A stretch of 64,000 nt of DNA from an uncultured Prevotellaceae bacterium (GTDB lineage: Bacteria > Bacteroidota > Bacteroidia > Bacteroidales > Bacteroidaceae), in contig CAMEQD010000006.1 of the NCBI GenBank assembly GCA_945932615.1, positions 5,825 to 69,824 on the forward strand, written 5' to 3'. Position numbers and translations under genes: made by a program. Below, in pieces: positions 1 through 64,000 of this stretch. Within the stretch, counting starts at the first letter, position 1. Each line of letters starts with the position of its first letter. The notes under the pieces are model-generated. The model saw only the letters and a program-made list of their open reading frames with translations. It did no database searches and had not been told where the DNA came from.

Positions 1-70
1 AATGCTTGGGGCATACGGATGAGCAGGCACTGCAACCGCAGCAGTTATGTTTGTCTGTTATGGTAATCAT
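1..70 (-). CDS. Fe-S protein, coenzyme F420 hydrogenase/dehydrogenase beta-subunit-like (5' fragment; runs off left edge)
   Basis: The reverse complement of 1-70 reads MITITDKHNCCGCSACSSVCPKH. Its ATG (70-68) overlaps the TGA (69-67) of the flippase gene (ATGA). A Cys-rich N-terminus like this is typical of Fe-S proteins in Bacteroidales capsule loci. Only 23 codons are visible. Confidence 0.4.
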   Translation of the reverse strand, partial: MITITDKHNCCGCSACSSVCPKH

Positions 71-1599
71 GACTTTAGTTTCAATATCCTAAGACCTTTG
101 TCAAGGAAAAACACTCTTTCTTCTTTTGTTATACCTATGAGGAATGCGCTCGTACCTACTGAGAGCACACAGGTTAATCCTACGGCAATGAAACGGTGCC
201 ACCCATTTTCCAATTGCATGTGAACCATGATGGGTAGGACAATCGACACAACAACTGTTGCCACTATTGGGATATACATGTTCTGCAAATACTGTCTCAT
301 TGGCAGACTGATAAGTTTACGGAGCATATACATTCTAGTAAACTGTGCTACTGATTCTACGCAAAAGTGTACGATAAAGACAGAATATGCTGGAGCTCCT
401 AATTTGAGCACAATGTATGAGATGGGAAGAATGGTAAGTAGGATACCCCCAACTACCATTTGGTATACTTTCACCTTTCCTGTGGCTTGATTGGCTATGA
501 CGCATGGATTGGCTATTGTACTGATGAGGGAGATGCAAACCATTATCTGTGTAAATATGACGGCATTGTCTGGTACTGTCTTTAGCCATAGGGTGAGGAG
601 AAAGTCGGTTTCTAACAATACTGGAAGCGAAATAAAGAACAGAAGCAAGAATGAAAAACGTGCACTTCTGAACATTAGGCTGTGCATTTGGCTAAGATTG
701 CCTGATGCGTAGGTTTTTGTAATCTGAGGATTGAGAGCCATCTGAAAGTTTCCTACGAACTGATGAATGGCGGTCTGTACTTGTACTGCTATGGCACGTG
801 CTGCGTTGACTATCGGTCCGAAGAAGACATTGAGAAGCATGTTGAGACCTTGTGTGAACAGGACTACCGAGATATTTCCCCACAGGCTCCACACTGCAAA
901 TCCTGCCATCTCCTTGAATAGAATCTTGTCCAGTATATGCCTGTACTTGGTTTCATAGAAATGACGGTGGCAGTAGATACTGTAAAAGAAGCGTATCAGT
1001 AGTTGTACAAGAAGGCTCAGAACGGCAAGTACTATTAGCTTGTCATAAGGAAAAACAAGAAGCAGATAGACGATTGCAAGTTTCAATATTGCTTCGAGTA
1101 CTGATATATAGGCAAAGGCCGACATTCTCTCATGGGCTATAATGCAGGCATTGTAGGGTACGCTGACTATCATGACTATGGTAGAGACGATACTGCATTG
1201 CAATACCCAGAATGCTGCATCTATACGCTCTGCAGGTATCTGCATCTTATTGTAGAGAAACCATAAGCCTATAGTCTCTCCAAGCAGGAATATGATAAAT
1301 GCTATCAGTGTATGTATCTGTAGCGTAGTGCTGAAGACGGTTTGCAATCGGTCTGAATCTCCTTTGCCTAATGCGAATGTGATGAAGCGTTGTGTCGACG
1401 ATGCCATGGCTGCATTGAGGAAGCCGAACATTGCCACCACTCCGCCTACGACATTCTGTATGCCGTAGTCTTCTACTCCGAGGGTGCTCAGAATGACGCG
1501 ACTCGTATATAACGAGATTGCCATCATAAAGAGCATCCTAACGTATAGCAGAAGGGTGTTTTTTGCTATACGCTTGTTGTTTGAAGATGTATCAGTCAT
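67..1599 (-). CDS. wzx: Polysaccharide biosynthesis flippase (MOP/Wzx family)
   Basis: 510-aa highly hydrophobic multi-helix ORF. The N-terminus NKRIAKNTLLLYVRMLFMMAISLYTSRVILSTLGVEDYG fits the polysaccharide-biosynthesis/Wzx pattern. It has the same orientation as upxY. Confidence 0.8.
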   Translation of the reverse strand: MTDTSSNNKRIAKNTLLLYVRMLFMMAISLYTSRVILSTLGVEDYGIQNVVGGVVAMFGFLNAAMASSTQRFITFALGKGDSDRLQTVFSTTLQIHTLIAFIIFLLGETIGLWFLYNKMQIPAERIDAAFWVLQCSIVSTIVMIVSVPYNACIIAHERMSAFAYISVLEAILKLAIVYLLLVFPYDKLIVLAVLSLLVQLLIRFFYSIYCHRHFYETKYRHILDKILFKEMAGFAVWSLWGNISVVLFTQGLNMLLNVFFGPIVNAARAIAVQVQTAIHQFVGNFQMALNPQITKTYASGNLSQMHSLMFRSARFSFLLLFFISLPVLLETDFLLTLWLKTVPDNAVIFTQIMVCISLISTIANPCVIANQATGKVKVYQMVVGGILLTILPISYIVLKLGAPAYSVFIVHFCVESVAQFTRMYMLRKLISLPMRQYLQNMYIPIVATVVVSIVLPIMVHMQLENGWHRFIAVGLTCVLSVGTSAFLIGITKEERVFFLDKGLRILKLKS

Positions 1600-1623
1600 T
1601 TTATTTCAATTTTCAGAGAAGAT

Positions 1624-1670
1624 GTACTTACTTTGCCCGAGAAATAGTACTTACTTTGCCGATGAAGTAT
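1624..1670. repeat. Two copies of GTACTTACTTTGCC spaced 23 bp apart, the second followed by GATGAAGTAT
   Basis: The copies lie at 1624-1637 and 1647-1660. They share ACTTTGCC ... AAGTAT with the reverse complement of the 22-bp tandem repeat at 5970-6047. Confidence 0.6.
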
Positions 1671-1770
1671 ATATTGGAAATTTCCGACTCTTTCTACGCT
1701 CGGGATAATGAATGCAAGCATCCCTTCTCCTCTCGCTTAACGAAAGAGTTCTTTGAAAAATAAGTAGTTC

Positions 1771-2352
1771 TTATTTGTTGTCCTCTTCTTTGCGAATGAA
1801 CTTGTGCTTTATCTTGACTACGGCGAAGTTCAGTTCTATCTCCGTTTCTGTTGAGGCGGTGGATAGGTTGTTGCCCACAACCGTGGCGAGGAGCTGGCCT
1901 GTCTTCTGGAGGAGAGTCTGCTGCTCACGGCCTCCATCGGTCACGTTTTGAAGGGCTTCCATGGTGCGTGCCATCTCCCGCACTTCAACGAAGGTGTCGA
2001 TGATAGCAAGAGTGGTCTGGGTGGCACGGGGGGACTTCAGAACTGTGGCAAGCATATAAAGACCGCGTTCGGTGAAGGCCTTGAAATTGTATTTTGAATA
2101 GTGACCTTTGCCTTGCGATGGTTCTAAGGTCGAAATTTTCGACCTTAGAACGGCAGATTCTTCTTCATCGAGGCATATGATACAGCGAGGAGGAAACTTG
2201 TCGGGGTTATTTCTCACAGCCTCGTTGATACGTTTAGTCTCTACTCCATAGAGTTCTGCCACGTCACGGTCGAGAAGGGCGTGTTGACCACGGACGATAA
2301 TCAGACGTGACTCAACATCCTTGGTCGTAATGGGGATTATATCTTTTGACAT
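1771..2352 (-). CDS. ORF6N domain-containing protein (KilA-N-like DNA-binding)
   Basis: VRGQHALLDRDVAELYGVETKRINEAVRNNPDKFPP matches the ORF6N signature (IRGQ.V.LD.DLA.LYGV.TK.LN.AV.RN..RFP). Confidence 0.8.
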   Translation of the reverse strand: MSKDIIPITTKDVESRLIIVRGQHALLDRDVAELYGVETKRINEAVRNNPDKFPPRCIICLDEEESAVLRSKISTLEPSQGKGHYSKYNFKAFTERGLYMLATVLKSPRATQTTLAIIDTFVEVREMARTMEALQNVTDGGREQQTLLQKTGQLLATVVGNNLSTASTETEIELNFAVVKIKHKFIRKEEDNK

Positions 2353-2448
2353 GATGACTATCTGTTAGTCGGTGTATCATACTTATATGTTATTCTTGCC
2401 AATGTTCATCGGAACTTATTCAGAACTTAATCTGATTCCGTTTCATCC

Positions 2449-2583
2449 GGTAAATGTCCGAATTCTGGGTCACTAAGCATTTGCTGCCTGAAAAACAGGC
2501 AGTTTGCAAAGTGTCCTAATTTTGGGGAATAGTTAATTTTAATGTTTTTTAATGCGCTTTGTGCCAAAGGTGAGGCATGAAGC
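2449..2583. repeat. Shared upstream module A, copy 1 (135 bp)
   Basis: It is identical to 4225-4349 except for 2 substitutions and a 10-bp duplication (TTTTTTAATG). It contains the hairpin CTGCCTG-AAAAA-CAGGCAG. Confidence 0.9.
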
Positions 2584-2630
2584 GTAAACATTCAATTTAG
2601 GGATTACATCTGATTAAAAAATGGCATCAG
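2584..2630. repeat. Shared upstream motif B, copy 1
   Basis: GTAAACATTCAATTTAGGGATTACATCTGATT matches 5851-5882 at 27 of 32 positions. The similarity continues into AAATGGCATC / AAATGACATC. Confidence 0.7.
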
Positions 2631-2756
2631 CCATACCTATATTTGCGGGTGTCTCAGTGGTGTTTAAAAATCGGCAGAGAAATAAAAAACTGATTCTTAG
2701 ACCTAAATTGAGTGGTCACAGTAAACCTATACACCTAATTTGGTATTCCTACCGTC

Positions 2757-3182
2757 TTACCTCTCATTCAAAATTGTTTGAAGGCCAAACTTTGAGTACC
2801 ATTGGAATTTAAGGTCAGAACTTACAAGTGTTGCCTTGTCTGAAATCGCTTGTGCAATAATCATTCTGTCAAAAGGATCTCTGTGGTCACGTATAAAAGG
2901 CAAAGATGAATATACCTGTAAATGTTTGTCATTAACAGATACCCTATCTATTGACATTCTGTCTAATGTTGCAACAATTTCTTCTGGCCTAAGAGTTTTG
3001 CCATTCTCGGTTCTTGCCGAAATCTTTCCAATTTGAAAAAGGTGAATCAATTCATGCACACAAACTACGCTTGTATACAACGTGTTGGAATAATCGAACA
3101 AATACTCCAATACGTCTTTGCTGAGTGAGGTGTTATCACAAATCAGGAATACCAATATGTTTGTGTCTAAATGAAGTCTCAT
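2757..3182 (-). CDS. PIN-domain ribonuclease, VapC-like toxin
   Basis: 141 aa. The N-terminal MRLHLDTNILVF (acidic D in the LDTN motif) and C-terminal SSD acidic residue are typical of PIN domains. Its start overlaps a small upstream ORF by 4 bp. Confidence 0.75.
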   Translation of the reverse strand: MRLHLDTNILVFLICDNTSLSKDVLEYLFDYSNTLYTSVVCVHELIHLFQIGKISARTENGKTLRPEEIVATLDRMSIDRVSVNDKHLQVYSSLPFIRDHRDPFDRMIIAQAISDKATLVSSDLKFQWYSKFGLQTILNER

Positions 3183-3358
3183 TTCAGAACCGCCTTCATA
3201 TCATTGATTTGAAGCTGGTAATCACTGTCAGAAGAAAAGAACCATTCTCCTAACTTGTTAAGCTTCTGTGGTAGTTTCTCCCTAAGTTCATGAAGATAAT
3301 TGTTTGACTTTACGTCATGCCTATAGGCAATATCATTATTTCTAATTGTTGTACCCAT
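3179..3358 (-). CDS. Putative antitoxin partner of the PIN toxin (59 aa, below the ORF-track cutoff)
   Basis: Hand translation of the reverse complement gives MGTTIRNNDIAYRHDVKSNNYLHELREKLPQKLNKLGEWFFSSDSDYQLQINDMKAVLK. Its TGA (3181-3179) overlaps the toxin ATG (3182-3180) as ATGA. Confidence 0.5.
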   Translation of the reverse strand: MGTTIRNNDIAYRHDVKSNNYLHELREKLPQKLNKLGEWFFSSDSDYQLQINDMKAVLK

Positions 3359-3657
3359 TGTATATTTACATTAATTTATTACATATTCTGTTGGTAAAGA
3401 TACAAGCTTTTTTTTAATTGACCAAGATCTTTCGTGAAAAAAATGACAATTAAGTAAGCACTCCACTTGTAACCGTAAACGACCATCGTAACGTAACCAC
3501 TATTTTTCAAATAGTTACGAGCTATTTTTTCAAAAAATGCTAAATTATTGCTTTGGATGGCAAGGATTGTGCCTTATAGCATGGCAGCATGGATAGAAGG
3601 TCAGAGGGACGGATTCCGCTGACCCACAATGAATCAAGGTGTGCCACCCCCCTCGAC

Positions 3658-4209
3658 TCATACCATACCTGCTATGTAGTGCATCTCTTCCACTACTAAT
3701 TGATTGAGGATAGGTGTCAACCGCTCAATCTTGTTACACTTCACTTTGTTGAAGTGGAAGTCGATATCATCGAGCAGCTCATAGGCCTGCTCATCTGACA
3801 TGTCGCCACCATAGCCGGCAGCGGTGATGGTGATGGCGGCCAGTTTACGGGCATTCTTATCTGTCGTCAGGTCGTACGCGCCGTGCAGGATATAGGGAAG
3901 CGTTTCATAGATGATGTTGCAGTAGTGCAGGAGCTCGTCGAAGTACTCCGACTCGATGAGATAGGCTTCAAGCATTTCTTCCTGATACCGTCTGAGAAGC
4001 AGGAAGTATTTCTCTTTGGCTATTTTGCCGCTCATGGGTCCGGTCATTACCCAAAACAGAGCGTGTGAAAGGACGATGCGGTCATCTGACTGGTGGTAGT
4101 AGAAGAGGCTGTCTTCGGGTGTCATGCTCTCCTGCAGCCGCTTCTCCATCTGTTCGAACATGACCTTGCGAGTCTCCTTCAGTTTTTGTTGTGTGTTGGG
4201 GGTAATCAT
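3658..4209 (-). CDS. Hypothetical protein (183 aa, no family recognised)
   Basis: Clean ORF preceded directly by the shared 125-bp upstream module (4225-4349). The sequence is helical-looking with no motif I can name. Confidence 0.55.
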   Translation of the reverse strand: MITPNTQQKLKETRKVMFEQMEKRLQESMTPEDSLFYYHQSDDRIVLSHALFWVMTGPMSGKIAKEKYFLLLRRYQEEMLEAYLIESEYFDELLHYCNIIYETLPYILHGAYDLTTDKNARKLAAITITAAGYGGDMSDEQAYELLDDIDFHFNKVKCNKIERLTPILNQLVVEEMHYIAGMV

Positions 4210-4224
4210 TGTATATTGGTAAAT

Positions 4225-4349
4225 GGTAAATGTCCGAATTCTGGGTCACCAAGCATTTGCTGCCTGAAAAACAGGCAGTTTGCAAAGTGTTCTAATTTTG
4301 GGGAATAGTTAATTTTAATGCGCTTTGTGCCAAAGGTGAGGCATGAAGC
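4225..4349. repeat. Shared upstream module A, copy 2 (125 bp)
   Basis: See copy 1. It ends 15 nt upstream of the 183-aa gene's ATG. Confidence 0.9.
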
Positions 4350-4351
4350 TG

Positions 4352-4555
4352 TCAATTGTACGATTCGGATTGTAAACTCTTGAGTGACGCTATGATGGAT
4401 TCATATTCGGCTGCCATAGCTTTCATCTCGTAGACATCCGAGCACATGAGCATACCTGATGCAATCTGGTTGAGCAGACGCAGTATCCATATTTGTAGCG
4501 AATTAAAATTTTACTCGTTGCAAACTGGGATGACTTTGAAACGAAGTTGGTTCAT
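4352..4555 (-). pseudogene. Small ORF interrupted by one in-frame TAA (gene remnant?)
   Basis: The minus-strand reading is MNQLRFKVIPVCNE*NFNSLQIWILRLLNQIASGMLMCSDVYEMKAMAAEYESIIASLKSLQSESYN*. The final stop lies 2 nt from repeat module A2. Confidence 0.2.
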
Positions 4556-4796
4556 ATAAAAGAGATTAATTTGGGGGGTGTACTAAATTTCACCCTATGA
4601 AAAAGTTGAAGCCCTATGGTAAAGCATTTTCTCAAAATTATTTACATCCTTGCTAATTTATAAAGGGTGAAGGGAGATGACAGAACTCTCTTTTAACAAA
4701 CACGTCATAATTCTCCTTTACCAAAATTACCATATCTAAATCATTTATAGACAAGGCTTACGCAGTTGTGCCTGAATTTGAAGCCTATCCTGTTAA

Positions 4797-5693
4797 TTAC
4801 TTATTCTCTTCATTGTCTGTTTCGGTTTCTTCAGAAAGGGAGTTCCACTGGTCTGCCGGAGGAAGATAGTCTGAAGCGCGTTCTGGAGAGATGATGGAAT
4901 GGCCAATCTGCTCTTCAAGTTTCTTGCGGGCTTCGCCTGCTATCTGTCCGCCTTTGTGGGCTATCTCGGCACTTTGACGATAGCCTTTGGGATTGCGGGC
5001 TTTTGAGATTTCAGCTGTGGAGGCTTCGGCAAAGATATTGAGGGCGAGTTCCATGTTTGTCATATTGTCGCGAAGGGATTCTTTGTGAAGACCTTTATAA
5101 CGTTTGTATTGTGCTGTGGTCTTGCCGCTCCATTCCTTGGTGATGATGTCGGTTAGGGTGGCATATTGCTGTCCTTCTTTCACTCCAGCACGATCCCACT
5201 CATCGGTGAGTACTTTGCGTATTTCGATTGACTTGAGTCGCTGATTGATCCATTTGTCGGAATAGCCCAGACGACGGTAGTCGTTATATGCTTGCTCGAA
5301 GTTGAGTTCTGGGTCTTGCATCTGGTCGAGACGGTCGGATGCTACCTGTGCCATCCATTGCTTGAAGGGTTCTGCCTTCTTGGAGGGAATGGACTGGATG
5401 ATGCGGAAGAGCTGTGGCTGAGTGGCGACATCGGTGAGGTATCGTTTGCCATCTTTGGGGGAAACTAATTTCAGTTGGTGACAATCTGTCACCGACTCAT
5501 TCCCTTCTTCCACGAGACGTTGTTTGAGTTTGTTCCAATACTTTCGAGCGGTATCATAATCTTTGCTATCTGCAAGAATCCAGCAGATGTCGATAATGGA
5601 GAAGTACCATTGCTGATCTTCTTCTGACCATACTGTTCGCACCTTCTGACCTTCGAAGAGTTGTATCTTAAAATTGTTCTTATCGTTTGCCAT
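4797..5693 (-). CDS. Bro-N domain protein, DinD-like (phage antirepressor-type)
   Basis: The likely start is MANDKNNFKIQLFEGQKVRTVWSEEDQQWYFSIIDIC (Bro-N). The C-terminal half (GLHKESLRDNMTNMELALNIFAEASTAE...GGQIAGEARKKLEEQIG) resembles E. coli DinD. The track ORF start at 5858 is an upstream extension. Confidence 0.75.
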   Translation of the reverse strand: MANDKNNFKIQLFEGQKVRTVWSEEDQQWYFSIIDICWILADSKDYDTARKYWNKLKQRLVEEGNESVTDCHQLKLVSPKDGKRYLTDVATQPQLFRIIQSIPSKKAEPFKQWMAQVASDRLDQMQDPELNFEQAYNDYRRLGYSDKWINQRLKSIEIRKVLTDEWDRAGVKEGQQYATLTDIITKEWSGKTTAQYKRYKGLHKESLRDNMTNMELALNIFAEASTAEISKARNPKGYRQSAEIAHKGGQIAGEARKKLEEQIGHSIISPERASDYLPPADQWNSLSEETETDNEENK

Positions 5694-5850
5694 ATTTATG
5701 GAAATTGGTCTGGATGTGGTTAATCTTAACCAATATCGCCTAATTCTCGCTGCAAAGTTATATAAAACCCCCGAATTACAAATCAGTCCTGATAAAAAAA
5801 ATAATGTCACTCCCCAAAATGTGCGGTTTTGAGAAAAATCAAGCCCGTAA

Positions 5851-5898
5851 GTAAGCACTCAATTTAGGGCACACATCTGATTTGACAAATGACATCTG
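5851..5898. repeat. Shared upstream motif B, copy 2
   Basis: GTAAGCACTCAATTTAGGGCACACATCTGATT lies here. A partial third copy (AAGTAAGCACTCC) lies at 3453-3465. Confidence 0.7.
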
Positions 5899-5969
5899 TC
5901 TAAGCTTTATTGGTGGCGTCTGGGTGATTTAAGAGGAAAATATTGGTTTTTATTGCCCTTCATGGGCAA

Positions 5970-6047
5970 GTGGAGATACTTGACAAAGTATGTGGAGATA
6001 CTTGGCAAGATATGTGGAGATACTTGGCAAAGTATGTGGAGATACTT
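5970..6047. repeat. 22-bp tandem repeat x3.5, each unit containing the palindrome ATACTT-GGCA-AAGTAT
   Basis: The units are GTGGAGATACTTGACAAAGTAT, GTGGAGATACTTGGCAAGATAT, GTGGAGATACTTGGCAAAGTAT and GTGGAGATACTT. The array ends 9 nt from the upxY stop. Confidence 0.9.
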
Positions 6048-6055
6048 TTTTTTGT

Positions 6056-6598
6056 CTACTTTAGCAGTTGGATGTATTCTGTCTCTACTTGTATGGCGGC
6101 GGAGAGGTTGCACTCCTGGAGATCGATGAGGAGCCGCTTGTGTTTGCTGCCTCGCTTGCACATGAGACGACCTTCGAAACCGTCAAGTTGGCCTCCGATG
6201 ATGCGGATATGCCTACCGTACAACTGGGGGGAGACTTCTTCGTAGCTGAAATACTCGACGTTTTCGGTCTGCATGACTGCGTGTCTGAAACGTTCGAATT
6301 CGATATGGCTCACGCTCATGACTTCGTATTGCTTGCCGCCACGGACGTAACGGAACTGCAATAACGGCATCCTGCGCACTATGGGGTCGAGGGTCTCTTT
6401 GGTCTTGTGTACAAAGATGAGGTCGGGCATGTAGGGGACTAAGCGGGCTACACGCTTGCCTGACTCTATGAATACGCGCTGCTTCATGGGTATGAAGACG
6501 CAATCCTCCATTTCTGGCATCGCCTGGAGTTCTTTGTAGGCGGGATTCTTTGCGTTCGGACGTGCCAGGTCGCGCAACACATACCAACGGTCTTCCAT
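6056..6598 (-). CDS. upxY: UpxY-family transcription antiterminator (NusG-like)
   Basis: 180 aa. MEDRWYVLRD...LIFVHKTKETLD...IRIIGGQLDGFEGRLM has the NGN plus KOW-like layout of Bacteroidales capsule-locus UpxY proteins. It is preceded by a long leader. Confidence 0.85.
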   Translation of the reverse strand: MEDRWYVLRDLARPNAKNPAYKELQAMPEMEDCVFIPMKQRVFIESGKRVARLVPYMPDLIFVHKTKETLDPIVRRMPLLQFRYVRGGKQYEVMSVSHIEFERFRHAVMQTENVEYFSYEEVSPQLYGRHIRIIGGQLDGFEGRLMCKRGSKHKRLLIDLQECNLSAAIQVETEYIQLLK

Positions 6599-6860
6599 GC
6601 TGTTGGGGGGCTTGGAAAGATTTGCTTGAATATTTAGATCTTCATCAGAGATATGTGCATACCTCTTAGTCCTGCTCGTTTCTCTTTATTACTGAGATAC
6701 AAGCAGTTACGCGGATACAGTGTGAGAGTTGGCATCTGAAGTCCGGCTTCAAGCCAGTCTGCGGTTTCATCTTAACCCTGTATTTCTATCTATCGTTTTA
6801 CACACTTACCGTGTGCACAAAATACTTCACCTCTTAGAAAGAGGAGTATTTTGCTGACGG

Positions 6861-6868
6861 CAAAGATA
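6861..6868 (-). promoter_or_regulatory. Bacteroidota -7 box (TATCTTTG on minus strand) for upxY, giving a ~250-nt leader
   Basis: CAAAGATA is on the plus strand. It is followed, on the transcribed side, by an imperfect hairpin at about 6815-6855. Confidence 0.5.
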
Positions 6869-7000
6869 TGAAAAAATTTTCGGAAATTCTAAAAATTATA
6901 GAATTATATTTTGAGAAGCGTTAAATTAGTTGACATGAATCATGTTGAGCAGTTGTGTAAAAAAAGGCATTTTAGACGGGTGTGTTTGGAAATTATTCCG

Positions 7001-7008
7001 TAACTTTG
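7001..7008 (+). promoter_or_regulatory. -7 box TAACTTTG upstream of the nuclease-helicase gene
   Basis: This is an exact TAnnTTTG match 6 nt before the ATG at 7014. No good -33 TTTG occurs at 19-21 nt spacing. Confidence 0.4.
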
Positions 7009-7013
7009 CGTGC

Positions 7014-10000
7014 ATGAGACCGGACAATACCAGATACCACGAGAGTGAGCAGGAGTTTTTTGCAGAGCTTGAGGCTTTGCTTACAGATCCGTCGCAAGGC
7101 GTGACGCTGCGATACCATGCCTTGCGGCAGATAATGCTCAGGGTGCTCGACCAGGCTCTCGAAGGCAATCATCTGAACTTCGTGGGCACATTTGCCAAGA
7201 CGGACTATATCATCAAGGAACGGCATATCCCTGCCCATGAGGCCGAACTGATTCACGAGGCACGTGTGCTGCTGTCGCACTACAAGGAGCACGACGATGA
7301 CGTGCTTGCCACATATCTGCCTCATGCCGTCAAGGCTGTTGCCCTGCTTGTTTCACAGAATCTGCCTCCTTCGCTGTCGAGACTCTTGCCACGGCGAGAT
7401 GTCAGAGGAGACTGGGGAAAGTATGACGAGAGCCGCATACGCTGCATCGTGGAGGATTGGGACGAGGAGCTGATCTACGTAGTGAGCGATGAACCTCATC
7501 GGCATATCTGTGTGTGCTACTCGATGGACAACATATATCTCACGCGCAATGGTCTACTCGACTGGTCGTATCTCAGAAATATTCTCAAACGGGGCTCGCA
7601 GCTCAACCTTGTACGGGTGCGTTGGCAAGACTCTGCGACTTGTGGGGGACAGGGGCAGACCGCTATGCCTGAGCTCATCATCTTCGAGCCTGACTATCTT
7701 GTGAACATCACTACGATTGCGTCGTGTTTTGAATCGTACTGCGAATCCCCCTTGGTGAGTATTCTCAACAGGCTGAAACCGCAGCCTAATACGGTTGCCA
7801 TACATCTGGGCAATCTCTCGGGGCAGATGCTGGACGATGTAGTACACGGACTCGACGTGCCATTTGCCGAGACGATGAGAGAATTCTTTCGCCACAATGC
7901 CCTGCAGCTCATAGCCTGCCCTGATATGCTGGACAGAGATAAGGTGACGGAGTTTTACAACGAGGCTCGCAGACAGGAGGCCAATATCAAACAGCTGATA
8001 GGCGACGCCCTACCCCTCTCGGTCAGTGGATATGACAGCCGTGATGTCATGCTTGAACCGTCGTTCTTCTGCGAGACGCTTGGCATACAGGGGCGTATGG
8101 ATATGCTGGCCGCCACGCCTGACGGTGCCGTCATCGTCGAACAGAAATCGGGCAAGGGAGGCTTTGTCCCATACCGTACGCCAAACTATGACCCAGAACT
8201 GCCTGCCATACAGGAGAAGCACTGGGTGCAGTTGTTGCTGTATCGCGCATTGTTCACGTATGGCCTTCACGAGACTCCCTCACACATCATGCTACTTTAT
8301 TCGAAATATGCCAAAGGGCTGATTTCGACTGCTGCCAACCCTGAGTTGCTGCTGAGGGCTATACGTATGCGCAACCTCTTGGCCTACACTGAGATGAAGT
8401 ATGCCGACGAGCCTCTCAGTCTGCTCGGAAGCCTCAGTCCTGACGATCTCAACACCAAGGGGGGCAACGGGAGGCTCTGGCAGGGATATGTGAGACCTGG
8501 ACTCTCTGACCTGCTCGCTCCCATACAGCAGGCTGACGAGACTACGCGCGCCTACTATCTGCGGTTTCTGCAATTCATAGCCAAAGAGCAGATGCTCGCC
8601 AAGATGGGCAACAAGACCAAACAGGGCAGTGGTTTTGCAGCGAAATGGCACTGCTCGCTCGAAGAGAAACAGAACTCTGGCGACATATACCTCGGGCTGA
8701 GTATCATCGAGCAGATTGAGAGCCCAGACGGCAATGACAACATAGTACGGCTCGGCTTTACTGAGGGCAACGACACGGACAGCAGCAATTTCCGACAGGG
8801 AGATATCGTCGTACTGTACCCATACGCCCCTGACCGTGAGCCTGACATCTGCGCTCAGATGGTATATCGCGGCACCATAGACCGCATTACTGCCGATGAT
8901 GTCTGCATACGTCTGCGTGGAAAGAATATCCCTCAGTCTGACACGAGCGGTGATGCCAGATGGGCTATAGAGCACGACCTGCTTGACACTTCGTCTACGC
9001 TCTGCTATGCCATGCAGCAACTACTGCTCGCCCCTGTGCGCCGCCGCGAGCTCATATTGGGGCTGCGTATGCCTGAGGTCGATACGACGCTAAGTCTCTG
9101 CGGCGAGTATGGCAAGTTTGACGAGCTTGCCCTGCGTGCCAAGCAGTCGAGAGACCTCTTTATGATTGTGGGGCCTCCAGGGACGGGCAAGACGAGTTAC
9201 GGTATGCTATGCCAACTCAAGGAGGAGCTGCTCAGCCAGGGGACGGTATTGCTGCTCTCGTACACGAACCGTGCCGTAGACGAGATTTGCAGCAAGCTCG
9301 ACGAGGAGGGGATAGATTTTCTGCGCATAGCTTCGGCATCGGTATGTGAGGAGCGTTTTCATAAATATCTGCTCGCCAACAGAATCAAGGGCATGAAAAA
9401 GGCTGAGGAGGTGCGACGGTATGTCAGCGAGGTGAGAGTGGTGTGTGCCACTACATCGACGATGAATGCCAATGCGCATCTTTTCTCAGTAAAGCATTTC
9501 ACGCTTGCCATCATCGACGAGGCTTCGCAGATTCTTGAGCCGCAGCTCGTGGGTCTGATGAGTGCGACACACTCTACGCCAGAGGGCTCTGTCCCAGCCA
9601 TAGAGCGTTTTATCATGATTGGCGACCATAAGCAGCTACCTGCCGTGGTGCAGCAGACGGGTGAGGAATCGCGGGTGGAGCTGCCCTTGCTTCATGCCAT
9701 TGGGTTGACGGACTGCTCGCGCTCGATGTTTGAGAGGCTCTTGTGCCTCTATGGGCAAAGCGATATGCCTCAGTCATCATACTGCTATACGCTGACCCGT
9801 CAGGGGCGTATGCACCCTGAGATTGCATCGTTTGCCAACGAAGAGTTTTATCAGGGTATACTCGATGTGGTACCCCTACCCCACCAGACAGAGCACGGCG
9901 TGGAACGCGTGAGGTATATCCCCTCGCCGGACTTTGAGCAAAGTCTCTATACTCCGACGAAGACGAATCCGTCAGAGGCGGCTATCATAGCTCGCGAGGC

Positions 10001-10421
10001 TTTTGGCATTTACCTCAGTACAAGAGACTCTTTTGATGCTGGTGAGACTCTGGGGATCATCGTGCCGTATCGTAACCAGATTTCGACTATACGCAAGGCT
10101 ATCACGACGCTCATCTCTGGGCATACGGACTACGACACTGCCGTTGGCATAGCGCAGAGCATCACAATCGATACGGTAGAACGCTTTCAGGGCTCGCAGC
10201 GCGACTACATCATATATGGTTTTACCATACTGCACCCCTACGAGCTCAACTTCCTGACCAACAACTCTTTCGTGCAGGACGGGCACGTCATAGACCGCAA
10301 GCTAAACGTGGCACTGACGAGGGCACGCAAACAGCTCATCATAGTGGGCAACCCCAGTATCATGCGCAAGAACCCAACCTTCGGCAGGCTCATAGAGTGG
10401 GCTCGGAGCGCATCGCGATGA
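7014..10421 (+). CDS. PD-(D/E)XK (RecB/Cas4-like) nuclease fused to SF1 Upf1/DNA2-like helicase
   Basis: The nuclease motifs are GRMDMLA...IVEQKSGKG...HWVQLLLY (D, ExK, QxxxY). The helicase motifs are VGPPGTGKT, IIDEASQ, RFQGSQRDYIIYG and NVALTRARKQLIIVGN. The ORF opens at 6942, but a TAACTTTG -7 box at 7001-7008 favours the ATG at 7014. Confidence 0.85.
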   Translation: MRPDNTRYHESEQEFFAELEALLTDPSQGVTLRYHALRQIMLRVLDQALEGNHLNFVGTFAKTDYIIKERHIPAHEAELIHEARVLLSHYKEHDDDVLATYLPHAVKAVALLVSQNLPPSLSRLLPRRDVRGDWGKYDESRIRCIVEDWDEELIYVVSDEPHRHICVCYSMDNIYLTRNGLLDWSYLRNILKRGSQLNLVRVRWQDSATCGGQGQTAMPELIIFEPDYLVNITTIASCFESYCESPLVSILNRLKPQPNTVAIHLGNLSGQMLDDVVHGLDVPFAETMREFFRHNALQLIACPDMLDRDKVTEFYNEARRQEANIKQLIGDALPLSVSGYDSRDVMLEPSFFCETLGIQGRMDMLAATPDGAVIVEQKSGKGGFVPYRTPNYDPELPAIQEKHWVQLLLYRALFTYGLHETPSHIMLLYSKYAKGLISTAANPELLLRAIRMRNLLAYTEMKYADEPLSLLGSLSPDDLNTKGGNGRLWQGYVRPGLSDLLAPIQQADETTRAYYLRFLQFIAKEQMLAKMGNKTKQGSGFAAKWHCSLEEKQNSGDIYLGLSIIEQIESPDGNDNIVRLGFTEGNDTDSSNFRQGDIVVLYPYAPDREPDICAQMVYRGTIDRITADDVCIRLRGKNIPQSDTSGDARWAIEHDLLDTSSTLCYAMQQLLLAPVRRRELILGLRMPEVDTTLSLCGEYGKFDELALRAKQSRDLFMIVGPPGTGKTSYGMLCQLKEELLSQGTVLLLSYTNRAVDEICSKLDEEGIDFLRIASASVCEERFHKYLLANRIKGMKKAEEVRRYVSEVRVVCATTSTMNANAHLFSVKHFTLAIIDEASQILEPQLVGLMSATHSTPEGSVPAIERFIMIGDHKQLPAVVQQTGEESRVELPLLHAIGLTDCSRSMFERLLCLYGQSDMPQSSYCYTLTRQGRMHPEIASFANEEFYQGILDVVPLPHQTEHGVERVRYIPSPDFEQSLYTPTKTNPSEAAIIAREAFGIYLSTRDSFDAGETLGIIVPYRNQISTIRKAITTLISGHTDYDTAVGIAQSITIDTVERFQGSQRDYIIYGFTILHPYELNFLTNNSFVQDGHVIDRKLNVALTRARKQLIIVGNPSIMRKNPTFGRLIEWARSASR

Positions 10422-10457
10422 CGACAAAATGTCGCTACCTTTCTGTCAGTACAAATG

Positions 10458-10482
10458 CTTAACGAAATGCAAAAACGTTAAG
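10458..10482. promoter_or_regulatory. Inverted repeat CTTAACG-N11-CGTTAAG, candidate enhancer (UAS) for the hsp20 sigma-54 promoter
   Basis: The perfect 7-bp arms lie about 75-100 bp upstream of the -24 element. A third GTTAACG lies near 10517. Confidence 0.35.
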
Positions 10483-10556
10483 TCGGGCGGCTCTATGTTT
10501 AAAGGAGTTTACCAAAGGTTAACGCTGACTGACAAAAGTGCTCCTGCGCATGGTTG

Positions 10557-10571
10557 TGGCACTCTGTTTGC
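10557..10571 (+). promoter_or_regulatory. Sigma-54 (-24/-12) promoter upstream of hsp20
   Basis: TGGCAC-TCTGT-TTGC matches TGGCAC-N5-TTGC exactly, 31 nt before the ATG at 10602. Confidence 0.7.
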
Positions 10572-10601
10572 GATATACTCAGTGTATAACAAACTAAAAC
10601 A

Positions 10602-11054
10602 ATGGAGGACAAAACTATGTTACCATCAATCATTTCAAACAGCAATCAGGGTTTCTTCCCATCAGTGTTCAACGATTTCTTCAACGACAATTGGCTCATG
10701 CCGCAGTACCACCGTACCTCACCTGCCATCAACGTGACTGAAGACGAAAAGGAGTTTCGTGTAGAGGTGGCAGCTCCAGGTATGACGAAGGACGACTTCA
10801 AACTGTCGCTCTCAGACAACGACATCGTCATCTCTATGGAGAAGAAGACTGACACCAACGACGAGAAGAAGGACAAGAAGTACATCCGCCGTGAGTTCAG
10901 CTACACGAAGTTTGAGCAACGTCTGCTACTGCCTGAGAATGTCGACAAGGAGGCCATCGCCGCACAAATGAACGACGGAGTACTGGTCATCAACATTCCT
11001 AAGAAGACCGAAGAGCAGAAGGCTCAGGAGTGCAAGTGCATCGAGATCAAATAA
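10602..11054 (+). CDS. Hsp20/alpha-crystallin small heat-shock protein
   Basis: INVTEDEKEFRVEVAAPGMTKDDFKLSL...REFSYTKFEQRLLLPENVDKEAIAAQMNDGVLVINIPK is a classic ACD. The alternative start is 10617. Confidence 0.9.
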   Translation: MEDKTMLPSIISNSNQGFFPSVFNDFFNDNWLMPQYHRTSPAINVTEDEKEFRVEVAAPGMTKDDFKLSLSDNDIVISMEKKTDTNDEKKDKKYIRREFSYTKFEQRLLLPENVDKEAIAAQMNDGVLVINIPKKTEEQKAQECKCIEIK

Positions 11055-11080
11055 GGTTCTTACTCTCGGCTGACAATTAT

Positions 11081-11117
11081 GACAAGGGCGTGCCGTTGAT
11101 TGCGGCACGCCCTTGTC
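11081..11117. terminator. GC-rich hairpin between convergent hsp20 and carB
   Basis: GACAAGGGCGTGCCG / CGGCACGCCCTTGTC form a perfect 15-bp stem with a 7-nt loop. Flanking U-tracts are weak. Confidence 0.6.
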
Positions 11118-11148
11118 GTGTGTATGTCGATGTGTATATTGCTACGTA

Positions 11149-14100
11149 TTACTCATACTCCTGCCATGACTTGATCTGTATCTCTCCGAGGGGGATACGG
11201 CAGAACGCCTCGATGAACGCGCTGGCCAGGCGAGCGTTGGTGATGAGTGGGATATTGTGGTCAATAGCACCACGGCGTATGAGGTAGCCGTTGGTCTTCT
11301 CACGCTTGGTGTGATTCTTGGGCACGTTGACTATGAGATCGAAACGGTGGTCGGCTATCATCTTCATGACATTGGGCTTGTCGGCTGACTCTTCGTCGGG
11401 CCATGCTACTGCGGTGGCCTTTACGCCGTTTGCTGCGAGGAAGTCGGTCGTGCCCTGGCTGGCATAGATGGGGAAGCCTGACTTCTGCAGGGCGATGGCG
11501 GCATCGAGCAGGGCAGCCTTGTCTTTGGTGCCTCCGCTGGAAATCATCACACCCTTGTCCTTGGACGGAATCGTGTAGCCCGTGCCTATCATTGCGTTGA
11601 GCAGAGCCTCTTCAAAGGTATCGCCCATACAGCCTACCTCGCCTGTACTGCTCATGTCTACACCCAGGATTGGGTCGGCAGGTGCAAGACGGTTGAACGA
11701 GAACTGGCTTGCCTTGACGCCGATGCGGTCGATGTCGAAGACGCTGCTGTCGGGCTTTTGATATGGGGCTCCGAGCATGATGCGTGTGGCTGTCTCGATG
11801 AAGTTGCGCTTGAGCACCTTGCTGACGAAGGGGAATGAGCGGCTGGCACGGAGGTTGCACTCGATGACCTTGACGTCGCGCCCCTTGGCCAAATACTGTA
11901 TGTTGAATGGACCTGAGATGTTGAGTTCCTTGGCGATGGCGCGTGAGATCTTCTTGATCTGGCGCGTGGTAGCAAATGATATCTGCTGGGCCGGGAAGCA
12001 CATCGTGGCATCGCCAGAGTGTACTCCTGCATACTCTACGTGCTCTGAAATGCCGTACTCTACGATTTCGCCGTTCTGCGCCACGCCGTCGAACTCAATC
12101 TCGTTGGTCTCCGACATGAACTCAGAGATGACCACGGGGAACTCCTTGCTGACGTTGGCTGCCATGGCGAGGAAACGCTCAAGCTCGTCGTCGTCGTGAC
12201 AGACGTTCATGGCTGCTCCAGAGAGTACGTATGAGGGGCGTACGAGCACGGGGTAGCCTACCTTGGCGATAAACTTCTTGACGTCCTTCATGCTCGTGAG
12301 TGCGCTCCATCGCGGCTGGTCGATACCGAGCTGGTCGAGCATGGCAGAGAACTTGCCGCGGTTTTCGGCACGGTCTATGCTGACGGGGTTTGTGCCCAAG
12401 ACGGGGACTGCCTGACGGAAGAGCTTCATGGCAAGGTTGTTGGGTATCTGACCTCCGACTGAGACTATCACGCCCGATGGGCTTTCGAGGTCGATGACGT
12501 CCATGACACGCTCGAACGAGAGCTCATCGAAGTAGAGGCGGTCGCACATGTCGTAGTCGGTGCTGACGGTCTCGGGGTTGTAGTTGATCATGATGGACTT
12601 GTAGCCGAGCTTGCGTGCAGTCTGTATGGCATTGACAGAGCACCAGTCAAACTCTACCGACGAGCCTATGCGATATGCTCCAGAGCCAAGCACTATGACG
12701 CTCTTGGAGTTCTGGTAGTAGTTGATGTCGTAGCCCTCGACAGCGTAGGTCATGTAGAGATAGTTGGTGAGCTCGGGATGCTCGCTGCCTACGGTAGGTA
12801 TGCGCTTGACAGCAGGTACGATGCCGAGCTTCTTGCGATGGTTGCGTACGGCGATATTGGCTTTCTCCCATGTGACGCCCTCCTTCTTGCCTACGCAGCG
12901 TGCTATCTGGAAATCACTGAAGCCCATGACCTTGGCCTCGCGCAGGGCATCGGCAGGTATGCTCTCGACGCTGTCGTAGGCTTCGAGCTTGTGCTTCTCG
13001 TCGACGATGTTTTTCAGTCGCTCCAAGAACCACTTGTCAATCTTGGTAAGCTCCTCGATACGGTCGATGGTATAACCTTGCTCAAAGGCCTCAGCGATGG
13101 CAAAGATGCGCAGGTCTGTGGGGTTGGCAAGCTCGTCGTCGAGGTCGTCAAAGTGCAGACCCTCGTTGCACACGAAGCCGTGCATGCCCTGCCCTATCAT
13201 ACGCAGACCTTTCTGAATGAGTTCCTCGAAACTGCGGCCGATAGACATTATCTCGCCTACTGACTTCATGCTCGAACCAATCTTGCGGCTCACGCCTGCA
13301 AACTTGGTGAGATCCCAACGCGGTATCTTGGCTATCATGTAGTCGAGAGAGGGTGCGACGTATGCGCTGTTGTCGGTGCCCATTTCGCCAATCTGATCGA
13401 GAGTGTAGCCCAAGGCTATCTTGGCTGCCACGAAGGCTAAGGGGTAGCCTGTAGCCTTTGAGGCCAGAGCAGACGAACGGCTCAGACGAGCGTTGATTTC
13501 GATGATGCGGTAGTCATTAGTCTCGGCATTGAAGGCGTACTGTATGTTGCACTCTCCGACGATATTGAGATGGCGTACACAGCGCACTGCTATCTCCTGG
13601 AGCATCTTGACTTGCTCGTCGCTGAGCGAACAGGTCGGTGCCACTACGATGCTCTCGCCGGTATGAATGCCGAGAGGGTCGACGTTCTCCATGCTCGCTA
13701 CGGTGAAGCAATGGTCGTTGGCATCGCGTATGACCTCAAACTCTATCTCCTTCCAGCCCTTGAGGCTCTCCTCGACGAGCACCTGGGGTGCAAAGGTAAA
13801 TGCGCTCTCGGCTATCTCACGGAAGGTCTGCTCATCGGGACACACACCGCTGCCGAGTCCGCCCAGTGCGTAGGCCGAACGTATCATGATGGGATAGCCT
13901 ATGCGGCGAGCCGTAGCGATGGCATCGTCTATATTCTCACACGCCTGAGAGACGGGGACCTTGAGGTCAATCTTGTTGAGCTCCTTGACAAAGAGGTCGC
14001 GGTCTTCGGTATTCATGATGGCCTCGACGCTTGTGCCCAAGACCTCGACGCCGTACTTCTTGAGCGTGCCGTTGAGGTAAAGTTCTGTGCCGCAGTTGAG

Positions 14101-14379
14101 GGCTGTCTGGCCTCCGAACGCCAGAAGTATGCCGTCGGGGCGTTCCTTCTTGATTACCTCCGTCACGAAGTGTGTGTTGACGGGCTGGAAGTATACCTTG
14201 TCGGCAATACCCTCGCTCGTCTGGATAGTGGCAACGTTGGGGTTTATCAGCACAGACTTGATACCCTCCTCGCGAAGTGCCTTGAGGGCTTGCGAACCAC
14301 TGTAGTCAAACTCTCCGGCCTGTCCGATCTTCAGAGCACCTGAACCCAGAACCAGAACTTTCTTCAACTGATTTTTCAT
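11149..14379 (-). CDS. carB: Carbamoyl-phosphate synthase large subunit
   Basis: MKNQLKKVLVLGSGALKIGQAGEFDYSGSQALKALREEG plus a duplicated ATP-grasp architecture, ~1076 aa. The start at 14379 fits better than the ORF start at 14424. Confidence 0.95.
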   Translation of the reverse strand: MKNQLKKVLVLGSGALKIGQAGEFDYSGSQALKALREEGIKSVLINPNVATIQTSEGIADKVYFQPVNTHFVTEVIKKERPDGILLAFGGQTALNCGTELYLNGTLKKYGVEVLGTSVEAIMNTEDRDLFVKELNKIDLKVPVSQACENIDDAIATARRIGYPIMIRSAYALGGLGSGVCPDEQTFREIAESAFTFAPQVLVEESLKGWKEIEFEVIRDANDHCFTVASMENVDPLGIHTGESIVVAPTCSLSDEQVKMLQEIAVRCVRHLNIVGECNIQYAFNAETNDYRIIEINARLSRSSALASKATGYPLAFVAAKIALGYTLDQIGEMGTDNSAYVAPSLDYMIAKIPRWDLTKFAGVSRKIGSSMKSVGEIMSIGRSFEELIQKGLRMIGQGMHGFVCNEGLHFDDLDDELANPTDLRIFAIAEAFEQGYTIDRIEELTKIDKWFLERLKNIVDEKHKLEAYDSVESIPADALREAKVMGFSDFQIARCVGKKEGVTWEKANIAVRNHRKKLGIVPAVKRIPTVGSEHPELTNYLYMTYAVEGYDINYYQNSKSVIVLGSGAYRIGSSVEFDWCSVNAIQTARKLGYKSIMINYNPETVSTDYDMCDRLYFDELSFERVMDVIDLESPSGVIVSVGGQIPNNLAMKLFRQAVPVLGTNPVSIDRAENRGKFSAMLDQLGIDQPRWSALTSMKDVKKFIAKVGYPVLVRPSYVLSGAAMNVCHDDDELERFLAMAANVSKEFPVVISEFMSETNEIEFDGVAQNGEIVEYGISEHVEYAGVHSGDATMCFPAQQISFATTRQIKKISRAIAKELNISGPFNIQYLAKGRDVKVIECNLRASRSFPFVSKVLKRNFIETATRIMLGAPYQKPDSSVFDIDRIGVKASQFSFNRLAPADPILGVDMSSTGEVGCMGDTFEEALLNAMIGTGYTIPSKDKGVMISSGGTKDKAALLDAAIALQKSGFPIYASQGTTDFLAANGVKATAVAWPDEESADKPNVMKMIADHRFDLIVNVPKNHTKREKTNGYLIRRGAIDHNIPLITNARLASAFIEAFCRIPLGEIQIKSWQEYE

Positions 14380-14414
14380 CGTCTTATTTTTGTTGTTTAG
14401 TTTTTTATCATAAG

Positions 14415-14461
14415 AAAAAGCCACTCCCTCTGGTATTTGGCTACCAGTTGGAATGGCTTTT
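14415..14461 (-). promoter_or_regulatory. Terminator-like hairpin plus U-tract inside the carB leader (candidate attenuator)
   Basis: GCCACTCCCTCTGGTA / TACCAGTTGGAATGGC pair imperfectly (14420-14457). The hairpin is flanked by an A-run and a T-run. On the minus-strand RNA it is followed by CUUUUUCUU, ~35 nt before the ATG. Confidence 0.45.
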
Positions 14462-14534
14462 ATTTCGCTCTATTCAAGACCTCAACTGAGAGGCTTTGCC
14501 TGTATTTCTTGTGTACCTTTATCATATTTCGATG

Positions 14535-14542
14535 CAAAGGTA
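14535..14542 (-). promoter_or_regulatory. -7 box (TACCTTTG on minus strand) for carB
   Basis: CAAAGGTA is on the plus strand, ~155 nt upstream of the carB ATG. Confidence 0.5.
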
Positions 14543-14582
14543 CAAAAAAATGTGAATAAAGCGTACTGTAGGAGCAAGTTTT

Positions 14583-17500
14583 TTATCTTATTACTTTCTT
14601 TCCGTCTGCAATGACTACGCCCTTGGCTGGCAGACTCGCGAGTTTGCGCCCTGCGAGGTCATAGACTTTGGCTGCTCCGATGCCTGTGGCCTCCGTCTGA
14701 GAGATGCCCGTGTCGGGGTCGTCCTCGAAGACTGGAGCCTCAACCTCTTCGGCATTGACGGTAGAGCCATTGTCGGCACCTCCGTTCCAGTAAGCGAGCT
14801 TACCATCGCGCAGGTTGAGCTTGCTGGTAGTATAGCCTTTCTGACCTACAAAAAAACCATTGGTTTGATATGTAGACTTGTATACCACCCACTCGTTGTT
14901 CTGCTCGTCGGTCTTTTCGTCAAGAGCCTGCACGAAGGGAAAGGTATTGCCACCAGTATTGCCGTCGGCAATATTGATGGGTGTGGACAGCACCTTGTCT
15001 CTGTCAATGCCGTTGTAGATGATGTAGCCGTCGAAGGGATTGCCCACGAATGCCCACTTGGCATTGTTGGCATCAGTAGCAGGCTTGTCGCCTGACAATG
15101 ATATGGTGCTTGCATCGTCGTCTACGCTCCAATATGAGGCACCCTTGATCTTGAGATTATACCACTTTTGCGCACTGGCAAATGATTTGCTGGCTTCGAA
15201 GGGAGTGGTGGCGGTGATGACAAGGTCCTTGGTTGCATCTTCGGTGACGAAGCCTTCGGGCAGGGTGTAGGAGGTATACTCCGGCAAGGTCGTGGGGGCT
15301 GGCCACCCTGCATTCTTGACGGTCTCTACGGTCTCCGTGCCTTTGTTCTCTCCGTCGAAGATGAAGTTGTAGGTCACGCTGACTGGGTCGCCAAGCGAGA
15401 TATTAGGGTTTTCGATGATGTACACTGGGGTACCATGGTCGTTCCAGGTCCAGTTGCGCACTGCCATGGGTGATGAGTTAGTCACGATGCAGGCATAGTT
15501 TTGCGAACCGTCGGTCATATCTCCACCAGCATGGATGCTGTAAGTGCCGTCGTCATTTACCTTGAAGCCATCGATGGGGGTCTTTGTGTCAACCAACTTG
15601 TAGTCGCGACCGACGCGTGTCACGTATTTCTTACACGCAGGCTGGTAGATGTAGTAACTGCCAGCAGACTTGGTGATCTGCCATACTGTGGTATTGTCAA
15701 AAGGGCTCACCTCTTCCTTATATTTAGCCTTCACGGTTTCGTCTGCAGGCCAGCCGCTCTGTGCATTGACTACGCCGCGTATACTGACGTAGTCGTTGGT
15801 GATGCTTTCATTCCAGGCCCAGTAGCCTTCGTTGTTTTTAGATTTAATCTGATATACCTTTGCGTTGCTAAGCTGATCGAGACTGGTAATCTGAGTCAAG
15901 GCTTTCATATATGTCACGGTGACCACCTTTGTCTCTGCATTGACGCTGACTATCCCGGCGAGTCCTGTGCTGACTGGAGTGACTTCGACATCGTCAGCCT
16001 TGAAGTATTGTGAGGATTGGAATGTCTGACCGTCGGTGTATGCCACGCCGCAATAGCTCAGACCTCCCTCGCCTTCGGGCGCACCGACTATGCGTACCGT
16101 ATAGGTTACGGCCTGCTGCATGTCGCCCTCGATGACTACCTCGGTGCCGCGGATATACTCAGTGGGTATGGTGACTGTGCCATCAATGCCGCTCACGGCG
16201 GTAGCTGGCACCACTACCTCTATCCAGTTGGGGTTGCCGTTCTCGTCGAGCTGTACGGGCGAGTTGACATTGTAGCCGTAGCGCAGAGTGAAACCATTCT
16301 GTACAAAACCATTTTCTGGCACAATCTTAATCTTGATAGCCTCCTCGTAGTCTGCCATATAGTTGGAGAGGTGCTCACCAGTGGCTGCCAGGTAGATGTC
16401 GCCATTGAGCTGTCCTGCACCGACCTTGACCTTGTCGCCCTCATTATATACATTGAGCATAACGTCTATGATGCCACCTCCGTCGCTCTTGATTGTGGGT
16501 GAGCCGGCTGAACTGATGTCGTTCCAGTCTACCTTGTAGCGCATACGATACATGCCGCTGGCAGTAGAGGCCGGCACCGTAAAGTTTGGCATGGCGCCGC
16601 CTATGTTGTTGCCGTTTGGCCTGTCCTCGCCCTTGCTGTTTTTCCACTTGCCGTCTATCGTGACTCCAGTGTAGCTGACCACGTCGCTCGCATCGGCAGG
16701 AGTGCCATCTGCGTTGATGGTAGACGTGAAGCCGCCCTTATTGAGCCAATCTACATAGGTATAGGCATTCATGTAGGATCCCTGATAAGATACTGTGGGT
16801 GTGACAGTAGCACCAGCCTTGACCGAGAATACAGCCTTTGTCACGTCTTCCTTATAGAGAGCCTTGCCTGTGTTGGCGTGTGTCTGATTCTTGCCGTTGA
16901 AGGTCAAGCCTACACCGTTGAAGTTGCGGTCTTGGCGAGTGTTTTGCTCGGTCTTGTCGAACGTCAACGCATACTTCTCGGTAAAGAAACGTGGCGAAGA
17001 ATTGCGGTCTACGAGGATATTGTCAAAGTAGGCTACCCAATCTGCGGCATCTTCGTGAGCCGAGCGAACGTCGGGCACGATGACGAGAGAGTAGATGTCG
17101 ATACCTTTGCCTTGATTCTCAGCATCGTCTTTGGCATAAGACCAGCCCTTGACGCTGACTACGATGTCCTGCCAGCCCTCCTCGGGCTTGACGGGCAGAG
17201 GTGTGAGCGAGTAGAACTGCTCTACCTCCTGAGTCTGCCAGTTCCATGCCTCCTCGACGCGCTTGCCGAGACCGATGACCATCATGCGCGATGCAGCGGG
17301 CTTGTCCTTGAGATAGGCTGCCACGTGTATGTATTGAAGATCCTTAGTCAGGCGGAAGGGTTCGTTGAGGTCAATGCGCAGACCAAAGGCATTGCTGCCA
17401 AAGCGGCTGCGCTGCAGAGCTATGACTTTCTCGCTGTCGTTGCGTGGAGCCTGCATTACGGGGTCGACGGATTTGTCGGGATTGTCACACACACCCCAGT

Positions 17501-17675
17501 TGCCGGCGAGCACTGACTTGCGGAAGGGGCTCTCTTCCCACATATCATAGACGCCCAATGACGCATATTGGCCGTCCTGCTCAAAGTCTATGTTGACGGT
17601 CTGTGCCTGCGCAGTCATGCCTAATGCCAGCGTGACTGCCGATATGAGATATAACTTTTTCATAGTGGTAATCAT
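14583..17675 (-). CDS. Secreted multidomain (lectin/CBM-like) protein with T9SS C-terminal sorting domain
   Basis: A signal peptide is present (MKKLYLISAVTLALGMTAQAQ; the probable start is 17663). Aromatic-rich modules recur. The C-terminus AKVYDLAGRKLASLPAKGVVIADGKKVIR looks like a type-A T9SS CTD. It directly abuts the fucosidase gene. Confidence 0.75.
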   Translation of the reverse strand: MITTMKKLYLISAVTLALGMTAQAQTVNIDFEQDGQYASLGVYDMWEESPFRKSVLAGNWGVCDNPDKSVDPVMQAPRNDSEKVIALQRSRFGSNAFGLRIDLNEPFRLTKDLQYIHVAAYLKDKPAASRMMVIGLGKRVEEAWNWQTQEVEQFYSLTPLPVKPEEGWQDIVVSVKGWSYAKDDAENQGKGIDIYSLVIVPDVRSAHEDAADWVAYFDNILVDRNSSPRFFTEKYALTFDKTEQNTRQDRNFNGVGLTFNGKNQTHANTGKALYKEDVTKAVFSVKAGATVTPTVSYQGSYMNAYTYVDWLNKGGFTSTINADGTPADASDVVSYTGVTIDGKWKNSKGEDRPNGNNIGGAMPNFTVPASTASGMYRMRYKVDWNDISSAGSPTIKSDGGGIIDVMLNVYNEGDKVKVGAGQLNGDIYLAATGEHLSNYMADYEEAIKIKIVPENGFVQNGFTLRYGYNVNSPVQLDENGNPNWIEVVVPATAVSGIDGTVTIPTEYIRGTEVVIEGDMQQAVTYTVRIVGAPEGEGGLSYCGVAYTDGQTFQSSQYFKADDVEVTPVSTGLAGIVSVNAETKVVTVTYMKALTQITSLDQLSNAKVYQIKSKNNEGYWAWNESITNDYVSIRGVVNAQSGWPADETVKAKYKEEVSPFDNTTVWQITKSAGSYYIYQPACKKYVTRVGRDYKLVDTKTPIDGFKVNDDGTYSIHAGGDMTDGSQNYACIVTNSSPMAVRNWTWNDHGTPVYIIENPNISLGDPVSVTYNFIFDGENKGTETVETVKNAGWPAPTTLPEYTSYTLPEGFVTEDATKDLVITATTPFEASKSFASAQKWYNLKIKGASYWSVDDDASTISLSGDKPATDANNAKWAFVGNPFDGYIIYNGIDRDKVLSTPINIADGNTGGNTFPFVQALDEKTDEQNNEWVVYKSTYQTNGFFVGQKGYTTSKLNLRDGKLAYWNGGADNGSTVNAEEVEAPVFEDDPDTGISQTEATGIGAAKVYDLAGRKLASLPAKGVVIADGKKVIR

Positions 17676-19211
17676 TTAAAACACGCTTATGTTAGACAAT
17701 AACGGACATGCGCGGCTGTCCTCGATTGTGATTCTCAGTTTTCTGGCTTGATAACCTGTTCCGTAGCTGTTGCCGGTATTGCCGTTCAGAGGCAGTATGC
17801 GCTTGTAGCCCACGGTGGTGGTCTCGATGCTGCCGCAGAGAGGCTGCCAGTTTTCATCGTCGCCGCTGGTATACTCTACCTTGAAGGACTTGATGCGCTG
17901 ACCGAGTTTGATGGGCTCCATGAGCTGCAGGTAGCGTACGGTCTGCGCTGATGGCCATGAGAGCGTAATTGTAGCCTGACGGGTGTCATCGTTGGTGCCC
18001 CAATATGTATCCTGATTGCCATCGGTCATGTTGGAGGCAGCAAACTTTGTACCTGTACGGGTCTCGCTCACCTCAATTGTGGCTGTCTTGGCCATGTCGG
18101 GGGCTGCGGTGCTCTCGTCAAGACCCTCTACGGGTACTGCCAAACGCTGATGCAGCTTCTCGCCCAGGAGGCGCAGCTGGGTCACGGTGGCGTCGGGCAG
18201 TTTGCCACGTCTGTCGGGAGGACAGTTGAGTATGAGAGTGGCATTGCGTCCTACGGTCTCAAGGTACATCTTGAAGAGGTTGTCTGCGCTCTTCATGCCC
18301 TCGCCCTCATGCCAGAACCAACCATGGGTCGTAGCCTTGGCGTCGCTCTCGCCTGGATTCCAGAACCAGCCGTTGATGTCGCCATACTCGGCACGACCAC
18401 CGCTGCCTCCGTTGTTGTAGTCGGTCATAGCCCAGCAGGTCTCGCCTGCCCAACCGGCTTCGTTGCCTATCCAGCGGGCTTCGCCTCCTACGCCCCAGAG
18501 CACACAGTTGGGAGCGATGGCATGCACACGGGCACGGAGATTGGGGGTGTCGTAGTAAATACTGTTGTCGATGTTGCGCGTGCCTCCCTCGCCGCCATAA
18601 TAGCCGTTACCTCCGTTGGCTCCGTCGAACCACATTTCGAACTGGTCTGAACCGTATGCTGCCAGTTCCTCACACTGCTTGAGGAATACCTCCGAAACGT
18701 AGGTGTCCTTGCCGTAGTGAGCCGAGTTGCGATCCCACGGAGAGATGTAGAATCCGTACTTCATGTTGTGAGCCTTGCTGGCATCGGCAAAGCCCTGGGC
18801 GATGTTGTAGTTGTGATACTCACCGCTGCCACGGGTGAGATTGTGAGTGGTGGTGGCGGTAGGCCAGAGACAGAATCCGTCGTGGTGCTTGACTACGGCT
18901 ATACCACCCTTCATGCCGGCAGCCTTGACTGCTCTCACCCACTGTTCGGGGTCTGGTTGTTCGGTAGGGGCATAGATAGACTCTGCTTCGTCGCCATTAC
19001 CCCACTCAAGACCGGTAAACGTGTTCATGCCGTAATGGAAGAAAGCGTAGAATTCCGTCTGATTCCAAAGAATCTGTCTGGCATGAGGCACGGGATGACA
19101 AGGCGCAGGAATATTGTCCGGATTGGACGGCTCCTGAGTCTGCATCTCAAAAGTCTGGGCCATCGCCGCAGTCGGCAGCAATATGCCCATCAATAGTGCT
19201 TTGACTTTCAT
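17676..19211 (-). CDS. Alpha-L-fucosidase (GH29) with C-terminal F5/8 type C (discoidin) domain
   Basis: WNQTEFYAFFHYGMNTFTG...VVKHHDGFCLWPT is GH29-like. The C-terminal NMTDGNQDTYWGT...VRYLQL is discoidin-like. A signal peptide is present. Confidence 0.9.
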   Translation of the reverse strand: MKVKALLMGILLPTAAMAQTFEMQTQEPSNPDNIPAPCHPVPHARQILWNQTEFYAFFHYGMNTFTGLEWGNGDEAESIYAPTEQPDPEQWVRAVKAAGMKGGIAVVKHHDGFCLWPTATTTHNLTRGSGEYHNYNIAQGFADASKAHNMKYGFYISPWDRNSAHYGKDTYVSEVFLKQCEELAAYGSDQFEMWFDGANGGNGYYGGEGGTRNIDNSIYYDTPNLRARVHAIAPNCVLWGVGGEARWIGNEAGWAGETCWAMTDYNNGGSGGRAEYGDINGWFWNPGESDAKATTHGWFWHEGEGMKSADNLFKMYLETVGRNATLILNCPPDRRGKLPDATVTQLRLLGEKLHQRLAVPVEGLDESTAAPDMAKTATIEVSETRTGTKFAASNMTDGNQDTYWGTNDDTRQATITLSWPSAQTVRYLQLMEPIKLGQRIKSFKVEYTSGDDENWQPLCGSIETTTVGYKRILPLNGNTGNSYGTGYQARKLRITIEDSRACPLLSNISVF

Positions 19212-19275
19212 TTTAGTTTGATTGTTTAGGTTAGTTTGTTGTAGAGATTAATACGATATTAATACTTGTGCGCAG

Positions 19276-19283
19276 CAAAGATA
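19276..19283 (-). promoter_or_regulatory. -7 box (TATCTTTG on minus strand) for the fucosidase/T9SS-cargo operon
   Basis: CAAAGATA lies 65 nt upstream of the ATG at 19211. CAAG lies 20 nt further upstream. Confidence 0.55.
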
Positions 19284-19317
19284 TGAATTATTTTTTCTAC
19301 CTACAAGAGTTTAACGT

Positions 19318-19455
19318 TTTTTTGGGTGTTTTTTTGGGTGTTTGGTTGGGTGTTTGTTGGCTTATTTGTTTAATGCTAGTTTAATGGTTGTTTAATGGTT
19401 GTTTAACGAGTAGATCCAACTAAATAACTAAACAACTAAACAACAAACCTCACCC
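19318..19455. repeat. Intergenic palindromic element, GGTTGTTT/AAACAACC-type arms with GTTTAATGGTTGTTTAA core
   Basis: The left arm is G/T-rich (GGGTGTTTGGTTGGGTGTTTGTTGG). The core is TTTAATGCTAGTTTAATGGTTGTTTAATGGTTGTTTAAC. The right arm is A/C-rich (CAACTAAATAACTAAACAACTAAACAACAAACCTCACCC). Confidence 0.8.
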
Positions 19456-20114
19456 GGTGTCGCTGCAAACTGCGTTGCTCCAGCTGCGACAAGCGTCTCG
19501 CGCGAACGGAAGCCCCACAATGCCGAGATACAGGGCAGAGAAGCGTTGCGTGCCGTCTGCACGTCTACCTCCGAATCGCCGACGTACCATACACGCTCAA
19601 AGTCCTGCCCCGCCAATCGGGTAAGTTCATCGAGGGCCAGGTCTACCATGTCACGCGCTGGTTTGCGTGCCACGCCTTGGCGTTCGCCTATGGCTACATC
19701 TACGACGTCAGCAAACCACTTGTCGTAGATCTCTGTGACTCCTGCCTGAAGCTTGTTGCTCACGATGGCCATGCTTACCCCCTTTTCGTGAAGGGAATGC
19801 AGACACTCCATCACTCCTGCGTAGGGACGGGTATTGTCCTGACAATGCGCCACGTACCAACGTCTGAATTCGGCGAAGACCTGTTCGAAGCGTGCGTCGC
19901 TCACATCTGCATTGGTCTCGCCCGAAGCGTAGGGACGGAACAGAGCTCTTTCTACCAGTTTGCGCACGCCGTTGCCAACGAATGCTCTCACCTCGTCTAT
20001 AGTACGGGGCTGGTAGCCATATTCCGTCAAAGCGTGATTGACTGCATCGTGCAGGTCTTGCAACGAGTCTATGAGTGTGCCGTCCAAATCCCAAATTACT
20101 GCTATTTTCTTCAT
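19428..20114 (-). CDS. HAD-family hydrolase (phosphoglycolate phosphatase-like)
   Basis: MKKIAVIWDLDGTLIDS (DxDxT motif I) and YVGDSEVD (motif IV). The start at 20114 fits better than 20156. Confidence 0.8.
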   Translation of the reverse strand: MKKIAVIWDLDGTLIDSLQDLHDAVNHALTEYGYQPRTIDEVRAFVGNGVRKLVERALFRPYASGETNADVSDARFEQVFAEFRRWYVAHCQDNTRPYAGVMECLHSLHEKGVSMAIVSNKLQAGVTEIYDKWFADVVDVAIGERQGVARKPARDMVDLALDELTRLAGQDFERVWYVGDSEVDVQTARNASLPCISALWGFRSRETLVAAGATQFAATPGEVCCLVV

Positions 20115-20137
20115 GATGTCCAAATGTATTTTGTGCG

Positions 20138-20145
20138 CAAATTTA
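20138..20145 (-). promoter_or_regulatory. -7 box (TAAATTTG on minus strand) for the HAD hydrolase gene
   Basis: CAAATTTA is on the plus strand, 24 nt upstream of the ATG at 20114. Confidence 0.45.
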
Positions 20146-20207
20146 TCAAAAAACAAGCGAAAAACTGCTACTTTCCTGAGATAAGAAATGTTTAAATGCT
20201 GCTTTTA

Positions 20208-20239
20208 TTTGGTATTGTCCTGTTTTATTTGTACTTTTG
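20208..20239 (+). promoter_or_regulatory. Full Bacteroidota promoter TTTG-N20-TACTTTTG for the esterase/Aas-like operon
   Basis: The spacing is exactly 20 nt. It is divergent from the HAD promoter. Confidence 0.6.
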
Positions 20240-20248
20240 TACGTGTCG

Positions 20249-21250
20249 ATGACTAAATTCCTGCCCATGACCAAGATTTTCTGCATTCTCGATATACTTG
20301 CTGCGATGATGCTCATCATGGCGTGCGCATCGCCTCAGGCGGCCACGGCACAAAAGCTGCAGGCGTATCACAACAAAGACAAGGGTGGCTACCACTTCTG
20401 GCTCTACTCCCCTCCCGAGAAGGCTGATACCATCGTGCTCAAACTGCAGGATAAGGGTATAGCGCGTCCGTTCAAGTCCACGCATTCACGTCATGAGCAA
20501 AAACAGGAGCAGCACCCCCTCATTCTCTTCCTGCACGGGGCGAGTCTCTGCGGACGTGACCTCGCGAAAGTACGCCGCTACGGTCCGCTCGATGCCATAG
20601 ACAGGGGGCGCAAGGTCGAGGCCTATGTGCTTGCACCACAAAATCCCGGAGGCTCTTGGAACCCACGCAAACTGATGAAGCTCGTGGAATGGGCTTCGCG
20701 CACTCACGACATCGACACCACGCGCATCTACGTCATGGGAATGAGTCTCGGTGGGTATGGTACTCTCGATTTTGCAGCTGCCTACCCCGACAGGATAGCT
20801 GCGGCGATGGCTATCTGCGGAGGCTCGACGACCAAGGAACACGCCAATCTGAGCAGGCTGCCCCTGTGGATACTGCACGGCACGGCAGACCGAGCCGTAC
20901 CGGTGTCGTGCTCAGACGCCGTGGTGGCAGCCATGAAGAAGGCTGGACCTACGCCACGTCTCATATACTCGCGGCTCAAAGGCTACAACCACGGACAGCC
21001 TGCTCGCATATTTTATATGTCTGAGACGTACAAATGGTTGCTTTCACACCGTCTCACCGACGTAGACCGCCCTGTGACTACGGGTATCACCATCAATACT
21101 ACGAATATCCCCAAGGCTTACTCCGACCTTCACGCCAAGCAGCCGATGAGCGTACACGGCAGACCACACGTCGAGGCTCTCAGCCATGAGGAGGTAGGGT
21201 ATCGTCCCGACTCGACAGAATCACATTTCATAAAGCATACTCCCAGATGA
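20249..21250 (+). CDS. Alpha/beta hydrolase (esterase/peptidase S9-like fold), lipoprotein
   Basis: LILFLHGASL..., the nucleophile elbow GMSLGGYG, and LWILHGTADRAVP. The lipobox is LIMAC. The start lies at 20249 or 20267, because a TACTTTTG -7 box sits at 20232-20239. Confidence 0.8.
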   Translation: MTKFLPMTKIFCILDILAAMMLIMACASPQAATAQKLQAYHNKDKGGYHFWLYSPPEKADTIVLKLQDKGIARPFKSTHSRHEQKQEQHPLILFLHGASLCGRDLAKVRRYGPLDAIDRGRKVEAYVLAPQNPGGSWNPRKLMKLVEWASRTHDIDTTRIYVMGMSLGGYGTLDFAAAYPDRIAAAMAICGGSTTKEHANLSRLPLWILHGTADRAVPVSCSDAVVAAMKKAGPTPRLIYSRLKGYNHGQPARIFYMSETYKWLLSHRLTDVDRPVTTGITINTTNIPKAYSDLHAKQPMSVHGRPHVEALSHEEVGYRPDSTESHFIKHTPR

Positions 21251-23793
21251 TCAAGGATTTCGGCAAAACAGCGATTGTCACCTCACACGGCGACATATCA
21301 TACAAGGAACTGCTCTGGCACATCGATCAGTTCGCACAGTATTCACCCAAGGCTAATTCTGGCTCATACTCTCCCAAAGATGCAAAAAAGACCATCATCT
21401 TCGCCGAAAACCGCGAGGGCTGGATATACGCATTCTTCTCGGTCTGGCGCAACAACGGCATAGCTATCACCGTAGATGCATCGTCGGGGGCTCACGACCT
21501 TGCGTATATGCTCAACGATTCGGGTGCGGAATGTATCTGGACTTCGCTGCAGAACGAAGCCGTCGTACGCGAGGCTCTCTCTGAGGTCAGCCACCACGTA
21601 GACGTGCTCATCATCGACCAGCACGAGCAGCAGGCGCCACCTGCCGAAATCCCCACGTCTGCCCCCTGGGATCGCGACGACAAGGAGATAGCCGTCATTA
21701 TCTACACGAGCGGCACGACGGGAGCCCCCAAGGGAGTTATGCTGACCTTTGCCAACCTCAGGGCCAATATCAATGGAGTACACAAGGAGGTCGAAATCTT
21801 CAACTCCGAACGCCGCGTGCTCATACTCCTGCCCCTGCACCACGTATTGCCCCTACAGGGCTCGATGATAGCCCCCATCACCATCGGTGGCGGTGTGGCC
21901 ATAGCACCGAGCATGTCTGGACCTGACATCATGGAGACCTTGTGTCGGGGTCGCGTAGCCATTTTCATCGGTGTGCCACGCCTCTGGCAAACGCTCTACA
22001 GCGGCATCATGAAGCAAATCAACTCATCGGCTCTGACCCGCGCCCTCTTTGCTCTCTGTGCCAAGGTGCAGAGCAAAACTCTCTCGCGCATCATCTTTGC
22101 CAAGGTACACAAAAAGATGGGAGGCAACATACGCTTCTGCGTCAGTGGTGGAGCGGCTCTCGATGCCGAGATAGGATATGGACTCAAGACTCTCGGACTC
22201 GAACTGCTCGAAGGCTACGGCATGACAGAGACTGCGCCAATCATCACCTTCACGCGCCCTGGCGACTATATCCCTGGCTGCGTAGGCTTCCCCCTGCCTT
22301 CGGTGGAGTGCAAGCTCATCAACACACACAAGGAGACTCTCAAAGATGGCAGCACCACCGATGTGGGCGAACTTTGCGCTAAGGGACCGAACGTCATGCT
22401 TGGCTACTATAACCGCCCTGAAGCGACGGCGGAGACCATCGATGCCGACGGCTTTATCCACACGGGCGACCTCGCTCGCTTTGACGATGCAGGGCGCGTC
22501 ATCATCACAGGACGTTGCAAGGAGATAATCGTCTTGTCGAACGGAAAGAACGTGCAGCCTGCCGAGATTGAGTTCAAGCTCGAAAAGTTTGAGCATCGCG
22601 TCAAGGAGGCAGCTGTCACTCAAGACGGAGATATGCTTCGCGCCATCATCGTCCCCGAACCGGTTTGGGCTCGTGACAAGAGCGATGAAGAACTGGAGCA
22701 GCTACTCAAGCGTGAGGTGCTCGAGCCCTACAACCAGCAGGCTCAGGGCTATAAGAAGCTCATGTCGCTCACAGTATACCGTGGAGATTTGCCACGCACT
22801 AAGCTCGACAAACTGCAACGCTTCAAGTTGAAAGCCATCGTCGATGCCGCCAAACAAGGTCATAGCGGTACGACGCAGACAAAGGTCGAAGAGCCTCAGA
22901 GTGAGGAATACCGAATACTCCGCGACTATATACATGGAGAAAAGAACATCATGCCACGCCCCGACGACCATATAGAGACGGATTTGGCAATGGACTCGCT
23001 CGACAAGGTAGGCTTGCAGGGATTTATCGAAAACTCCTTCGGCGTCAGCATCAACGCTGACGAGATGGCATCGTACGCCAGCGTAGCTGAAATGGCTGAC
23101 TACATAGCGCAGCACAAGACGCGTATGGAGGTAGAAAACATCGATTGGCATCGTCTCCTGACCGATGCCCGCATGAGTGGCTCAGGCTCTGCCCTACCCC
23201 AGACCTCGTGGACCCTGACGGCCATAGCATCGGTACTGACGGGATTCATACGCCGGCACAACAATCTGAAGACCATAGGCTCTGGCAACATACCTCAGTC
23301 AGGCCCCTACATACTCGCGGCCAATCATCAAAGCTTCATGGACGCACCAATCGTAATCTCTGGTCTGAGCAAGGAGCAGCAACGTCGCAACTATTTCTAC
23401 GCCACCGAAGAGCACATCCGCGGCAAGGTGCGCCGCGCTATGGCCGGCCGCAACAATATCATCATAATGGAGAGGACTGACCTCAAGAACTCCATTCTCA
23501 AGATGGCTCGCGTACTGCAAGACGGCAAGTCTCTCACCATCTTCCCCGAGGGCACACGTACTCGCACTGGCTATATGTCGGAGTTCAAGAAGACCTTTGC
23601 CATACTGTCGAAGGAACTCAACGTGCCCATCGTCCCCGTACGCATCACCGGTGCTTATCAGGCATGGCCACGCACGCGCAAGTTCCCTGACACCACCCCC
23701 GTGCAAGTGGAATATCTCCCACCCATATATCCCACAGAGGACGACACCTACGACACTCTGAGCAAGCGGGTGAGACAGAGTATTGCATTGTGA
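21247..23793 (+). CDS. Acyl-AMP ligase / carrier protein / PlsC-type acyltransferase fusion (Aas-like)
   Basis: It has an AMP-binding motif (YTSGTTGAPKGV), a phosphopantetheine-site-like motif (LAMDSLDKVGL), and acyltransferase motifs (NHQSFMD and FPEGTRTR). Its start overlaps the upstream stop (ATGA). Confidence 0.85.
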   Translation: MIKDFGKTAIVTSHGDISYKELLWHIDQFAQYSPKANSGSYSPKDAKKTIIFAENREGWIYAFFSVWRNNGIAITVDASSGAHDLAYMLNDSGAECIWTSLQNEAVVREALSEVSHHVDVLIIDQHEQQAPPAEIPTSAPWDRDDKEIAVIIYTSGTTGAPKGVMLTFANLRANINGVHKEVEIFNSERRVLILLPLHHVLPLQGSMIAPITIGGGVAIAPSMSGPDIMETLCRGRVAIFIGVPRLWQTLYSGIMKQINSSALTRALFALCAKVQSKTLSRIIFAKVHKKMGGNIRFCVSGGAALDAEIGYGLKTLGLELLEGYGMTETAPIITFTRPGDYIPGCVGFPLPSVECKLINTHKETLKDGSTTDVGELCAKGPNVMLGYYNRPEATAETIDADGFIHTGDLARFDDAGRVIITGRCKEIIVLSNGKNVQPAEIEFKLEKFEHRVKEAAVTQDGDMLRAIIVPEPVWARDKSDEELEQLLKREVLEPYNQQAQGYKKLMSLTVYRGDLPRTKLDKLQRFKLKAIVDAAKQGHSGTTQTKVEEPQSEEYRILRDYIHGEKNIMPRPDDHIETDLAMDSLDKVGLQGFIENSFGVSINADEMASYASVAEMADYIAQHKTRMEVENIDWHRLLTDARMSGSGSALPQTSWTLTAIASVLTGFIRRHNNLKTIGSGNIPQSGPYILAANHQSFMDAPIVISGLSKEQQRRNYFYATEEHIRGKVRRAMAGRNNIIIMERTDLKNSILKMARVLQDGKSLTIFPEGTRTRTGYMSEFKKTFAILSKELNVPIVPVRITGAYQAWPRTRKFPDTTPVQVEYLPPIYPTEDDTYDTLSKRVRQSIAL

Positions 23794-23830
23794 GGTAATT
23801 GTTATTTGGTTGTTTGGTTATTTAGGTCTA
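23791..23830. repeat. Half element (G/T-rich arm only) starting at the stop codon
   Basis: The sequence is TGAGGTAATTGTTATTTGGTTGTTTGGTTATTTAGG. Confidence 0.6.
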
Positions 23831-23891
23831 CGTTGTATATCGCGGGGTGGAGATGGTGGCGTGTGAAGAGGAAAACGACTAAATAGCACAA

Positions 23892-23931
23892 ATAAAGAAA
23901 GAGAGTTGAACAATCAACTCTCTTTCTTTAT
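23892..23931. terminator. Bidirectional terminator between the Aas-like gene and the lipoprotein gene
   Basis: ATAAAGAAAGAGAGTTGA-ACAA-TCAACTCTCTTTCTTTAT form a perfect 18-bp stem with A/T-rich ends. Confidence 0.7.
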
Positions 23932-23947
23932 TTGTTTCTGTGGAATA

Positions 23948-24313
23948 TTATTTCCAAGTCTTTTTTGCTACTTCGCCAAGCTCACTACCTACGAGTCTGA
24001 ATGTGATAGAGAAATCCTTGACACCAGCTTCCTTGAAACCTGCAATAGCGTCCTTCATTGCTTCATCATTAGATTCGATTGCCTTGTCAAATGCTTCAAT
24101 TGCTTTATCCTTTGTCATTGTGCCAACGTTCTGAACAGCAGGAATAGATGATACCAGTATATTGTAAGCATCTGCTGGCATTGTTCCCTGAACGATTTCA
24201 GATTTGAGCACAAATGTGTCAACTGTATCACCATCATTGCTACATGAAGACGTAGACATTGACACTGCTACCATTGCAACGGCAGCTACCATCATCATCA
24301 AAAACTTTTTCAT
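23948..24313 (-). CDS. Small lipoprotein, unknown function
   Basis: MKKFLMMMVAAVAMVAVSMSTSSC is a lipoprotein signal. The protein is 121 aa and has its own CAAATATA -7 box. Confidence 0.6.
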   Translation of the reverse strand: MKKFLMMMVAAVAMVAVSMSTSSCSNDGDTVDTFVLKSEIVQGTMPADAYNILVSSIPAVQNVGTMTKDKAIEAFDKAIESNDEAMKDAIAGFKEAGVKDFSITFRLVGSELGEVAKKTWK

Positions 24314-24374
24314 TTTTAAATTAATTTTATGTAACTACCCTGCGGATAGCTACGGTTAAACATAAATAACGGTG

Positions 24375-24382
24375 CAAATATA
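24375..24382 (-). promoter_or_regulatory. -7 box (TATATTTG on minus strand) for the small lipoprotein gene
   Basis: CAAATATA is on the plus strand. CAAG lies 20 nt upstream. Confidence 0.45.
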
Positions 24383-24438
24383 TAACATTTTTTTAATCTG
24401 CACAAGTTTTTTTTTACTTTTTTGGTCGTATACAAGCA

Positions 24439-24474
24439 AATGCCCTACATCTGCCAGAACAGACATAGGGCATT
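24439..24474 (-). terminator. Hairpin downstream of the FadL-family gene
   Basis: AATGCCCTA ... TAGGGCATT form a 9-bp stem. The U-tract is weak. Confidence 0.4.
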
Positions 24475-24511
24475 GCCATTATTATATATCAAACTATATG
24501 AGAAAATCCTA

Positions 24512-25975
24512 TTACCAAGCGAAGTTCAGACCGATGCCGACTACGTCGTTCTTACGGCTGTATGTGTCAATCTTGTTACCTGCTGCTGTAGGAGTCGTTA
24601 CGGTGCGATCCTGATAGAAGGTGTGCATGTAGCCGAGGTCGATGTTGAAGAGCTTGCTGGGGTGGATACGTACACCAAGACCCATAGAGTTGTTTGAGCA
24701 GTTGAAGCTGACGTCGTTCATGCCTGCGTCGCTCACGCCGTACATGGTCTTCTGCCAACCTCCTGATACTGTGATGTACTTGTGGCAGCGCCATTCTACT
24801 GAAGCCAAAACTTCGTGGGTATCATTGTCAATCAGGTTCTGCTTATCACCATACTTGGTAGCCTTAGTCTCCTGAATCCAGTGGTAACCCAGACCGATGC
24901 GCACATTCTCGATAGGGCTGTACTGAGTACCTACTGCCAGGTAGCCAGGCATATCGTCAGCCACACTTGCACCATCAGCAAACTGACCCAATACTGAGTT
25001 TTTCTTAGCAAGTTCGGTGGTGTAGTTGTTCATGCGAGTAGTGTTCTTCATGCGAATCTTTGTCTTGAACTCGTACTTAGCAGCCAGATTCCAGTGCTTG
25101 TTGATAGTCCAGTGTACACCGAGGATAGGAGTTACGCCATAACCGGTCTGGTCGCAGTTCATAGAAAGAGTCTTATCAGCCATAGATACACCATTCACGG
25201 TGAAGTCCTGAACATATCCATTGTAGTTAGCTGTTGCATAGATAGCACGTACACCACCGAACACAGCCAAATTGTCCAAAACCTTATAAGTAGCACCCAC
25301 CTGCAAACCAAACATATAGTTACTACCCTTCATGTAAGCATTAAGACCATAGTTATAATTATTATTAAACTCTGATGTTGCAGCACCAGCCACTGCTGTT
25401 TTCAGCGCATCCTCCATTTGGTCTGCAGGCACACCTTGACTGAGCAATTTCTGCTGGAGCGCACCCATAATCGTAGGATTCTGCTGAATACCCTCTGCAA
25501 TTTGCGATACTATACCTCCAGCATACATAGCCTCAAAAGAACCTATACCGTCGAGATACTCACAAGCACCACCGCCACCTACAACACCGAGGTGAGCGTT
25601 GATACTCCACTTCTTGCCGCTATTGTAGCTGAAGTCTATGCTTGGGATAAGTGGGGCAAAAGCCTTACCCTCATAGCGATGTGCACCATTTTTGTCAAGC
25701 CATCCTTCCTTCTGATTCTTTGCAAAAAGACCATACTGAGTGTCGATGTTACGACGCTGAGTAGCAATCTGATCATGAATACCAAAGTGCCAGCCCTTGG
25801 AGAGGAATGCTGAACCTGCGGGGTTTGCATAGAGTGAGGTCAAGGTGATGTTGGCATCCTGAGCAAAGAAGCGCAGGTATGCTGCATTTGCATTGGTGTT
25901 TGTGTTCAAACCGCCAGCCAAAGCTGAACCTGTTGTGGCCAGAGCTGCGGCCAGGGAAATTACAATCTTTTTCAT
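24512..25975 (-). CDS. Outer-membrane transport protein, FadL/OMPP1/TodX family
   Basis: It has a signal peptide, the YANPAGSAFL (NPA) hatch motif, alternating beta-strand pattern and a terminal GIGLNFAW. Confidence 0.75.
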   Translation of the reverse strand: MKKIVISLAAALATTGSALAGGLNTNTNANAAYLRFFAQDANITLTSLYANPAGSAFLSKGWHFGIHDQIATQRRNIDTQYGLFAKNQKEGWLDKNGAHRYEGKAFAPLIPSIDFSYNSGKKWSINAHLGVVGGGGACEYLDGIGSFEAMYAGGIVSQIAEGIQQNPTIMGALQQKLLSQGVPADQMEDALKTAVAGAATSEFNNNYNYGLNAYMKGSNYMFGLQVGATYKVLDNLAVFGGVRAIYATANYNGYVQDFTVNGVSMADKTLSMNCDQTGYGVTPILGVHWTINKHWNLAAKYEFKTKIRMKNTTRMNNYTTELAKKNSVLGQFADGASVADDMPGYLAVGTQYSPIENVRIGLGYHWIQETKATKYGDKQNLIDNDTHEVLASVEWRCHKYITVSGGWQKTMYGVSDAGMNDVSFNCSNNSMGLGVRIHPSKLFNIDLGYMHTFYQDRTVTTPTAAGNKIDTYSRKNDVVGIGLNFAW

Positions 25976-26006
25976 TCTTTTCTAACTATTGTGTTAAAAA
26001 CCGTTG

Positions 26007-26014
26007 CAAAGGTA
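26007..26014 (-). promoter_or_regulatory. -7 box (TACCTTTG on minus strand) for the FadL-family gene
   Basis: CAAAGGTA lies 32 nt upstream of the ATG at 25975. CAAG lies 20 nt upstream. Confidence 0.55.
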
Positions 26015-26238
26015 ACACTTTTATATGATATGGGCAAGTATTTTCATTATATTTGCACACAATAGCGCATTTTGTGCAAGTATATGGGATAAAAAGTATT
26101 CTCACCACATTATTAATTTTATACATGGCGGATTAATTCTTATCTACTGCTTTACGTATACACAGCAGACCCGCCATGCTGGTGTGCAAGACGGGTCTGC
26201 GATATGTGGATTGGCGGTATGTCACCGCATCTTGTCTG

Positions 26239-27885
26239 TTACTTTCTGGCCTTGGCGAGTGCCTTCTTGGCGTTGGCTACGGCCTTGGTGTACTTGGCTG
26301 TTGCGCTCTTGAGGGCCTTGGCATCGTTGGCTTTCTTGGCTGCCTGTACTGCGTCGTAGAGATCCCAGAGCTTGAAGTCGGCTGTGACTTTCTTCTGTGC
26401 CTCGGTGTAGGCTGCGGCTGCGGCTTCTGTGGCTGCCTCTTCTTCGGCTGGGGCGTACTGATGCTTGTAGCCGTCTACCTTGTTCCAGTAACCGCGTGTG
26501 AAGTCGGGGAATGTCACTGCTGCACAATTGTTGTCCATAGAGAGGGTACCGAGCTCTGCGAGACAGCACCACTCGGCCATGTCATATACGTCCATATCGA
26601 GGGGAAGACCATTTTGCAGGCAGTATACGAGGCGTGCGTCCATGATGAAGTCCATACCGCCGTGGCCCATCTCACGGCCGAGCTCGCCGTACTTAGCCAG
26701 GATTGGGTGGTAGTACTTCTTGACGAGGGCTTCCTTCTGCTCTGCGTTGAGGAAACCGTGTGCGTTGAGGTTGTCTACCTGTGGTGCACCTGTGCCCTTC
26801 ATGGCGTCAGCTCCGAGAGCGAACTCTTCGGTGGGGTACTTGGTGGCATAGCCCTTGGTACCAGTGAGCTTGAAGAGACGGTTGTAGGGCTGTGGGGTCA
26901 TGACGTTGTGCTGGATTTCTACGACCTTACCCTTGGCGGTACGCATGAGGGTGGTGGTGTGGTCGCCGTTGCGGAACTCCTTGCACTCCTTGCCTGTCTT
27001 GTTTTTCACCCACTCTTTGCCTACGAAGCTCTCTGTGTCCATAGCGGTGAGAGTGGTGAAGCGGTCACCACGGTGTATGTTGAGACACTGTGCCACGGGG
27101 CCAAGGCCGTGTGTGGCGTATACGTCGCCGCGGTTCTCCTTGTTGTACTTCATACGCCAGTGGAGATTCTCGGTGTCGTTGTCGGCAGGGTCTTTCCAAT
27201 AGTAGTCCCAGAACCACTCAAGACCGTGGATGTATGCTCCCTCGGCGCGGATTATTTCTCCGAAGAGACCGTCCTGTGCCATGGCGAGGGCGTTCATCTC
27301 ATAGTAGTCGTAGCAGCAGTTCTCGAGTATGAAGCAGTGCAGACGTGTCTTCTCTGTGAGATCGATGAGCTCCCAGCACTGCTCGAGGTTCATGGCGCTT
27401 GGTACTTCGATGGCTGCGTGCTTGCCGTTGAGCATGGCGCACTTCGCTACGGGGAAGTGGTGATTCCAGTCTGTGGCTACGTATACGAGGTCGATGTCCG
27501 GACGCTTGCAGAGCTCTTCGTAGCCTTTCTCGCCGTAGTATACGTCGGCAGGCTTCAAGCCTTTCTCGCGCATGTATTTCTGGCAGCCTTCGGCGCGTGC
27601 TTCTTCGTAGTCACAGAGGGCTACTATTTCTACGCCTGGGATATTACAGAAACGCATTACTGCCCCAGGACCGCGCATACCGAGACCTACGAAGCCTACG
27701 CGCACGGTCTGAATCTTCGGTGCTTTCAGACCAAGGGCATGCTCCTGCCCTGCGGGGCGTGCGGGGGTCTCTACCACGATTGTACCCTTGTCCCAATGCC
27801 ACTTTGTGCTTGGTGACAATGACTGAGCGCCTGCTGCGAGTGAGAATGCAGCAAGTGACGCCATCAGAAAACTTTTAATCTTCAT
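26239..27885 (-). CDS. Gfo/Idh/MocA oxidoreductase-fold glycosidase (GH109-like) with Ala/Lys-rich C-terminal tail
   Basis: It has a signal peptide (MKIKSFLMASLAAFSLAAGAQS) and a Rossmann motif (RVGFVGLGMRGPG). The start at 27885 fits better than 27936. Confidence 0.8.
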   Translation of the reverse strand: MKIKSFLMASLAAFSLAAGAQSLSPSTKWHWDKGTIVVETPARPAGQEHALGLKAPKIQTVRVGFVGLGMRGPGAVMRFCNIPGVEIVALCDYEEARAEGCQKYMREKGLKPADVYYGEKGYEELCKRPDIDLVYVATDWNHHFPVAKCAMLNGKHAAIEVPSAMNLEQCWELIDLTEKTRLHCFILENCCYDYYEMNALAMAQDGLFGEIIRAEGAYIHGLEWFWDYYWKDPADNDTENLHWRMKYNKENRGDVYATHGLGPVAQCLNIHRGDRFTTLTAMDTESFVGKEWVKNKTGKECKEFRNGDHTTTLMRTAKGKVVEIQHNVMTPQPYNRLFKLTGTKGYATKYPTEEFALGADAMKGTGAPQVDNLNAHGFLNAEQKEALVKKYYHPILAKYGELGREMGHGGMDFIMDARLVYCLQNGLPLDMDVYDMAEWCCLAELGTLSMDNNCAAVTFPDFTRGYWNKVDGYKHQYAPAEEEAATEAAAAAYTEAQKKVTADFKLWDLYDAVQAAKKANDAKALKSATAKYTKAVANAKKALAKARK

Positions 27886-27958
27886 AGTTTGATTAGGTTT
27901 ATGAATAAAATGTATTTGTTTTGAGAAATATTGCACTCATCTCTTACGATTCTGCTCA

Positions 27959-27990
27959 CAAAGTTAACGTATTTTTTTTAGTATTCCAAA
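27959..27990 (-). promoter_or_regulatory. Full promoter (TTTG-N20-TAACTTTG on minus strand) for the GH109-like gene
   Basis: CAAAGTTA (27959-27966) and CAAA (27987-27990) are spaced 20 nt apart. Confidence 0.6.
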
Positions 27991-28057
27991 TTTTTGTTTA
28001 AAATAAGCGGATACACCTTATATAATACCCCAATATTCTCGATGCATTTCGGATAAA

Positions 28058-28089
28058 TTTGCCGTTTACAAATTATTTGTATAACTTTG
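28058..28089 (+). promoter_or_regulatory. Full promoter TTTG-N20-TAACTTTG for rlmN
   Basis: The match is exact and lies 19 nt before the ATG at 28108. Confidence 0.65.
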
Positions 28090-28107
28090 CACGCATATTA
28101 CTGCGCT

Positions 28108-29151
28108 ATGACAGATATGATGACTACCTCAAAGACTCCTCTGCTCGGCTTGAACCTTGCCGAAATGGCACAGGTGGCATCGGAGGTGGGGCTGCCCAAA
28201 TTTGCGGCAGGGCAGATGTACGAATGGATATACCGCAAAGGGGTAAGCGAGATTGGACAGATGTCGAACATCTCGCTCAAGGCTCGTGCCTCGCTATCCG
28301 AACGATACAGTGTGGGGCTGATGCCGCATACCGACTGCCAGCGCAGTGTGGACGGGACGGTCAAGTACCTCTTCCCCACCCTGTCGGGACATAGGGTTGA
28401 GTCTGTATTTATCCCAGACGCTGACCGGGGCACTCTGTGCGTGAGCAGCCAGGTAGGTTGCCGTATGGGCTGTAGGTTCTGCATGACGGGTCGTCAGGGA
28501 TTCCAAGGCAATCTGACTACGACGGATATACTCAACCAGATTTATGCTCTCCCGGAGCGTGACAGACTGACAAACATCGTGTTTATGGGTCAGGGAGAGC
28601 CTCTTGACAACATCGACGAGGTTCTGCGCGCCACGCAGATACTCACTTCGTCCAAGGGATGGGCATGGAGCCCCAAACGCATCACGGTGAGCACTGTGGG
28701 AGTGAGAAAGGGATTGCTGCGTTTCCTACAGGAAAGTCCTTGCCATCTCGCGGTATCGCTACACAACCCTTTCCCCGAGGAGCGTCTGGAGATGATGCCT
28801 GCTGAGCATGGATATTCGCTCACGGAGTTTCTGCCCTTGCTCGCCAGGCAAGACTGGTCACACCAGCGCAGGCTCTCGTTTGAGTACATAGTCTTCACGG
28901 GCATCAACGACTCGTTGCGCCACGCTCAGGCTTTGGTGGACTTGCTCTCGCACGTGGAGTGCCGTGTCAATCTGATACGCTTCCACGAGATTCCCGACTC
29001 ACCTTACCGCACTACAGACGAGGAGCGCATCGTCTGGCTTCGTGACTTTCTCACCCAGCATGGTGTGACTACGACCATTAGAGCCAGCCGCGGACAGGAC
29101 ATTTGGGCTGCCTGTGGACTTCTGAATACGAAAACCAAAACTCCAAGATGA
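28108..29151 (+). CDS. rlmN: 23S rRNA/tRNA (adenine-C2)-methyltransferase, radical SAM
   Basis: CVSSQVGCRMGCRFCMTG is the radical-SAM cluster motif, and GEPL and IWAACG are also present. The promoter at 28058-28089 places the start at 28108 rather than 28087. Confidence 0.9.
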   Translation: MTDMMTTSKTPLLGLNLAEMAQVASEVGLPKFAAGQMYEWIYRKGVSEIGQMSNISLKARASLSERYSVGLMPHTDCQRSVDGTVKYLFPTLSGHRVESVFIPDADRGTLCVSSQVGCRMGCRFCMTGRQGFQGNLTTTDILNQIYALPERDRLTNIVFMGQGEPLDNIDEVLRATQILTSSKGWAWSPKRITVSTVGVRKGLLRFLQESPCHLAVSLHNPFPEERLEMMPAEHGYSLTEFLPLLARQDWSHQRRLSFEYIVFTGINDSLRHAQALVDLLSHVECRVNLIRFHEIPDSPYRTTDEERIVWLRDFLTQHGVTTTIRASRGQDIWAACGLLNTKTKTPR

Positions 29152-30173
29152 AAAAGACTGCACTGATACTCCTTGCTGCCGCGCTCTCGCTGACGGCTTG
29201 CAAGAAGGAGAACTTCTTCCCCACAGCGAGCGGACGCCCATACGAAGTGCTCGTAGTGATGGACAGCACAGACTGGAAGGCTCCTCATGGGCGTGCTTTG
29301 TTTGACGTGCTCGACACTGACGTTCCCATGCTGCCTCAGAGCGAGCGTTCGTTTCGCATCTCGCAGACCGAGGTCAAGGACTTTGACCGTGTGCTCAACA
29401 TCTTCCGCAACATCATCATCGTCAACATTGACCCGCACCAGTTCACGCGCACCAAGATGAAATTCACTCGCGACAAGTGGGCGATGGAGCAGATTGTACT
29501 CACCATCAATTCGCCATCGGAGGAGGAGTTTCGCAACTTCTGCGTCGAGCACCGTCAGGATATAGTAGACTTCCTCACCCGCACCGAGATGAACCGCCTG
29601 GTCAAGGAACTGAAGCAGAAACACTCCAAGGTCACTTTCGACCTTGCAAAGCAGATATTCGACTGTGAAATCTTTGCGCCCAAAGAGCTGCAGTCATACA
29701 AGAAGGGCAAGGACTTCGTCTGGACGAGCAACAATACCGCGAGCGGTCTGGAGAATATGGTCATCTACTCATACCCGTACGAAGGCCCACAGACTTTCAA
29801 CAAAGAGTACCTCTGCCACAAGCGCGACTCCGTCATGCAGGTCAACCTCCCCGGCGAGAAGCCAGGCATGTATATGCAGACCGATACTCTCTGCACCGTA
29901 GTGCGACCAATCGTTGTTCACAACAACTACGCCATGGAGATGCGTGGTCTATGGATAATGCGCAATGACTGTATGGGTGGCCCTTATGTCAGCCATCACA
30001 GGGTAGACACCGAAAACAACAGGGTCATCGTAGTCGAGGGCTTCGTCTATGCCCCCGAGAAGATGAAGCGTGGCCTGATACGCCGCCTCGAAGGCTCGCT
30101 ATACACTCTAAAACTGCCTGAGGAGCAATATGTAATCGAAATCAACCCGGGAGTGGAGGAGGAGAAGAAATGA
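29148..30173 (+). CDS. DUF4837-like lipoprotein
   Basis: MKKTALILLAAALSLTAC is a lipobox, followed by SGRPYEVLVVMD...LPQSERSF. Its ATG overlaps the rlmN TGA (ATGA). Confidence 0.7.
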   Translation: MKKTALILLAAALSLTACKKENFFPTASGRPYEVLVVMDSTDWKAPHGRALFDVLDTDVPMLPQSERSFRISQTEVKDFDRVLNIFRNIIIVNIDPHQFTRTKMKFTRDKWAMEQIVLTINSPSEEEFRNFCVEHRQDIVDFLTRTEMNRLVKELKQKHSKVTFDLAKQIFDCEIFAPKELQSYKKGKDFVWTSNNTASGLENMVIYSYPYEGPQTFNKEYLCHKRDSVMQVNLPGEKPGMYMQTDTLCTVVRPIVVHNNYAMEMRGLWIMRNDCMGGPYVSHHRVDTENNRVIVVEGFVYAPEKMKRGLIRRLEGSLYTLKLPEEQYVIEINPGVEEEKK

Positions 30174-30382
30174 GTTTGGAGGTTTTGAGGTTATGAGGTT
30201 GTAAGGTTATTAGGTTATAAGGTTTTGCCTTTACTTTAATAGCACATTAAATAGCCATTAAATGACAATTAAAACATTATGACCTCAAAAATAACCTCAT
30301 AACCTTAAAACCTTAAAACCTCATAACCTCAAAAATAACCTCATAACCTTAAAACCTCATAAACCTCATAACCTCAATAAAA
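30171..30382. repeat. Intergenic palindromic element, GAGGTT/AACCTC type (archetype)
   Basis: The 26-nt arm at 30183-30208 (TTTTGAGGTTATGAGGTTGTAAGGTT) is complementary to 30309-30334 at 25 of 26 positions. The core is AT-rich, and the right arm is duplicated and runs up to the next ATG. Confidence 0.9.
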
Positions 30383-31039
30383 ATGTTCAACCTCAAAATA
30401 GGAATCACCCATAGCGATGATTGGGGCAAAGCCCTGATTGCAGACAAGTTTGAAGAGAGTGAAGAGAAAGACATGATGTCAGACATCTGCACTCCTACCT
30501 TTTACGAAGCCCAAGGCGAAGAAGGCATAGACCAGGCTCTCCACGACTGGGAGGAGGGGCTCACCGATGCTATCCTCATCGTACAAGAAGAAGGCAAGTG
30601 GCGACTCAACCCTGCCAGTCTACGCGGTACGGACATGCTCGTATGGGGCGATGTTCGTCTGGCCTTTGCCACAGACGAATGCGGCATGGAGGAGCAGATA
30701 GACGACATGACCTACGCATTGCGTCGTGAGTTCGAAATCGACAAGCCACGCATAGCGGCTGCCTTCGATACCGACAATCTCCACGCATACGACGTAGTCC
30801 TGACCAAAGACAGGGATGAGGCCATACAGACCTTTCTCGAAATCACACGAGGTCACGGTATTGTCTACACTACAGGGCGCGAACTCGTAGCGACATCTCC
30901 CCTCAGCCCCGAGAGTCTCAACCAGTGTATATATCTCTCGAAGGATATCCTTGCCGCACGCTCACGCTATGATGCTGCACGCAGCAACCCCCTGCCCAAA
31001 TTGTTTCATGACCGCAAGGAAGACCCAAGGCGCAGCTAA
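30383..31039 (+). CDS. Hypothetical acidic protein (218 aa)
   Basis: Clean ORF with the local codon style. The N-terminal KIGITHSDD only vaguely recalls PdxA-type starts, so I assign no family. Confidence 0.55.
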   Translation: MFNLKIGITHSDDWGKALIADKFEESEEKDMMSDICTPTFYEAQGEEGIDQALHDWEEGLTDAILIVQEEGKWRLNPASLRGTDMLVWGDVRLAFATDECGMEEQIDDMTYALRREFEIDKPRIAAAFDTDNLHAYDVVLTKDRDEAIQTFLEITRGHGIVYTTGRELVATSPLSPESLNQCIYLSKDILAARSRYDAARSNPLPKLFHDRKEDPRRS

Positions 31040-31063
31040 TACAAACCACCCATACGAAAACGA

Positions 31064-32005
31064 ATGGAACTGATAGACAAAGTACGCTCCACACTCAAAT
31101 GTCAGGAGACAGAGGGTCCCTTTGAGCTCTATGTGACACGCACTCCAGGGTATCTTTGGGCGCGCCTCTTTGCAAAAATGGGGGTGCATCCTATTGTGGT
31201 CACCCTGACGAGCATCGTCATAGGCGGAGCCAGCGGTTGGTTCTTCTATCAGAAAGACTTGGGCATGAACCTCATAGGTATGCTGCTGCTCATCTGGGCA
31301 AACTGGTACGACTGTGCCGACGGACAATTGGCACGAATGACCCACAAGTGTACCCTCATCGGACGCATACTCGACGGGTTTGGCGGAGACGTATGGTTCT
31401 TCTCTATCTATGTCTTTCTCTGCCTGCGCATACAGTCCGACATTATTCCCTTTACCGACCAGCAATGGGGAGTGTGGATATGGCTGCTCTGCGCGTGGGC
31501 AGGATTCCGCTGCCACGCACGTCAGTGCTCCATTAGCGACTATTACCGCAATATACACATGTATTATCGTCTCGGACGAGACAGAGCCGAACTGGACACT
31601 TCTGTCCAGGTGACCGACGAGATGCGCTCTCTGCCATGGGACAGACACGAATGGTTTCACAAGATATACCTCTTCTTCTATGCCAGATATACCCGAGGGC
31701 AGGAGGCTCAGGTCAGACACTTTCACAAGATGAAGTCTCTGCTCGAAGAGAGATACGGCGAGAAGATTCCACAGCCCATACTCGACGAGTTCTGCCGCCA
31801 GAGCCGCAAGCTGATGCCCATGACGAACATTCTCACTTTCGACACACGAGTGGGTGTGATGTTCCTCAGCATCGCGCTTGGCGTGCCATACGTTTACCCC
31901 ATAGTAGAGATTACCGTATTTGAGCTCCTCAAGGCATACATGATACACCGCCACGAGGACATCTGTAAAAACATCTGCAACGAAGTATCATGCCACACAG
32001 CGTAG
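31064..32005 (+). CDS. CDP-alcohol phosphatidyltransferase family membrane protein
   Basis: DCADGQLARMTHKCTLIGRILDGFGGD fits D(x2)DG(x2)AR(x8)G(x3)D(x3)D. Several TM helices are apparent. Confidence 0.8.
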   Translation: MELIDKVRSTLKCQETEGPFELYVTRTPGYLWARLFAKMGVHPIVVTLTSIVIGGASGWFFYQKDLGMNLIGMLLLIWANWYDCADGQLARMTHKCTLIGRILDGFGGDVWFFSIYVFLCLRIQSDIIPFTDQQWGVWIWLLCAWAGFRCHARQCSISDYYRNIHMYYRLGRDRAELDTSVQVTDEMRSLPWDRHEWFHKIYLFFYARYTRGQEAQVRHFHKMKSLLEERYGEKIPQPILDEFCRQSRKLMPMTNILTFDTRVGVMFLSIALGVPYVYPIVEITVFELLKAYMIHRHEDICKNICNEVSCHTA

Positions 32006-32718
32006 CACTCATACTCGCAGGAGGCGAAGGGAGCCGCATGAACATGAGTATCCCCAAGCAATATGTCATGGTAGACGGTCAGACTGTCCTCCAGCACACT
32101 ATGCATGCCTTTCAGCAGCATCAGCTCGTCAGCGACATATACGTCGTGGCCTCGCTGCGATGGCAGGACAGTGTGACACAAATGGCAAAAGACGCAGGCA
32201 TCACTAAGTTCAGGCCTTGCATCGATGCTGGCAGCACCAGTTTTCTGTCTTTGCGCAATGGCATAGCAGCTCTCGCCCGACACGAAAACGACGATACCAT
32301 AGTGCTCGTACACGATGCCGTCAGACCCCTCGTCTCGCAAGACGTCATAAGTCGCAACATCGCCGTATGCCTCAGCAAGGGCAATGCCATAACTGCCCAG
32401 TCCAGTCAGGAGAGCTTTATGGTCATCGACGAAGAAGCATGGTGTCACAAGGACACTCCCTCAGGCACTGCCTCACGGTCGTACATTCCACGAGAGAGCC
32501 TCCTTCTGGCGCAGACCCCACACACCTTTCCACTCGGCGTGCTCAAAGACATGATGGCATTGGCACAAGAGCGGGGCATCACCCAGTCACAATCTCTCTA
32601 CACCCTTGCCAACCAACTCGGACACACTCCCCTTTACGCAGCACAGGGTGAGACCATCAACTTCAAGATTACATATCCACAAGACATTCTGATACTGCAA
32701 GCTTTACTCAAAACATAA
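31990..32718 (+). CDS. ispD: IspD-family cytidylyltransferase (MEP cytidylyltransferase-like)
   Basis: VALILAGGEGSRMNMSIPKQYV is the nucleotidyltransferase P-loop-like start. It overlaps the upstream gene by 16 nt. Substrate assignment is not certain. Confidence 0.7.
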   Translation: MPHSVALILAGGEGSRMNMSIPKQYVMVDGQTVLQHTMHAFQQHQLVSDIYVVASLRWQDSVTQMAKDAGITKFRPCIDAGSTSFLSLRNGIAALARHENDDTIVLVHDAVRPLVSQDVISRNIAVCLSKGNAITAQSSQESFMVIDEEAWCHKDTPSGTASRSYIPRESLLLAQTPHTFPLGVLKDMMALAQERGITQSQSLYTLANQLGHTPLYAAQGETINFKITYPQDILILQALLKT

Positions 32719-32724
32719 TCCACC

Positions 32725-33966
32725 ATGAACAACCCCACTATCCAAGACATCAAGGCCCGCTACCATATCGTAGGGCGCGATGAGAAGCTCGAACGCGCAC
32801 TCGACACGGCACTTCAGGTAGCACGCACCGATCTGAGCGTCCTCATACAGGGCGAAAGCGGTGTGGGCAAGGAGATTATACCACGCATCATACACGATCA
32901 CAGCCCACGCAAACGCGGCCGCTATATCGCCATCAACTGTGGCAGTATACCCGAAGGCACCATCGACTCCGAACTCTTCGGACACGAGCGCGGTTCTTAC
33001 ACTGGTGCCATAGATGAGCGCGAAGGATATTTTGGCGCAGCCGATGGCGGCACGCTCTTTCTCGACGAAGTAGGCGAACTCCCTATGACTACACAGGCGC
33101 GTCTGCTGCGCGTCCTCGAAACTGGCGAATATATACGGGTAGGTAGCGACCAGCCTCGCAAGACCGATGTTCGCATAGTGGCTGCCACCAACGTCGACAT
33201 ACCCAGTGCCATACGCGAAGGCCGTTTCCGCGAAGACCTTTACTATCGTCTATGCACCATCAATATCAAGATGCCGCCCCTGCGCGAACGCGGCATAGAC
33301 AGCGTCCTGCTCTTCAAGATGTTTGCCATGGACACCGCAGCCCAGTACCGCATACCCGAGCCCATACGCCTCAGTGCCGAAGCCGAACAGATAGTCATGG
33401 CATACAAGTGGCCTGGCAACATACGTCAGCTCAAGAACATCGTCCAGAACCTCAGTATCATGGAGCACGGAGTGCAGATAACACCTGAGGTTCTCGAACG
33501 CTATGGCATCGTAGCAGGACAGGGAGAGAGCTATTCGCTCCGACGCATTGCTGGCAGAGGCAGCGAAGGAGGCATACACGACTACGAGAACGAGATAAAG
33601 TGGCTCATGGGCGCGGTATTGCAGCTGCGCAAAGAGGTCGAAGCTCTCAAAGGCTCATTCCACATGGGCAGCCACGATCACCATGCCCCACTTCAGATCG
33701 AAGACCACAGCTACGCTACCGAAGAGCCTGCCGAGACGAACCACATCGTCATCCAGCCAAAGAGCCCCGAGCCCCAACACACGGACTACGATGACGCCTA
33801 CGAAGTCACCATCGAAGAGAGTCTCAATCTCGAAGAAATGGAGCGTCGCAACATAGTACGGGCTCTGCAGAAGACCCACAACCGCCGCAAGGCGGCAGCC
33901 CAGCTCCTGGGCATCAGCGAGCGCACCTTGTTCAGAAAAATCAAAGACTATGGAATCGAAGAATAA
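32725..33966 (+). CDS. Sigma-54-dependent transcriptional activator (AAA+ plus C-terminal HTH, no N-terminal sensor domain)
   Basis: Motifs present are GESGVGKE (Walker A), GSYTGA (a GAFTGA variant), LFLDEVGEL, and a C-terminal Fis-type HTH (AAAQLLGISERTLFRKIKDYGI). Confidence 0.9.
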   Translation: MNNPTIQDIKARYHIVGRDEKLERALDTALQVARTDLSVLIQGESGVGKEIIPRIIHDHSPRKRGRYIAINCGSIPEGTIDSELFGHERGSYTGAIDEREGYFGAADGGTLFLDEVGELPMTTQARLLRVLETGEYIRVGSDQPRKTDVRIVAATNVDIPSAIREGRFREDLYYRLCTINIKMPPLRERGIDSVLLFKMFAMDTAAQYRIPEPIRLSAEAEQIVMAYKWPGNIRQLKNIVQNLSIMEHGVQITPEVLERYGIVAGQGESYSLRRIAGRGSEGGIHDYENEIKWLMGAVLQLRKEVEALKGSFHMGSHDHHAPLQIEDHSYATEEPAETNHIVIQPKSPEPQHTDYDDAYEVTIEESLNLEEMERRNIVRALQKTHNRRKAAAQLLGISERTLFRKIKDYGIEE

Positions 33967-34489
33967 GCCACAAGTCCGGGGCATCATCACTCTTGTCGTC
34001 ATACTCGCATTCAGCATGACTACACTCGTAGCCTGCACCGTCAACTACAAATTCAACGGAGCAAGCATCGACTATACCCAGACCAAGACCATACAGATAG
34101 GAGCTTTCCCCATACGCTCCACCTACGTTTGGGCACCGATGCAGTCCATCTTCCAAAACAAGCTCACCGACATCTTTGCCAGCCAGACTCGTCTACGCCA
34201 GGTCAAGCGCAACGGCGACCTCATACTCGAGGGTGAGATAGTAGGCTTCGACCAGTTCAACAAAGGAGTCTCAAACTCTGGCTACTCCAATCAGGTACAA
34301 CTCAAGATGACGGTCAACGTACGCTTTACCAACAACAAGAAGCACGATGAGGATTTCGAACAGAAGTTCACCGCACAAACCACATACGATGCCACACAGC
34401 AACTCGTCACCGTGCAAGAGGAACTCGTCACCGAGATGTGCAAGGACCTGACCGAACAAATATTCAACGCCACAGTAGCAAATTGGTAA
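33950..34489 (+). CDS. LptE-like lipoprotein
   Basis: It has the lipobox TLVAC. Size and position (after the sigma-54 activator, before TPR/secG) match the Bacteroidota LptE-family context. Sequence-level support is weak. Confidence 0.55.
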   Translation: MESKNKPQVRGIITLVVILAFSMTTLVACTVNYKFNGASIDYTQTKTIQIGAFPIRSTYVWAPMQSIFQNKLTDIFASQTRLRQVKRNGDLILEGEIVGFDQFNKGVSNSGYSNQVQLKMTVNVRFTNNKKHDEDFEQKFTAQTTYDATQQLVTVQEELVTEMCKDLTEQIFNATVANW

Positions 34490-34491
34490 AC

Positions 34492-35235
34492 ATGTCACGA
34501 CAAGTAATCGACTACATTCGACAGAGCGATATGCTCGACACCCAGTCCGTGGAACATCTGCGTAGCATGGTTGACAAGTATCCATACTACCACGCCGCAC
34601 GCATACTCTTGCTCCGCGCCCTATACAAGATGCACGACTCTGCGTTCAACGAGCAGTTGCACAAGGCTGCCATCTATGTACCTTCGCGTCAGACTCTGTT
34701 CCAGATGTTTGAGTCAGACAACCATGCCCCCGAGTCGCCTGCAGTACGCCAGTCACGGGCAGCCGAGGTAGACGAAGAAGACCGTACCCAGGCTCTCATC
34801 GACAACTTCATCGGCAATATGCCAAGTCCGAGTCCCTCACCCAAGCATACCGTCGATGCCACCCAAGACTATATGGCATACCTCATGCAGATGGAGAAGG
34901 AGACTGCCCCCACCCAGACTCAAGCTCCCCCAATGCACGGACAGGACATCATCGACGATTTCCTCACCAACAACGAAGGCCGGTTCGAAATCACTGACCT
35001 TCCCGAAAGTGGCACACCACACATCGACGAATCCTTCCAAAATGACGTCGGGACAGGAGTTTTGACTGAAGCAATGGCTCGTATATACATAAAACAAGGC
35101 AAATATGACAAGGCTATCGAAATTATTCAGCGCATTTCCTTGAAATATCCGAAAAAAAATCGTTACTTTGCAGACCAAATACGGTTTTTACGCAAACTGA
35201 TCATCAACGAACAGGCAAAAGAGTCGTTGATGTGA
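34492..35235 (+). CDS. TPR-like repeat protein
   Basis: The C-terminal AMARIYIKQGKYDKAIEIIQRISLKYPKK is a TPR-like helix pair. The start at 34492 comes directly after the upstream stop. Confidence 0.6.
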   Translation: MSRQVIDYIRQSDMLDTQSVEHLRSMVDKYPYYHAARILLLRALYKMHDSAFNEQLHKAAIYVPSRQTLFQMFESDNHAPESPAVRQSRAAEVDEEDRTQALIDNFIGNMPSPSPSPKHTVDATQDYMAYLMQMEKETAPTQTQAPPMHGQDIIDDFLTNNEGRFEITDLPESGTPHIDESFQNDVGTGVLTEAMARIYIKQGKYDKAIEIIQRISLKYPKKNRYFADQIRFLRKLIINEQAKESLM

Positions 35236-35384
35236 GGTGAGGTTTTGAGGTTATGAGGTTGTGAGGTTTTGAGGTTTTTAACGCCTGTTTAATGGTCGTT
35301 TAACAAGTAGAACCAACTAAACAACTAAACAACAAAAGAACCAACCAAACAACAAAATAACAAAACAACTAAACAACAAAATAA
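35233..35384. repeat. Intergenic element, chimeric (GAGGTT-type left arm, AAACAAC-type right arm)
   Basis: It reads TGAGGTGAGGTTTTGAGGTTATGAGGTTGTGAGGTTTTGAGG, then the core TAACGCCTGTTTAATGGTCGTTTAAC, then AACTAAACAACTAAACAAC... up to the secG ATG. Confidence 0.8.
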
Positions 35385-35738
35385 ATGTACACAACTATTG
35401 TAATTCTAATTGTCCTTGCCAGCGTACTGATGTGTTTCATCGTACTTATTCAGGAGAGCAAGGGAGGCGGTCTTGCAGCAGACTACGCCAGCGGCAACCA
35501 GCTCCTTGGTGCCCCAAAGACATCTAACGTTATTGAGAAAGCCACATGGACACTGGCAGCAATCATGGTCGTACTGAGCATAGCTTCAGTAGCAGCCCTC
35601 CCCGACGGCACAGCCGACAGCAGTGTGATGCAGCAGATGGAGCAGTCAACTCCTGCCCTCATCAACACCCCAGCTACACCGTCGGCTGAGCAACCATCAG
35701 CCGAGCAGCCAGCAGCAGCCGAGCAGCCAGCACAATAA
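35385..35738 (+). CDS. secG: Preprotein translocase subunit SecG
   Basis: MYTTIVILIVLASVLMCFIVLIQESKGGGL is a typical SecG N-terminus. A second TM helix and a low-complexity tail follow. Confidence 0.85.
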   Translation: MYTTIVILIVLASVLMCFIVLIQESKGGGLAADYASGNQLLGAPKTSNVIEKATWTLAAIMVVLSIASVAALPDGTADSSVMQQMEQSTPALINTPATPSAEQPSAEQPAAAEQPAQ

Positions 35739-35764
35739 AAGAGCCCCAAATCGCCAAATCATCA

Positions 35765-36601
35765 ATGATACTGATAGCCGATAGCGGCTCGACCAAGACT
35801 GAGTGGGTCACTGACCAGCTCACGATACAGACACAGGGCATCAACCCCGTGCGCGATACTGAGGAGCAAATCCTCACGACACTGCGCGCAGAGTTGATGC
35901 CCCAACTCTACCCTACGCTGACACCAGTCTGCCAGATACACTTCTACGGAGCTGGTTGCATACCACCCTATTCTGACATTGTCAGACGAGCCCTTGCCCA
36001 AACCTTTCCCTCGGCTGAAATCCAAGTCTACTCCGACCTTCTCGGAGCAGCTCGTGCCCTCTGCGGCCACGCCCCTGGCATTGCCTGCATACTTGGCACT
36101 GGTAGCAATTCATGTCTCTGCGACCAAGGTGAGATTGTTAGCAACATCTCCCCTTTAGGATATATTCTCGGTGACGAAGGTAGCGGAGCCGTACTTGGAC
36201 GCACACTGCTGAGCGAAATGCTCAAAGGAAGTTTCAAACATCTCTGGCCTATCTTTACTGACGAATACAACCTCAACACCACAGACATCATCGACCGCGT
36301 ATACCGGCAGCCACAGCCTAACAAATTTTTGGCTACACTCGTACCTTTCATACACAAGCACATCGATGATCCTCAAGTCAATCAGATGGTCATACACGAG
36401 TTCGAACGTTTCCTTCAACGCAACGTCAGAGCCTACGACCGCCCAGACCTGCCGGTAAATTTCGTAGGCGGTTTGGCATCAAGTTTCCGCCCCCAATTGG
36501 AGGAGGCTTGTCTGCACTGCGGACTAAGGTTGGGCACGATACTGCGCCGTCCGGCGACACGAATACTCTCTTTTCACACCGAGAGAGCAACAAAATCCTA
36601 A
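35765..36601 (+). CDS. BadF/BadG/BcrA/BcrD-type ATPase (N-acetylglucosamine kinase-like)
   Basis: MILIADSGSTKTEW and ILGTGSNS are ASKHA-fold phosphate motifs. Confidence 0.8.
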   Translation: MILIADSGSTKTEWVTDQLTIQTQGINPVRDTEEQILTTLRAELMPQLYPTLTPVCQIHFYGAGCIPPYSDIVRRALAQTFPSAEIQVYSDLLGAARALCGHAPGIACILGTGSNSCLCDQGEIVSNISPLGYILGDEGSGAVLGRTLLSEMLKGSFKHLWPIFTDEYNLNTTDIIDRVYRQPQPNKFLATLVPFIHKHIDDPQVNQMVIHEFERFLQRNVRAYDRPDLPVNFVGGLASSFRPQLEEACLHCGLRLGTILRRPATRILSFHTERATKS

Positions 36602-36627
36602 TATATGTTATTAAACATACATAAATG

Positions 36628-36659
36628 TTTGCTTATTCACTAAAATAGCAATACCTTTG
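36628..36659 (+). promoter_or_regulatory. Orphan full promoter TTTG-N20-TACCTTTG with no downstream ORF
   Basis: The match is exact. It lies between convergent genes and is followed by a terminator. Confidence 0.5.
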
Positions 36660-36665
36660 TGGAAC

Positions 36666-36746
36666 AAAAACAATCTTTTTACCTTAAACAAACTAATACC
36701 TAAAGGATGATAGAGAGCCGCTGAGAAGCGCCTCTCTATTTTTTTG
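36666..36746 (+). ncRNA. Candidate ~80-nt small RNA (orphan promoter plus intrinsic terminator)
   Basis: A perfect TTTG-N20-TACCTTTG promoter (36628-36659) is followed ~45 nt later by an 11-bp stem (36710-36739) plus a T6 tract. No ORF is present. Confidence 0.35.
36710..36746 (+). terminator. Intrinsic terminator (stem plus T6)
   Basis: ATAGAGAGCCGC-TGAGAA-GCGCCTCTCTAT pair with one mismatch, followed by TTTTTTG. Confidence 0.7.
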
Positions 36747-36773
36747 TGTACAAAAACGAAAAGAATCAAGAAA

Positions 36774-37418
36774 TCACTTGGCGGCCATCATGTCGTTGAC
36801 CTCACCGATATAGTCAAGCAGCTCTTCCCTACCCTGACGATTTTCGCTGCTCGTGACGAAATATCTCGGCAGTTCCTCCCACTGGCTACTCAGCACTTCC
36901 ATATACGCCTTGACATTGGCAGCTTGTCTACCCTTTGATATTTTGTCGCCTTTAGTGAATACTATAGCAAAAGGCACTCCATTCTCGCCCAGCCACTCGA
37001 TGAACTCCAGATCTATCTTCTGCGGCTCATGACGCACATCAATCAATACGAACAGCAGCGTCATCTGCTCGCGGTCCAGAATATACGATGTGATCATGCG
37101 TTCAAACTTCTCCATATCCCTCTTGCTGCGCTTCGCAAACCCATATCCAGGCAAATCCACCAGATACCAAGGCCCTTGCCCGCCAACACGTGCAGCCTGC
37201 CCCTGTGCAGGCCTGTTGATAAGGAAATGGTTGATCAGCACCGTCTTGCCTGGAGTAGCACTCGTCTTGGCAAGCTTGCCATTGTCCGTCAGCATATTGA
37301 TCAGACTGCTCTTGCCTACATTGCTACGACCGATGAAGGCATACTCGGGCCACCCGTCTGAAGGACACTGCTCCACTCTCTCGCTCGACACTACATATTG
37401 CGCATTCTTAATTACCAT
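36774..37418 (-). CDS. engB: Ribosome biogenesis GTPase YihA/EngB
   Basis: Motifs present are [12 protein letters not shown] (G1), DLPGYG (G3) and TKGDK (G4). Confidence 0.9.
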
Positions 37419-37432
37419 AGACGAAATCCCTA

Positions 37433-38734
37433 TTAGAAGTTATAGTTCAGACCCAAAGACAGCCACTCCTTGAGCATAAAATACGTCTCACTGTCGTTAT
37501 AGTACTTCGTATCCTCATATCGCGGATAGATGAAGAACTTGGCCGAGAGATACTTGTTGATTGTAAAGTTGAACGTGTTCTCCCACTCTATCGTCGTATC
37601 TGAGAACCCGCGCAAGATCCAATACAGGCGGCTGTTCCACGACACGTTCTTGAATATCTGCCAGTTCAACGTCATCGTAGCCGAGGGGCCGAACTTGTGC
37701 AGGGCGTGATGTTCTGCCTCGATACCATAGCGCGTAGCCAAATCCATATTGCTCACGAACCTCAGGTCGTAAGTCCCTGGAGCAAGGTATATATTTCCCT
37801 TGAGCCTGCCCTTGAGAGCCTCAAACTTCCAGTCAATACCGATAGAGAGAGCCACATCAAGAGGGTTCAGGAAGTTGGTTATCAACTTGTCTGAATTCTT
37901 CTCATACTGCGGCACCAGCTGCGTCTGCACGCGCAACTGCGTGGTATAATAGAAGTTTTTGATGGCCTTGTAGCCAAACTTCGTGTTCAGGCGAAGCATA
38001 TTGTTGGTAGGCTTGAAATTACGCTTCTCATCGCCCTCTACTGTCTGAAATCCGATTTGCACATCAAGAGCGTTCTCCCACTGGATATTGCGCTTGTCGT
38101 CATAATTCATATTCAGATTGAGCAAGACCATAGCAGAGTAGCTCTTGTCACCACCCTGATACCAGTTTTCAGAGAAATAACTCTGAGTAAACTGCAGCGA
38201 GCTTGACCCATAGAAACGCCAGAAATTAGGTTTCCTCACATGCAAAGACATGTCACCCTCATCAAACATCGGAGAGAGAGTTACGTCATCAATCTGGTCA
38301 GAGAGCAACGCATCATACATGAGCGACGCATCGACGTCCTCACGCACATATCCTGCATCTTCCAACACCGATGCCGTCCGCGTCACTAATGAAGGATTGC
38401 CGGCATAGAGAGATGCCAAGACTTCGTTGGCAAGACGGTTGCGCAACACCTGTACATCAGTAGACTCAGTCTGGAGCCCCGGCGAAAACTGCTGTAGCAC
38501 CGAAGAATGATAAAACGTCGCAGGTGCAAACAAACGCAACAAATACGCACTCGGCCTTCCCTCGGCAACAGTGTCCAACGCTACCGAATCCCTCAGCACC
38601 GCCAGCGAATCAATCGCCCGACCATATCTGCCGACCACGTCCACATCCGTACCCTTTTGCCTGACCGCCTTCTTTTGTGCTACACCCGACACTGCGCAAA
38701 GGCACAAAGCAAAGATATATAAAAACTTCTTCAT
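37433..38734 (-). CDS. DUF3078-like outer-membrane beta-barrel protein
   Basis: It has a signal peptide ([20 protein letters not shown]), alternating beta pattern and a terminal LGLNYNF. Confidence 0.65.
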
Positions 38735-38774
38735 CACTATTGTTTCGTTGATTAGAGAAACACTATACGTGCTA

Positions 38775-38782
38775 CAAAATTA
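38775..38782 (-). promoter_or_regulatory. -7 box (TAATTTTG on minus strand) for the DUF3078-like/engB operon
   Basis: CAAAATTA lies 41 nt upstream of the ATG at 38734. Confidence 0.45.
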
Positions 38783-38890
38783 AGCATTTTTTTTGGAATT
38801 TACACACAAAACGATTAAAAAATAGCGCACGCATACACGCTGTGCCACAAAACACACAGACAAAGGAGCCAGAATGTTGGCATAATTTGC

Positions 38891-38898
38891 TATCTTTG
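38891..38898 (+). promoter_or_regulatory. -7 box TATCTTTG for yidC
   Basis: This is an exact TAnnTTTG match 33 nt before the ATG at 38931. Confidence 0.5.
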
Positions 38899-38930
38899 CA
38901 AGCCGTAAACTATAACAAACACATATATAG

Positions 38931-40796
38931 ATGGACAAAAACACAATCACAGGCTTCGTGCTCATCGCACTCGTACTGTTCGGCTTCACATGGTACAGCC
39001 AACCCTCAGCCGAAGAGCAGCAGCAGATGATCGAGCAGATACGCCAAGACAGTATTGCCAGAGCCAAGACTGCGCAGAAACAGGCTGCAGCCGAGGCCAA
39101 GACAGCCCAAATCCTTGCCGAGCAGGCCAATGACTCTACATCTCTGTTCTTTGCCAATCGTAGAGGCGAGGGAGAGAACATCACCCTCGACAATGGTCAA
39201 CTCAGCGTCACACTCAACACCAAGGGCGGCAGCATCGGACATGCCTCACTTGCCAAGTATCTCAACCAACAGAAACAACCAGTCGAGATACTGCGTCAAG
39301 GAAAGAATGCCCTAAATTACATTCTTACGGGCAAGGATGCTAACATAGACACACGCGACTTTGTCTTCACTCCCGTAGCCCAGACCGATACGACCGTCAC
39401 GATGCGCTTAGGCAGCGAGGGGCGCACCCTCGACATCGAGTACGCTCTCCACACCGGCTCCTACATCATGGACATCACACTGCGTACTACAGGACTACAA
39501 AACATACTCCACCCTACTACAAAAGGCATATTGCTCACATGGGACAACACCGTGGCCCAGCAGGAGAAGGGCTTCGACTTCGAGCAGCGATACTCCAGCC
39601 TCACCTACAATGAGCAGGGCGAAGGTATCGACAATCTCTCAGAGACTAACCTTGACGAGCAGAGCATAGACAACCCCCTCGAATGGGTGGCCTGCAAGAA
39701 CCAGTTCTTCTCGTGCGTACTCATCTCGCCCGACTATTTCACTAACGCTACGCTCAAGAGCAACCCCTGCGAGAAGAAGAGCGGAGATCTCAAGCAGTAC
39801 AATGCCGAGATGCAGCTCCCCATCGATCCCAAGTCAGACGTTGCCGTACGTATGCAGATGTACATCGGTCCCAACGACTTTCACATCCTCAAGAGCCACA
39901 ACAGTCAGCTTATCAACCCTGACCAGACTCATGAGCTACAATCCCTCGTAGACCTGGGGTGGCCTTTGTTCAGCATCATCAACCGCTGGATTATCATGCC
40001 TCTCTTTGACTGGCTCACAGGCTTCGGCATGAATATGGGTATCGTACTGCTGCTGCTCACCATCATAGTCAAGGCTCTTGTCTACCCCACGACTAAGAAG
40101 AGCTACCTCGGTAGCGCTCGCATGCGCGTCCTTAAGCCCCAAATCGACAAGATTTCGGCCAAATACCCCAACCCCGACGATGCGATGAAGAAACAAGCAG
40201 AGATAATGCAACTCTATCGCGAATACGGAGTCAGCCCCATGGCGGGCTGTCTGCCCATGCTCATACAGATGCCTCTCTGGATAGCTCTCTTCAACTTTGT
40301 CCCCAATGCCATTGAGCTGCGCGGAGAGAGCTTCCTCTGGGCCGACGACCTCAGCTCATACGACGAACTCATAAACTGGGGTACCGACGTTTGGCTCATC
40401 GGCGACCACCTGTCCATATTCTGCATTCTGTTCTGCGCCACAAACATCATCAACACCTGGATATCCATGCGCCAACAGCAGAATACGATGTCTGCCGAGC
40501 AAGCCCAGCAGATGAAGCTCATGCAGTACATGATGTATATTATGCCACTCATGTTCTTCTTCATGTTCAACAACTACTCCAGCGGCCTGTGCTACTACTA
40601 CTTCCTCTCGGGTCTCACCAGCATACTCATCATGTGGTACCTGCGCAAGACCACCGACGATGCCAAGCTCCTCGCTAAGCTCGAAGCCTACCGCGCAGCC
40701 CACAAGAACGATCCCAAGAAGACCACAGGCATGGCTGCACGCCTCGAAGCTCTGCAAAAACAGATGGAAGAACAACAAAAGAACCGTACAAGATGA
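38931..40796 (+). CDS. yidC: Membrane protein insertase YidC
   Basis: It has an N-terminal TM, a large periplasmic domain, and the conserved C-terminal core (MQLYREYGVSPMAGCLPMLIQMPLWIALF). Confidence 0.9.
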   Translation: MDKNTITGFVLIALVLFGFTWYSQPSAEEQQQMIEQIRQDSIARAKTAQKQAAAEAKTAQILAEQANDSTSLFFANRRGEGENITLDNGQLSVTLNTKGGSIGHASLAKYLNQQKQPVEILRQGKNALNYILTGKDANIDTRDFVFTPVAQTDTTVTMRLGSEGRTLDIEYALHTGSYIMDITLRTTGLQNILHPTTKGILLTWDNTVAQQEKGFDFEQRYSSLTYNEQGEGIDNLSETNLDEQSIDNPLEWVACKNQFFSCVLISPDYFTNATLKSNPCEKKSGDLKQYNAEMQLPIDPKSDVAVRMQMYIGPNDFHILKSHNSQLINPDQTHELQSLVDLGWPLFSIINRWIIMPLFDWLTGFGMNMGIVLLLLTIIVKALVYPTTKKSYLGSARMRVLKPQIDKISAKYPNPDDAMKKQAEIMQLYREYGVSPMAGCLPMLIQMPLWIALFNFVPNAIELRGESFLWADDLSSYDELINWGTDVWLIGDHLSIFCILFCATNIINTWISMRQQQNTMSAEQAQQMKLMQYMMYIMPLMFFFMFNNYSSGLCYYYFLSGLTSILIMWYLRKTTDDAKLLAKLEAYRAAHKNDPKKTTGMAARLEALQKQMEEQQKNRTR

Positions 40797-42922
40797 ACAA
40801 GACAATAGCAATGGTAGCGCTCGCGGGCGCTACCCTTTTCAATTTTAGTGCCATGGCACAAAACCGACTCATGACGCCCGAGATACTCTGGTCCATGCAC
40901 CGTCTCGGCAGCCGCAGCGTAAGCACGGAGGGCAATCTCATAGCCTACTCTGTAAGCACTCCAGACATTCCTGCCAACAAAAGCCGTAGCCACATCGACA
41001 TCATCAGCCTCGATGGCAGTAGCTCCCATCACATCAGCCCCGAAGGGCAGAACCCCAACCAGCCCACTTTCGTCACACTCAGCGGCACAGAGCGCATAGC
41101 CTACCTACAAGGCGGTGACCTCTGGAGCGCAGCTACCGACGGCAGCGACCTACGCCAGCACAGCAACACTGGCGACATCGAAGGCTTCCTCTTCTCTCCC
41201 GATGGCAGTCGAGTCATCACCATACGCCAAGTGCCTGCCACGAGCAGCATCCAGGCTAAAGAACCAGACCTGCCACTGTCAACAGGACTCGTCATCGACG
41301 ACATGAACTACAAGCACTGGGATCAATACGTGCAGACCATTCCCCACATCTTCCTCAGCACATTCAGTCTCACAGACGGAATCGGGGAGATGACTGACAT
41401 ACTACAGGGTGAGCCCTACGAATGTCCTGTACTCCCATTTGGCGGCACGGAGCAGTTCTGCTTCTCACCCGATGGCAACAAGATAGCCTATACAAGCCGC
41501 AAGAAGACAGGTGTAGACTATGCCATCTCTACCGACACTGACATCTACCTCTACGACATAGCCACCAAGCAGACCACCAATCTGTGCAAACAGGACAATG
41601 CCGACAAACAGCAAGGTTATGACCAAGACCCACAATTTTCGCCCGACGGCAGCAAGCTCGCATGGCGCAGCATGGAACGCGATGGCTACGAAAGCGACTT
41701 TTCACGCCTCTGCGTAATGGACATGCAGACACAGGGCAAGACCTACGTCAGCCACCAGTTCAAGAGCTCTGGCGTAGATGCTTTCTGCTGGAACACTGAC
41801 AACAAGCAACTCTATTTTTCTGCCGTACACCACGGCTGCCAAAACATCTATAGCGTAGACCTCCAGGGACAAATCACCACCATCGCTGACGGCCAATACG
41901 ATTATGGTACACCACAATATATCCCAGGCCGCAACCTGCTACTCGTCAATCGCCACAGTATGTCAGCCCCCGATGATTTGTATCTCATCACCTTGCCCCG
42001 ATCAGGCAAGAAGTCCAAGAAGCAGGAATCGACAATCACTCAGCTTACCACACTCAACGCAGACATATATCAGGACCTCGCTGTCAGCGATGTAAAGCCA
42101 CGCTGGGTAGCCACCACCGACGGCAAAGAAGAGCTATGCTGGGTCGTCTATCCGCCACAGTTCGACCCTACAAAGAAATACCCCACTCTGCTCTTCTGCG
42201 AAGGTGGCCCACAGAGTCCTGTCAGCCAATTCTGGTCATATCGATGGAATTTCCAGATTATGGCAGCCCACGGCTACATAGTCATCGCCCCCAACCGTCG
42301 CGGACTTCCTGGTTTTGGTATCGAGTGGAACGAAGCAATCAGCGGAGACTACTCAGGGCAATGTATGCAAGACTACCTCTCAGCCATCGACGATATCTGT
42401 CGCGAGCCATACGTAGATCGCGAGCGTCTCGGCTGCGTAGGAGCCTCGTTTGGAGGATATAGCGTATACTGGCTGGCTGGCAACCACGAGAAGCGTTTCA
42501 AAGCCTTCATCGCCCACGACGGCATCTTCAACTTTGACCAGCAGTACTACGAGACCGAAGAGATGTGGTTCCCCAACTGGGACCTCGGCGGAGCCCCCGA
42601 GCAGTTTGGCATAACCGCTACAGGACAAGCCTCTGGCACCAAGAGCGTAGGCACCCAAGCTAAGATACGCCACAACGTCTATCTCGATTCCCCTCACCGC
42701 TATGTAGACCGTTGGGACACCCCCATACTCTGCATTCACGGCGAGAAAGACTACCGCATACTCCACTCACAAGGTCAGGCAGCATTCTCTGCCGCACGCA
42801 TGCACGGCATACCAGCCCAGCTCCTGCTCTTCCCCGACGAAAACCATTGGGTACTACGTCCGCAAAACGGCATACTCTGGCAACGCACCTTCTTCCGCTG
42901 GCTTGACAGGTGGTTGAAGTGA
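40793..42922 (+). CDS. S9-family serine peptidase (prolyl oligopeptidase / acylaminoacyl peptidase-like)
   Basis: It has a signal peptide, a beta-propeller-like N-terminal half, GASFGGY (GxSxGG) and a terminal DENH region. Its ATG overlaps the yidC stop (ATGA). Confidence 0.85.
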   Translation: MNKTIAMVALAGATLFNFSAMAQNRLMTPEILWSMHRLGSRSVSTEGNLIAYSVSTPDIPANKSRSHIDIISLDGSSSHHISPEGQNPNQPTFVTLSGTERIAYLQGGDLWSAATDGSDLRQHSNTGDIEGFLFSPDGSRVITIRQVPATSSIQAKEPDLPLSTGLVIDDMNYKHWDQYVQTIPHIFLSTFSLTDGIGEMTDILQGEPYECPVLPFGGTEQFCFSPDGNKIAYTSRKKTGVDYAISTDTDIYLYDIATKQTTNLCKQDNADKQQGYDQDPQFSPDGSKLAWRSMERDGYESDFSRLCVMDMQTQGKTYVSHQFKSSGVDAFCWNTDNKQLYFSAVHHGCQNIYSVDLQGQITTIADGQYDYGTPQYIPGRNLLLVNRHSMSAPDDLYLITLPRSGKKSKKQESTITQLTTLNADIYQDLAVSDVKPRWVATTDGKEELCWVVYPPQFDPTKKYPTLLFCEGGPQSPVSQFWSYRWNFQIMAAHGYIVIAPNRRGLPGFGIEWNEAISGDYSGQCMQDYLSAIDDICREPYVDRERLGCVGASFGGYSVYWLAGNHEKRFKAFIAHDGIFNFDQQYYETEEMWFPNWDLGGAPEQFGITATGQASGTKSVGTQAKIRHNVYLDSPHRYVDRWDTPILCIHGEKDYRILHSQGQAAFSAARMHGIPAQLLLFPDENHWVLRPQNGILWQRTFFRWLDRWLK

Positions 42923-42962
42923 GGATTACAACAAAACAACCAAACAACAAAACAACACCAAA
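42920..42962. repeat. Half element (A/C-rich arm only) forming the MFS gene leader
   Basis: The sequence is TGAGGATTACAACAAAACAACCAAACAACAAAACAACACCAAA, followed by ATG. Confidence 0.55.
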
Positions 42963-44333
42963 ATGCAAAAACTATCCGACAACCCAACCCTGCGTTGGAC
43001 CGCCCTTGGCATCGTCAGCACCGCCATGATGATGGGCTACTTCTTCACCGACGTCATGTCACCCCTCGAAGACCTCCTCACCATCGATCTCGGCTGGAAG
43101 AGCAGCGAGTACGGCTTCTTCTCCGGAGCCTACGGACTGATTAACGTATTCCTCCTCATGCTCTTCTTCGGCGGCATCATACTTGACAAGATGGGCATAC
43201 GCTTCACCAGCATACTCAGTGCAACACTTATGCTCGCAGGCGCCCTCATCAAGTGGTACGCCGTGACCAGTATACCCACAGATGCTGTCGCGAAGTGGTT
43301 TAGCCTCCACCTCATCATCATCAACATCGACACCCCACATCTCACCACTCTCGTGGCAGCCCTCGGCTTTGCTATCTACGGAGTAGGCTGTGAGATAGCA
43401 GGCATCACCGTCACCAAGATTATTACCAAGTGGTTCACTGGACACGAGCTCGCCCTCGCTATGGGACTTCAGGTAGCCCTTGCCCGTATCGGCACGATGA
43501 TGGCCATGTGGTGCTCACTCCCCATAGCCAACCATTTCGGCGGCATACCTACCAGCGTAGGTCTCGGAGCTGCCCTTCTCTGTATAGCACTCGTGTTCTT
43601 CATCATCTACTGCTTCATGGATCTCCGCCTCGATGCCAGCACCCGCAATCAGGACGGCAGCGACTCCAGCAGCAGCGACGAAGCCTTCCATCTCAGCGAC
43701 ATGGGTGCAATCTTCACCAACCCTGGTTTCTGGGTCATCTGCCTGCTCTGCCTCATGTTCTACGGCGGTGTGTTCCCCTTCCTCAAGTTTGCCACTAAAC
43801 TTATGATAATGAAATACCACGTCCCGAGCGACTTCGCTGGCATGATACCAGGTATGCTCCCCATGGGCACTATGATTCTTACCCCAATCTTTGGCAATAT
43901 TTATGACCGCCAGGGGCATGGTGTGCTCCTCATGTTGCTCGGCTCCGTACTACTTACTCTCGTGCACGTACTCTTCGCCCTGCCTATACTCCCCTACTGG
44001 TGGTTTGCCATCATCGTCATCATCATACTCGGCATTGCCTTCTCGCTCGTGCCAAGCGCCATGTGGCCCAGCGTCCCCAAGATGATACCCATGAAGCTCC
44101 TCGGCAGCGCATACGCCATGATTTTCTTTATACAGAACATAGGGCTCTCGCTCATACCGATGATGATAGGTGAAGTCAACCAGGCCAACACTGACAAACA
44201 TGGTCTCGTCAACTACGCCCCCTCGATGAGCATCTTTGCCTTGTTCGGCATCATCTCGATTCTGCTCAGTCTCCTGCTGCTCAGACTCGACAAAGCCAAA
44301 GGCTACAAACTCGAAGAGAAGAATATTAAGTGA
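42963..44333 (+). CDS. MFS transporter
   Basis: 456 aa with about 12 hydrophobic helices and a central hydrophilic loop. Confidence 0.75.
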   Translation: MQKLSDNPTLRWTALGIVSTAMMMGYFFTDVMSPLEDLLTIDLGWKSSEYGFFSGAYGLINVFLLMLFFGGIILDKMGIRFTSILSATLMLAGALIKWYAVTSIPTDAVAKWFSLHLIIINIDTPHLTTLVAALGFAIYGVGCEIAGITVTKIITKWFTGHELALAMGLQVALARIGTMMAMWCSLPIANHFGGIPTSVGLGAALLCIALVFFIIYCFMDLRLDASTRNQDGSDSSSSDEAFHLSDMGAIFTNPGFWVICLLCLMFYGGVFPFLKFATKLMIMKYHVPSDFAGMIPGMLPMGTMILTPIFGNIYDRQGHGVLLMLLGSVLLTLVHVLFALPILPYWWFAIIVIIILGIAFSLVPSAMWPSVPKMIPMKLLGSAYAMIFFIQNIGLSLIPMMIGEVNQANTDKHGLVNYAPSMSIFALFGIISILLSLLLLRLDKAKGYKLEEKNIK

Positions 44334-44634
44334 GGTTTTGAGGTTATAAGGTTTTGAGGTCGCTTCGCTTGTGAGGTTATTTTTGAGGTTTTGAGGTCGC
44401 TTCGCTTGTGAGGTTATTTTTGAGGTTTTGAGGTCGCTTCGCTTGTGAGGTTATTTGTGAGGTTTTAAGGTCGCTTCGCTTGTGAGGTTTTGAGGTTATA
44501 AGGTTTTTAATGCCCGTTTAATGGTTGTTTAATGGTTATTAAAGGGCTAAAGGTATTAAACCTTATAACCTTAAAACCTCAAAACCTTATAACCTCAAAA
44601 ATAACCTTAAAACCTCAAAACCTTATAACCCTCA
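44331..44634. repeat. Intergenic palindromic element, GAGGTT/AACCTC type, with internal tandem expansion
   Basis: A perfect 24-nt inverted repeat pairs 44336-44359 with 44577-44600. The core is GTTTAATGGTTGTTTAATGG. The element spans from the TGA of the MFS gene to the TGA (minus strand) of the TrmH gene. Confidence 0.9.
44356..44490. repeat. 37-bp tandem repeat x3.6 inside the left arm
   Basis: The unit is GAGGTCGCTTCGCTTGTGAGGTTATTTTTGAGGTTTT, starting at 44356, 44393, 44430 and (partial) 44467. GGTCGCTTCGCTTGTGAGG also occurs at 58343-58361. Confidence 0.9.
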
Positions 44635-45453
44635 TTGACGCAGTTCCCAGAACGCTACGGCACTTGCAGCGGCTACATTGAGGCTGTCTACACCGTGATA
44701 CATGGGTATCTTGACTACGTAGTCGGCGTTGTCTATGATTTGCTGGCTTAGGCCATAACCTTCGTTGCCCATAATCAATGCCAGTCGGGGCTCTGACTTC
44801 AGTTTGGCATCGTCGAGGTTTACGCTTCTGTCGCGTAGTGCCATGGCTACGCTCTTGAAGCCGTGCTGGTGGAGTAGCGATGTGGGGTCGGTCGTGGCGT
44901 CAGTCCACGTCCAGGGTATCAGGAAGACGCTTCCCATGCTAACTCGTATGGCGCGGCGGTTGAGGGGGTCGCAGCATGTGGTGGTGACAAGTATGGCGTC
45001 TATGCCTAAGGCTGCCGCGCTACGGAAGATGGCTCCGATGTTGGTAGAGTCGACTATGGCGTCCATCACGCATACGCGACGGGCTCCTCGCAGGACGGTC
45101 TCTATGTCGGGCGACACTGGGGGGCGGTGCATGGCACACAGTACTCCTCGTGTGAGCGTGTAGCCAGTGAGATGGGCGAGCACTTCGCGGCTTCCGGTGT
45201 AGATGGGGGTATCTTCGCCATAGCGGTCGTAGATGATGCGAATGAGCTCTTGGGCGTCTCCGTCGATGTGCTTGCGCTCGCATAGCATTGACTTGGGTTG
45301 GTAGCCTGCTTCGAGGGTCGTCTTGATTACTTTGGGGCTTTCTGCTATGAAAAGGGCTTCCTCGGGGTGCAGACGGTTCTTGAGTTGTTGCTCCGTGAGG
45401 CTGTAGTATGGGGCTACTCTTGTGTCGTTGGGGGCTGAAATTTCTATAATCAT
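44632..45453 (-). CDS. TrmH/SpoU-family RNA 2'-O-methyltransferase
   Basis: The SpoU motifs NIGAIFRSAAALG, LIMGNEGYGLS and IPMYHGVDSLNVAAA are present. Confidence 0.85.
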   Translation of the reverse strand: MIIEISAPNDTRVAPYYSLTEQQLKNRLHPEEALFIAESPKVIKTTLEAGYQPKSMLCERKHIDGDAQELIRIIYDRYGEDTPIYTGSREVLAHLTGYTLTRGVLCAMHRPPVSPDIETVLRGARRVCVMDAIVDSTNIGAIFRSAAALGIDAILVTTTCCDPLNRRAIRVSMGSVFLIPWTWTDATTDPTSLLHQHGFKSVAMALRDRSVNLDDAKLKSEPRLALIMGNEGYGLSQQIIDNADYVVKIPMYHGVDSLNVAAASAVAFWELRQ

Positions 45454-45458
45454 GGGGG

Positions 45459-46691
45459 TCAGAGGTTTGTCTGTTTGCTGATGGCTTGAGCTACGACTTC
45501 GGCCATGGTCCAGGCGGCTTGTAGATTGAATCCTCCCGTGACTCCATCTACATCGGTCACTTCGCCTGCGAAATAGAGGCCTTTGTGGGCTTTGCTTTCG
45601 AGTGTGGCACTGTCGAGGGCGGTGAGGGATACGCCTCCTGCGGTGACAAACTCTTCTTTGTGGGGGACGCGGCCTGTCACCCTATATGTATCTGAGGTGA
45701 GCACGGCAACAAGTTTGTTATAATGTTTTTGACTTACCCCACTCCACCGTGTCTGCTGTGTGATTCCTGCCCGTGACACAAGAAACTCCCACATTCGAGA
45801 GGTCAAGTGTGATTGACTTGCATCACCCGTTAGACAAGGAGCAATGGTCGTTATTAGCTTGTTGGGGTTATGTCGGGCGAAATCGTACAAAGCTTGACGT
45901 ACGTCATTCTCACTGGTCTCTCCCATCCAGTTTATTACTAAATCTGTATTATATTTTTCTGCGAGAAAACGTGATGCATAGCTGCTAAGTCTGAGCGTAG
46001 CTGGCCCTGAGAACCCGTTGTGAGTAATGAGAAGTGTGCCAATAGCCCGACACTTACAGCCTGGCAATATGAGCTCAGCATCTTGGACTACAGCTCCCGA
46101 CATCTGCTCTAATCCTGTTGGTTCGAGTCTGAGTGGAAAAAGGCTCGGCACTGGCTTGACTATCTCTATGCCTATCCTCTCAAGCCACGAGAAATTGCGT
46201 GTCCCACCTGTGGTCACGACCACGGTGTCGTACTCTCCGAGGCTATTATCTTCTTGCGAAGATATTACCCATTTACCACCCTCTCTCCTTTGTAATGCAG
46301 TAATACGGGTGTTGAGTTGTATGTCCAGATTTCGACGCAACGTGGCGACTATCTCCATAGCATTCTGGCTCGCGGGAAATACACACTCGTCTTCCTGTGT
46401 GACAAGACGAACTCCATGATTTTCAAACCACGACATAGTATCATGGTGGTTCCATACGTGCATCAGCTTCTTCATCAGTTGGTATCCTCGGGGATAGACT
46501 TCTCTCAGATTTCGCACGAGAGCAAAACTATTGGTCAAATTGCACCTTCCACCTCCCGTAATAGCTACCTTAGCCAACGCTTTAGAATGTGATTCATATA
46601 TCTTTACCTCTGTACCGGGGCAAAGTTCTCTTATTCGTTGTGCACAGAAACATCCTGCGGCTCCTGCTCCAATGATTGCTATTCTGCTCAT
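45459..46691 (-). CDS. HI0933/BaiN-like FAD-dependent oxidoreductase
   Basis: IAIIGAGAAGCFCA (a dinucleotide fold), GGGRCNLTN and FAGEVTDVDGVTGGFNLQ are present. The start at 46691 fits better than 46715. Confidence 0.85.
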   Translation of the reverse strand: MSRIAIIGAGAAGCFCAQRIRELCPGTEVKIYESHSKALAKVAITGGGRCNLTNSFALVRNLREVYPRGYQLMKKLMHVWNHHDTMSWFENHGVRLVTQEDECVFPASQNAMEIVATLRRNLDIQLNTRITALQRREGGKWVISSQEDNSLGEYDTVVVTTGGTRNFSWLERIGIEIVKPVPSLFPLRLEPTGLEQMSGAVVQDAELILPGCKCRAIGTLLITHNGFSGPATLRLSSYASRFLAEKYNTDLVINWMGETSENDVRQALYDFARHNPNKLITTIAPCLTGDASQSHLTSRMWEFLVSRAGITQQTRWSGVSQKHYNKLVAVLTSDTYRVTGRVPHKEEFVTAGGVSLTALDSATLESKAHKGLYFAGEVTDVDGVTGGFNLQAAWTMAEVVAQAISKQTNL

Positions 46692-46712
46692 GGCTTTGTG
46701 TGTTTTTATCTT

Positions 46713-46744
46713 CAAAGGTACGAATATGCTGGCGGAATTGCAAG
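46713..46744 (-). promoter_or_regulatory. -7 box (TACCTTTG on minus strand) plus CTTG -33-like element for the flavoprotein gene
   Basis: CAAAGGTA (46713-46720) and CAAG (46741-46744) are spaced 20 nt apart. Confidence 0.5.
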
Positions 46745-46753
46745 TTTATGCCG

Positions 46754-46838
46754 TTTTTTTTGGTTATTTGGTTGTTTGGTTGCAACCAGAATACTATTAG
46801 TTCCAACCAAACAACAAAACAACTAAACAACAAAAAAC
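46754..46838. repeat. Intergenic palindromic element, GGTTGTTT/AAACAACC type
   Basis: TTGGTTATTTGGTTGTTTGGTTG is followed by a 21-nt core, then CAACCAAACAACAAAACAACTAAACAAC. Confidence 0.75.
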
Positions 46839-46839
46839 A

Positions 46840-46871
46840 TTTGGAATTGTGCTCGCTTATTCGTAACTTTG
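46840..46871 (+). promoter_or_regulatory. Promoter copy 1: TTTG-N20-TAACTTTG (33-bp exact duplicate of copy 2)
   Basis: ATTTGGAATTGTGCTCGCTTATTCGTAACTTTG occupies 46839-46871. Confidence 0.6.
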
Positions 46872-46926
46872 AGCTGCGCTCTAAGTTACTTCCGCTCGAC
46901 AATTCCCAATCAAAAACAAGTTTTTA

Positions 46927-46958
46927 TTTGGAATTGTGCTCGCTTATTCGTAACTTTG
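46927..46958 (+). promoter_or_regulatory. Promoter copy 2 for trmD: TTTG-N20-TAACTTTG
   Basis: The identical 33-mer occupies 46926-46958. The -7 box ends 9 nt before the trmD ATG (46968). Confidence 0.65.
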
Positions 46959-46967
46959 CCCCTTGAT

Positions 46968-47657
46968 ATGAGAATTGATATTATTACAGTCATACCCGAA
47001 CTGCTTCACAATTTCACTACGGAGAGCATCGTCGGACGAGGCCAAAAGAAAGGGCTCGTGGAGATTCATGTCCACAATCTGCGCGATTATACTACCAACA
47101 AGTGGAGGCGTGTTGACGACTATCCTTTTGGAGGATTTGCTGGTATGGTGATGCAGTGCGAACCGATTGACAGGTGCATTTCGCAACTCATGAGCGAGCG
47201 TCACTATGATGAGGTCATCTTTACGACTCCTGATGGTGAGCAGTTTGACCAGCCCATGGCCAACGAGCTCTCACTCAAGGAGAATATCATCATACTTTGC
47301 GGTCACTACAAGGGGATTGACTATCGTGTGCGCGAACAGCTTATCACCAAAGAGGTCAGTATCGGAGATTTCGTGCTGACTGGAGGCGAATTGGCTGCTG
47401 CGGTGATGACAGACGCTATCGTGCGCATCATACCCGGTGTGATTGGCGATGAGCAGTCTGCGCTGTCTGACTCTTTTCAAGACAATCTGCTCGCGGCTCC
47501 CGTATACACGCGCCCCAAGGAGTATATCGATGTGAGGGGCAGGAGTTGGGGCGAAGTGCCAGAGATTCTGCTCTCGGGTCACGATGCCAAGATTAGGGAG
47601 TGGGAGTTGGAGCAGTCCTTGGCGAGGACCAAGCGTCTCAGACCTGACCTTTTGTAA
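46968..47657 (+). CDS. trmD: tRNA (guanine37-N1)-methyltransferase
   Basis: [13 protein letters not shown]..., [13 protein letters not shown] and [12 protein letters not shown] are present. The track ORF start at 46869 lies inside the promoter repeats. Confidence 0.9.
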
Positions 47658-47672
47658 AATCTGTTTTCTAAG

Positions 47673-48302
47673 ATGAAGAACCTTTACATCATAGCCGGTT
47701 GCAACGGTGCTGGCAAGACTACGGCCAGTTATACTGTTTTGCCCGAGATGCTCGGGTGCCGCGAGTTTGTAAACGCTGACGAGATTGCTCGCGGCTTGTC
47801 GCCCTTCAACCCCGAATCTGTAGCAATACAGGCGGGAAGGCTGATGATTGAACGAGTGATAACGCTCATGAAGGAGGGGGCAGACTTTGCTTTCGAGACA
47901 ACGTTAGCGACACGTTCGTACGTGAAGCTCATCAAAAAGGCGCAGTCTGTGGGTTATCGTGTCACGCTACTGTTCTTCTCGTTGCCTACTCCAGAACAGG
48001 CGGTGCAGCGCGTGGCGAGACGTGTCAGTCAGGGCGGTCACAACATACCTCTCGATGTCATTTACCGCAGATATGAAGCAGGGCTGAAAAACTTCTTCCA
48101 GCTCTATATGCCTGTGGTAGATTTCTGGTCTCTTTATGACAACAATACCTGCCCGACTTTCCGAATAGCGAGCGGTTGGCGTAATGGCAGCAAGCCTGAG
48201 GACGTCCACACCGAGATTATTGACGCACAGCGTTTTATGGAAATGCAGAAGGAATACTCCGAGCCTGCCACGTTTGACATTAAAGATGGTTCAAATGAGT
48301 AA
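47673..48302 (+). CDS. Zeta-toxin-like / COG4185-type P-loop ATPase
   Basis: It has MKNLYIIAGCNGAGKTT (Walker A). Its size and layout resemble zeta/PezT-like kinases. Confidence 0.7.
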   Translation: MKNLYIIAGCNGAGKTTASYTVLPEMLGCREFVNADEIARGLSPFNPESVAIQAGRLMIERVITLMKEGADFAFETTLATRSYVKLIKKAQSVGYRVTLLFFSLPTPEQAVQRVARRVSQGGHNIPLDVIYRRYEAGLKNFFQLYMPVVDFWSLYDNNTCPTFRIASGWRNGSKPEDVHTEIIDAQRFMEMQKEYSEPATFDIKDGSNE

Positions 48303-48477
48303 GAAGGATTTTTCGTCTGACAGCGAGATGCGCCACTTGATGCGCACTATCGACAATGGCATCATTCTGGCTCAGAAACGTCTCGTGGCTCGCGCCAAGC
48401 GTGAGGGCTTTACCCTCATAGCATGCCCTGACGGACGCAAGGTAATTGAGGTGAACCCTGAGACGATAGTATTTTAA
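48295..48477 (+). CDS. Small protein (60-63 aa) overlapping the end of the zeta-like gene
   Basis: MSKKDFSSDSEMRHLMRTIDNGIILAQKRLVARAKREGFTLIACPDGRKVIEVNPETIVF. The ATG at 48295 (or 48286) overlaps the upstream stop at 48300-48302. Its 3' end overlaps the guaD stop by 4 nt. Confidence 0.45.
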   Translation: MSKKDFSSDSEMRHLMRTIDNGIILAQKRLVARAKREGFTLIACPDGRKVIEVNPETIVF

Positions 48478-49757
48478 GCCTGAGGGCTTGGGATTTCCCT
48501 ACCCTGGCAGTAGCGCCGGACTATATGCCTGTCGTCGGCGAGATATACGCAACGCTCCAGACGTTGGAGTATGGTGTAGTGCCTGTCCCAGCCGCTGAGA
48601 GCCGTGTCGTCGATGACGAGGGCATCAAAGGCGTAGCCTGGCTCAAAACTGCCTATTTTGCCAAAAAATGCGCCTCCAGCCTTTGTGGCAGCGTGAAATG
48701 CTTCGCTGAGTGTGAGATAGCGCAGGCGCTTTTCTGTGAAGGTCCATTTCAGCTTGCTCATCTGCATGGCATACTGCATGACTCTAAACATACTGAGCTG
48801 ATGACCTCCCGACACGTCGCTGCCGAGAGCTACCCGTATACCACGGTCAAGAAACTCTCGTATGGGGGCTATGCCTGAGCCCAGATTGGCGTTTGATGTG
48901 GGGCAATGCACTATGGTGACTCCGCGCTCTGCGAGCAGTTCCAATTCCACCCCTTGGCTGTAACAACAGTGTGCCATGAGAGTAGGGCTCTGCCCCAAGA
49001 GCCCATATTTGTCGTAGGCGTGGGCATAGGACGGACAGTCAGGCTCGAGTCGGGCTACCCAGGCTATCTCCTGTGTATTTTCGCTGAGGTGGGACTGCAC
49101 GGGCAGATGGTGGCAACATGCCACCTTGCCAAGAGCTGTGAGCATCGCTGGCGTACAGGCTGGAACGAAGCGGGGAGTGACGATGACCGAGACGCGAGGC
49201 ATAGGCTCGGTATGGCGCATAAGCCCGGTGATGTCTGCCTCAATGGTCTGCGGGTCGTTTTGCAACGCATCGGGGCAATTGCGATCCATGCCCACGAGGC
49301 CTATATACGCTCCCATACCAGCCTTGTCAAACAATGTGGCAAGCATCTTGGTAGCCTCGGGGTGGATAGTGGCAAATACGGCTGCTCGCATGGTGCCATG
49401 CTTCCACAGGTCGTGTACAAACCGTGTGTAGACCTCTGCGGCATAGCTGACATCGGCAAAACGCTGTTCCTCGGGAAAGGTGTAAGTATTGAGCCATGGC
49501 AACAACTCCAGATCGAGAGCCATACCCTGATTGCGGTACTGCGGAGCATGGACGTGGAGGTCGTTCATGGCAGGTATGACAAACTCTCCATCGTGGTAGC
49601 ACAGGTCGACCACCTCCGACGCGCCGCAGCCCTCAGGCATGAGTCTGCCCACGTGGCATATCACGCCCGAGCTGTCGACAGCTACGTATCCCTGCTCAAG
49701 GATTTCGAACCGCTCCGGAGTGGCAGTCCACACGAAATTGCCTCTGTATACGGTCAT
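48474..49757 (-). CDS. guaD: Guanine deaminase (amidohydrolase superfamily)
   Basis: NDLHVHAPQYRNQGMALDLELLPWLNTYTFPEE matches the guanine deaminase HxH ... WL..YTFP.E region. Confidence 0.85.
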   Translation of the reverse strand: MTVYRGNFVWTATPERFEILEQGYVAVDSSGVICHVGRLMPEGCGASEVVDLCYHDGEFVIPAMNDLHVHAPQYRNQGMALDLELLPWLNTYTFPEEQRFADVSYAAEVYTRFVHDLWKHGTMRAAVFATIHPEATKMLATLFDKAGMGAYIGLVGMDRNCPDALQNDPQTIEADITGLMRHTEPMPRVSVIVTPRFVPACTPAMLTALGKVACCHHLPVQSHLSENTQEIAWVARLEPDCPSYAHAYDKYGLLGQSPTLMAHCCYSQGVELELLAERGVTIVHCPTSNANLGSGIAPIREFLDRGIRVALGSDVSGGHQLSMFRVMQYAMQMSKLKWTFTEKRLRYLTLSEAFHAATKAGGAFFGKIGSFEPGYAFDALVIDDTALSGWDRHYTILQRLERCVYLADDRHIVRRYCQGREIPSPQA

Positions 49758-49760
49758 GGC

Positions 49761-50669
49761 TCATTCGGCTACTCCGACTATCTCACTGATGTCTGATATG
49801 CCATGACTGTCGAGCCACTCGTTGATACCGTCAACCACTTTGACGGTAATCTGCGGATCAAGGAAGTTGGCCGTGCCAATCTCTATGGCACTGGCGCCAG
49901 CCATGATAAACTCCAAGGCATCCAGTGCGCTGCTTATGCCGCCCAGACCTATGACGGGGATGCTTACGGCTCTGGCCACCTGATATACCATACGCAAGGC
50001 TACGGGTTTGACGCATGGACCGCTCAGACCTCCAGTACCGATAGAGAGCACACGCTTGCGCTTCTCGATGTCGATAGCCGTGCCCATGAGCGTGTTTATG
50101 AGACTCACGGAGTCTGCGCCCTCAGCCTCGACGGCCTTGGCAATAGAGCAGATGTCGGTGACGTTGGGCGAGAGTTTCACTATCAACGTCTTGGAGTAAG
50201 CCTTGCGGACAGCCTTGACCACACTCGCAGCGCCTTCGGTGCTGACGCCAAAAGCCATGCCTCCGTCGTGTACGTTGGGGCAGGATATGTTGAGCTCAAT
50301 GGCGTGAATGTCATCAAGCGAATCTATACACTCGGCACAGCGGGCATAATCTTCGGGACTTGAACCCGATACGTTGACTATCATCTCGGTGTCGATACGA
50401 CGTATCTTGGGGTAAATCGTCTCGCAGAAGTAGCGCACGCCCTTGTTTTGCAGCCCCACACAGTTCATCATGCCCGATGCTGTCTCAGCCATGCGTGGGT
50501 AATCGTTGCCCTGACGAGGATTAAACGTGGTGCCCTTGACTATGATTCCACCTATACGTGTAAGGTCTACGAGGTCTTCAAACTCTATTCCATAGCCAAA
50601 CGTACCACTCGCTGTCATGACGGGGTTCTTAAGTTGCAGAGCCCCTATATTAGTCTTGAGAATTGCCAT
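49761..50669 (-). CDS. pyrD: Dihydroorotate dehydrogenase (class 1B) catalytic subunit
   Basis: [23 protein letters not shown] and [12 protein letters not shown] are present. Confidence 0.9.
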
Positions 50670-50703
50670 ATTGTTGTTATGATGTTATGAGGGAGGATAA
50701 CAC

Positions 50704-51483
50704 TTACCATTCGAGTTCGTTCACATCAAATACCGGGCCTTCGGTACACACGCAGACGTTGCCCTTGACCGTCTTCTCTACGCAACACAGACAAGCTCCC
50801 AGGCCGCATGCCATCATGTTTTCGAGCGACACCTCACAAGGCGTCCCAGTCTCCTTGGCATAGCGAGCCACGGCCTTCATCATCGGCGATGGTCCGCATA
50901 CGCTGATACGGTCAAAATGCTCCTTGGCGAGGACGGAATGCTGTGTCACGAAACCCTTCTCTCCGCGCGTGCCGTCTTCGGTCGTGACGTAGACATCACC
51001 GAGAGCCTCAAACTCCTCGATGCGCAGCAAGAACGACGCCGAACGCGCTCCAAGGAGAAACGTGGGTTTCGCCCCAAACCTGAGCATCTCGCGACCCAGA
51101 TAAAGCAGCGGAGCCGTGCCTACCCCACCTCCGACGAGGAGATGTCTGCTCTCGGGCTGACGGGGCATGGAAAAGCCATTGCCCAAGGGAAGGAGAGCAT
51201 TGAGCGTATCGCCCTGCTCCAATCGTCCGAGAGCTTTAGACCCCTCGCCTACGAGCTGTATGAGAAAGGAGATTTCATTGCCAGCGACATTAAGGTCATG
51301 TATGCTGATGGGGCGACGCAGATAGGTATCCTTGCTGCCGTCCACACGCAATTGGGCAAACTGACCAGGCATCATCGGAGGCAAGGCTGCCTGCTCGTCC
51401 GTACAGACCAGGAGCACGAAATTGCCACCGAGTACTTGTTTTCTGACCACTTTTAGGTCGAGAATATGCTTTCTTAGTGCCAT
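50704..51483 (-). CDS. pyrK: Dihydroorotate dehydrogenase electron-transfer subunit
   Basis: RPISI (FAD binding), GGGVGTAPL, and a C-terminal 2Fe-2S motif CGLGACLCCV are present. Confidence 0.9.
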   Translation of the reverse strand: MALRKHILDLKVVRKQVLGGNFVLLVCTDEQAALPPMMPGQFAQLRVDGSKDTYLRRPISIHDLNVAGNEISFLIQLVGEGSKALGRLEQGDTLNALLPLGNGFSMPRQPESRHLLVGGGVGTAPLLYLGREMLRFGAKPTFLLGARSASFLLRIEEFEALGDVYVTTEDGTRGEKGFVTQHSVLAKEHFDRISVCGPSPMMKAVARYAKETGTPCEVSLENMMACGLGACLCCVEKTVKGNVCVCTEGPVFDVNELEW

Positions 51484-51555
51484 TCTATAGGTGTTTTAAA
51501 TCGAATTACACATTAATTATATAAGGTTTCTCAGCGTAAAGATACGAAAAAGAAA

Positions 51556-51580
51556 CAAAAAAAGCACCCTTTACGGTGCT
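51556..51580 (-). terminator. Intrinsic terminator of the XRE-family gene, starting at its stop codon
   Basis: AGCACC/GGTGCT form the stem (51563-51580). A7 on the plus strand gives U7 on the minus-strand RNA. Confidence 0.6.
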
Positions 51581-52118
51581 ATTTTGAGAACGATTCGTAG
51601 GTTCCGTCGTCAAAAAACACACGGATTTCAACTATCTTTCTTTGCGGTTTGTCAATATATTTCTCTACTATCTGAAGTTGAGGAGCCATTTGGAGATCCT
51701 TACCCTGTCCGAAACTTTGAGTCTTGGAACGCAACGTACGCACGCCCGCGTCGTCTACCCGCGAGGGCGCAAAAGCCTCCTGATCGGCAAACAAGTCCAT
51801 CTGTCCAGACGCCGCTCCTCCAGTCTCCGCAGAGACAAGCGAGGCATCAGCAGAGGACTGCTCGGGAGCAGCGGCAGACACGTCTCCCGGAGATTTCGAG
51901 TCGGGCGAATCTATATAAGGCTGACCCTCGTCAAACATCAACCATGAAATGTTGACCTCGGGGAAGCGCTCGTGAATAGCCTGTACGGTCTGGTTGGTAG
52001 GGCGAGTGCGTCCGTTGAAAATTCCCGATAAAGTCGCTTCGGCTATGCAAAGCTCGTTGGCAAAGTTTTTTTGGCTCATGCCCTTGTCTTCCATGATCTG
52101 GCGGATACGATTCCTCAT
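51579..52118 (-). CDS. XRE-family helix-turn-helix protein
   Basis: The N-terminus IRQIMEDKGMSQKNFANELCIAEATLSGIFNGRTRP is an HTH_3-type motif. The central region is low-complexity. Confidence 0.75.
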   Translation of the reverse strand: MRNRIRQIMEDKGMSQKNFANELCIAEATLSGIFNGRTRPTNQTVQAIHERFPEVNISWLMFDEGQPYIDSPDSKSPGDVSAAAPEQSSADASLVSAETGGAASGQMDLFADQEAFAPSRVDDAGVRTLRSKTQSFGQGKDLQMAPQLQIVEKYIDKPQRKIVEIRVFFDDGTYESFSK

Positions 52119-52174
52119 AATTTTTGTATAAAAAAGAGTCTGACAGTTAGAATTCGGATTTTCTAATACCTACG

Positions 52175-52206
52175 CAAAGGTACACAAAAATGTTCGTATT
52201 TGCAAA
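52175..52206 (-). promoter_or_regulatory. Full promoter (TTTG-N20-TACCTTTG on minus strand) for the XRE-family gene
   Basis: CAAAGGTA (52175-52182) and CAAA (52203-52206) are spaced 20 nt apart. Confidence 0.55.
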
Positions 52207-52887
52207 CTTTTAGAGCGTAAACTCAAATCAAACTCCCGAATTCATGTTTGCAACCTCAAATCTTTGTGTTTTCAAACTTCTTTATGTTTGCAAATTCACA
52301 CTTGTGTACTGAAATATAAAACAGCAAATTCAGACTTTAAGTAACTCACTCCAAGTCGAGAGACCTAATCCATTGGGTTTCCAGCACTCTAAGAGCTCAA
52401 ATAGCCCTCATGACAGCCTTATACCCATCATTATCCCCTACTATGCATAAAATCGGACCTATTGGCCACTATTTACTCTAAACTTTAGTGTGATGGAATT
52501 GGCTTTCACCTTGTTAGTACACCCTATTAAACCGACGTATTTTATGCATGTATGTTATGCGATACCCTCACTTTGTAAATTACCTTTTCAAATTCAACTC
52601 TGTAACCCCTCCACTTATTCGCCTATTTGTATTTGTTTATTCGAATTTGCGTTTGTACATTCAAATCAAAACCACAAAACGTCTTCACAAAGATAGTGTT
52701 GCGATTTGTTAATCTTAAATTTTAGACGCATTTTCACCCGCGAAAAATGTCAGAATATCATTGGCGCGTACATTTGCCCGACTCGGAGCAAAAACGCGAT
52801 TCTCACGAAGCGCAAAACAGGTATAACTATCTGATAAATAGAAAACTTACCTACAAAAATCCATACTTCCCCCACGACCAATCTACA

Positions 52888-52913
52888 CAAAAAAAGCCCC
52901 CTAAAAGGGAGCT
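52888..52913 (-). terminator. Intrinsic terminator of holA
   Basis: The minus-strand RNA reads AGCUCCC-UUUUA-GGGGGCU (one G-U pair), followed by UUUUUU. Confidence 0.6.
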
Positions 52914-52938
52914 TTACAAGCTTCGAGTGCCAAAAAAC

Positions 52939-53964
52939 CTACTGAAGAATACGGCAGACCAACTCCAAGAGCAGCTCTCCTGGCTGAGATTTACACCCTC
53001 CCACCCCTTTGCTCGCTCCGTCGCATTCGCGTATCCATGCAAGTATGTTCATGACCTGACGTCCCGTGTAGCATTTCATTGCAGGGAGTATCTCACGCTT
53101 CACTTTCCAGTCAGGCTGCCCCAGCCACTGCGCTATGCCACGCTCCGATTTCTCAGGGCTATAAAAAGCCAGCATCACATCAGCGAAGAAAGAGAACATC
53201 ATAGAGAGCGTCGGCTGCAAGGCAAACGACCTCGGATTGCTGTTATAATATTTCACTATCTTGAGCACCTGAGGTTTTGATTTTCGCGAAAGCGCAGCAA
53301 TCAGTTCGAAATTATTAAATTCTTTCGACACCCCAGTTTGAGCCTCAACGAGAGCTGCCGTGACCCTACTCTCCCCCTCGGGCAGAGCTATGAGCAACTT
53401 GTCCAACTCGCCCGACATTCTGCTAAGGTTTGCCCCCACATGCTCGACAAGCATCTGTATAGCCTGCTCGTCAACTTCCTTCTTTGCAGCCTTAACATAG
53501 CCGCGAATAAACCCAGGCAACGCCGTGTCATAAACTTTCTTGCTCTCAAAGACCACAGCATTGCCAGAAAGAGCCTTGCCCAGCCCCTTGCGCCGATCAA
53601 TAGAACCGTTCTTGCAGCACACCACGAGCACCGTCGTAGGCGAAGGGTGCTTGACATACGCCGCAAGCGCGTCCTGCGACGACTTCATCTGCTGAAACTC
53701 CCTCACCACCACCAGGCGTTTATCGCCCAGCATAGGATACTGCCTGCAACTATCCGCCACCCTCAGCGCGTCAACATCGCCACCATAGAGCAGCTCCATG
53801 TCAAAATCCCTGTTCGACTCAGGCATCACACTCTGAGTAATAAGAGCCTCAAGCTTGTCTATATAGTAACCCTCCTCGCCCATAAGCACATATACAGGCG
53901 CGATACTGCCTGCCTTGACATCGCGTACGATATCATCATAGGTTGTAGCTAATTTTGCCGCCAT
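52939..53964 (-). CDS. holA: DNA polymerase III delta subunit
   Basis: The protein is 341 aa. The start ...IAPVYVLMGEEGYYIDKLEALI and the overall layout fit HolA. Confidence 0.8.
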   Translation of the reverse strand: MAAKLATTYDDIVRDVKAGSIAPVYVLMGEEGYYIDKLEALITQSVMPESNRDFDMELLYGGDVDALRVADSCRQYPMLGDKRLVVVREFQQMKSSQDALAAYVKHPSPTTVLVVCCKNGSIDRRKGLGKALSGNAVVFESKKVYDTALPGFIRGYVKAAKKEVDEQAIQMLVEHVGANLSRMSGELDKLLIALPEGESRVTAALVEAQTGVSKEFNNFELIAALSRKSKPQVLKIVKYYNSNPRSFALQPTLSMMFSFFADVMLAFYSPEKSERGIAQWLGQPDWKVKREILPAMKCYTGRQVMNILAWIRECDGASKGVGGCKSQPGELLLELVCRILQ

Positions 53965-53992
53965 TCAGAGTCAGTTTTACATTCTTATTTTA

Positions 53993-54000
53993 TATCTTTG
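53993..54000 (+). promoter_or_regulatory. -7 box TATCTTTG for the HsdR-N-domain gene
   Basis: This exact match is divergent from the holA promoter. Confidence 0.5.
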
Positions 54001-54006
54001 CACATA

Positions 54007-54014
54007 CAAAAGTA
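54007..54014 (-). promoter_or_regulatory. -7 box (TACTTTTG on minus strand) for holA
   Basis: CAAAAGTA lies 43 nt upstream of the ATG at 53964. Confidence 0.5.
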
Positions 54015-54054
54015 CAAATAAGTATGCTAAATACAAAAGACAATCCCCGTTTTC

Positions 54055-54531
54055 TTGACAAACCCCGCCAAAACCACACCATATATGCTTAGTCTCAACC
54101 TACCCCACACCGACCTCAGACTACGCAAAGCCCAAGGCAAGATACAAGTCTGGGACCACATCAGGCTAAAGTGGATAACACTCACGCCCGAAGAATGGGT
54201 GAGGCAGCAATTCACACACTGGCTGGTCAAGCACCTCGGCTATCCCCGGGCACGCCTCGCCCACGAAGTGTCGCTCCGGCTCGGCAGCATGCAGCGTCGC
54301 TGCGACGCCATCGTCTACGACCACGAAGCCAAGCCACTCGTCATACTCGAGTTTAAAGCCCCACACATCAGCATCAGCCAAGCCACCTTTGACCAGATTA
54401 CCCGCTACAACGCCACCCTCCGAGTACCATACCTCATCATAAGCAACGGCATGAGCCACTACTGCGCCCACATCGACACAGACAAAAGCGTGGCATTCCT
54501 CAACGAAATACCACGCTTTGCAGACCTTTAG
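54055..54531 (+). CDS. Type I restriction enzyme HsdR N-terminal-domain (PD-(D/E)XK-like) protein, stand-alone
   Basis: EEWVRQQFTHWLVKHLGYP...CDAIVYD...VILEFKAP fits the D...E.K core. The alternative start is 54085. Confidence 0.7.
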   Translation: MTNPAKTTPYMLSLNLPHTDLRLRKAQGKIQVWDHIRLKWITLTPEEWVRQQFTHWLVKHLGYPRARLAHEVSLRLGSMQRRCDAIVYDHEAKPLVILEFKAPHISISQATFDQITRYNATLRVPYLIISNGMSHYCAHIDTDKSVAFLNEIPRFADL

Positions 54532-54556
54532 TCCAAAAGTCAGACAAGGTCACAGA

Positions 54557-55375
54557 TCACTCCTCGCGCCTTCTTGCCACTCTGCGCTTACGCCCCTTAT
54601 CCTCAGCAACCTTCTGCACAGTCTGCACACCGGCAAGCTCGGGATCCACGAGGATACGGCCGCAATACTCACAGACGATAATCTTCTTGCGCATACGGAT
54701 ATCGAGCTGACGCTGAGGCGGAACCTTGTTGAAGCAACCACCACACGCATCACGCTGCACATAGACCACAGCCAGGCCATTGCGGGAATTCTTGCGAATA
54801 CGCTTGAACGCACTCAGCAAACGAGGCTCAATCGAAAGCTCCACACTATGCGCCTTCTCCTTGAGCTTCTCCTCCTCAGCCTTAGTCTCATTGACAATCT
54901 CCTCAAGCTCCGCACGCTTAATCTCAAGATCAGTACGGCGGTCTGCAATCCTACGGCTGCTCTCCAGATGATCGTCCTCACGACTGGCCAAAGACGCCTT
55001 AGCCTCGCTAATCTTTTTTGTATTCAACTCATTGTCCAAGCGCAGGAACTCAATCTGCTTCAAGAAATTGTCATACTCACGATTGTTGCGCACATTCTTC
55101 ATCTGCGTCTCAAACCGCTCCATGTCCAACTTATTCTTCTCGATGACAGCCCCACGATCAACAATCTCACGCTTCGTAGCCTCGATAGACTCATTAATCT
55201 TCTCGATACGAGTCTCCAGACCAGCGATTTCGTCCTCGAGGTCCTTCACCTCAAGAGGCAACTCGCCACGCACCGTCTTGATACGGTCAATCTCCGTCAC
55301 GAGTTTCTGCAATTCGTAGAGGTTCGTCAACTTCTCCTCCACACTCAATTCTGATGGATCTTTTGCTTTAGCCAT
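54557..55375 (-). CDS. Coiled-coil / C4 zinc-ribbon protein (COG1579-like)
   Basis: It has a long coiled-coil followed by CGGCFNKVPPQ...CEYCGRIL. The start at 55375 (MAKAKDPSEL) fits better than 55474. It is the conserved partner of nif3-like genes. Confidence 0.8.
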   Translation of the reverse strand: MAKAKDPSELSVEEKLTNLYELQKLVTEIDRIKTVRGELPLEVKDLEDEIAGLETRIEKINESIEATKREIVDRGAVIEKNKLDMERFETQMKNVRNNREYDNFLKQIEFLRLDNELNTKKISEAKASLASREDDHLESSRRIADRRTDLEIKRAELEEIVNETKAEEEKLKEKAHSVELSIEPRLLSAFKRIRKNSRNGLAVVYVQRDACGGCFNKVPPQRQLDIRMRKKIIVCEYCGRILVDPELAGVQTVQKVAEDKGRKRRVARRREE

Positions 55376-55407
55376 TTTCTGTATATATATATATATAATA
55401 TGTAAAG

Positions 55408-56178
55408 TTAAATCAGATACCTCACAGGATTCGTCACCACCTCCGTCATATAGACCGGCAAATGCGGAAACCAATCCTGCATCTTATCCCTCAGCAGTTC
55501 CACAGTATACTGCTCACTCTCCCAGTGTCCGAGCACCCCGATCTGCACCCTCTGCTCGAGTCCGAAGAAATCATGATACCCCATCTCCCCCGTCAGAAAA
55601 GCATCAGCCTCCTGCTCCAGCGCCTCTTCCAGCACAAACGCCCCCGCCCCGCCACACAAGCACACACTCTGCACCGGACGCTCCAGCAGCTCATTGTGAG
55701 CCAAGCAATCCACGCGGAACACCGACTTGACATGCTCCAGAAACAGACGCGCGTCCATCTCTGCAGGAAGATAGCCCACAACACCCCCACTCTTCCCCGA
55801 AGGCACCACATCAATAAGCCCCAGCTTCTCAGCCATCTTATAGTTCACCCCATCCTCAGCCTTATCGAGGTTAGTATGCGCACTATAGATGGCCACATCA
55901 TTCTGGATAGCCAGACGCACCACCCTCTGCACCAGCGTCTCATCACACACACGTCTCAACGGTCTGAACAACACAGGGTGATGGCTCACGATCAAGTTGC
56001 AGCCCAAGTCCACAGCCTCGCGCACCACATCCTCCGTCACATCAAGACACAACAAAGCCCCTGAAACCTCCGCCTCCGTCAGCCCAATCTGCAAGCCAGC
56101 ATTATCATAGCTCTCCTGCAGCGGCAGAGGCGCAAAATTCTCAAGGGCAGCAATCACTTCCTTAATCTTCACGCTCAT
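55408..56178 (-). CDS. Nif3-like dinuclear metal centre protein (YbgI/YqfO family)
   Basis: MSVKIKEVIAALENFAPLPLQESYDNAGLQIG and SHHPVLF are typical NIF3 motifs. Confidence 0.9.
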   Translation of the reverse strand: MSVKIKEVIAALENFAPLPLQESYDNAGLQIGLTEAEVSGALLCLDVTEDVVREAVDLGCNLIVSHHPVLFRPLRRVCDETLVQRVVRLAIQNDVAIYSAHTNLDKAEDGVNYKMAEKLGLIDVVPSGKSGGVVGYLPAEMDARLFLEHVKSVFRVDCLAHNELLERPVQSVCLCGGAGAFVLEEALEQEADAFLTGEMGYHDFFGLEQRVQIGVLGHWESEQYTVELLRDKMQDWFPHLPVYMTEVVTNPVRYLI

Positions 56179-56338
56179 AGTGAAATAAATTCCGCCGCGA
56201 AGTTACGAATAAGTCAGCAAAAAAACAAATAAAAAAGCAAAAAACTCGCCACACCACCACATAATCTCATAAAATTTCTCTACCTTTACACCCGATATAG
56301 AACAATCAAACACAACAATAAAACACGACATACACACA

Positions 56339-58342
56339 ATGAGCCTAAATACCCAACAAATCGCCCGTCTCGAAAGCCAAGGTTGCAGCTGCGACGACTG
56401 GAGCCAGATACACATCGCCCCCGAGACCAACCTCAAATACATACGCCAAGTACGTTTCTCCGGCATCTGCCACATCGGCAGCTTCACACGCGACTTCGAC
56501 ATGCCCGGAGGCATGAAGAAACACAGCGGCATCTACCGAGCCCTCCTCCACAACGTCAACGTCGGCAACGACAGCTGCATTGAAAACATCAAGAACTACA
56601 TCGCCAACTACGACATCGGCCACGACAGCTTCATCGAAAACGTCGACACCATCATGGTCGACGCCCCCAGCAGTTTCGGCAACGGAGTCGAAGTCTCCGT
56701 CCTCAACGAGACCGGCGGACGCGAAGTCACCATCCACGACCAGCTCACAGCCCACGAAGCCTACATGGCAGCCATGTACCGCCACCGTCCCCAGCTCATC
56801 GAGCGACTCAGACAGATGGCCCTCGCCCACACCGCCCGCCGCACCAGCGACCGCGGCCACATCTCCCCCCACAGCACCATCATCGACGCCCACATCATAC
56901 GCAACGTCTACGTAGGCCCCCACTGCCGCATCGAAGGCGCCTCACGCCTCAGCAACGGCTCCCTCATGAGCCGCCAAGAGAGCCCCATCTACATCGGCAG
57001 CGGAGTCATGATCGACGACTTCATCATACAAGACGGCACGAGCATCACCGACGGCACCATGCTCACCCGCGTCTACGTAGGCCAATGCTGCACCATGGGT
57101 CACACCTACTCCGCCACCGACAGTCTCTTCTTCAGCAACTGTCAGGAAGAAAACGGCGAAGCCTGCTCCATCTTCGCAGGCCCCTTCACCGTCACCCACC
57201 ACAAGAGCACCCTCCTCATCGCCGGCATGTTCAGCTTCATGAACGCAGGCTCAGGCAGCAACCAGAGCAACCACATGTACAAGCTCGGCCCCATACACCA
57301 AGGCTCCATGGAGCGCGGAGCCAAGACCACCTCAGACTCCTACATCCTGTGGCCTGCCCGCATCGGAGCCTTCTCCCTCGTCATGGGGCGTCACACCAAA
57401 AACCCCGACACCTCCCAGATGCCCTTCTCCTACCTCATCGAGAAAAACGGCGAGACCTACATCGTCCCCGGCATCAACCTCCGCTCCGTCGGCACCATAC
57501 GCGACGCCCAGAAATGGCCCAAGCGCGACAAGCGCCACCCCCAGCAGCGTCTCGACCAAATCAACTACAACCTCCTCAGCCCCTACACCATCGACAAGAT
57601 GGTCCACGGCCTCGCCATACTCCAACAGCTTCAAGAACTCTCCGGAGCCACCAGCGACACCTACACCTACCAAAGCGCCTCCATCACCCGTCGCTCCCTC
57701 AAGCGCGGCATTGAGCTCTACCGCATCGGCATCGACAAATTTCTCGGCAACTCCCTCATCAGCCACCTCGAAAAGACCCTCACCACCATCAGCCACCCCA
57801 ACCCCACCCACGAGCAAATCGTTCGCCACCTCCTCGACCACCTCGCCCCCACCAGCGACGAAGGCAAAGGCACATGGCTCGACATGGCAGGCCTCATCGC
57901 CCCCCACGCCCTCATCACCGACATCATCGACAAAGTCGAGCAAGGCACCATCGACACCCTCGAAGCCCTCCAAAGAGAAATCTCCCAGCTCCACACCCGC
58001 TACTACGACCTCGAATGGACCTGGGCCTACGACCTTATGCTACGCCACTACCACCTCGACCCCACCCACATCACCCCCGCCGACCTCATCACCATCATCG
58101 AGTCATGGCAAACCTCCGTAGTCACCCTCGACAAGATGCTCTACGACGACGCCCGCAAAGAGTTCAGCATCACCGCCCAGACAGGCTTCGGTTTCGACGG
58201 CACACTCCCCTCCACCATAGCCGCCGACTTCGAGCAAGTACGAGGCGATTTTGAAAGCAACCCCTTCGTCAGTGCCGTCACAGCACACATAGCCACAAAG
58301 ACCGCCCTCGGAGAAAAATGGAAGGAGATATTAAGGTTATGA
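56339..58342 (+). CDS. DUF4954-like protein (beta-helix-like N-terminal half)
   Basis: 667 aa. The start LNTQQIARLESQGCSCDDWSQI and hexapeptide-like stretches fit my memory of the family, which I cannot verify here. Confidence 0.65.
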   Translation: MSLNTQQIARLESQGCSCDDWSQIHIAPETNLKYIRQVRFSGICHIGSFTRDFDMPGGMKKHSGIYRALLHNVNVGNDSCIENIKNYIANYDIGHDSFIENVDTIMVDAPSSFGNGVEVSVLNETGGREVTIHDQLTAHEAYMAAMYRHRPQLIERLRQMALAHTARRTSDRGHISPHSTIIDAHIIRNVYVGPHCRIEGASRLSNGSLMSRQESPIYIGSGVMIDDFIIQDGTSITDGTMLTRVYVGQCCTMGHTYSATDSLFFSNCQEENGEACSIFAGPFTVTHHKSTLLIAGMFSFMNAGSGSNQSNHMYKLGPIHQGSMERGAKTTSDSYILWPARIGAFSLVMGRHTKNPDTSQMPFSYLIEKNGETYIVPGINLRSVGTIRDAQKWPKRDKRHPQQRLDQINYNLLSPYTIDKMVHGLAILQQLQELSGATSDTYTYQSASITRRSLKRGIELYRIGIDKFLGNSLISHLEKTLTTISHPNPTHEQIVRHLLDHLAPTSDEGKGTWLDMAGLIAPHALITDIIDKVEQGTIDTLEALQREISQLHTRYYDLEWTWAYDLMLRHYHLDPTHITPADLITIIESWQTSVVTLDKMLYDDARKEFSITAQTGFGFDGTLPSTIAADFEQVRGDFESNPFVSAVTAHIATKTALGEKWKEILRL

Positions 58343-58611
58343 GGTCGCTTCGCTTGTGAGGTTGGCTGCGCCTTCGTTTCCTACGCTCGGCAGAGCAAGC
58401 GAGCTTTCTCTGCTCTCGCTTATCGGAAACGTTTTAAGGTTATAAGGTTGAAATGACCTTAACCTTAAATACTCATTAAACGACTCTCAAACAAACCTTA
58501 AATGGACATTAAAAAACTTAAACCTCACTAATAACCTCAAAAAATAACCTCAAAACCATAAAACCTCAAAACCTTATAACCTTATAACCTTAAAAATAAC
58601 CTTATAAAAAA
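58331..58611. repeat. Intergenic palindromic element, GAGGTT/AACCTC type, with a nested ~70-bp insertion
   Basis: The left arm contains AAGGTTATGAGGTCGCTTCGCTTGTGAGG. The nested segment at 58361-58432 is bounded by CGTTTCC / GGAAACG. The core AAACAAACCTTAAATGGACATTAAAAAACTTAAACCTCAC is shared with 59657-59691. Confidence 0.9.
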
Positions 58612-59589
58612 ATGCCCTACCGATTACCAGCAGAATGGGAGCCCCAGGAAGCCATACAGCTCACATGGCCCCACAACGGGACAGACTGGAAGCCCGTCAT
58701 ACAAGAAGTCACCGAGTGCTACATCAACATAGCACGCGAGATCTCCAAGCGCGAGAAGCTCTGGATCGTCACCCCCGAGCCCCAAAAAGTAGAACGCCTT
58801 CTCCGCAACCACCTCGACCAGCACAGCCTCGCCCGCATCACATACTACCGCATACCCACCAACGACACCTGGGCACGCGACCACGCCTTCATAACCCTCC
58901 TCCCCACCGACACCACCACCCCACAACCCCGCCATCTCCTCGACTTCCGCTTCAACGCCTGGGGAGGCAAATTTGAAGCCACCCTCGACAACGACATCAA
59001 CCGCCAGCTCCACGCCGTCCACCCCACACTCTCAAACGACACCTACGAAGACCACCTCGACTTCGAGCTCGAAGGCGGCAGCATCGAAAGCGACGGTCAA
59101 GGCACCATACTCACCACCGCCCAATGCAACCTCAACCCCAACCGCCGCCACACCACCGACGACGTAGAGACAGAACTCAAGCGCCGTCTCCACGCCCAGC
59201 GCATACTCTGGCTACACCACGGCGGTCTCGAGCAAGACGACACCGACGCCCACATCGACACCCTCGCCCGTTTCTGCCCCAACGACACCATAATATACAG
59301 CGAAGGCTTCCCCTCTATGCACACCGAGCTCCAAGCCATGCGCACCCCCCAAGGCCGCCCCTACCACTTAGTCAGCGTCCCCAAGTACTACGCCAACTTC
59401 CTCATCATCAACCGAGCCGTCCTCGTCCCCACCTACGCCGTCCCCGACGACGACCAGCGAGCCCTCCAAGCCATCAGCACCGTCTTCCCCGACCGCGAAA
59501 TCATAGGAATAGACTGCCGCATACTACTCACACAGAAAGGCAGCCTACACTGCTGCACGATGCAGTATCCGAGTGAGGTTATTTTGTGA
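58612..59589 (+). CDS. aguA: Agmatine deiminase
   Basis: MPYRLPAEWEPQEAIQLTWPH..., DTWARD and a terminal GSLHCCTMQ (catalytic Cys region) are present. Confidence 0.9.
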   Translation: MPYRLPAEWEPQEAIQLTWPHNGTDWKPVIQEVTECYINIAREISKREKLWIVTPEPQKVERLLRNHLDQHSLARITYYRIPTNDTWARDHAFITLLPTDTTTPQPRHLLDFRFNAWGGKFEATLDNDINRQLHAVHPTLSNDTYEDHLDFELEGGSIESDGQGTILTTAQCNLNPNRRHTTDDVETELKRRLHAQRILWLHHGGLEQDDTDAHIDTLARFCPNDTIIYSEGFPSMHTELQAMRTPQGRPYHLVSVPKYYANFLIINRAVLVPTYAVPDDDQRALQAISTVFPDREIIGIDCRILLTQKGSLHCCTMQYPSEVIL

Positions 59590-59823
59590 GGTTTTAAGGT
59601 TTTAAGGTTGTGAGGTTGTAAGGTTGTATATCTTTAGCCATTAAACAACCATTAAACAAACCTTAAATGGACATTAAAAACTTAAACCTCACAAAATAAC
59701 CTCAAGACTATAAAACCTTATAACCTCAAAAAAATAACCTAAAAACCTCAAAACCTCATAACCTTAAAAAATAACCTCAAAACCTTATAACCTCATAACC
59801 TTAAAAAATAACCTCAAAAAAAA
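59570..59823. repeat. Intergenic palindromic element, GAGGTT/AACCTC type
   Basis: The left arm is GAGGTTATTTTGTGAGGTTTTAAGGTTTTAAGGTTGTGAGGTTGTAAGG. The core is CCATTAAACAACCATTAAACAAACCTTAAATGGACATTAAAAAC. The ~135-nt A/C-rich right arm ends at the aguB ATG. Confidence 0.9.
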
Positions 59824-60699
59824 ATGAAACTCGGAATCATCCAACAAAGCTGCGGCCCCGACATTGCCGCCAACAAAGAGAAGCTCGCCGCCAACATACG
59901 CCGTGCCGCCCATCAAGGCGCAGAGCTCGTTGTCCTGCAAGAGCTCCACAACACCCCATACTTCTGTCAGACAGAAAACCCAGAGCACTTCGACCTCGCC
60001 GAGCCAATCCCCGGTCCCAGCACCGCCTACTACGGAGCCCTCGCCGCCGAGCTCAACATAGTCCTCGTCACCTCCCTCTTCGAACGCCGCGCCCCCGGCC
60101 TCTACCACAACACCGCCGTCGTCCTCGACAAAGACGGCAGCATCGCAGGCACCTACCGCAAGATGCACATACCCGACGACCCCGCATACTACGAGAAATT
60201 CTACTTCACCCCCGGCGACACAGGCTTCACCCCCATCGACACCAGCCTCGGCCGCCTCGGTGTCCAAGTATGCTGGGATCAATGGTACCCCGAAGGCGCC
60301 CGCCTCATGGCCCTCGCAGGAGCCCAGCTCCTCATCTACCCCACCGCCATCGGCTATGAAAGCAGCGACACCCCCGAAGAACAAGAACGCCAGCGCGAAG
60401 CCTGGACCACCGTCCAGCGCGGCCACGCCGTAGCCAACGGCCTGCACATCATCGCCGTCAACCGCACCGGCCACGAACCCGACCCCTCAGGCCAGACCCA
60501 AGGCATACAGTTCTGGGGCAGCTCATTCGTAGCAGGTCCCCAAGGCGAAATCCTCTACCGCGCCCCCAAAGACCAAGAAGTCGTCCAAGTCATCGACATC
60601 GACATGACCCGCAGCGAGCAAGTACGCCGATGGTGGCCCTTCCTACGCGACCGCCGCATCGAAAACTACACCGACCTGACAAAACGATACCGCGACTGA
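59824..60699 (+). CDS. aguB: N-carbamoylputrescine amidase (carbon-nitrogen hydrolase)
   Basis: ELVVLQELHNTPYFC, YRKMHIPDDP and VQVCWDQWYPE form the nitrilase-superfamily E-K-C triad context. It is adjacent to aguA. Confidence 0.9.
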   Translation: MKLGIIQQSCGPDIAANKEKLAANIRRAAHQGAELVVLQELHNTPYFCQTENPEHFDLAEPIPGPSTAYYGALAAELNIVLVTSLFERRAPGLYHNTAVVLDKDGSIAGTYRKMHIPDDPAYYEKFYFTPGDTGFTPIDTSLGRLGVQVCWDQWYPEGARLMALAGAQLLIYPTAIGYESSDTPEEQERQREAWTTVQRGHAVANGLHIIAVNRTGHEPDPSGQTQGIQFWGSSFVAGPQGEILYRAPKDQEVVQVIDIDMTRSEQVRRWWPFLRDRRIENYTDLTKRYRD

Positions 60700-60807
60700 C
60701 CCCACCATCAGCCAAAAAGTCACGAAACACGACATTTTGGCTGAAAATCAAACATTTGCACACCCCTTGCAGCATAGTCAGCGAAAACACAAAAAAAACA
60801 CAAGACT

Positions 60808-62880
60808 ATGCAGAACAACAACCACACCCCCCAGCAGGCCGAAGGCAAAGCCCTCGACCGCTTCGCCCGAAACCTCGTCGACGACGCCAAGCGCGGCAAG
60901 CTCGACCCCGTCATCGGGCGCGACGAAGAAATACGCCGCGTGCTCCAGATCCTCAGCCGCCGCACCAAGAACAACCCCATCCTCATCGGCGAACCCGGCA
61001 CCGGCAAGACCGCCATCGTCGAAGGCCTCGCCCACCGCATACTACGCGGCGACGTGCCCGAAAACCTCAAAGGCAAACAACTCTACTCCCTCGACATGGG
61101 AGCCCTCATCGCCGGCGCCAAATACCAAGGCGAATTTGAAGAGCGCCTCAAAGGCGTCATCAACGAAGTCACCCAGTCCGAAGGCGACATCATACTCTTC
61201 ATCGACGAGATCCACACCCTCGTAGGCGCAGGTCAAAGCCAAGGAGCCATGGACGCCGCCAACATACTCAAGCCAGCCCTCGCACGCGGCGAGCTGCGCT
61301 CCATCGGCGCCACCACCCTCAACGAGTACCAGAAATACTTCGAGAAAGACAAAGCCCTCGAACGCCGTTTCCAGACCGTCATCGTCGACGAGCCCGACGT
61401 ACAAAGCAGCATCTCCATACTCCGCGGCCTCAAAGAACGCTACGAGCAGCACCACCACGTACGCATACAAGACGACGCCATCATCTCAGCCGTCACCCTC
61501 TCGCACCGCTACATCACCGACCGCTTCCTCCCCGACAAAGCCATCGACCTCATGGACGAAGCCGCCGCCCACCTCCGCATGGAGCGCGACTCCGTCCCCG
61601 AAGAACTCGACGAGCTCATACGCCGCGAGAAGCAACTCGAAATCGAGCGCGAAGCCATCAAGCGCGAGAACGACAAGCCCAAGCTCGCCGCCATCGAGCA
61701 AGAGATCAGCCACATACAGCAAGAGCTCGCCACCATGAAGCAACAATGGGAATCCGAGAAAGCCCAAGCCGAAAAGATTCAAAACATCAAGACCCGCCAG
61801 CAGACCCTACGCGACGAATCCGAACGCCGCGAGCGCGAAGGCGACTACGCCCGCGTAGCCGAGATACGCTACAGCGAACTCCCCCGCCTTGAGCAAGAAC
61901 TCAAAGACATGGACAGCGCCATCTCCAGCGACTCACGCCTCCTGCGCGAAGAAGTCACCCCCCAAGACATCGCCGACATCGTCTCACGCTGGACCGGCAT
62001 ACCCGTAAGCCGCATGCAGCAAAGCGAGCGCGACAAGCTCCTCAACCTCGAAACCGAGCTCCACCACCGCGTCGTAGGCCAAGACCAAGCCATCGCAGCC
62101 GTCTCCGACGCCATACGCCGCTCCCGCGCCGGCCTCCAAGACCCCAAGCGCCCCATCGGCTCCTTCATCTTCCTCGGCACCACCGGTGTCGGCAAGACCG
62201 AGCTCGCCCGCGCCCTGGCCGAATACCTCTTCGACGACGAACAAATGATGACCCGCATCGACATGAGCGAATACCAAGAGAAATTCTCCGTCACCCGCCT
62301 CATCGGAGCCCCTCCGGGCTACGTAGGCTACGACGAAGGCGGCCAGCTCACCGAAGCCGTACGCCGCAAGCCATACAGCGTCGTCCTCTTTGACGAAATC
62401 GAGAAAGCCCACCCCGACGTCTTCAACACCCTCCTCCAAGTCCTCGACGACGGACGTCTCACCGACAGCAAAGGCCGCCTCGTAAACTTCAAGAACACCC
62501 TCATCATCATGACCTCCAACTACACACGCGAGCAACTCTACCAGACCGTCCGTCCCGAGTTCCTCAACCGCGTCGACGAGATCATCACCTTCACCCCCCT
62601 CAGTCAGAGCCAGATACACGAAATCGTCACCCTCCAGCTCGACACCATCAAGAAGCGGCTCGCAGAGAACAACATCACCCTCACCATCACCCCCGAAGCC
62701 ATCGACCTGCTCACACGCGAAGGCTACGACCCCGCCTTCGGCGCCCGTCCCGTCAAGCGTGCCATACAGCGTCTGCTCCTCAACGACCTGAGCAAGACCA
62801 TGCTCACAGGCAAGATCGACACCACACGCCCCGTCGTCGTCAGCAGCACAGGCCAAGGACTCAGCTTCACAAACCAGTAA
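60808..62880 (+). CDS. clpB: ClpB-type AAA+ disaggregase lacking the N-terminal domain
   Basis: It starts at ...[60 protein letters not shown], which is the position where the E. coli short ClpB isoform begins. It has two AAA+ modules and a coiled-coil M-domain, for 690 aa total. Confidence 0.9.
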
Positions 62881-62899
62881 ACGACACTTTGATACAACC

Positions 62900-63529
62900 A
62901 TGGACAACATCCTCAATCCCGAAACCCTCATCTGGGCAACAGTAAGTATCACAATCGTCGTATACATAGCCTACGTCATCAAGAAAGACTACGAGAAGTA
63001 CAAATCCTATCTCAGCGGCAACGCCCCCAAGGAACACATCGCAGCAAAACTGATGCGCAGTATCCTCAAGGAAATAGGCTGCCAGACAAAAGAAGAAAGC
63101 GACGGCACGCTCTATGCCCGATATAAAGGGGAAACCTTCCAGATGATGTTTCGCAAAACGTACGCCCAGATATGGGACCCCACATGGTCAAGCATCGAAG
63201 CAGACGACCCGGAGTTGCCGAAGCTACGCGAAGCAATAAATCTTGCAAACTTCAGCTCCGGCCCCACAGTCGTCATGTCACCGCCAGACGAAAAAGGAGT
63301 CATAAACATACACAGCCGGCTCGACATCATGCTACACCCGGCGTGTCCCGACAACGCAATCTTCGTTCAGGCAGCCCTCGAATCATTCTTCTCCATAAAA
63401 GACCGGGTACGAGACAAAATCCAGGAGATCGACGCCCAGCAGCAAGAAGCCACCAAGAAGCACCGTCCCATAGGCTTCACCACAGAATCTCAAAACACAG
63501 AAAAAACAGAAAAAACACAAAACACTTAA
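62900..63529 (+). CDS. Hypothetical membrane-anchored protein
   Basis: It has an N-terminal TM (LIWATVSITIVVYIAYVI) and begins 19 nt after clpB. Its C-terminal codons are A/C-rich low complexity. Confidence 0.55.
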   Translation: MDNILNPETLIWATVSITIVVYIAYVIKKDYEKYKSYLSGNAPKEHIAAKLMRSILKEIGCQTKEESDGTLYARYKGETFQMMFRKTYAQIWDPTWSSIEADDPELPKLREAINLANFSSGPTVVMSPPDEKGVINIHSRLDIMLHPACPDNAIFVQAALESFFSIKDRVRDKIQEIDAQQQEATKKHRPIGFTTESQNTEKTEKTQNT

Positions 63530-63535
63530 AAAAAA

Positions 63536-64000
63536 ATGAAAACAACAATCAGCATCATCGCCCTGCTCGCATCACTCGCCTCGTGCAGCCACAGTACCAG
63601 CAACGCCCACGAAGACTCGCCCACCGACACCATCGAAGCAGTCCCCGACACCCTACCCCAAGGAAAAGCCCTCAACGACATACGTTTCGGCGGCTGGAGT
63701 CGCAGCCAATGGTTAGACAACGATTATATCCGCACCGTACGCCGATACCTTGACGACTACACCGCCGGCAAGGAGACCAATCCCGACCTCGACCCCTACA
63801 GAGAGCAAGTCAAAAGCAAGTTTGTCATCTACGACATCAACCCCTACATAGTGGGAGGAGCCATTGTCCGCATCGTCTTCCTCGACCTGCCCGACAGAGT
63901 CTTCAGTTGCTGGGTATACAGCACCGTCAACGAAGAAGAAGAAACAGTCGAAAGCTATGAGTTCCGCTCAATCCACATCGAAGACGAACACACTGACTTC
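63536..64000 (+). CDS. Hypothetical lipoprotein (3'-truncated by window edge)
   Basis: Hand translation gives MKTTISIIALLASLASCSHSTSN... (lipobox LASC), open to the end of the window (155 codons). It is not in the ORF track. Confidence 0.55.
   Translation, partial: MKTTISIIALLASLASCSHSTSNAHEDSPTDTIEAVPDTLPQGKALNDIRFGGWSRSQWLDNDYIRTVRRYLDDYTAGKETNPDLDPYREQVKSKFVIYDINPYIVGGAIVRIVFLDLPDRVFSCWVYSTVNEEEETVESYEFRSIHIEDEHTDF

Follow-up and report, generated by a model that had tools for sequence, protein, structure and literature searches.

The window, a 64-kb stretch of the chromosome of an uncultured gut Prevotellaceae bacterium, contains nine intergenic regions that are the sites of modular octamer-repeat elements. 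One arm of these elements lacks C and is of a G/T type, with 8-bp units of GAGGTTNN or GGTTGTTT; the other lacks G and is of an A/C type, with units of NNAACCTY or CAACNAAA; and most elements have an AT-rich core of 11-mers (GTTTAATGG/CCATTAAAC). Analysis with Tandem Repeats Finder detected period-8 arrays of 3–11 copies each on both sides of the cores and period-11 arrays inside them, in agreement with an earlier sequence-only reading that had listed at least nine related elements with arms of degenerate repeat units, and the features described were present in all nine regions. The octamer arrays qualify as long simple sequence repeats (LSSRs), with a tandem unit of 5–11 nt and more length than chance would give. 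All nine copies are intergenic, five of them flanked by same-strand neighbours, including aguA-aguB, and together they make up ~2.4% of the window and occupy 9 of its ~45 spacers. Syntenic housekeeping genes flank the elements. The nearest nucleotide match was found in an uncultured Prevotella MAG (77%), and the nearest named protein match in Paraprevotella (67%).

The focal element begins at the TGA stop codon of a DUF4837 gene and ends with AATAAAA abutting the ATG at 30383. Its left arm (30171–30227, plus strand) is free of C and consists of GTTNNNNN / GAGGTTNN octamers, detected as 5.8 copies of period 8 by Tandem Repeats Finder; the C-free run spans 30149–30227, and all three reading frames are stopped within 32 nt. 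The core (30228–30281, plus strand) is AT-rich, with degenerate 11-mers (CACATTAAATAG / CCATTAAATGA) forming period-11 arrays at 30238–30273, and constitutes the loop region in the minimum-free-energy fold. The right arm (30282–30382, plus strand), without G, is composed of NNAACCTY octamers and 13-nt AATAACCTCAAAA variants, and its G-free run of 103 nt contains no ATG, GTG or TTG.

The other sites show the same modules in different combinations. The element at 19316–19455 (minus strand) lies between the minus-strand HAD hydrolase and fucosidase genes, with the hydrolase stop codon (19428–19430) inside the array; on the sense (minus) strand, the G/T arm is followed by a core of (CCATTAAACAA)x3.7, the G-free arm and then, at about 19283, a promoter box TATCTTTG. 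A solitary G/T arm of the GGTTGTTT/GGTTATTT type occurs at 23791–23830 (plus strand), beginning at the TGA of an AMP-binding/acyltransferase gene, and a solitary G-free CAACNAAA arm at 42920–42962 (plus strand) constitutes the entire 40-nt spacer between S9 peptidase and MFS genes. The copy at 35233–35384 (plus strand), between a TPR gene and secG, has a GAGGTT left arm (35233–35281), a GTTTAATGGTCGTTTAAC core and, on the right (35309–35384), a G-poor arm of CAACNAAA units that is not complementary to the left one. Between the convergent MFS and SpoU methylase genes, the element at 44331–44634 (plus strand) carries a left arm (44331–44512) that includes 3.8 copies of a 37-mer bearing GGTCGCTTCGCTT, a core of GTTTAATGG x2 and a right arm (44554–44634) that terminates at the stop codon of the minus-strand gene. 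At 46753–46842 (plus strand), divergent genes are separated by a short copy in which GCAACCAGAATACTATTAGTTCC forms the centre between a GGTTGTTT arm and a CAAACAAC arm; the two arms are upstream of outward-facing promoters, with the boxes TACCTTTG (46720, minus strand) and TAACTTTG (46864, plus strand) outside them. The element at 58331–58611 (plus strand), between DUF4954 and agmatine deiminase genes, has a core containing AAACAAACCTTAAATGGACATTAAAAA and a right arm with a 108-nt G-free run up to the ATG, and its left arm is broken by the insertion of an unrelated GC-rich hairpin repeat (58365–58430). The gene for agmatine deiminase is separated from that for N-carbamoylputrescine amidase by the element at 59571–59823 (plus strand). 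Its left arm is of the GAGGTT type, and the first units of this arm supply the final five residues and the stop codon of the gene upstream; then come a CCATTAAAC x2 core and a right arm, poor in G and about 150 nt long, that ends in A9 before the ATG.

The sequence-only reading had placed the core between the arms in both orientations. It does occur both ways round with respect to arms as well as genes, but the exact 9-mer is present in only four elements (19318, 35233, 44331 and 59570); the cores of 30171 and 58331 have just CATTAAA-like versions, and the short copy (46754–46838 in that reading) lacks the CCATTAAAC core. One core segment is common to 19355–19455 and 35270–35370 and a second one to 58445–58560 and 59620–59730, with a mean column identity of 75–77% in alignments of the core-sharing window copies. 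The copies are discrete and dispersed, and the view that these intergenic, mostly palindromic repeats form a single family is supported. G-free or C-free runs of at least 28 nt numbered 47, against a mean of 10.4 and a maximum of 20 in mononucleotide shuffles; the arms are the longest such runs (103, 108 and 119 nt without G), and the C content of the measured G-free arms is about 24–40%. The possibility that the similarity reflects nothing but chance low-complexity G/T and A/C sequence might draw on the short, degenerate units and on matched control octamer arrays that are about as frequent as GAGGTT in viral contigs. This explanation is refuted, and we give it almost no weight, in view of the 4.5-fold excess of runs over shuffles, the strict periodicity, the unique core segments common to copies and the polar, intergenic placement.

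The elements apparently form an undescribed family, but one that belongs to a class of intergenic repeats already known from bacteria. Rfam gave no match at the gathering threshold and only sub-threshold ones to plant miRNA hairpins, ruling out the known RNA families; no description of the octamer-palindrome family was found in the searchable literature, where searches on the unit sequences gave primer noise only. The sequence-only reading, too, had not recognised them as a described repeat family. A phage origin was ruled out by the lack of megablast matches to phage records. Integron attC sites were also rejected, since the order here is GTT-rich and then AAC-rich, the opposite of RYYYAAC ... 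GTTRRRY.

The predicted pairing of the arms was then compared among copies. The pairing proposed between 30183–30208 and 30309–30334 holds and, when extended (30183–30224 with 30293–30334), amounts to 90% over 42 nt; the full pairing proposed for 44331–44634 was also confirmed (44336–44360 with 44576–44600, 100% over 25 nt). Palindromic arms are not a feature of every copy, as the arms of 35233–35384 are non-complementary and those at 23791–23830 and 42920–42962 are single. RNA folding into long hairpins was far more stable than that of shuffled sequences for 30171–30385 (-68 kcal/mol, z -9.9), 44331–44634 (-134 kcal/mol, z -13.8) and 59570–59826 (-65 kcal/mol, z -8.8), with no shuffle as stable in any of the three, but was within chance for 35233–35384 (z -1.1). 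A tuned stem was ruled out by shuffling the order of the right-arm units, which left the folding energy the same (z -1.5 to +0.2); the capacity to pair thus lies in the unit family. Since pairing is dispensable in the 35233 copy and no better than with shuffled unit order, the hairpin may be a by-product. The arms are variable-length arrays that pair in many registers, and the palindromy arises only between whole arrays: a REP-type conserved palindrome of 20–40 nt is absent, the basic unit being an 8-bp direct repeat. Neither discrete terminal inverted repeats nor fixed ends were found in the elements, whose ends match codon boundaries and not a fixed sequence. The start region (-20 to +12) is mainly unpaired (0.58–0.96) in 9/10 spacers, and the first 30 nt past the stop codon are mainly paired (unpaired probability 0.01–0.36) in the six spacers whose folding energy is lower than about -70 kcal/mol.

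The arrangement relative to genes followed a strand rule, with G/T arms after stop codons and G-free arms before start codons. On the sense strand, stop codons in all three frames were present in eight of ten G/T arms, and array units supply the codons of the C-terminal tails SEVIL* and LFIV*. A/C arms of 30–300 nt contained no ATG, GTG or TTG and had A-runs at their ends. These traits suit the Shine-Dalgarno-independent initiation of Bacteroidota. In Prevotella bryantii, Shine-Dalgarno sequences are without functional use, and structure in the ribosome-binding region inhibits translation while strong structure 20 bp upstream is tolerated (PMC3155529); in Bacteroidetes, AUG is depleted around start codons (PMC6847099). 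This strict strand rule had escaped the sequence-only reading.

At 19316–19455 and 46753–46842, the A/C arms are upstream of promoters and not in the leader. A promoter within the core was ruled out, as no core contains a Bacteroidetes-type -33/-7 pair; -7-like TATTTTTG boxes, made by a 13-nt variant unit, point from the flanking gene into the element. A role as transcription terminators or attenuators, acting either as a bidirectional hairpin or through the C-rich, G-free arm as a Rho loading site whose single strand would stop read-through and antisense transcripts, could account for the stable hairpins immediately past stop codons and for the one copy between convergent genes. Rho loading sites resemble G-free, C-containing tracts of 80–300 nt, and such tracts are present here. 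Nevertheless, canonical terminators were ruled out by a terminator scan that gave no match inside any element: the stems are rich in A-U and G-U pairs and are followed by A-runs, and a GC-rich stem with a U-tract is absent. In the folds, moreover, the G/T arm sequesters most of the C-rich arm. Several copies separate two genes that overlap, and hence are probably co-translated, in relatives; termination at such a copy would silence the downstream gene. We therefore regard a terminator function as quite unlikely.

Comparison of strains and relatives indicated that the elements change rapidly. Among strains of the species (contigs L001–L007), the elements differed in length by whole units (+8, +8 and -37 nt), and a +12 nt difference was also observed. 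In a close relative (L127), copy numbers of the units and of the 37-mer differed while ordinary spacers appeared nearly identical by eye; there, the 35233 element was kept with unit changes, the 42920 arm was expanded to 72 nt and the 44331 element had a single copy of the 37-mer. In a relative with a 95%-identical agmatine deiminase, the 30171 and 59570 sites were occupied by a different element, exactly from stop codon to ATG, and these two replacing copies, at unlinked sites, were 86% identical over their full length (about 135 nt), including the unique core. The aguA-aguB junction is a 4-bp gene overlap in relatives at 72–74% identity, and other, unrelated sequences fill it in relatives at 81% and 67% identity. 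Sites were swapped or lost in close relatives, with the neighbouring genes unchanged. Each element takes up everything between the last conserved codon and the ATG that follows; the earlier picture of elements inserted into spacers has to be replaced by one in which they are the whole spacer. The comparison of orthologous spacers that had been suggested revealed presence/absence and unit changes, but no target-site duplication: filled and empty sites (L124/L125 versus the window and L122) showed none, although the flanks are ~25% diverged and the original two codons are lost. The SecG leader that has no array already resembles one array unit, a likeness compatible with growth of the array in place.

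The architecture was not specific to this genome, as similar inverted octamer arrays were present in many phyla, with the G/T arm always ahead of the A/C arm in the genome loci examined. Among 92 genome loci, 28 had an inverted partner array on the downstream side of the GAGGTT array, and none had one on the upstream side. Read on the GAGGTT strand, the arrays lie against the left gene: in Bacteroidota, the median distances are 14 nt on that side and 108 nt on the other, with the left gene closer in 53/60 cases, although the ORF calls behind these cross-genome statistics are crude. The gene-abutment rule was strong in Bacteroidota and weaker in other bacterial phyla; viral contigs carried arrays without gene-abutment bias, one of them in reversed order. 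Units of many sequences occur (GAGGTTNN, GGTTGTTT, GGGTGTTT and others), with free variation both inside a genome and from one genome to another. The 13-nt module GGTCGCTTCGCTT is kept across genera within the fast-changing arrays, which hints at protein recognition or horizontal spread. The resemblance of GAGGT to a Shine-Dalgarno sequence, and of AACCTC to its rRNA partner, was considered and rejected, because composition-matched control octamer arrays were as common or commoner in viral contigs (8, 59, 10 and 17 loci versus 15 for GAGGTT) and the arm family GGTTGTTT has no Shine-Dalgarno likeness. GAGGTT itself is not special.

Among known systems, the class 1 sites of Geobacter metallireducens, tandem octanucleotides with the consensus GTTGCTYN (Aklujkar et al. 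2009, PMC2700814), share with the present elements at least four tandem 8-bp units, opposite-strand pairs at variable distance, an intergenic location, sometimes between genes of one pathway, many copies, restriction to one species of a genus and a unit that starts with GTT. As judged by the published description, the Geobacter arrays are shorter and more uniform, with a unit different from GAGGTTNN/GGTTGTTT, and that account reports neither a relation to start and stop codons nor an AT-rich 11-mer core (PMC2700814). The REP/BIME sequences of enterobacteria and pseudomonads are likewise extragenic palindromic repeats at gene ends and in operon interiors, with many copies, strain variation and potential mRNA hairpins, which in REP/BIME stabilise upstream segments; they are also insertion targets, as the arrays here are for the GC-rich hairpin repeat. 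A REP, however, is a single imperfect palindrome of 20–40 nt with a conserved sequence and a link to RAYT transposases, whereas the arms here are tandem-octamer arrays of variable length, for which no RAYT is known. LSSRs with units of 5–11 nt (Mrazek et al. 2007), the heptameric STRR sequences of cyanobacteria and TAACTGA repeats (MacGregor 2015, PMC4679880) resemble the present arrays as intergenic tandem repeats of 7–8 nt units, with length variation of the slippage type and a sporadic phylogenetic distribution; the TAACTGA arrays also share with the A/C arms a single orientation just upstream of starts. All three are single direct arrays, unlike the two complementary-type arrays that form a palindrome around a core here, with their extreme composition (one arm without G, the other without C) and a stop-side arm besides the start-side arm. 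BrickBuilt MITEs reportedly have defined terminal inverted repeats and interior tandem units of about 22–23 bp, while the tandem repeats here form the arms and have 8-bp units. The report on these minisatellite-containing MITEs in Porphyromonas gingivalis describes, as here, strain-variable, intergenic elements of Bacteroidales with inverted and internal tandem repeats (PMC4596501). By analogy, then, the elements are comparable to REP/BIME and MITE elements.

Insertion of the MITE/REP kind, as the sequence-only reading had proposed, would have a transposase encoded elsewhere (RAYT/IS200-IS605-like or other) recognise the arms or GGTCGCTTCGCTT, the octamer arrays serving as subterminal binding repeats and the element moving as a unit. 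The dispersed, whole-length-similar copies (86%) accord with this, as do the unlinked sites with common cores in both orientations, the whole-cassette replacement at two sites, the persistence of the 13-mer across genera and, in G. metallireducens, the insertion of ISGme8/ISGme9 at a fixed distance from paired tandem-octamer sites (PMC2700814). Discrete termini and target-site duplications, on the other hand, were not identified; no transposase adjoins any copy in the window, nor was one found among the Pfam-scanned ORFs (64 kb of this genome and about 30 kb of a relative). The copies also differ chiefly by whole-unit slippage, solitary and mixed-family arms occur, and the array-less SecG leader fits growth in place. 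A classical mobile element is accordingly a possible but doubtful explanation. We consider similarly doubtful a broader version, in which the elements would be mobile intercistronic cassettes shared across phyla, with their own stops in all frames at one end and a start-free leader at the other, spread by a recombination or transposition activity recognising modules such as GGTCGCTTCGCTT, and with a hairpin and leader that set relative operon expression in Shine-Dalgarno-independent bacteria; such a cassette could therefore enter between, or split, overlapping genes harmlessly. Still less probable, in our assessment, is that the arrays are binding sites of an abundant DNA- or RNA-binding protein (a nucleoid-associated protein or global regulator) organising DNA or controlling promoters. 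The regular 8-bp phasing and inverted arrays at variable distance would fit such sites, at two sites the A/C arms lie at -40 to -85 of bona fide Bacteroidetes-type promoters, and the paired octamers of Geobacter have been interpreted as IHF/HU or global-regulator sites, although without experiments (PMC2700814). Conversely, unit sequences are free to vary inside one genome and among genomes, copy number is unstable among strains, close relatives lose or swap sites without change to neighbouring genes, and most copies are inside probable operons, distant from promoters.

The explanation we favour, with about an even chance of being correct, is that the elements are non-coding, modular simple-sequence palindromes that are semi-selfish, with harmless gene-facing ends, and change by slippage and copying. 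A G/T 8-bp array, usually an AT-rich 11-bp core and a G-free A/C 8-bp array together make up the whole spacer. The strain comparison shows that replication slippage grows and shrinks the arrays, and whole elements would reach other intergenic sites by copying or replacement, for which ectopic recombination via shared arrays or a transposition activity are candidates. On the sense strand, each frame of the G/T arm meets a TGA, TAA or TAG after no more than about 30 nt, and therefore an upstream gene running into it would be closed at once; the A/C arm, having no G, therefore contains no start codon, cannot form strong structure of its own and ends in an A-run before the ATG. The elements would thus be tolerated, also within operons, because their gene-facing ends are harmless by construction. 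The A/C arm may represent the leader type used by Shine-Dalgarno-blind Bacteroidota ribosomes, and the constant order of G/T and then A/C may be due to the fit of such a G-free leader to these ribosomes. Co-transcribed arms of one unit family are predicted to pair in a long, register-slippery hairpin, while the last roughly 20 nt ahead of the start codon would stay open. By analogy with REP/BIME, this hairpin probably acts as an intercistronic mRNA stabiliser, processing site or decoupling element. The G/T-then-A/C order was also observed in 5/5 cases between convergent genes, which is not explained by leader selection alone.

If this explanation is true, hypervariable repeat DNA accounts for a sizeable share of the intergenic DNA in some Prevotellaceae, and such elements can split formerly overlapping genes with both still expressed. 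Annotation would have to consider that repeats supply C-terminal tails and stop codons, and for gene expression in Bacteroidota the elements would be a natural source of G-free leaders and hairpins with which to understand or engineer intercistronic expression in organisms that disregard Shine-Dalgarno sequences. The cross-phylum strand rule is a testable statement on which repeats persist beside genes. Gut metagenome assembly and strain typing would likewise be affected: arrays were found where contigs end and, in at least one case, at a point within a contig where gene order changes.

Elements matching those described in the sequence-only reading were present in all nine of its intergenic regions (named here by their starts, 19318, 23791, 30171, 35233, 42920, 44331, 46754, 58331 and 59570), and the arm pairings that it quoted were correct on re-examination. 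Tandem Repeats Finder returned a period of 8 for the arms and of 11 for the cores. There were 47 stretches in the window in which G or C was absent for at least 28 nt, whereas shuffles averaged 10.4. The arms were the longest of these stretches, reaching 119 nt without G. Chance low-complexity sequence was excluded. When folded as RNA, three copies reached energies of -65 to -134 kcal/mol (z -8.8 to -13.8), whereas the 35233 copy, in which a GAGGTT arm is combined with a CAACNAAA arm, folded no better than shuffles (z -1.1); mixed-family arms also occur at another locus, L027. Region 46754 lacks the core motif, and 23791 and 42920 are single arms. The arms pair in many registers, and permuting the unit order of the right arm left the folding energy unchanged (z -1.5 to +0.2). 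The hairpin is not tuned; its pairing potential exists because both arms are arrays of complementary unit types.

Within the GAGGTT arrays we also observed a module of two octamer slots, RAGGTCGCTTYGCTT (44358-44489 and 58343-58357), which is amplified in the window as a 37-mer in 3.8 copies and is kept in several Alloprevotella/Bacteroidales MAGs while the surrounding arrays are hypervariable (loci L012, L016, L037, L048, L055, L067, L071, L079, L083, L092, L122 and L127).

On the sense strand of the neighbouring genes, the order was constant: stop codon, C-free G/T arm, core, G-free A/C arm, A-run and ATG. The element is the entire spacer. The stop codon is usually a TGA that itself belongs to the first array unit. 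At the junction of aguA (agmatine deiminase) and aguB (N-carbamoylputrescine amidase), protein conservation stops at ...CCTMQYP, and array units encode the subsequent residues and stop, SEVIL* in the window and LFIV* in a close relative. Of 10 G/T arms, 8 provided stop codons in all three frames within 32 nt, and no ATG, GTG or TTG was found in A/C arms of 30-300 nt. In predicted mRNA structures, positions -20 to +12 were mostly unpaired (0.58-0.96, with one exception of 0.27), and the first 30 nt after the stop were mostly paired in strongly folding spacers. The elements did not qualify as intrinsic terminators, no canonical terminator was found inside them, and a function as terminators or Rho loading sites is considered less probable. 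At 19316-19455 and 46753-46842, the arms do not include the Bacteroidetes-type -7 boxes (TAnnTTTG) that were found there, and the A/C arm is upstream of the promoter, outside the leader.

A 13-nt variant unit, GAGGTTATTTTTG, gives rise to a box, TATTTTTG, that resembles the Bacteroidetes -7 element; it lies on the plus strand at 44378 and 44415, with TTTG 17-23 nt upstream, and on the minus strand at 44603, 30337 and 30293. These boxes are directed inward, from the flanking gene into the element, and could represent a cryptic inward/antisense promoter or a coincidence. Upstream of trmD, the promoter region (TTTGGAATTGTGCTCGCTTATTCGTAACTTTG) occurs twice in tandem, 87 bp apart (46835-46871 and 46922-46958), and the TTG "start" of the ORF listed at 46869 actually belongs to the first -7 box.

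Same-species strain contigs exhibited whole-unit differences of +8, +8, -37 and +12 nt. A syntenic contig (L122, L127) represented a relative with a 95% identical agmatine deiminase, whose ordinary spacers were nearly identical to those of the window when compared by eye. In this relative, unit or module copy number was altered at 35233, 42920, 44331 and 58331, and the spacers at 30171 and 59570 were completely replaced, from stop codon to ATG, by an element of ~135 nt with GTTGTTTA/CAAACAAC arms; the two replacing copies were 86% identical over their full length, unique core included. Within the window, 19355-19455 and 35270-35370 have a unique core segment in common, although the two face opposite ways with respect to their genes, and 58445-58560 and 59620-59730 have another. 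The aguA and aguB genes overlap by 4 bp in relatives at 72-74% identity, flank unrelated sequence at 81% and are separated by GC-hairpin repeats at 67%. These strain and relative comparisons therefore indicate that the elements are recent, lineage-specific colonisers of gene junctions. They evolve by slippage and by whole-element copying, and both processes are demonstrated.

The junction between aguA and aguB is a hot spot whose form differs by lineage: it was observed as a 4-bp overlap (L124 4026-4029; L125 3972-3975), a spacer of 194 nt that contains a 24-nt direct repeat (L243 1106-1299), a 304-nt block of GTAGAGACGGG-type hairpins (L126 3802-4105), a GTTGTTT-type element (L122 3976-4110) and a GAGGTT-type element (window 59590-59823). 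Some contigs encode identical agmatine deiminase and SecG proteins next to a differing upstream neighbour. On L006 this neighbour is an FKBP gene, and the join falls inside a GAGGTT-type array (1170-1240; window counterpart 58320-58345); such arrays may mark breakpoints of rearrangement or misassembly. Contig L134 (440-730) carries an ordinary promoter and a single-copy leader resembling one array unit.

The left arm of the 58331 copy harbors a foreign GC-rich hairpin (58365-58430). This separate repeat of ~70 nt, GGCTKCGCCTTCGTTTCC...GGAAACG, enters GAGGTT arrays at a constant unit point (GAGGTT^...^TTTT), forms tandem clusters, and was also found at L001 15498-15562 and 15740-15880, L007 1495-1585 and L244 1876-1916. 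Because the 59570-type element carries it in some strains (L007, L244) and not in the window, it looks like a mobile REP-like element targeting the arrays.

When one genome per species was searched for four GAGGTTNN-type units, at least 113 loci were obtained. Among the matches listed, many were from Prevotellaceae, Alloprevotella and other Bacteroidales, and others were from Flavobacterium, Haliscomenobacter, Desulfobacterales, Acidobacteriota, Planctomycetota, Verrucomicrobiota, Gammaproteobacteria and cyanobacteria; many had a like architecture with lineage-specific units, e.g., GAGGTTGC ... GYAACCTC. Of 92 listed loci, 28 had an inverted partner array on the downstream side of the G/T array and none had one upstream. 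Read on the G/T strand, the listed arrays adjoin their left neighbour, either a stop codon or an opposite-strand gene start, at a median distance of 18 nt, versus 112 nt to the right. The left gene was closer most strongly in Bacteroidota (53/60, versus 22/33 elsewhere), and other period-7 or period-8 arrays in the listed loci behaved alike (29/35). Viral contigs contained octamer arrays with no gene-abutment bias. The Shine-Dalgarno-like appearance of GAGGT is incidental, as composition-matched control octamers were as frequent as GAGGTT.

Two viral contigs, L136 and L137, each carry two complete palindromes of the GAGGTTCA/TGAACCYT type ~6 kb apart, and viral L147 (895-1010) has the A/C arm before the G/T arm, the only reversed case among those examined. 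In a Deltaproteobacteria MAG, L121, two octamer-array palindromes (394-700 and 4007-4400, 3.6 kb apart) share a GC-rich core hairpin, GGGCCGATACGGTGATCGGCCC, which demonstrates the same modular build, arrays plus a common unique core, in a distant phylum.

The best-supported explanation is that the elements are semi-selfish simple-sequence palindromes, which persist next to genes because their ends are harmless. The strand rule fits what is known of Bacteroidota translation, in which Shine-Dalgarno pairing plays no functional part; structure near the start affects translation, whereas structure 20 bp upstream does not (PMC3155529), and AUG is depleted near start codons (PMC6847099). A G-free array is unable to contain a start codon or to fold strongly alone, and the other arm has to be C-free because the element is palindromic and most contexts are tandem genes; that arm happens to be stop-codon-rich. 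The hairpin could plausibly have a REP/BIME-like role in mRNA stability or processing.

The closest published description found was that of the paired tandem-octanucleotide sites (GTTGCTYN) of Geobacter metallireducens, for which a role as IHF/HU or global-regulator sites has been suggested without experimental work (PMC2700814); that the present arrays might likewise be protein-binding sites is given a lower probability. Long simple sequence repeats, whose defining features the elements possess, and the TAACTGA heptamer arrays that precede start codons (PMC4679880) are also related. REP/BIME elements and MITEs are further relatives, but the elements have neither the fixed termini of a MITE nor the short conserved palindrome of a REP. 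A true MITE/REP driven by a transposase is ranked below semi-selfish palindromes, even with a 13-mer module conserved across genera and the Geobacter precedent of insertion sequences at a fixed distance in its favor. The elements are not attC sites, and no description of the octamer units was found in the literature. They are of moderate interest, owing to their strand rule, to element ends that carry stop codons and a leader, and to the fast turnover of cassettes within operons.

The window belongs to a bacterial chromosome, and its genes are typical of Bacteroidota (DUF4837, SecG, YidC, LptE, a sigma-54 activator, agmatine deiminase and CarB). Gut-metagenome contigs carry proteins identical to those of the window, the best nucleotide match among GTDB genome loci was 77%, to an uncultured Prevotella MAG, and the nearest named protein match was Paraprevotella (67%), which identifies the organism as an uncultured gut Prevotellaceae. 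The window had no match in phage records, no tRNA gene and no Rfam family match. Its first part (1-6600) has no octamer elements, is low in GC (41-43%) and encodes ORF6N, PIN and Bro-N domain proteins. One stretch in it is duplicated (2487-2554 and 4263-4320), and tandem repeats of 22-23 bp occur at 1616-1660 and 5970-6047; this part is probably an island of mobile or prophage origin.
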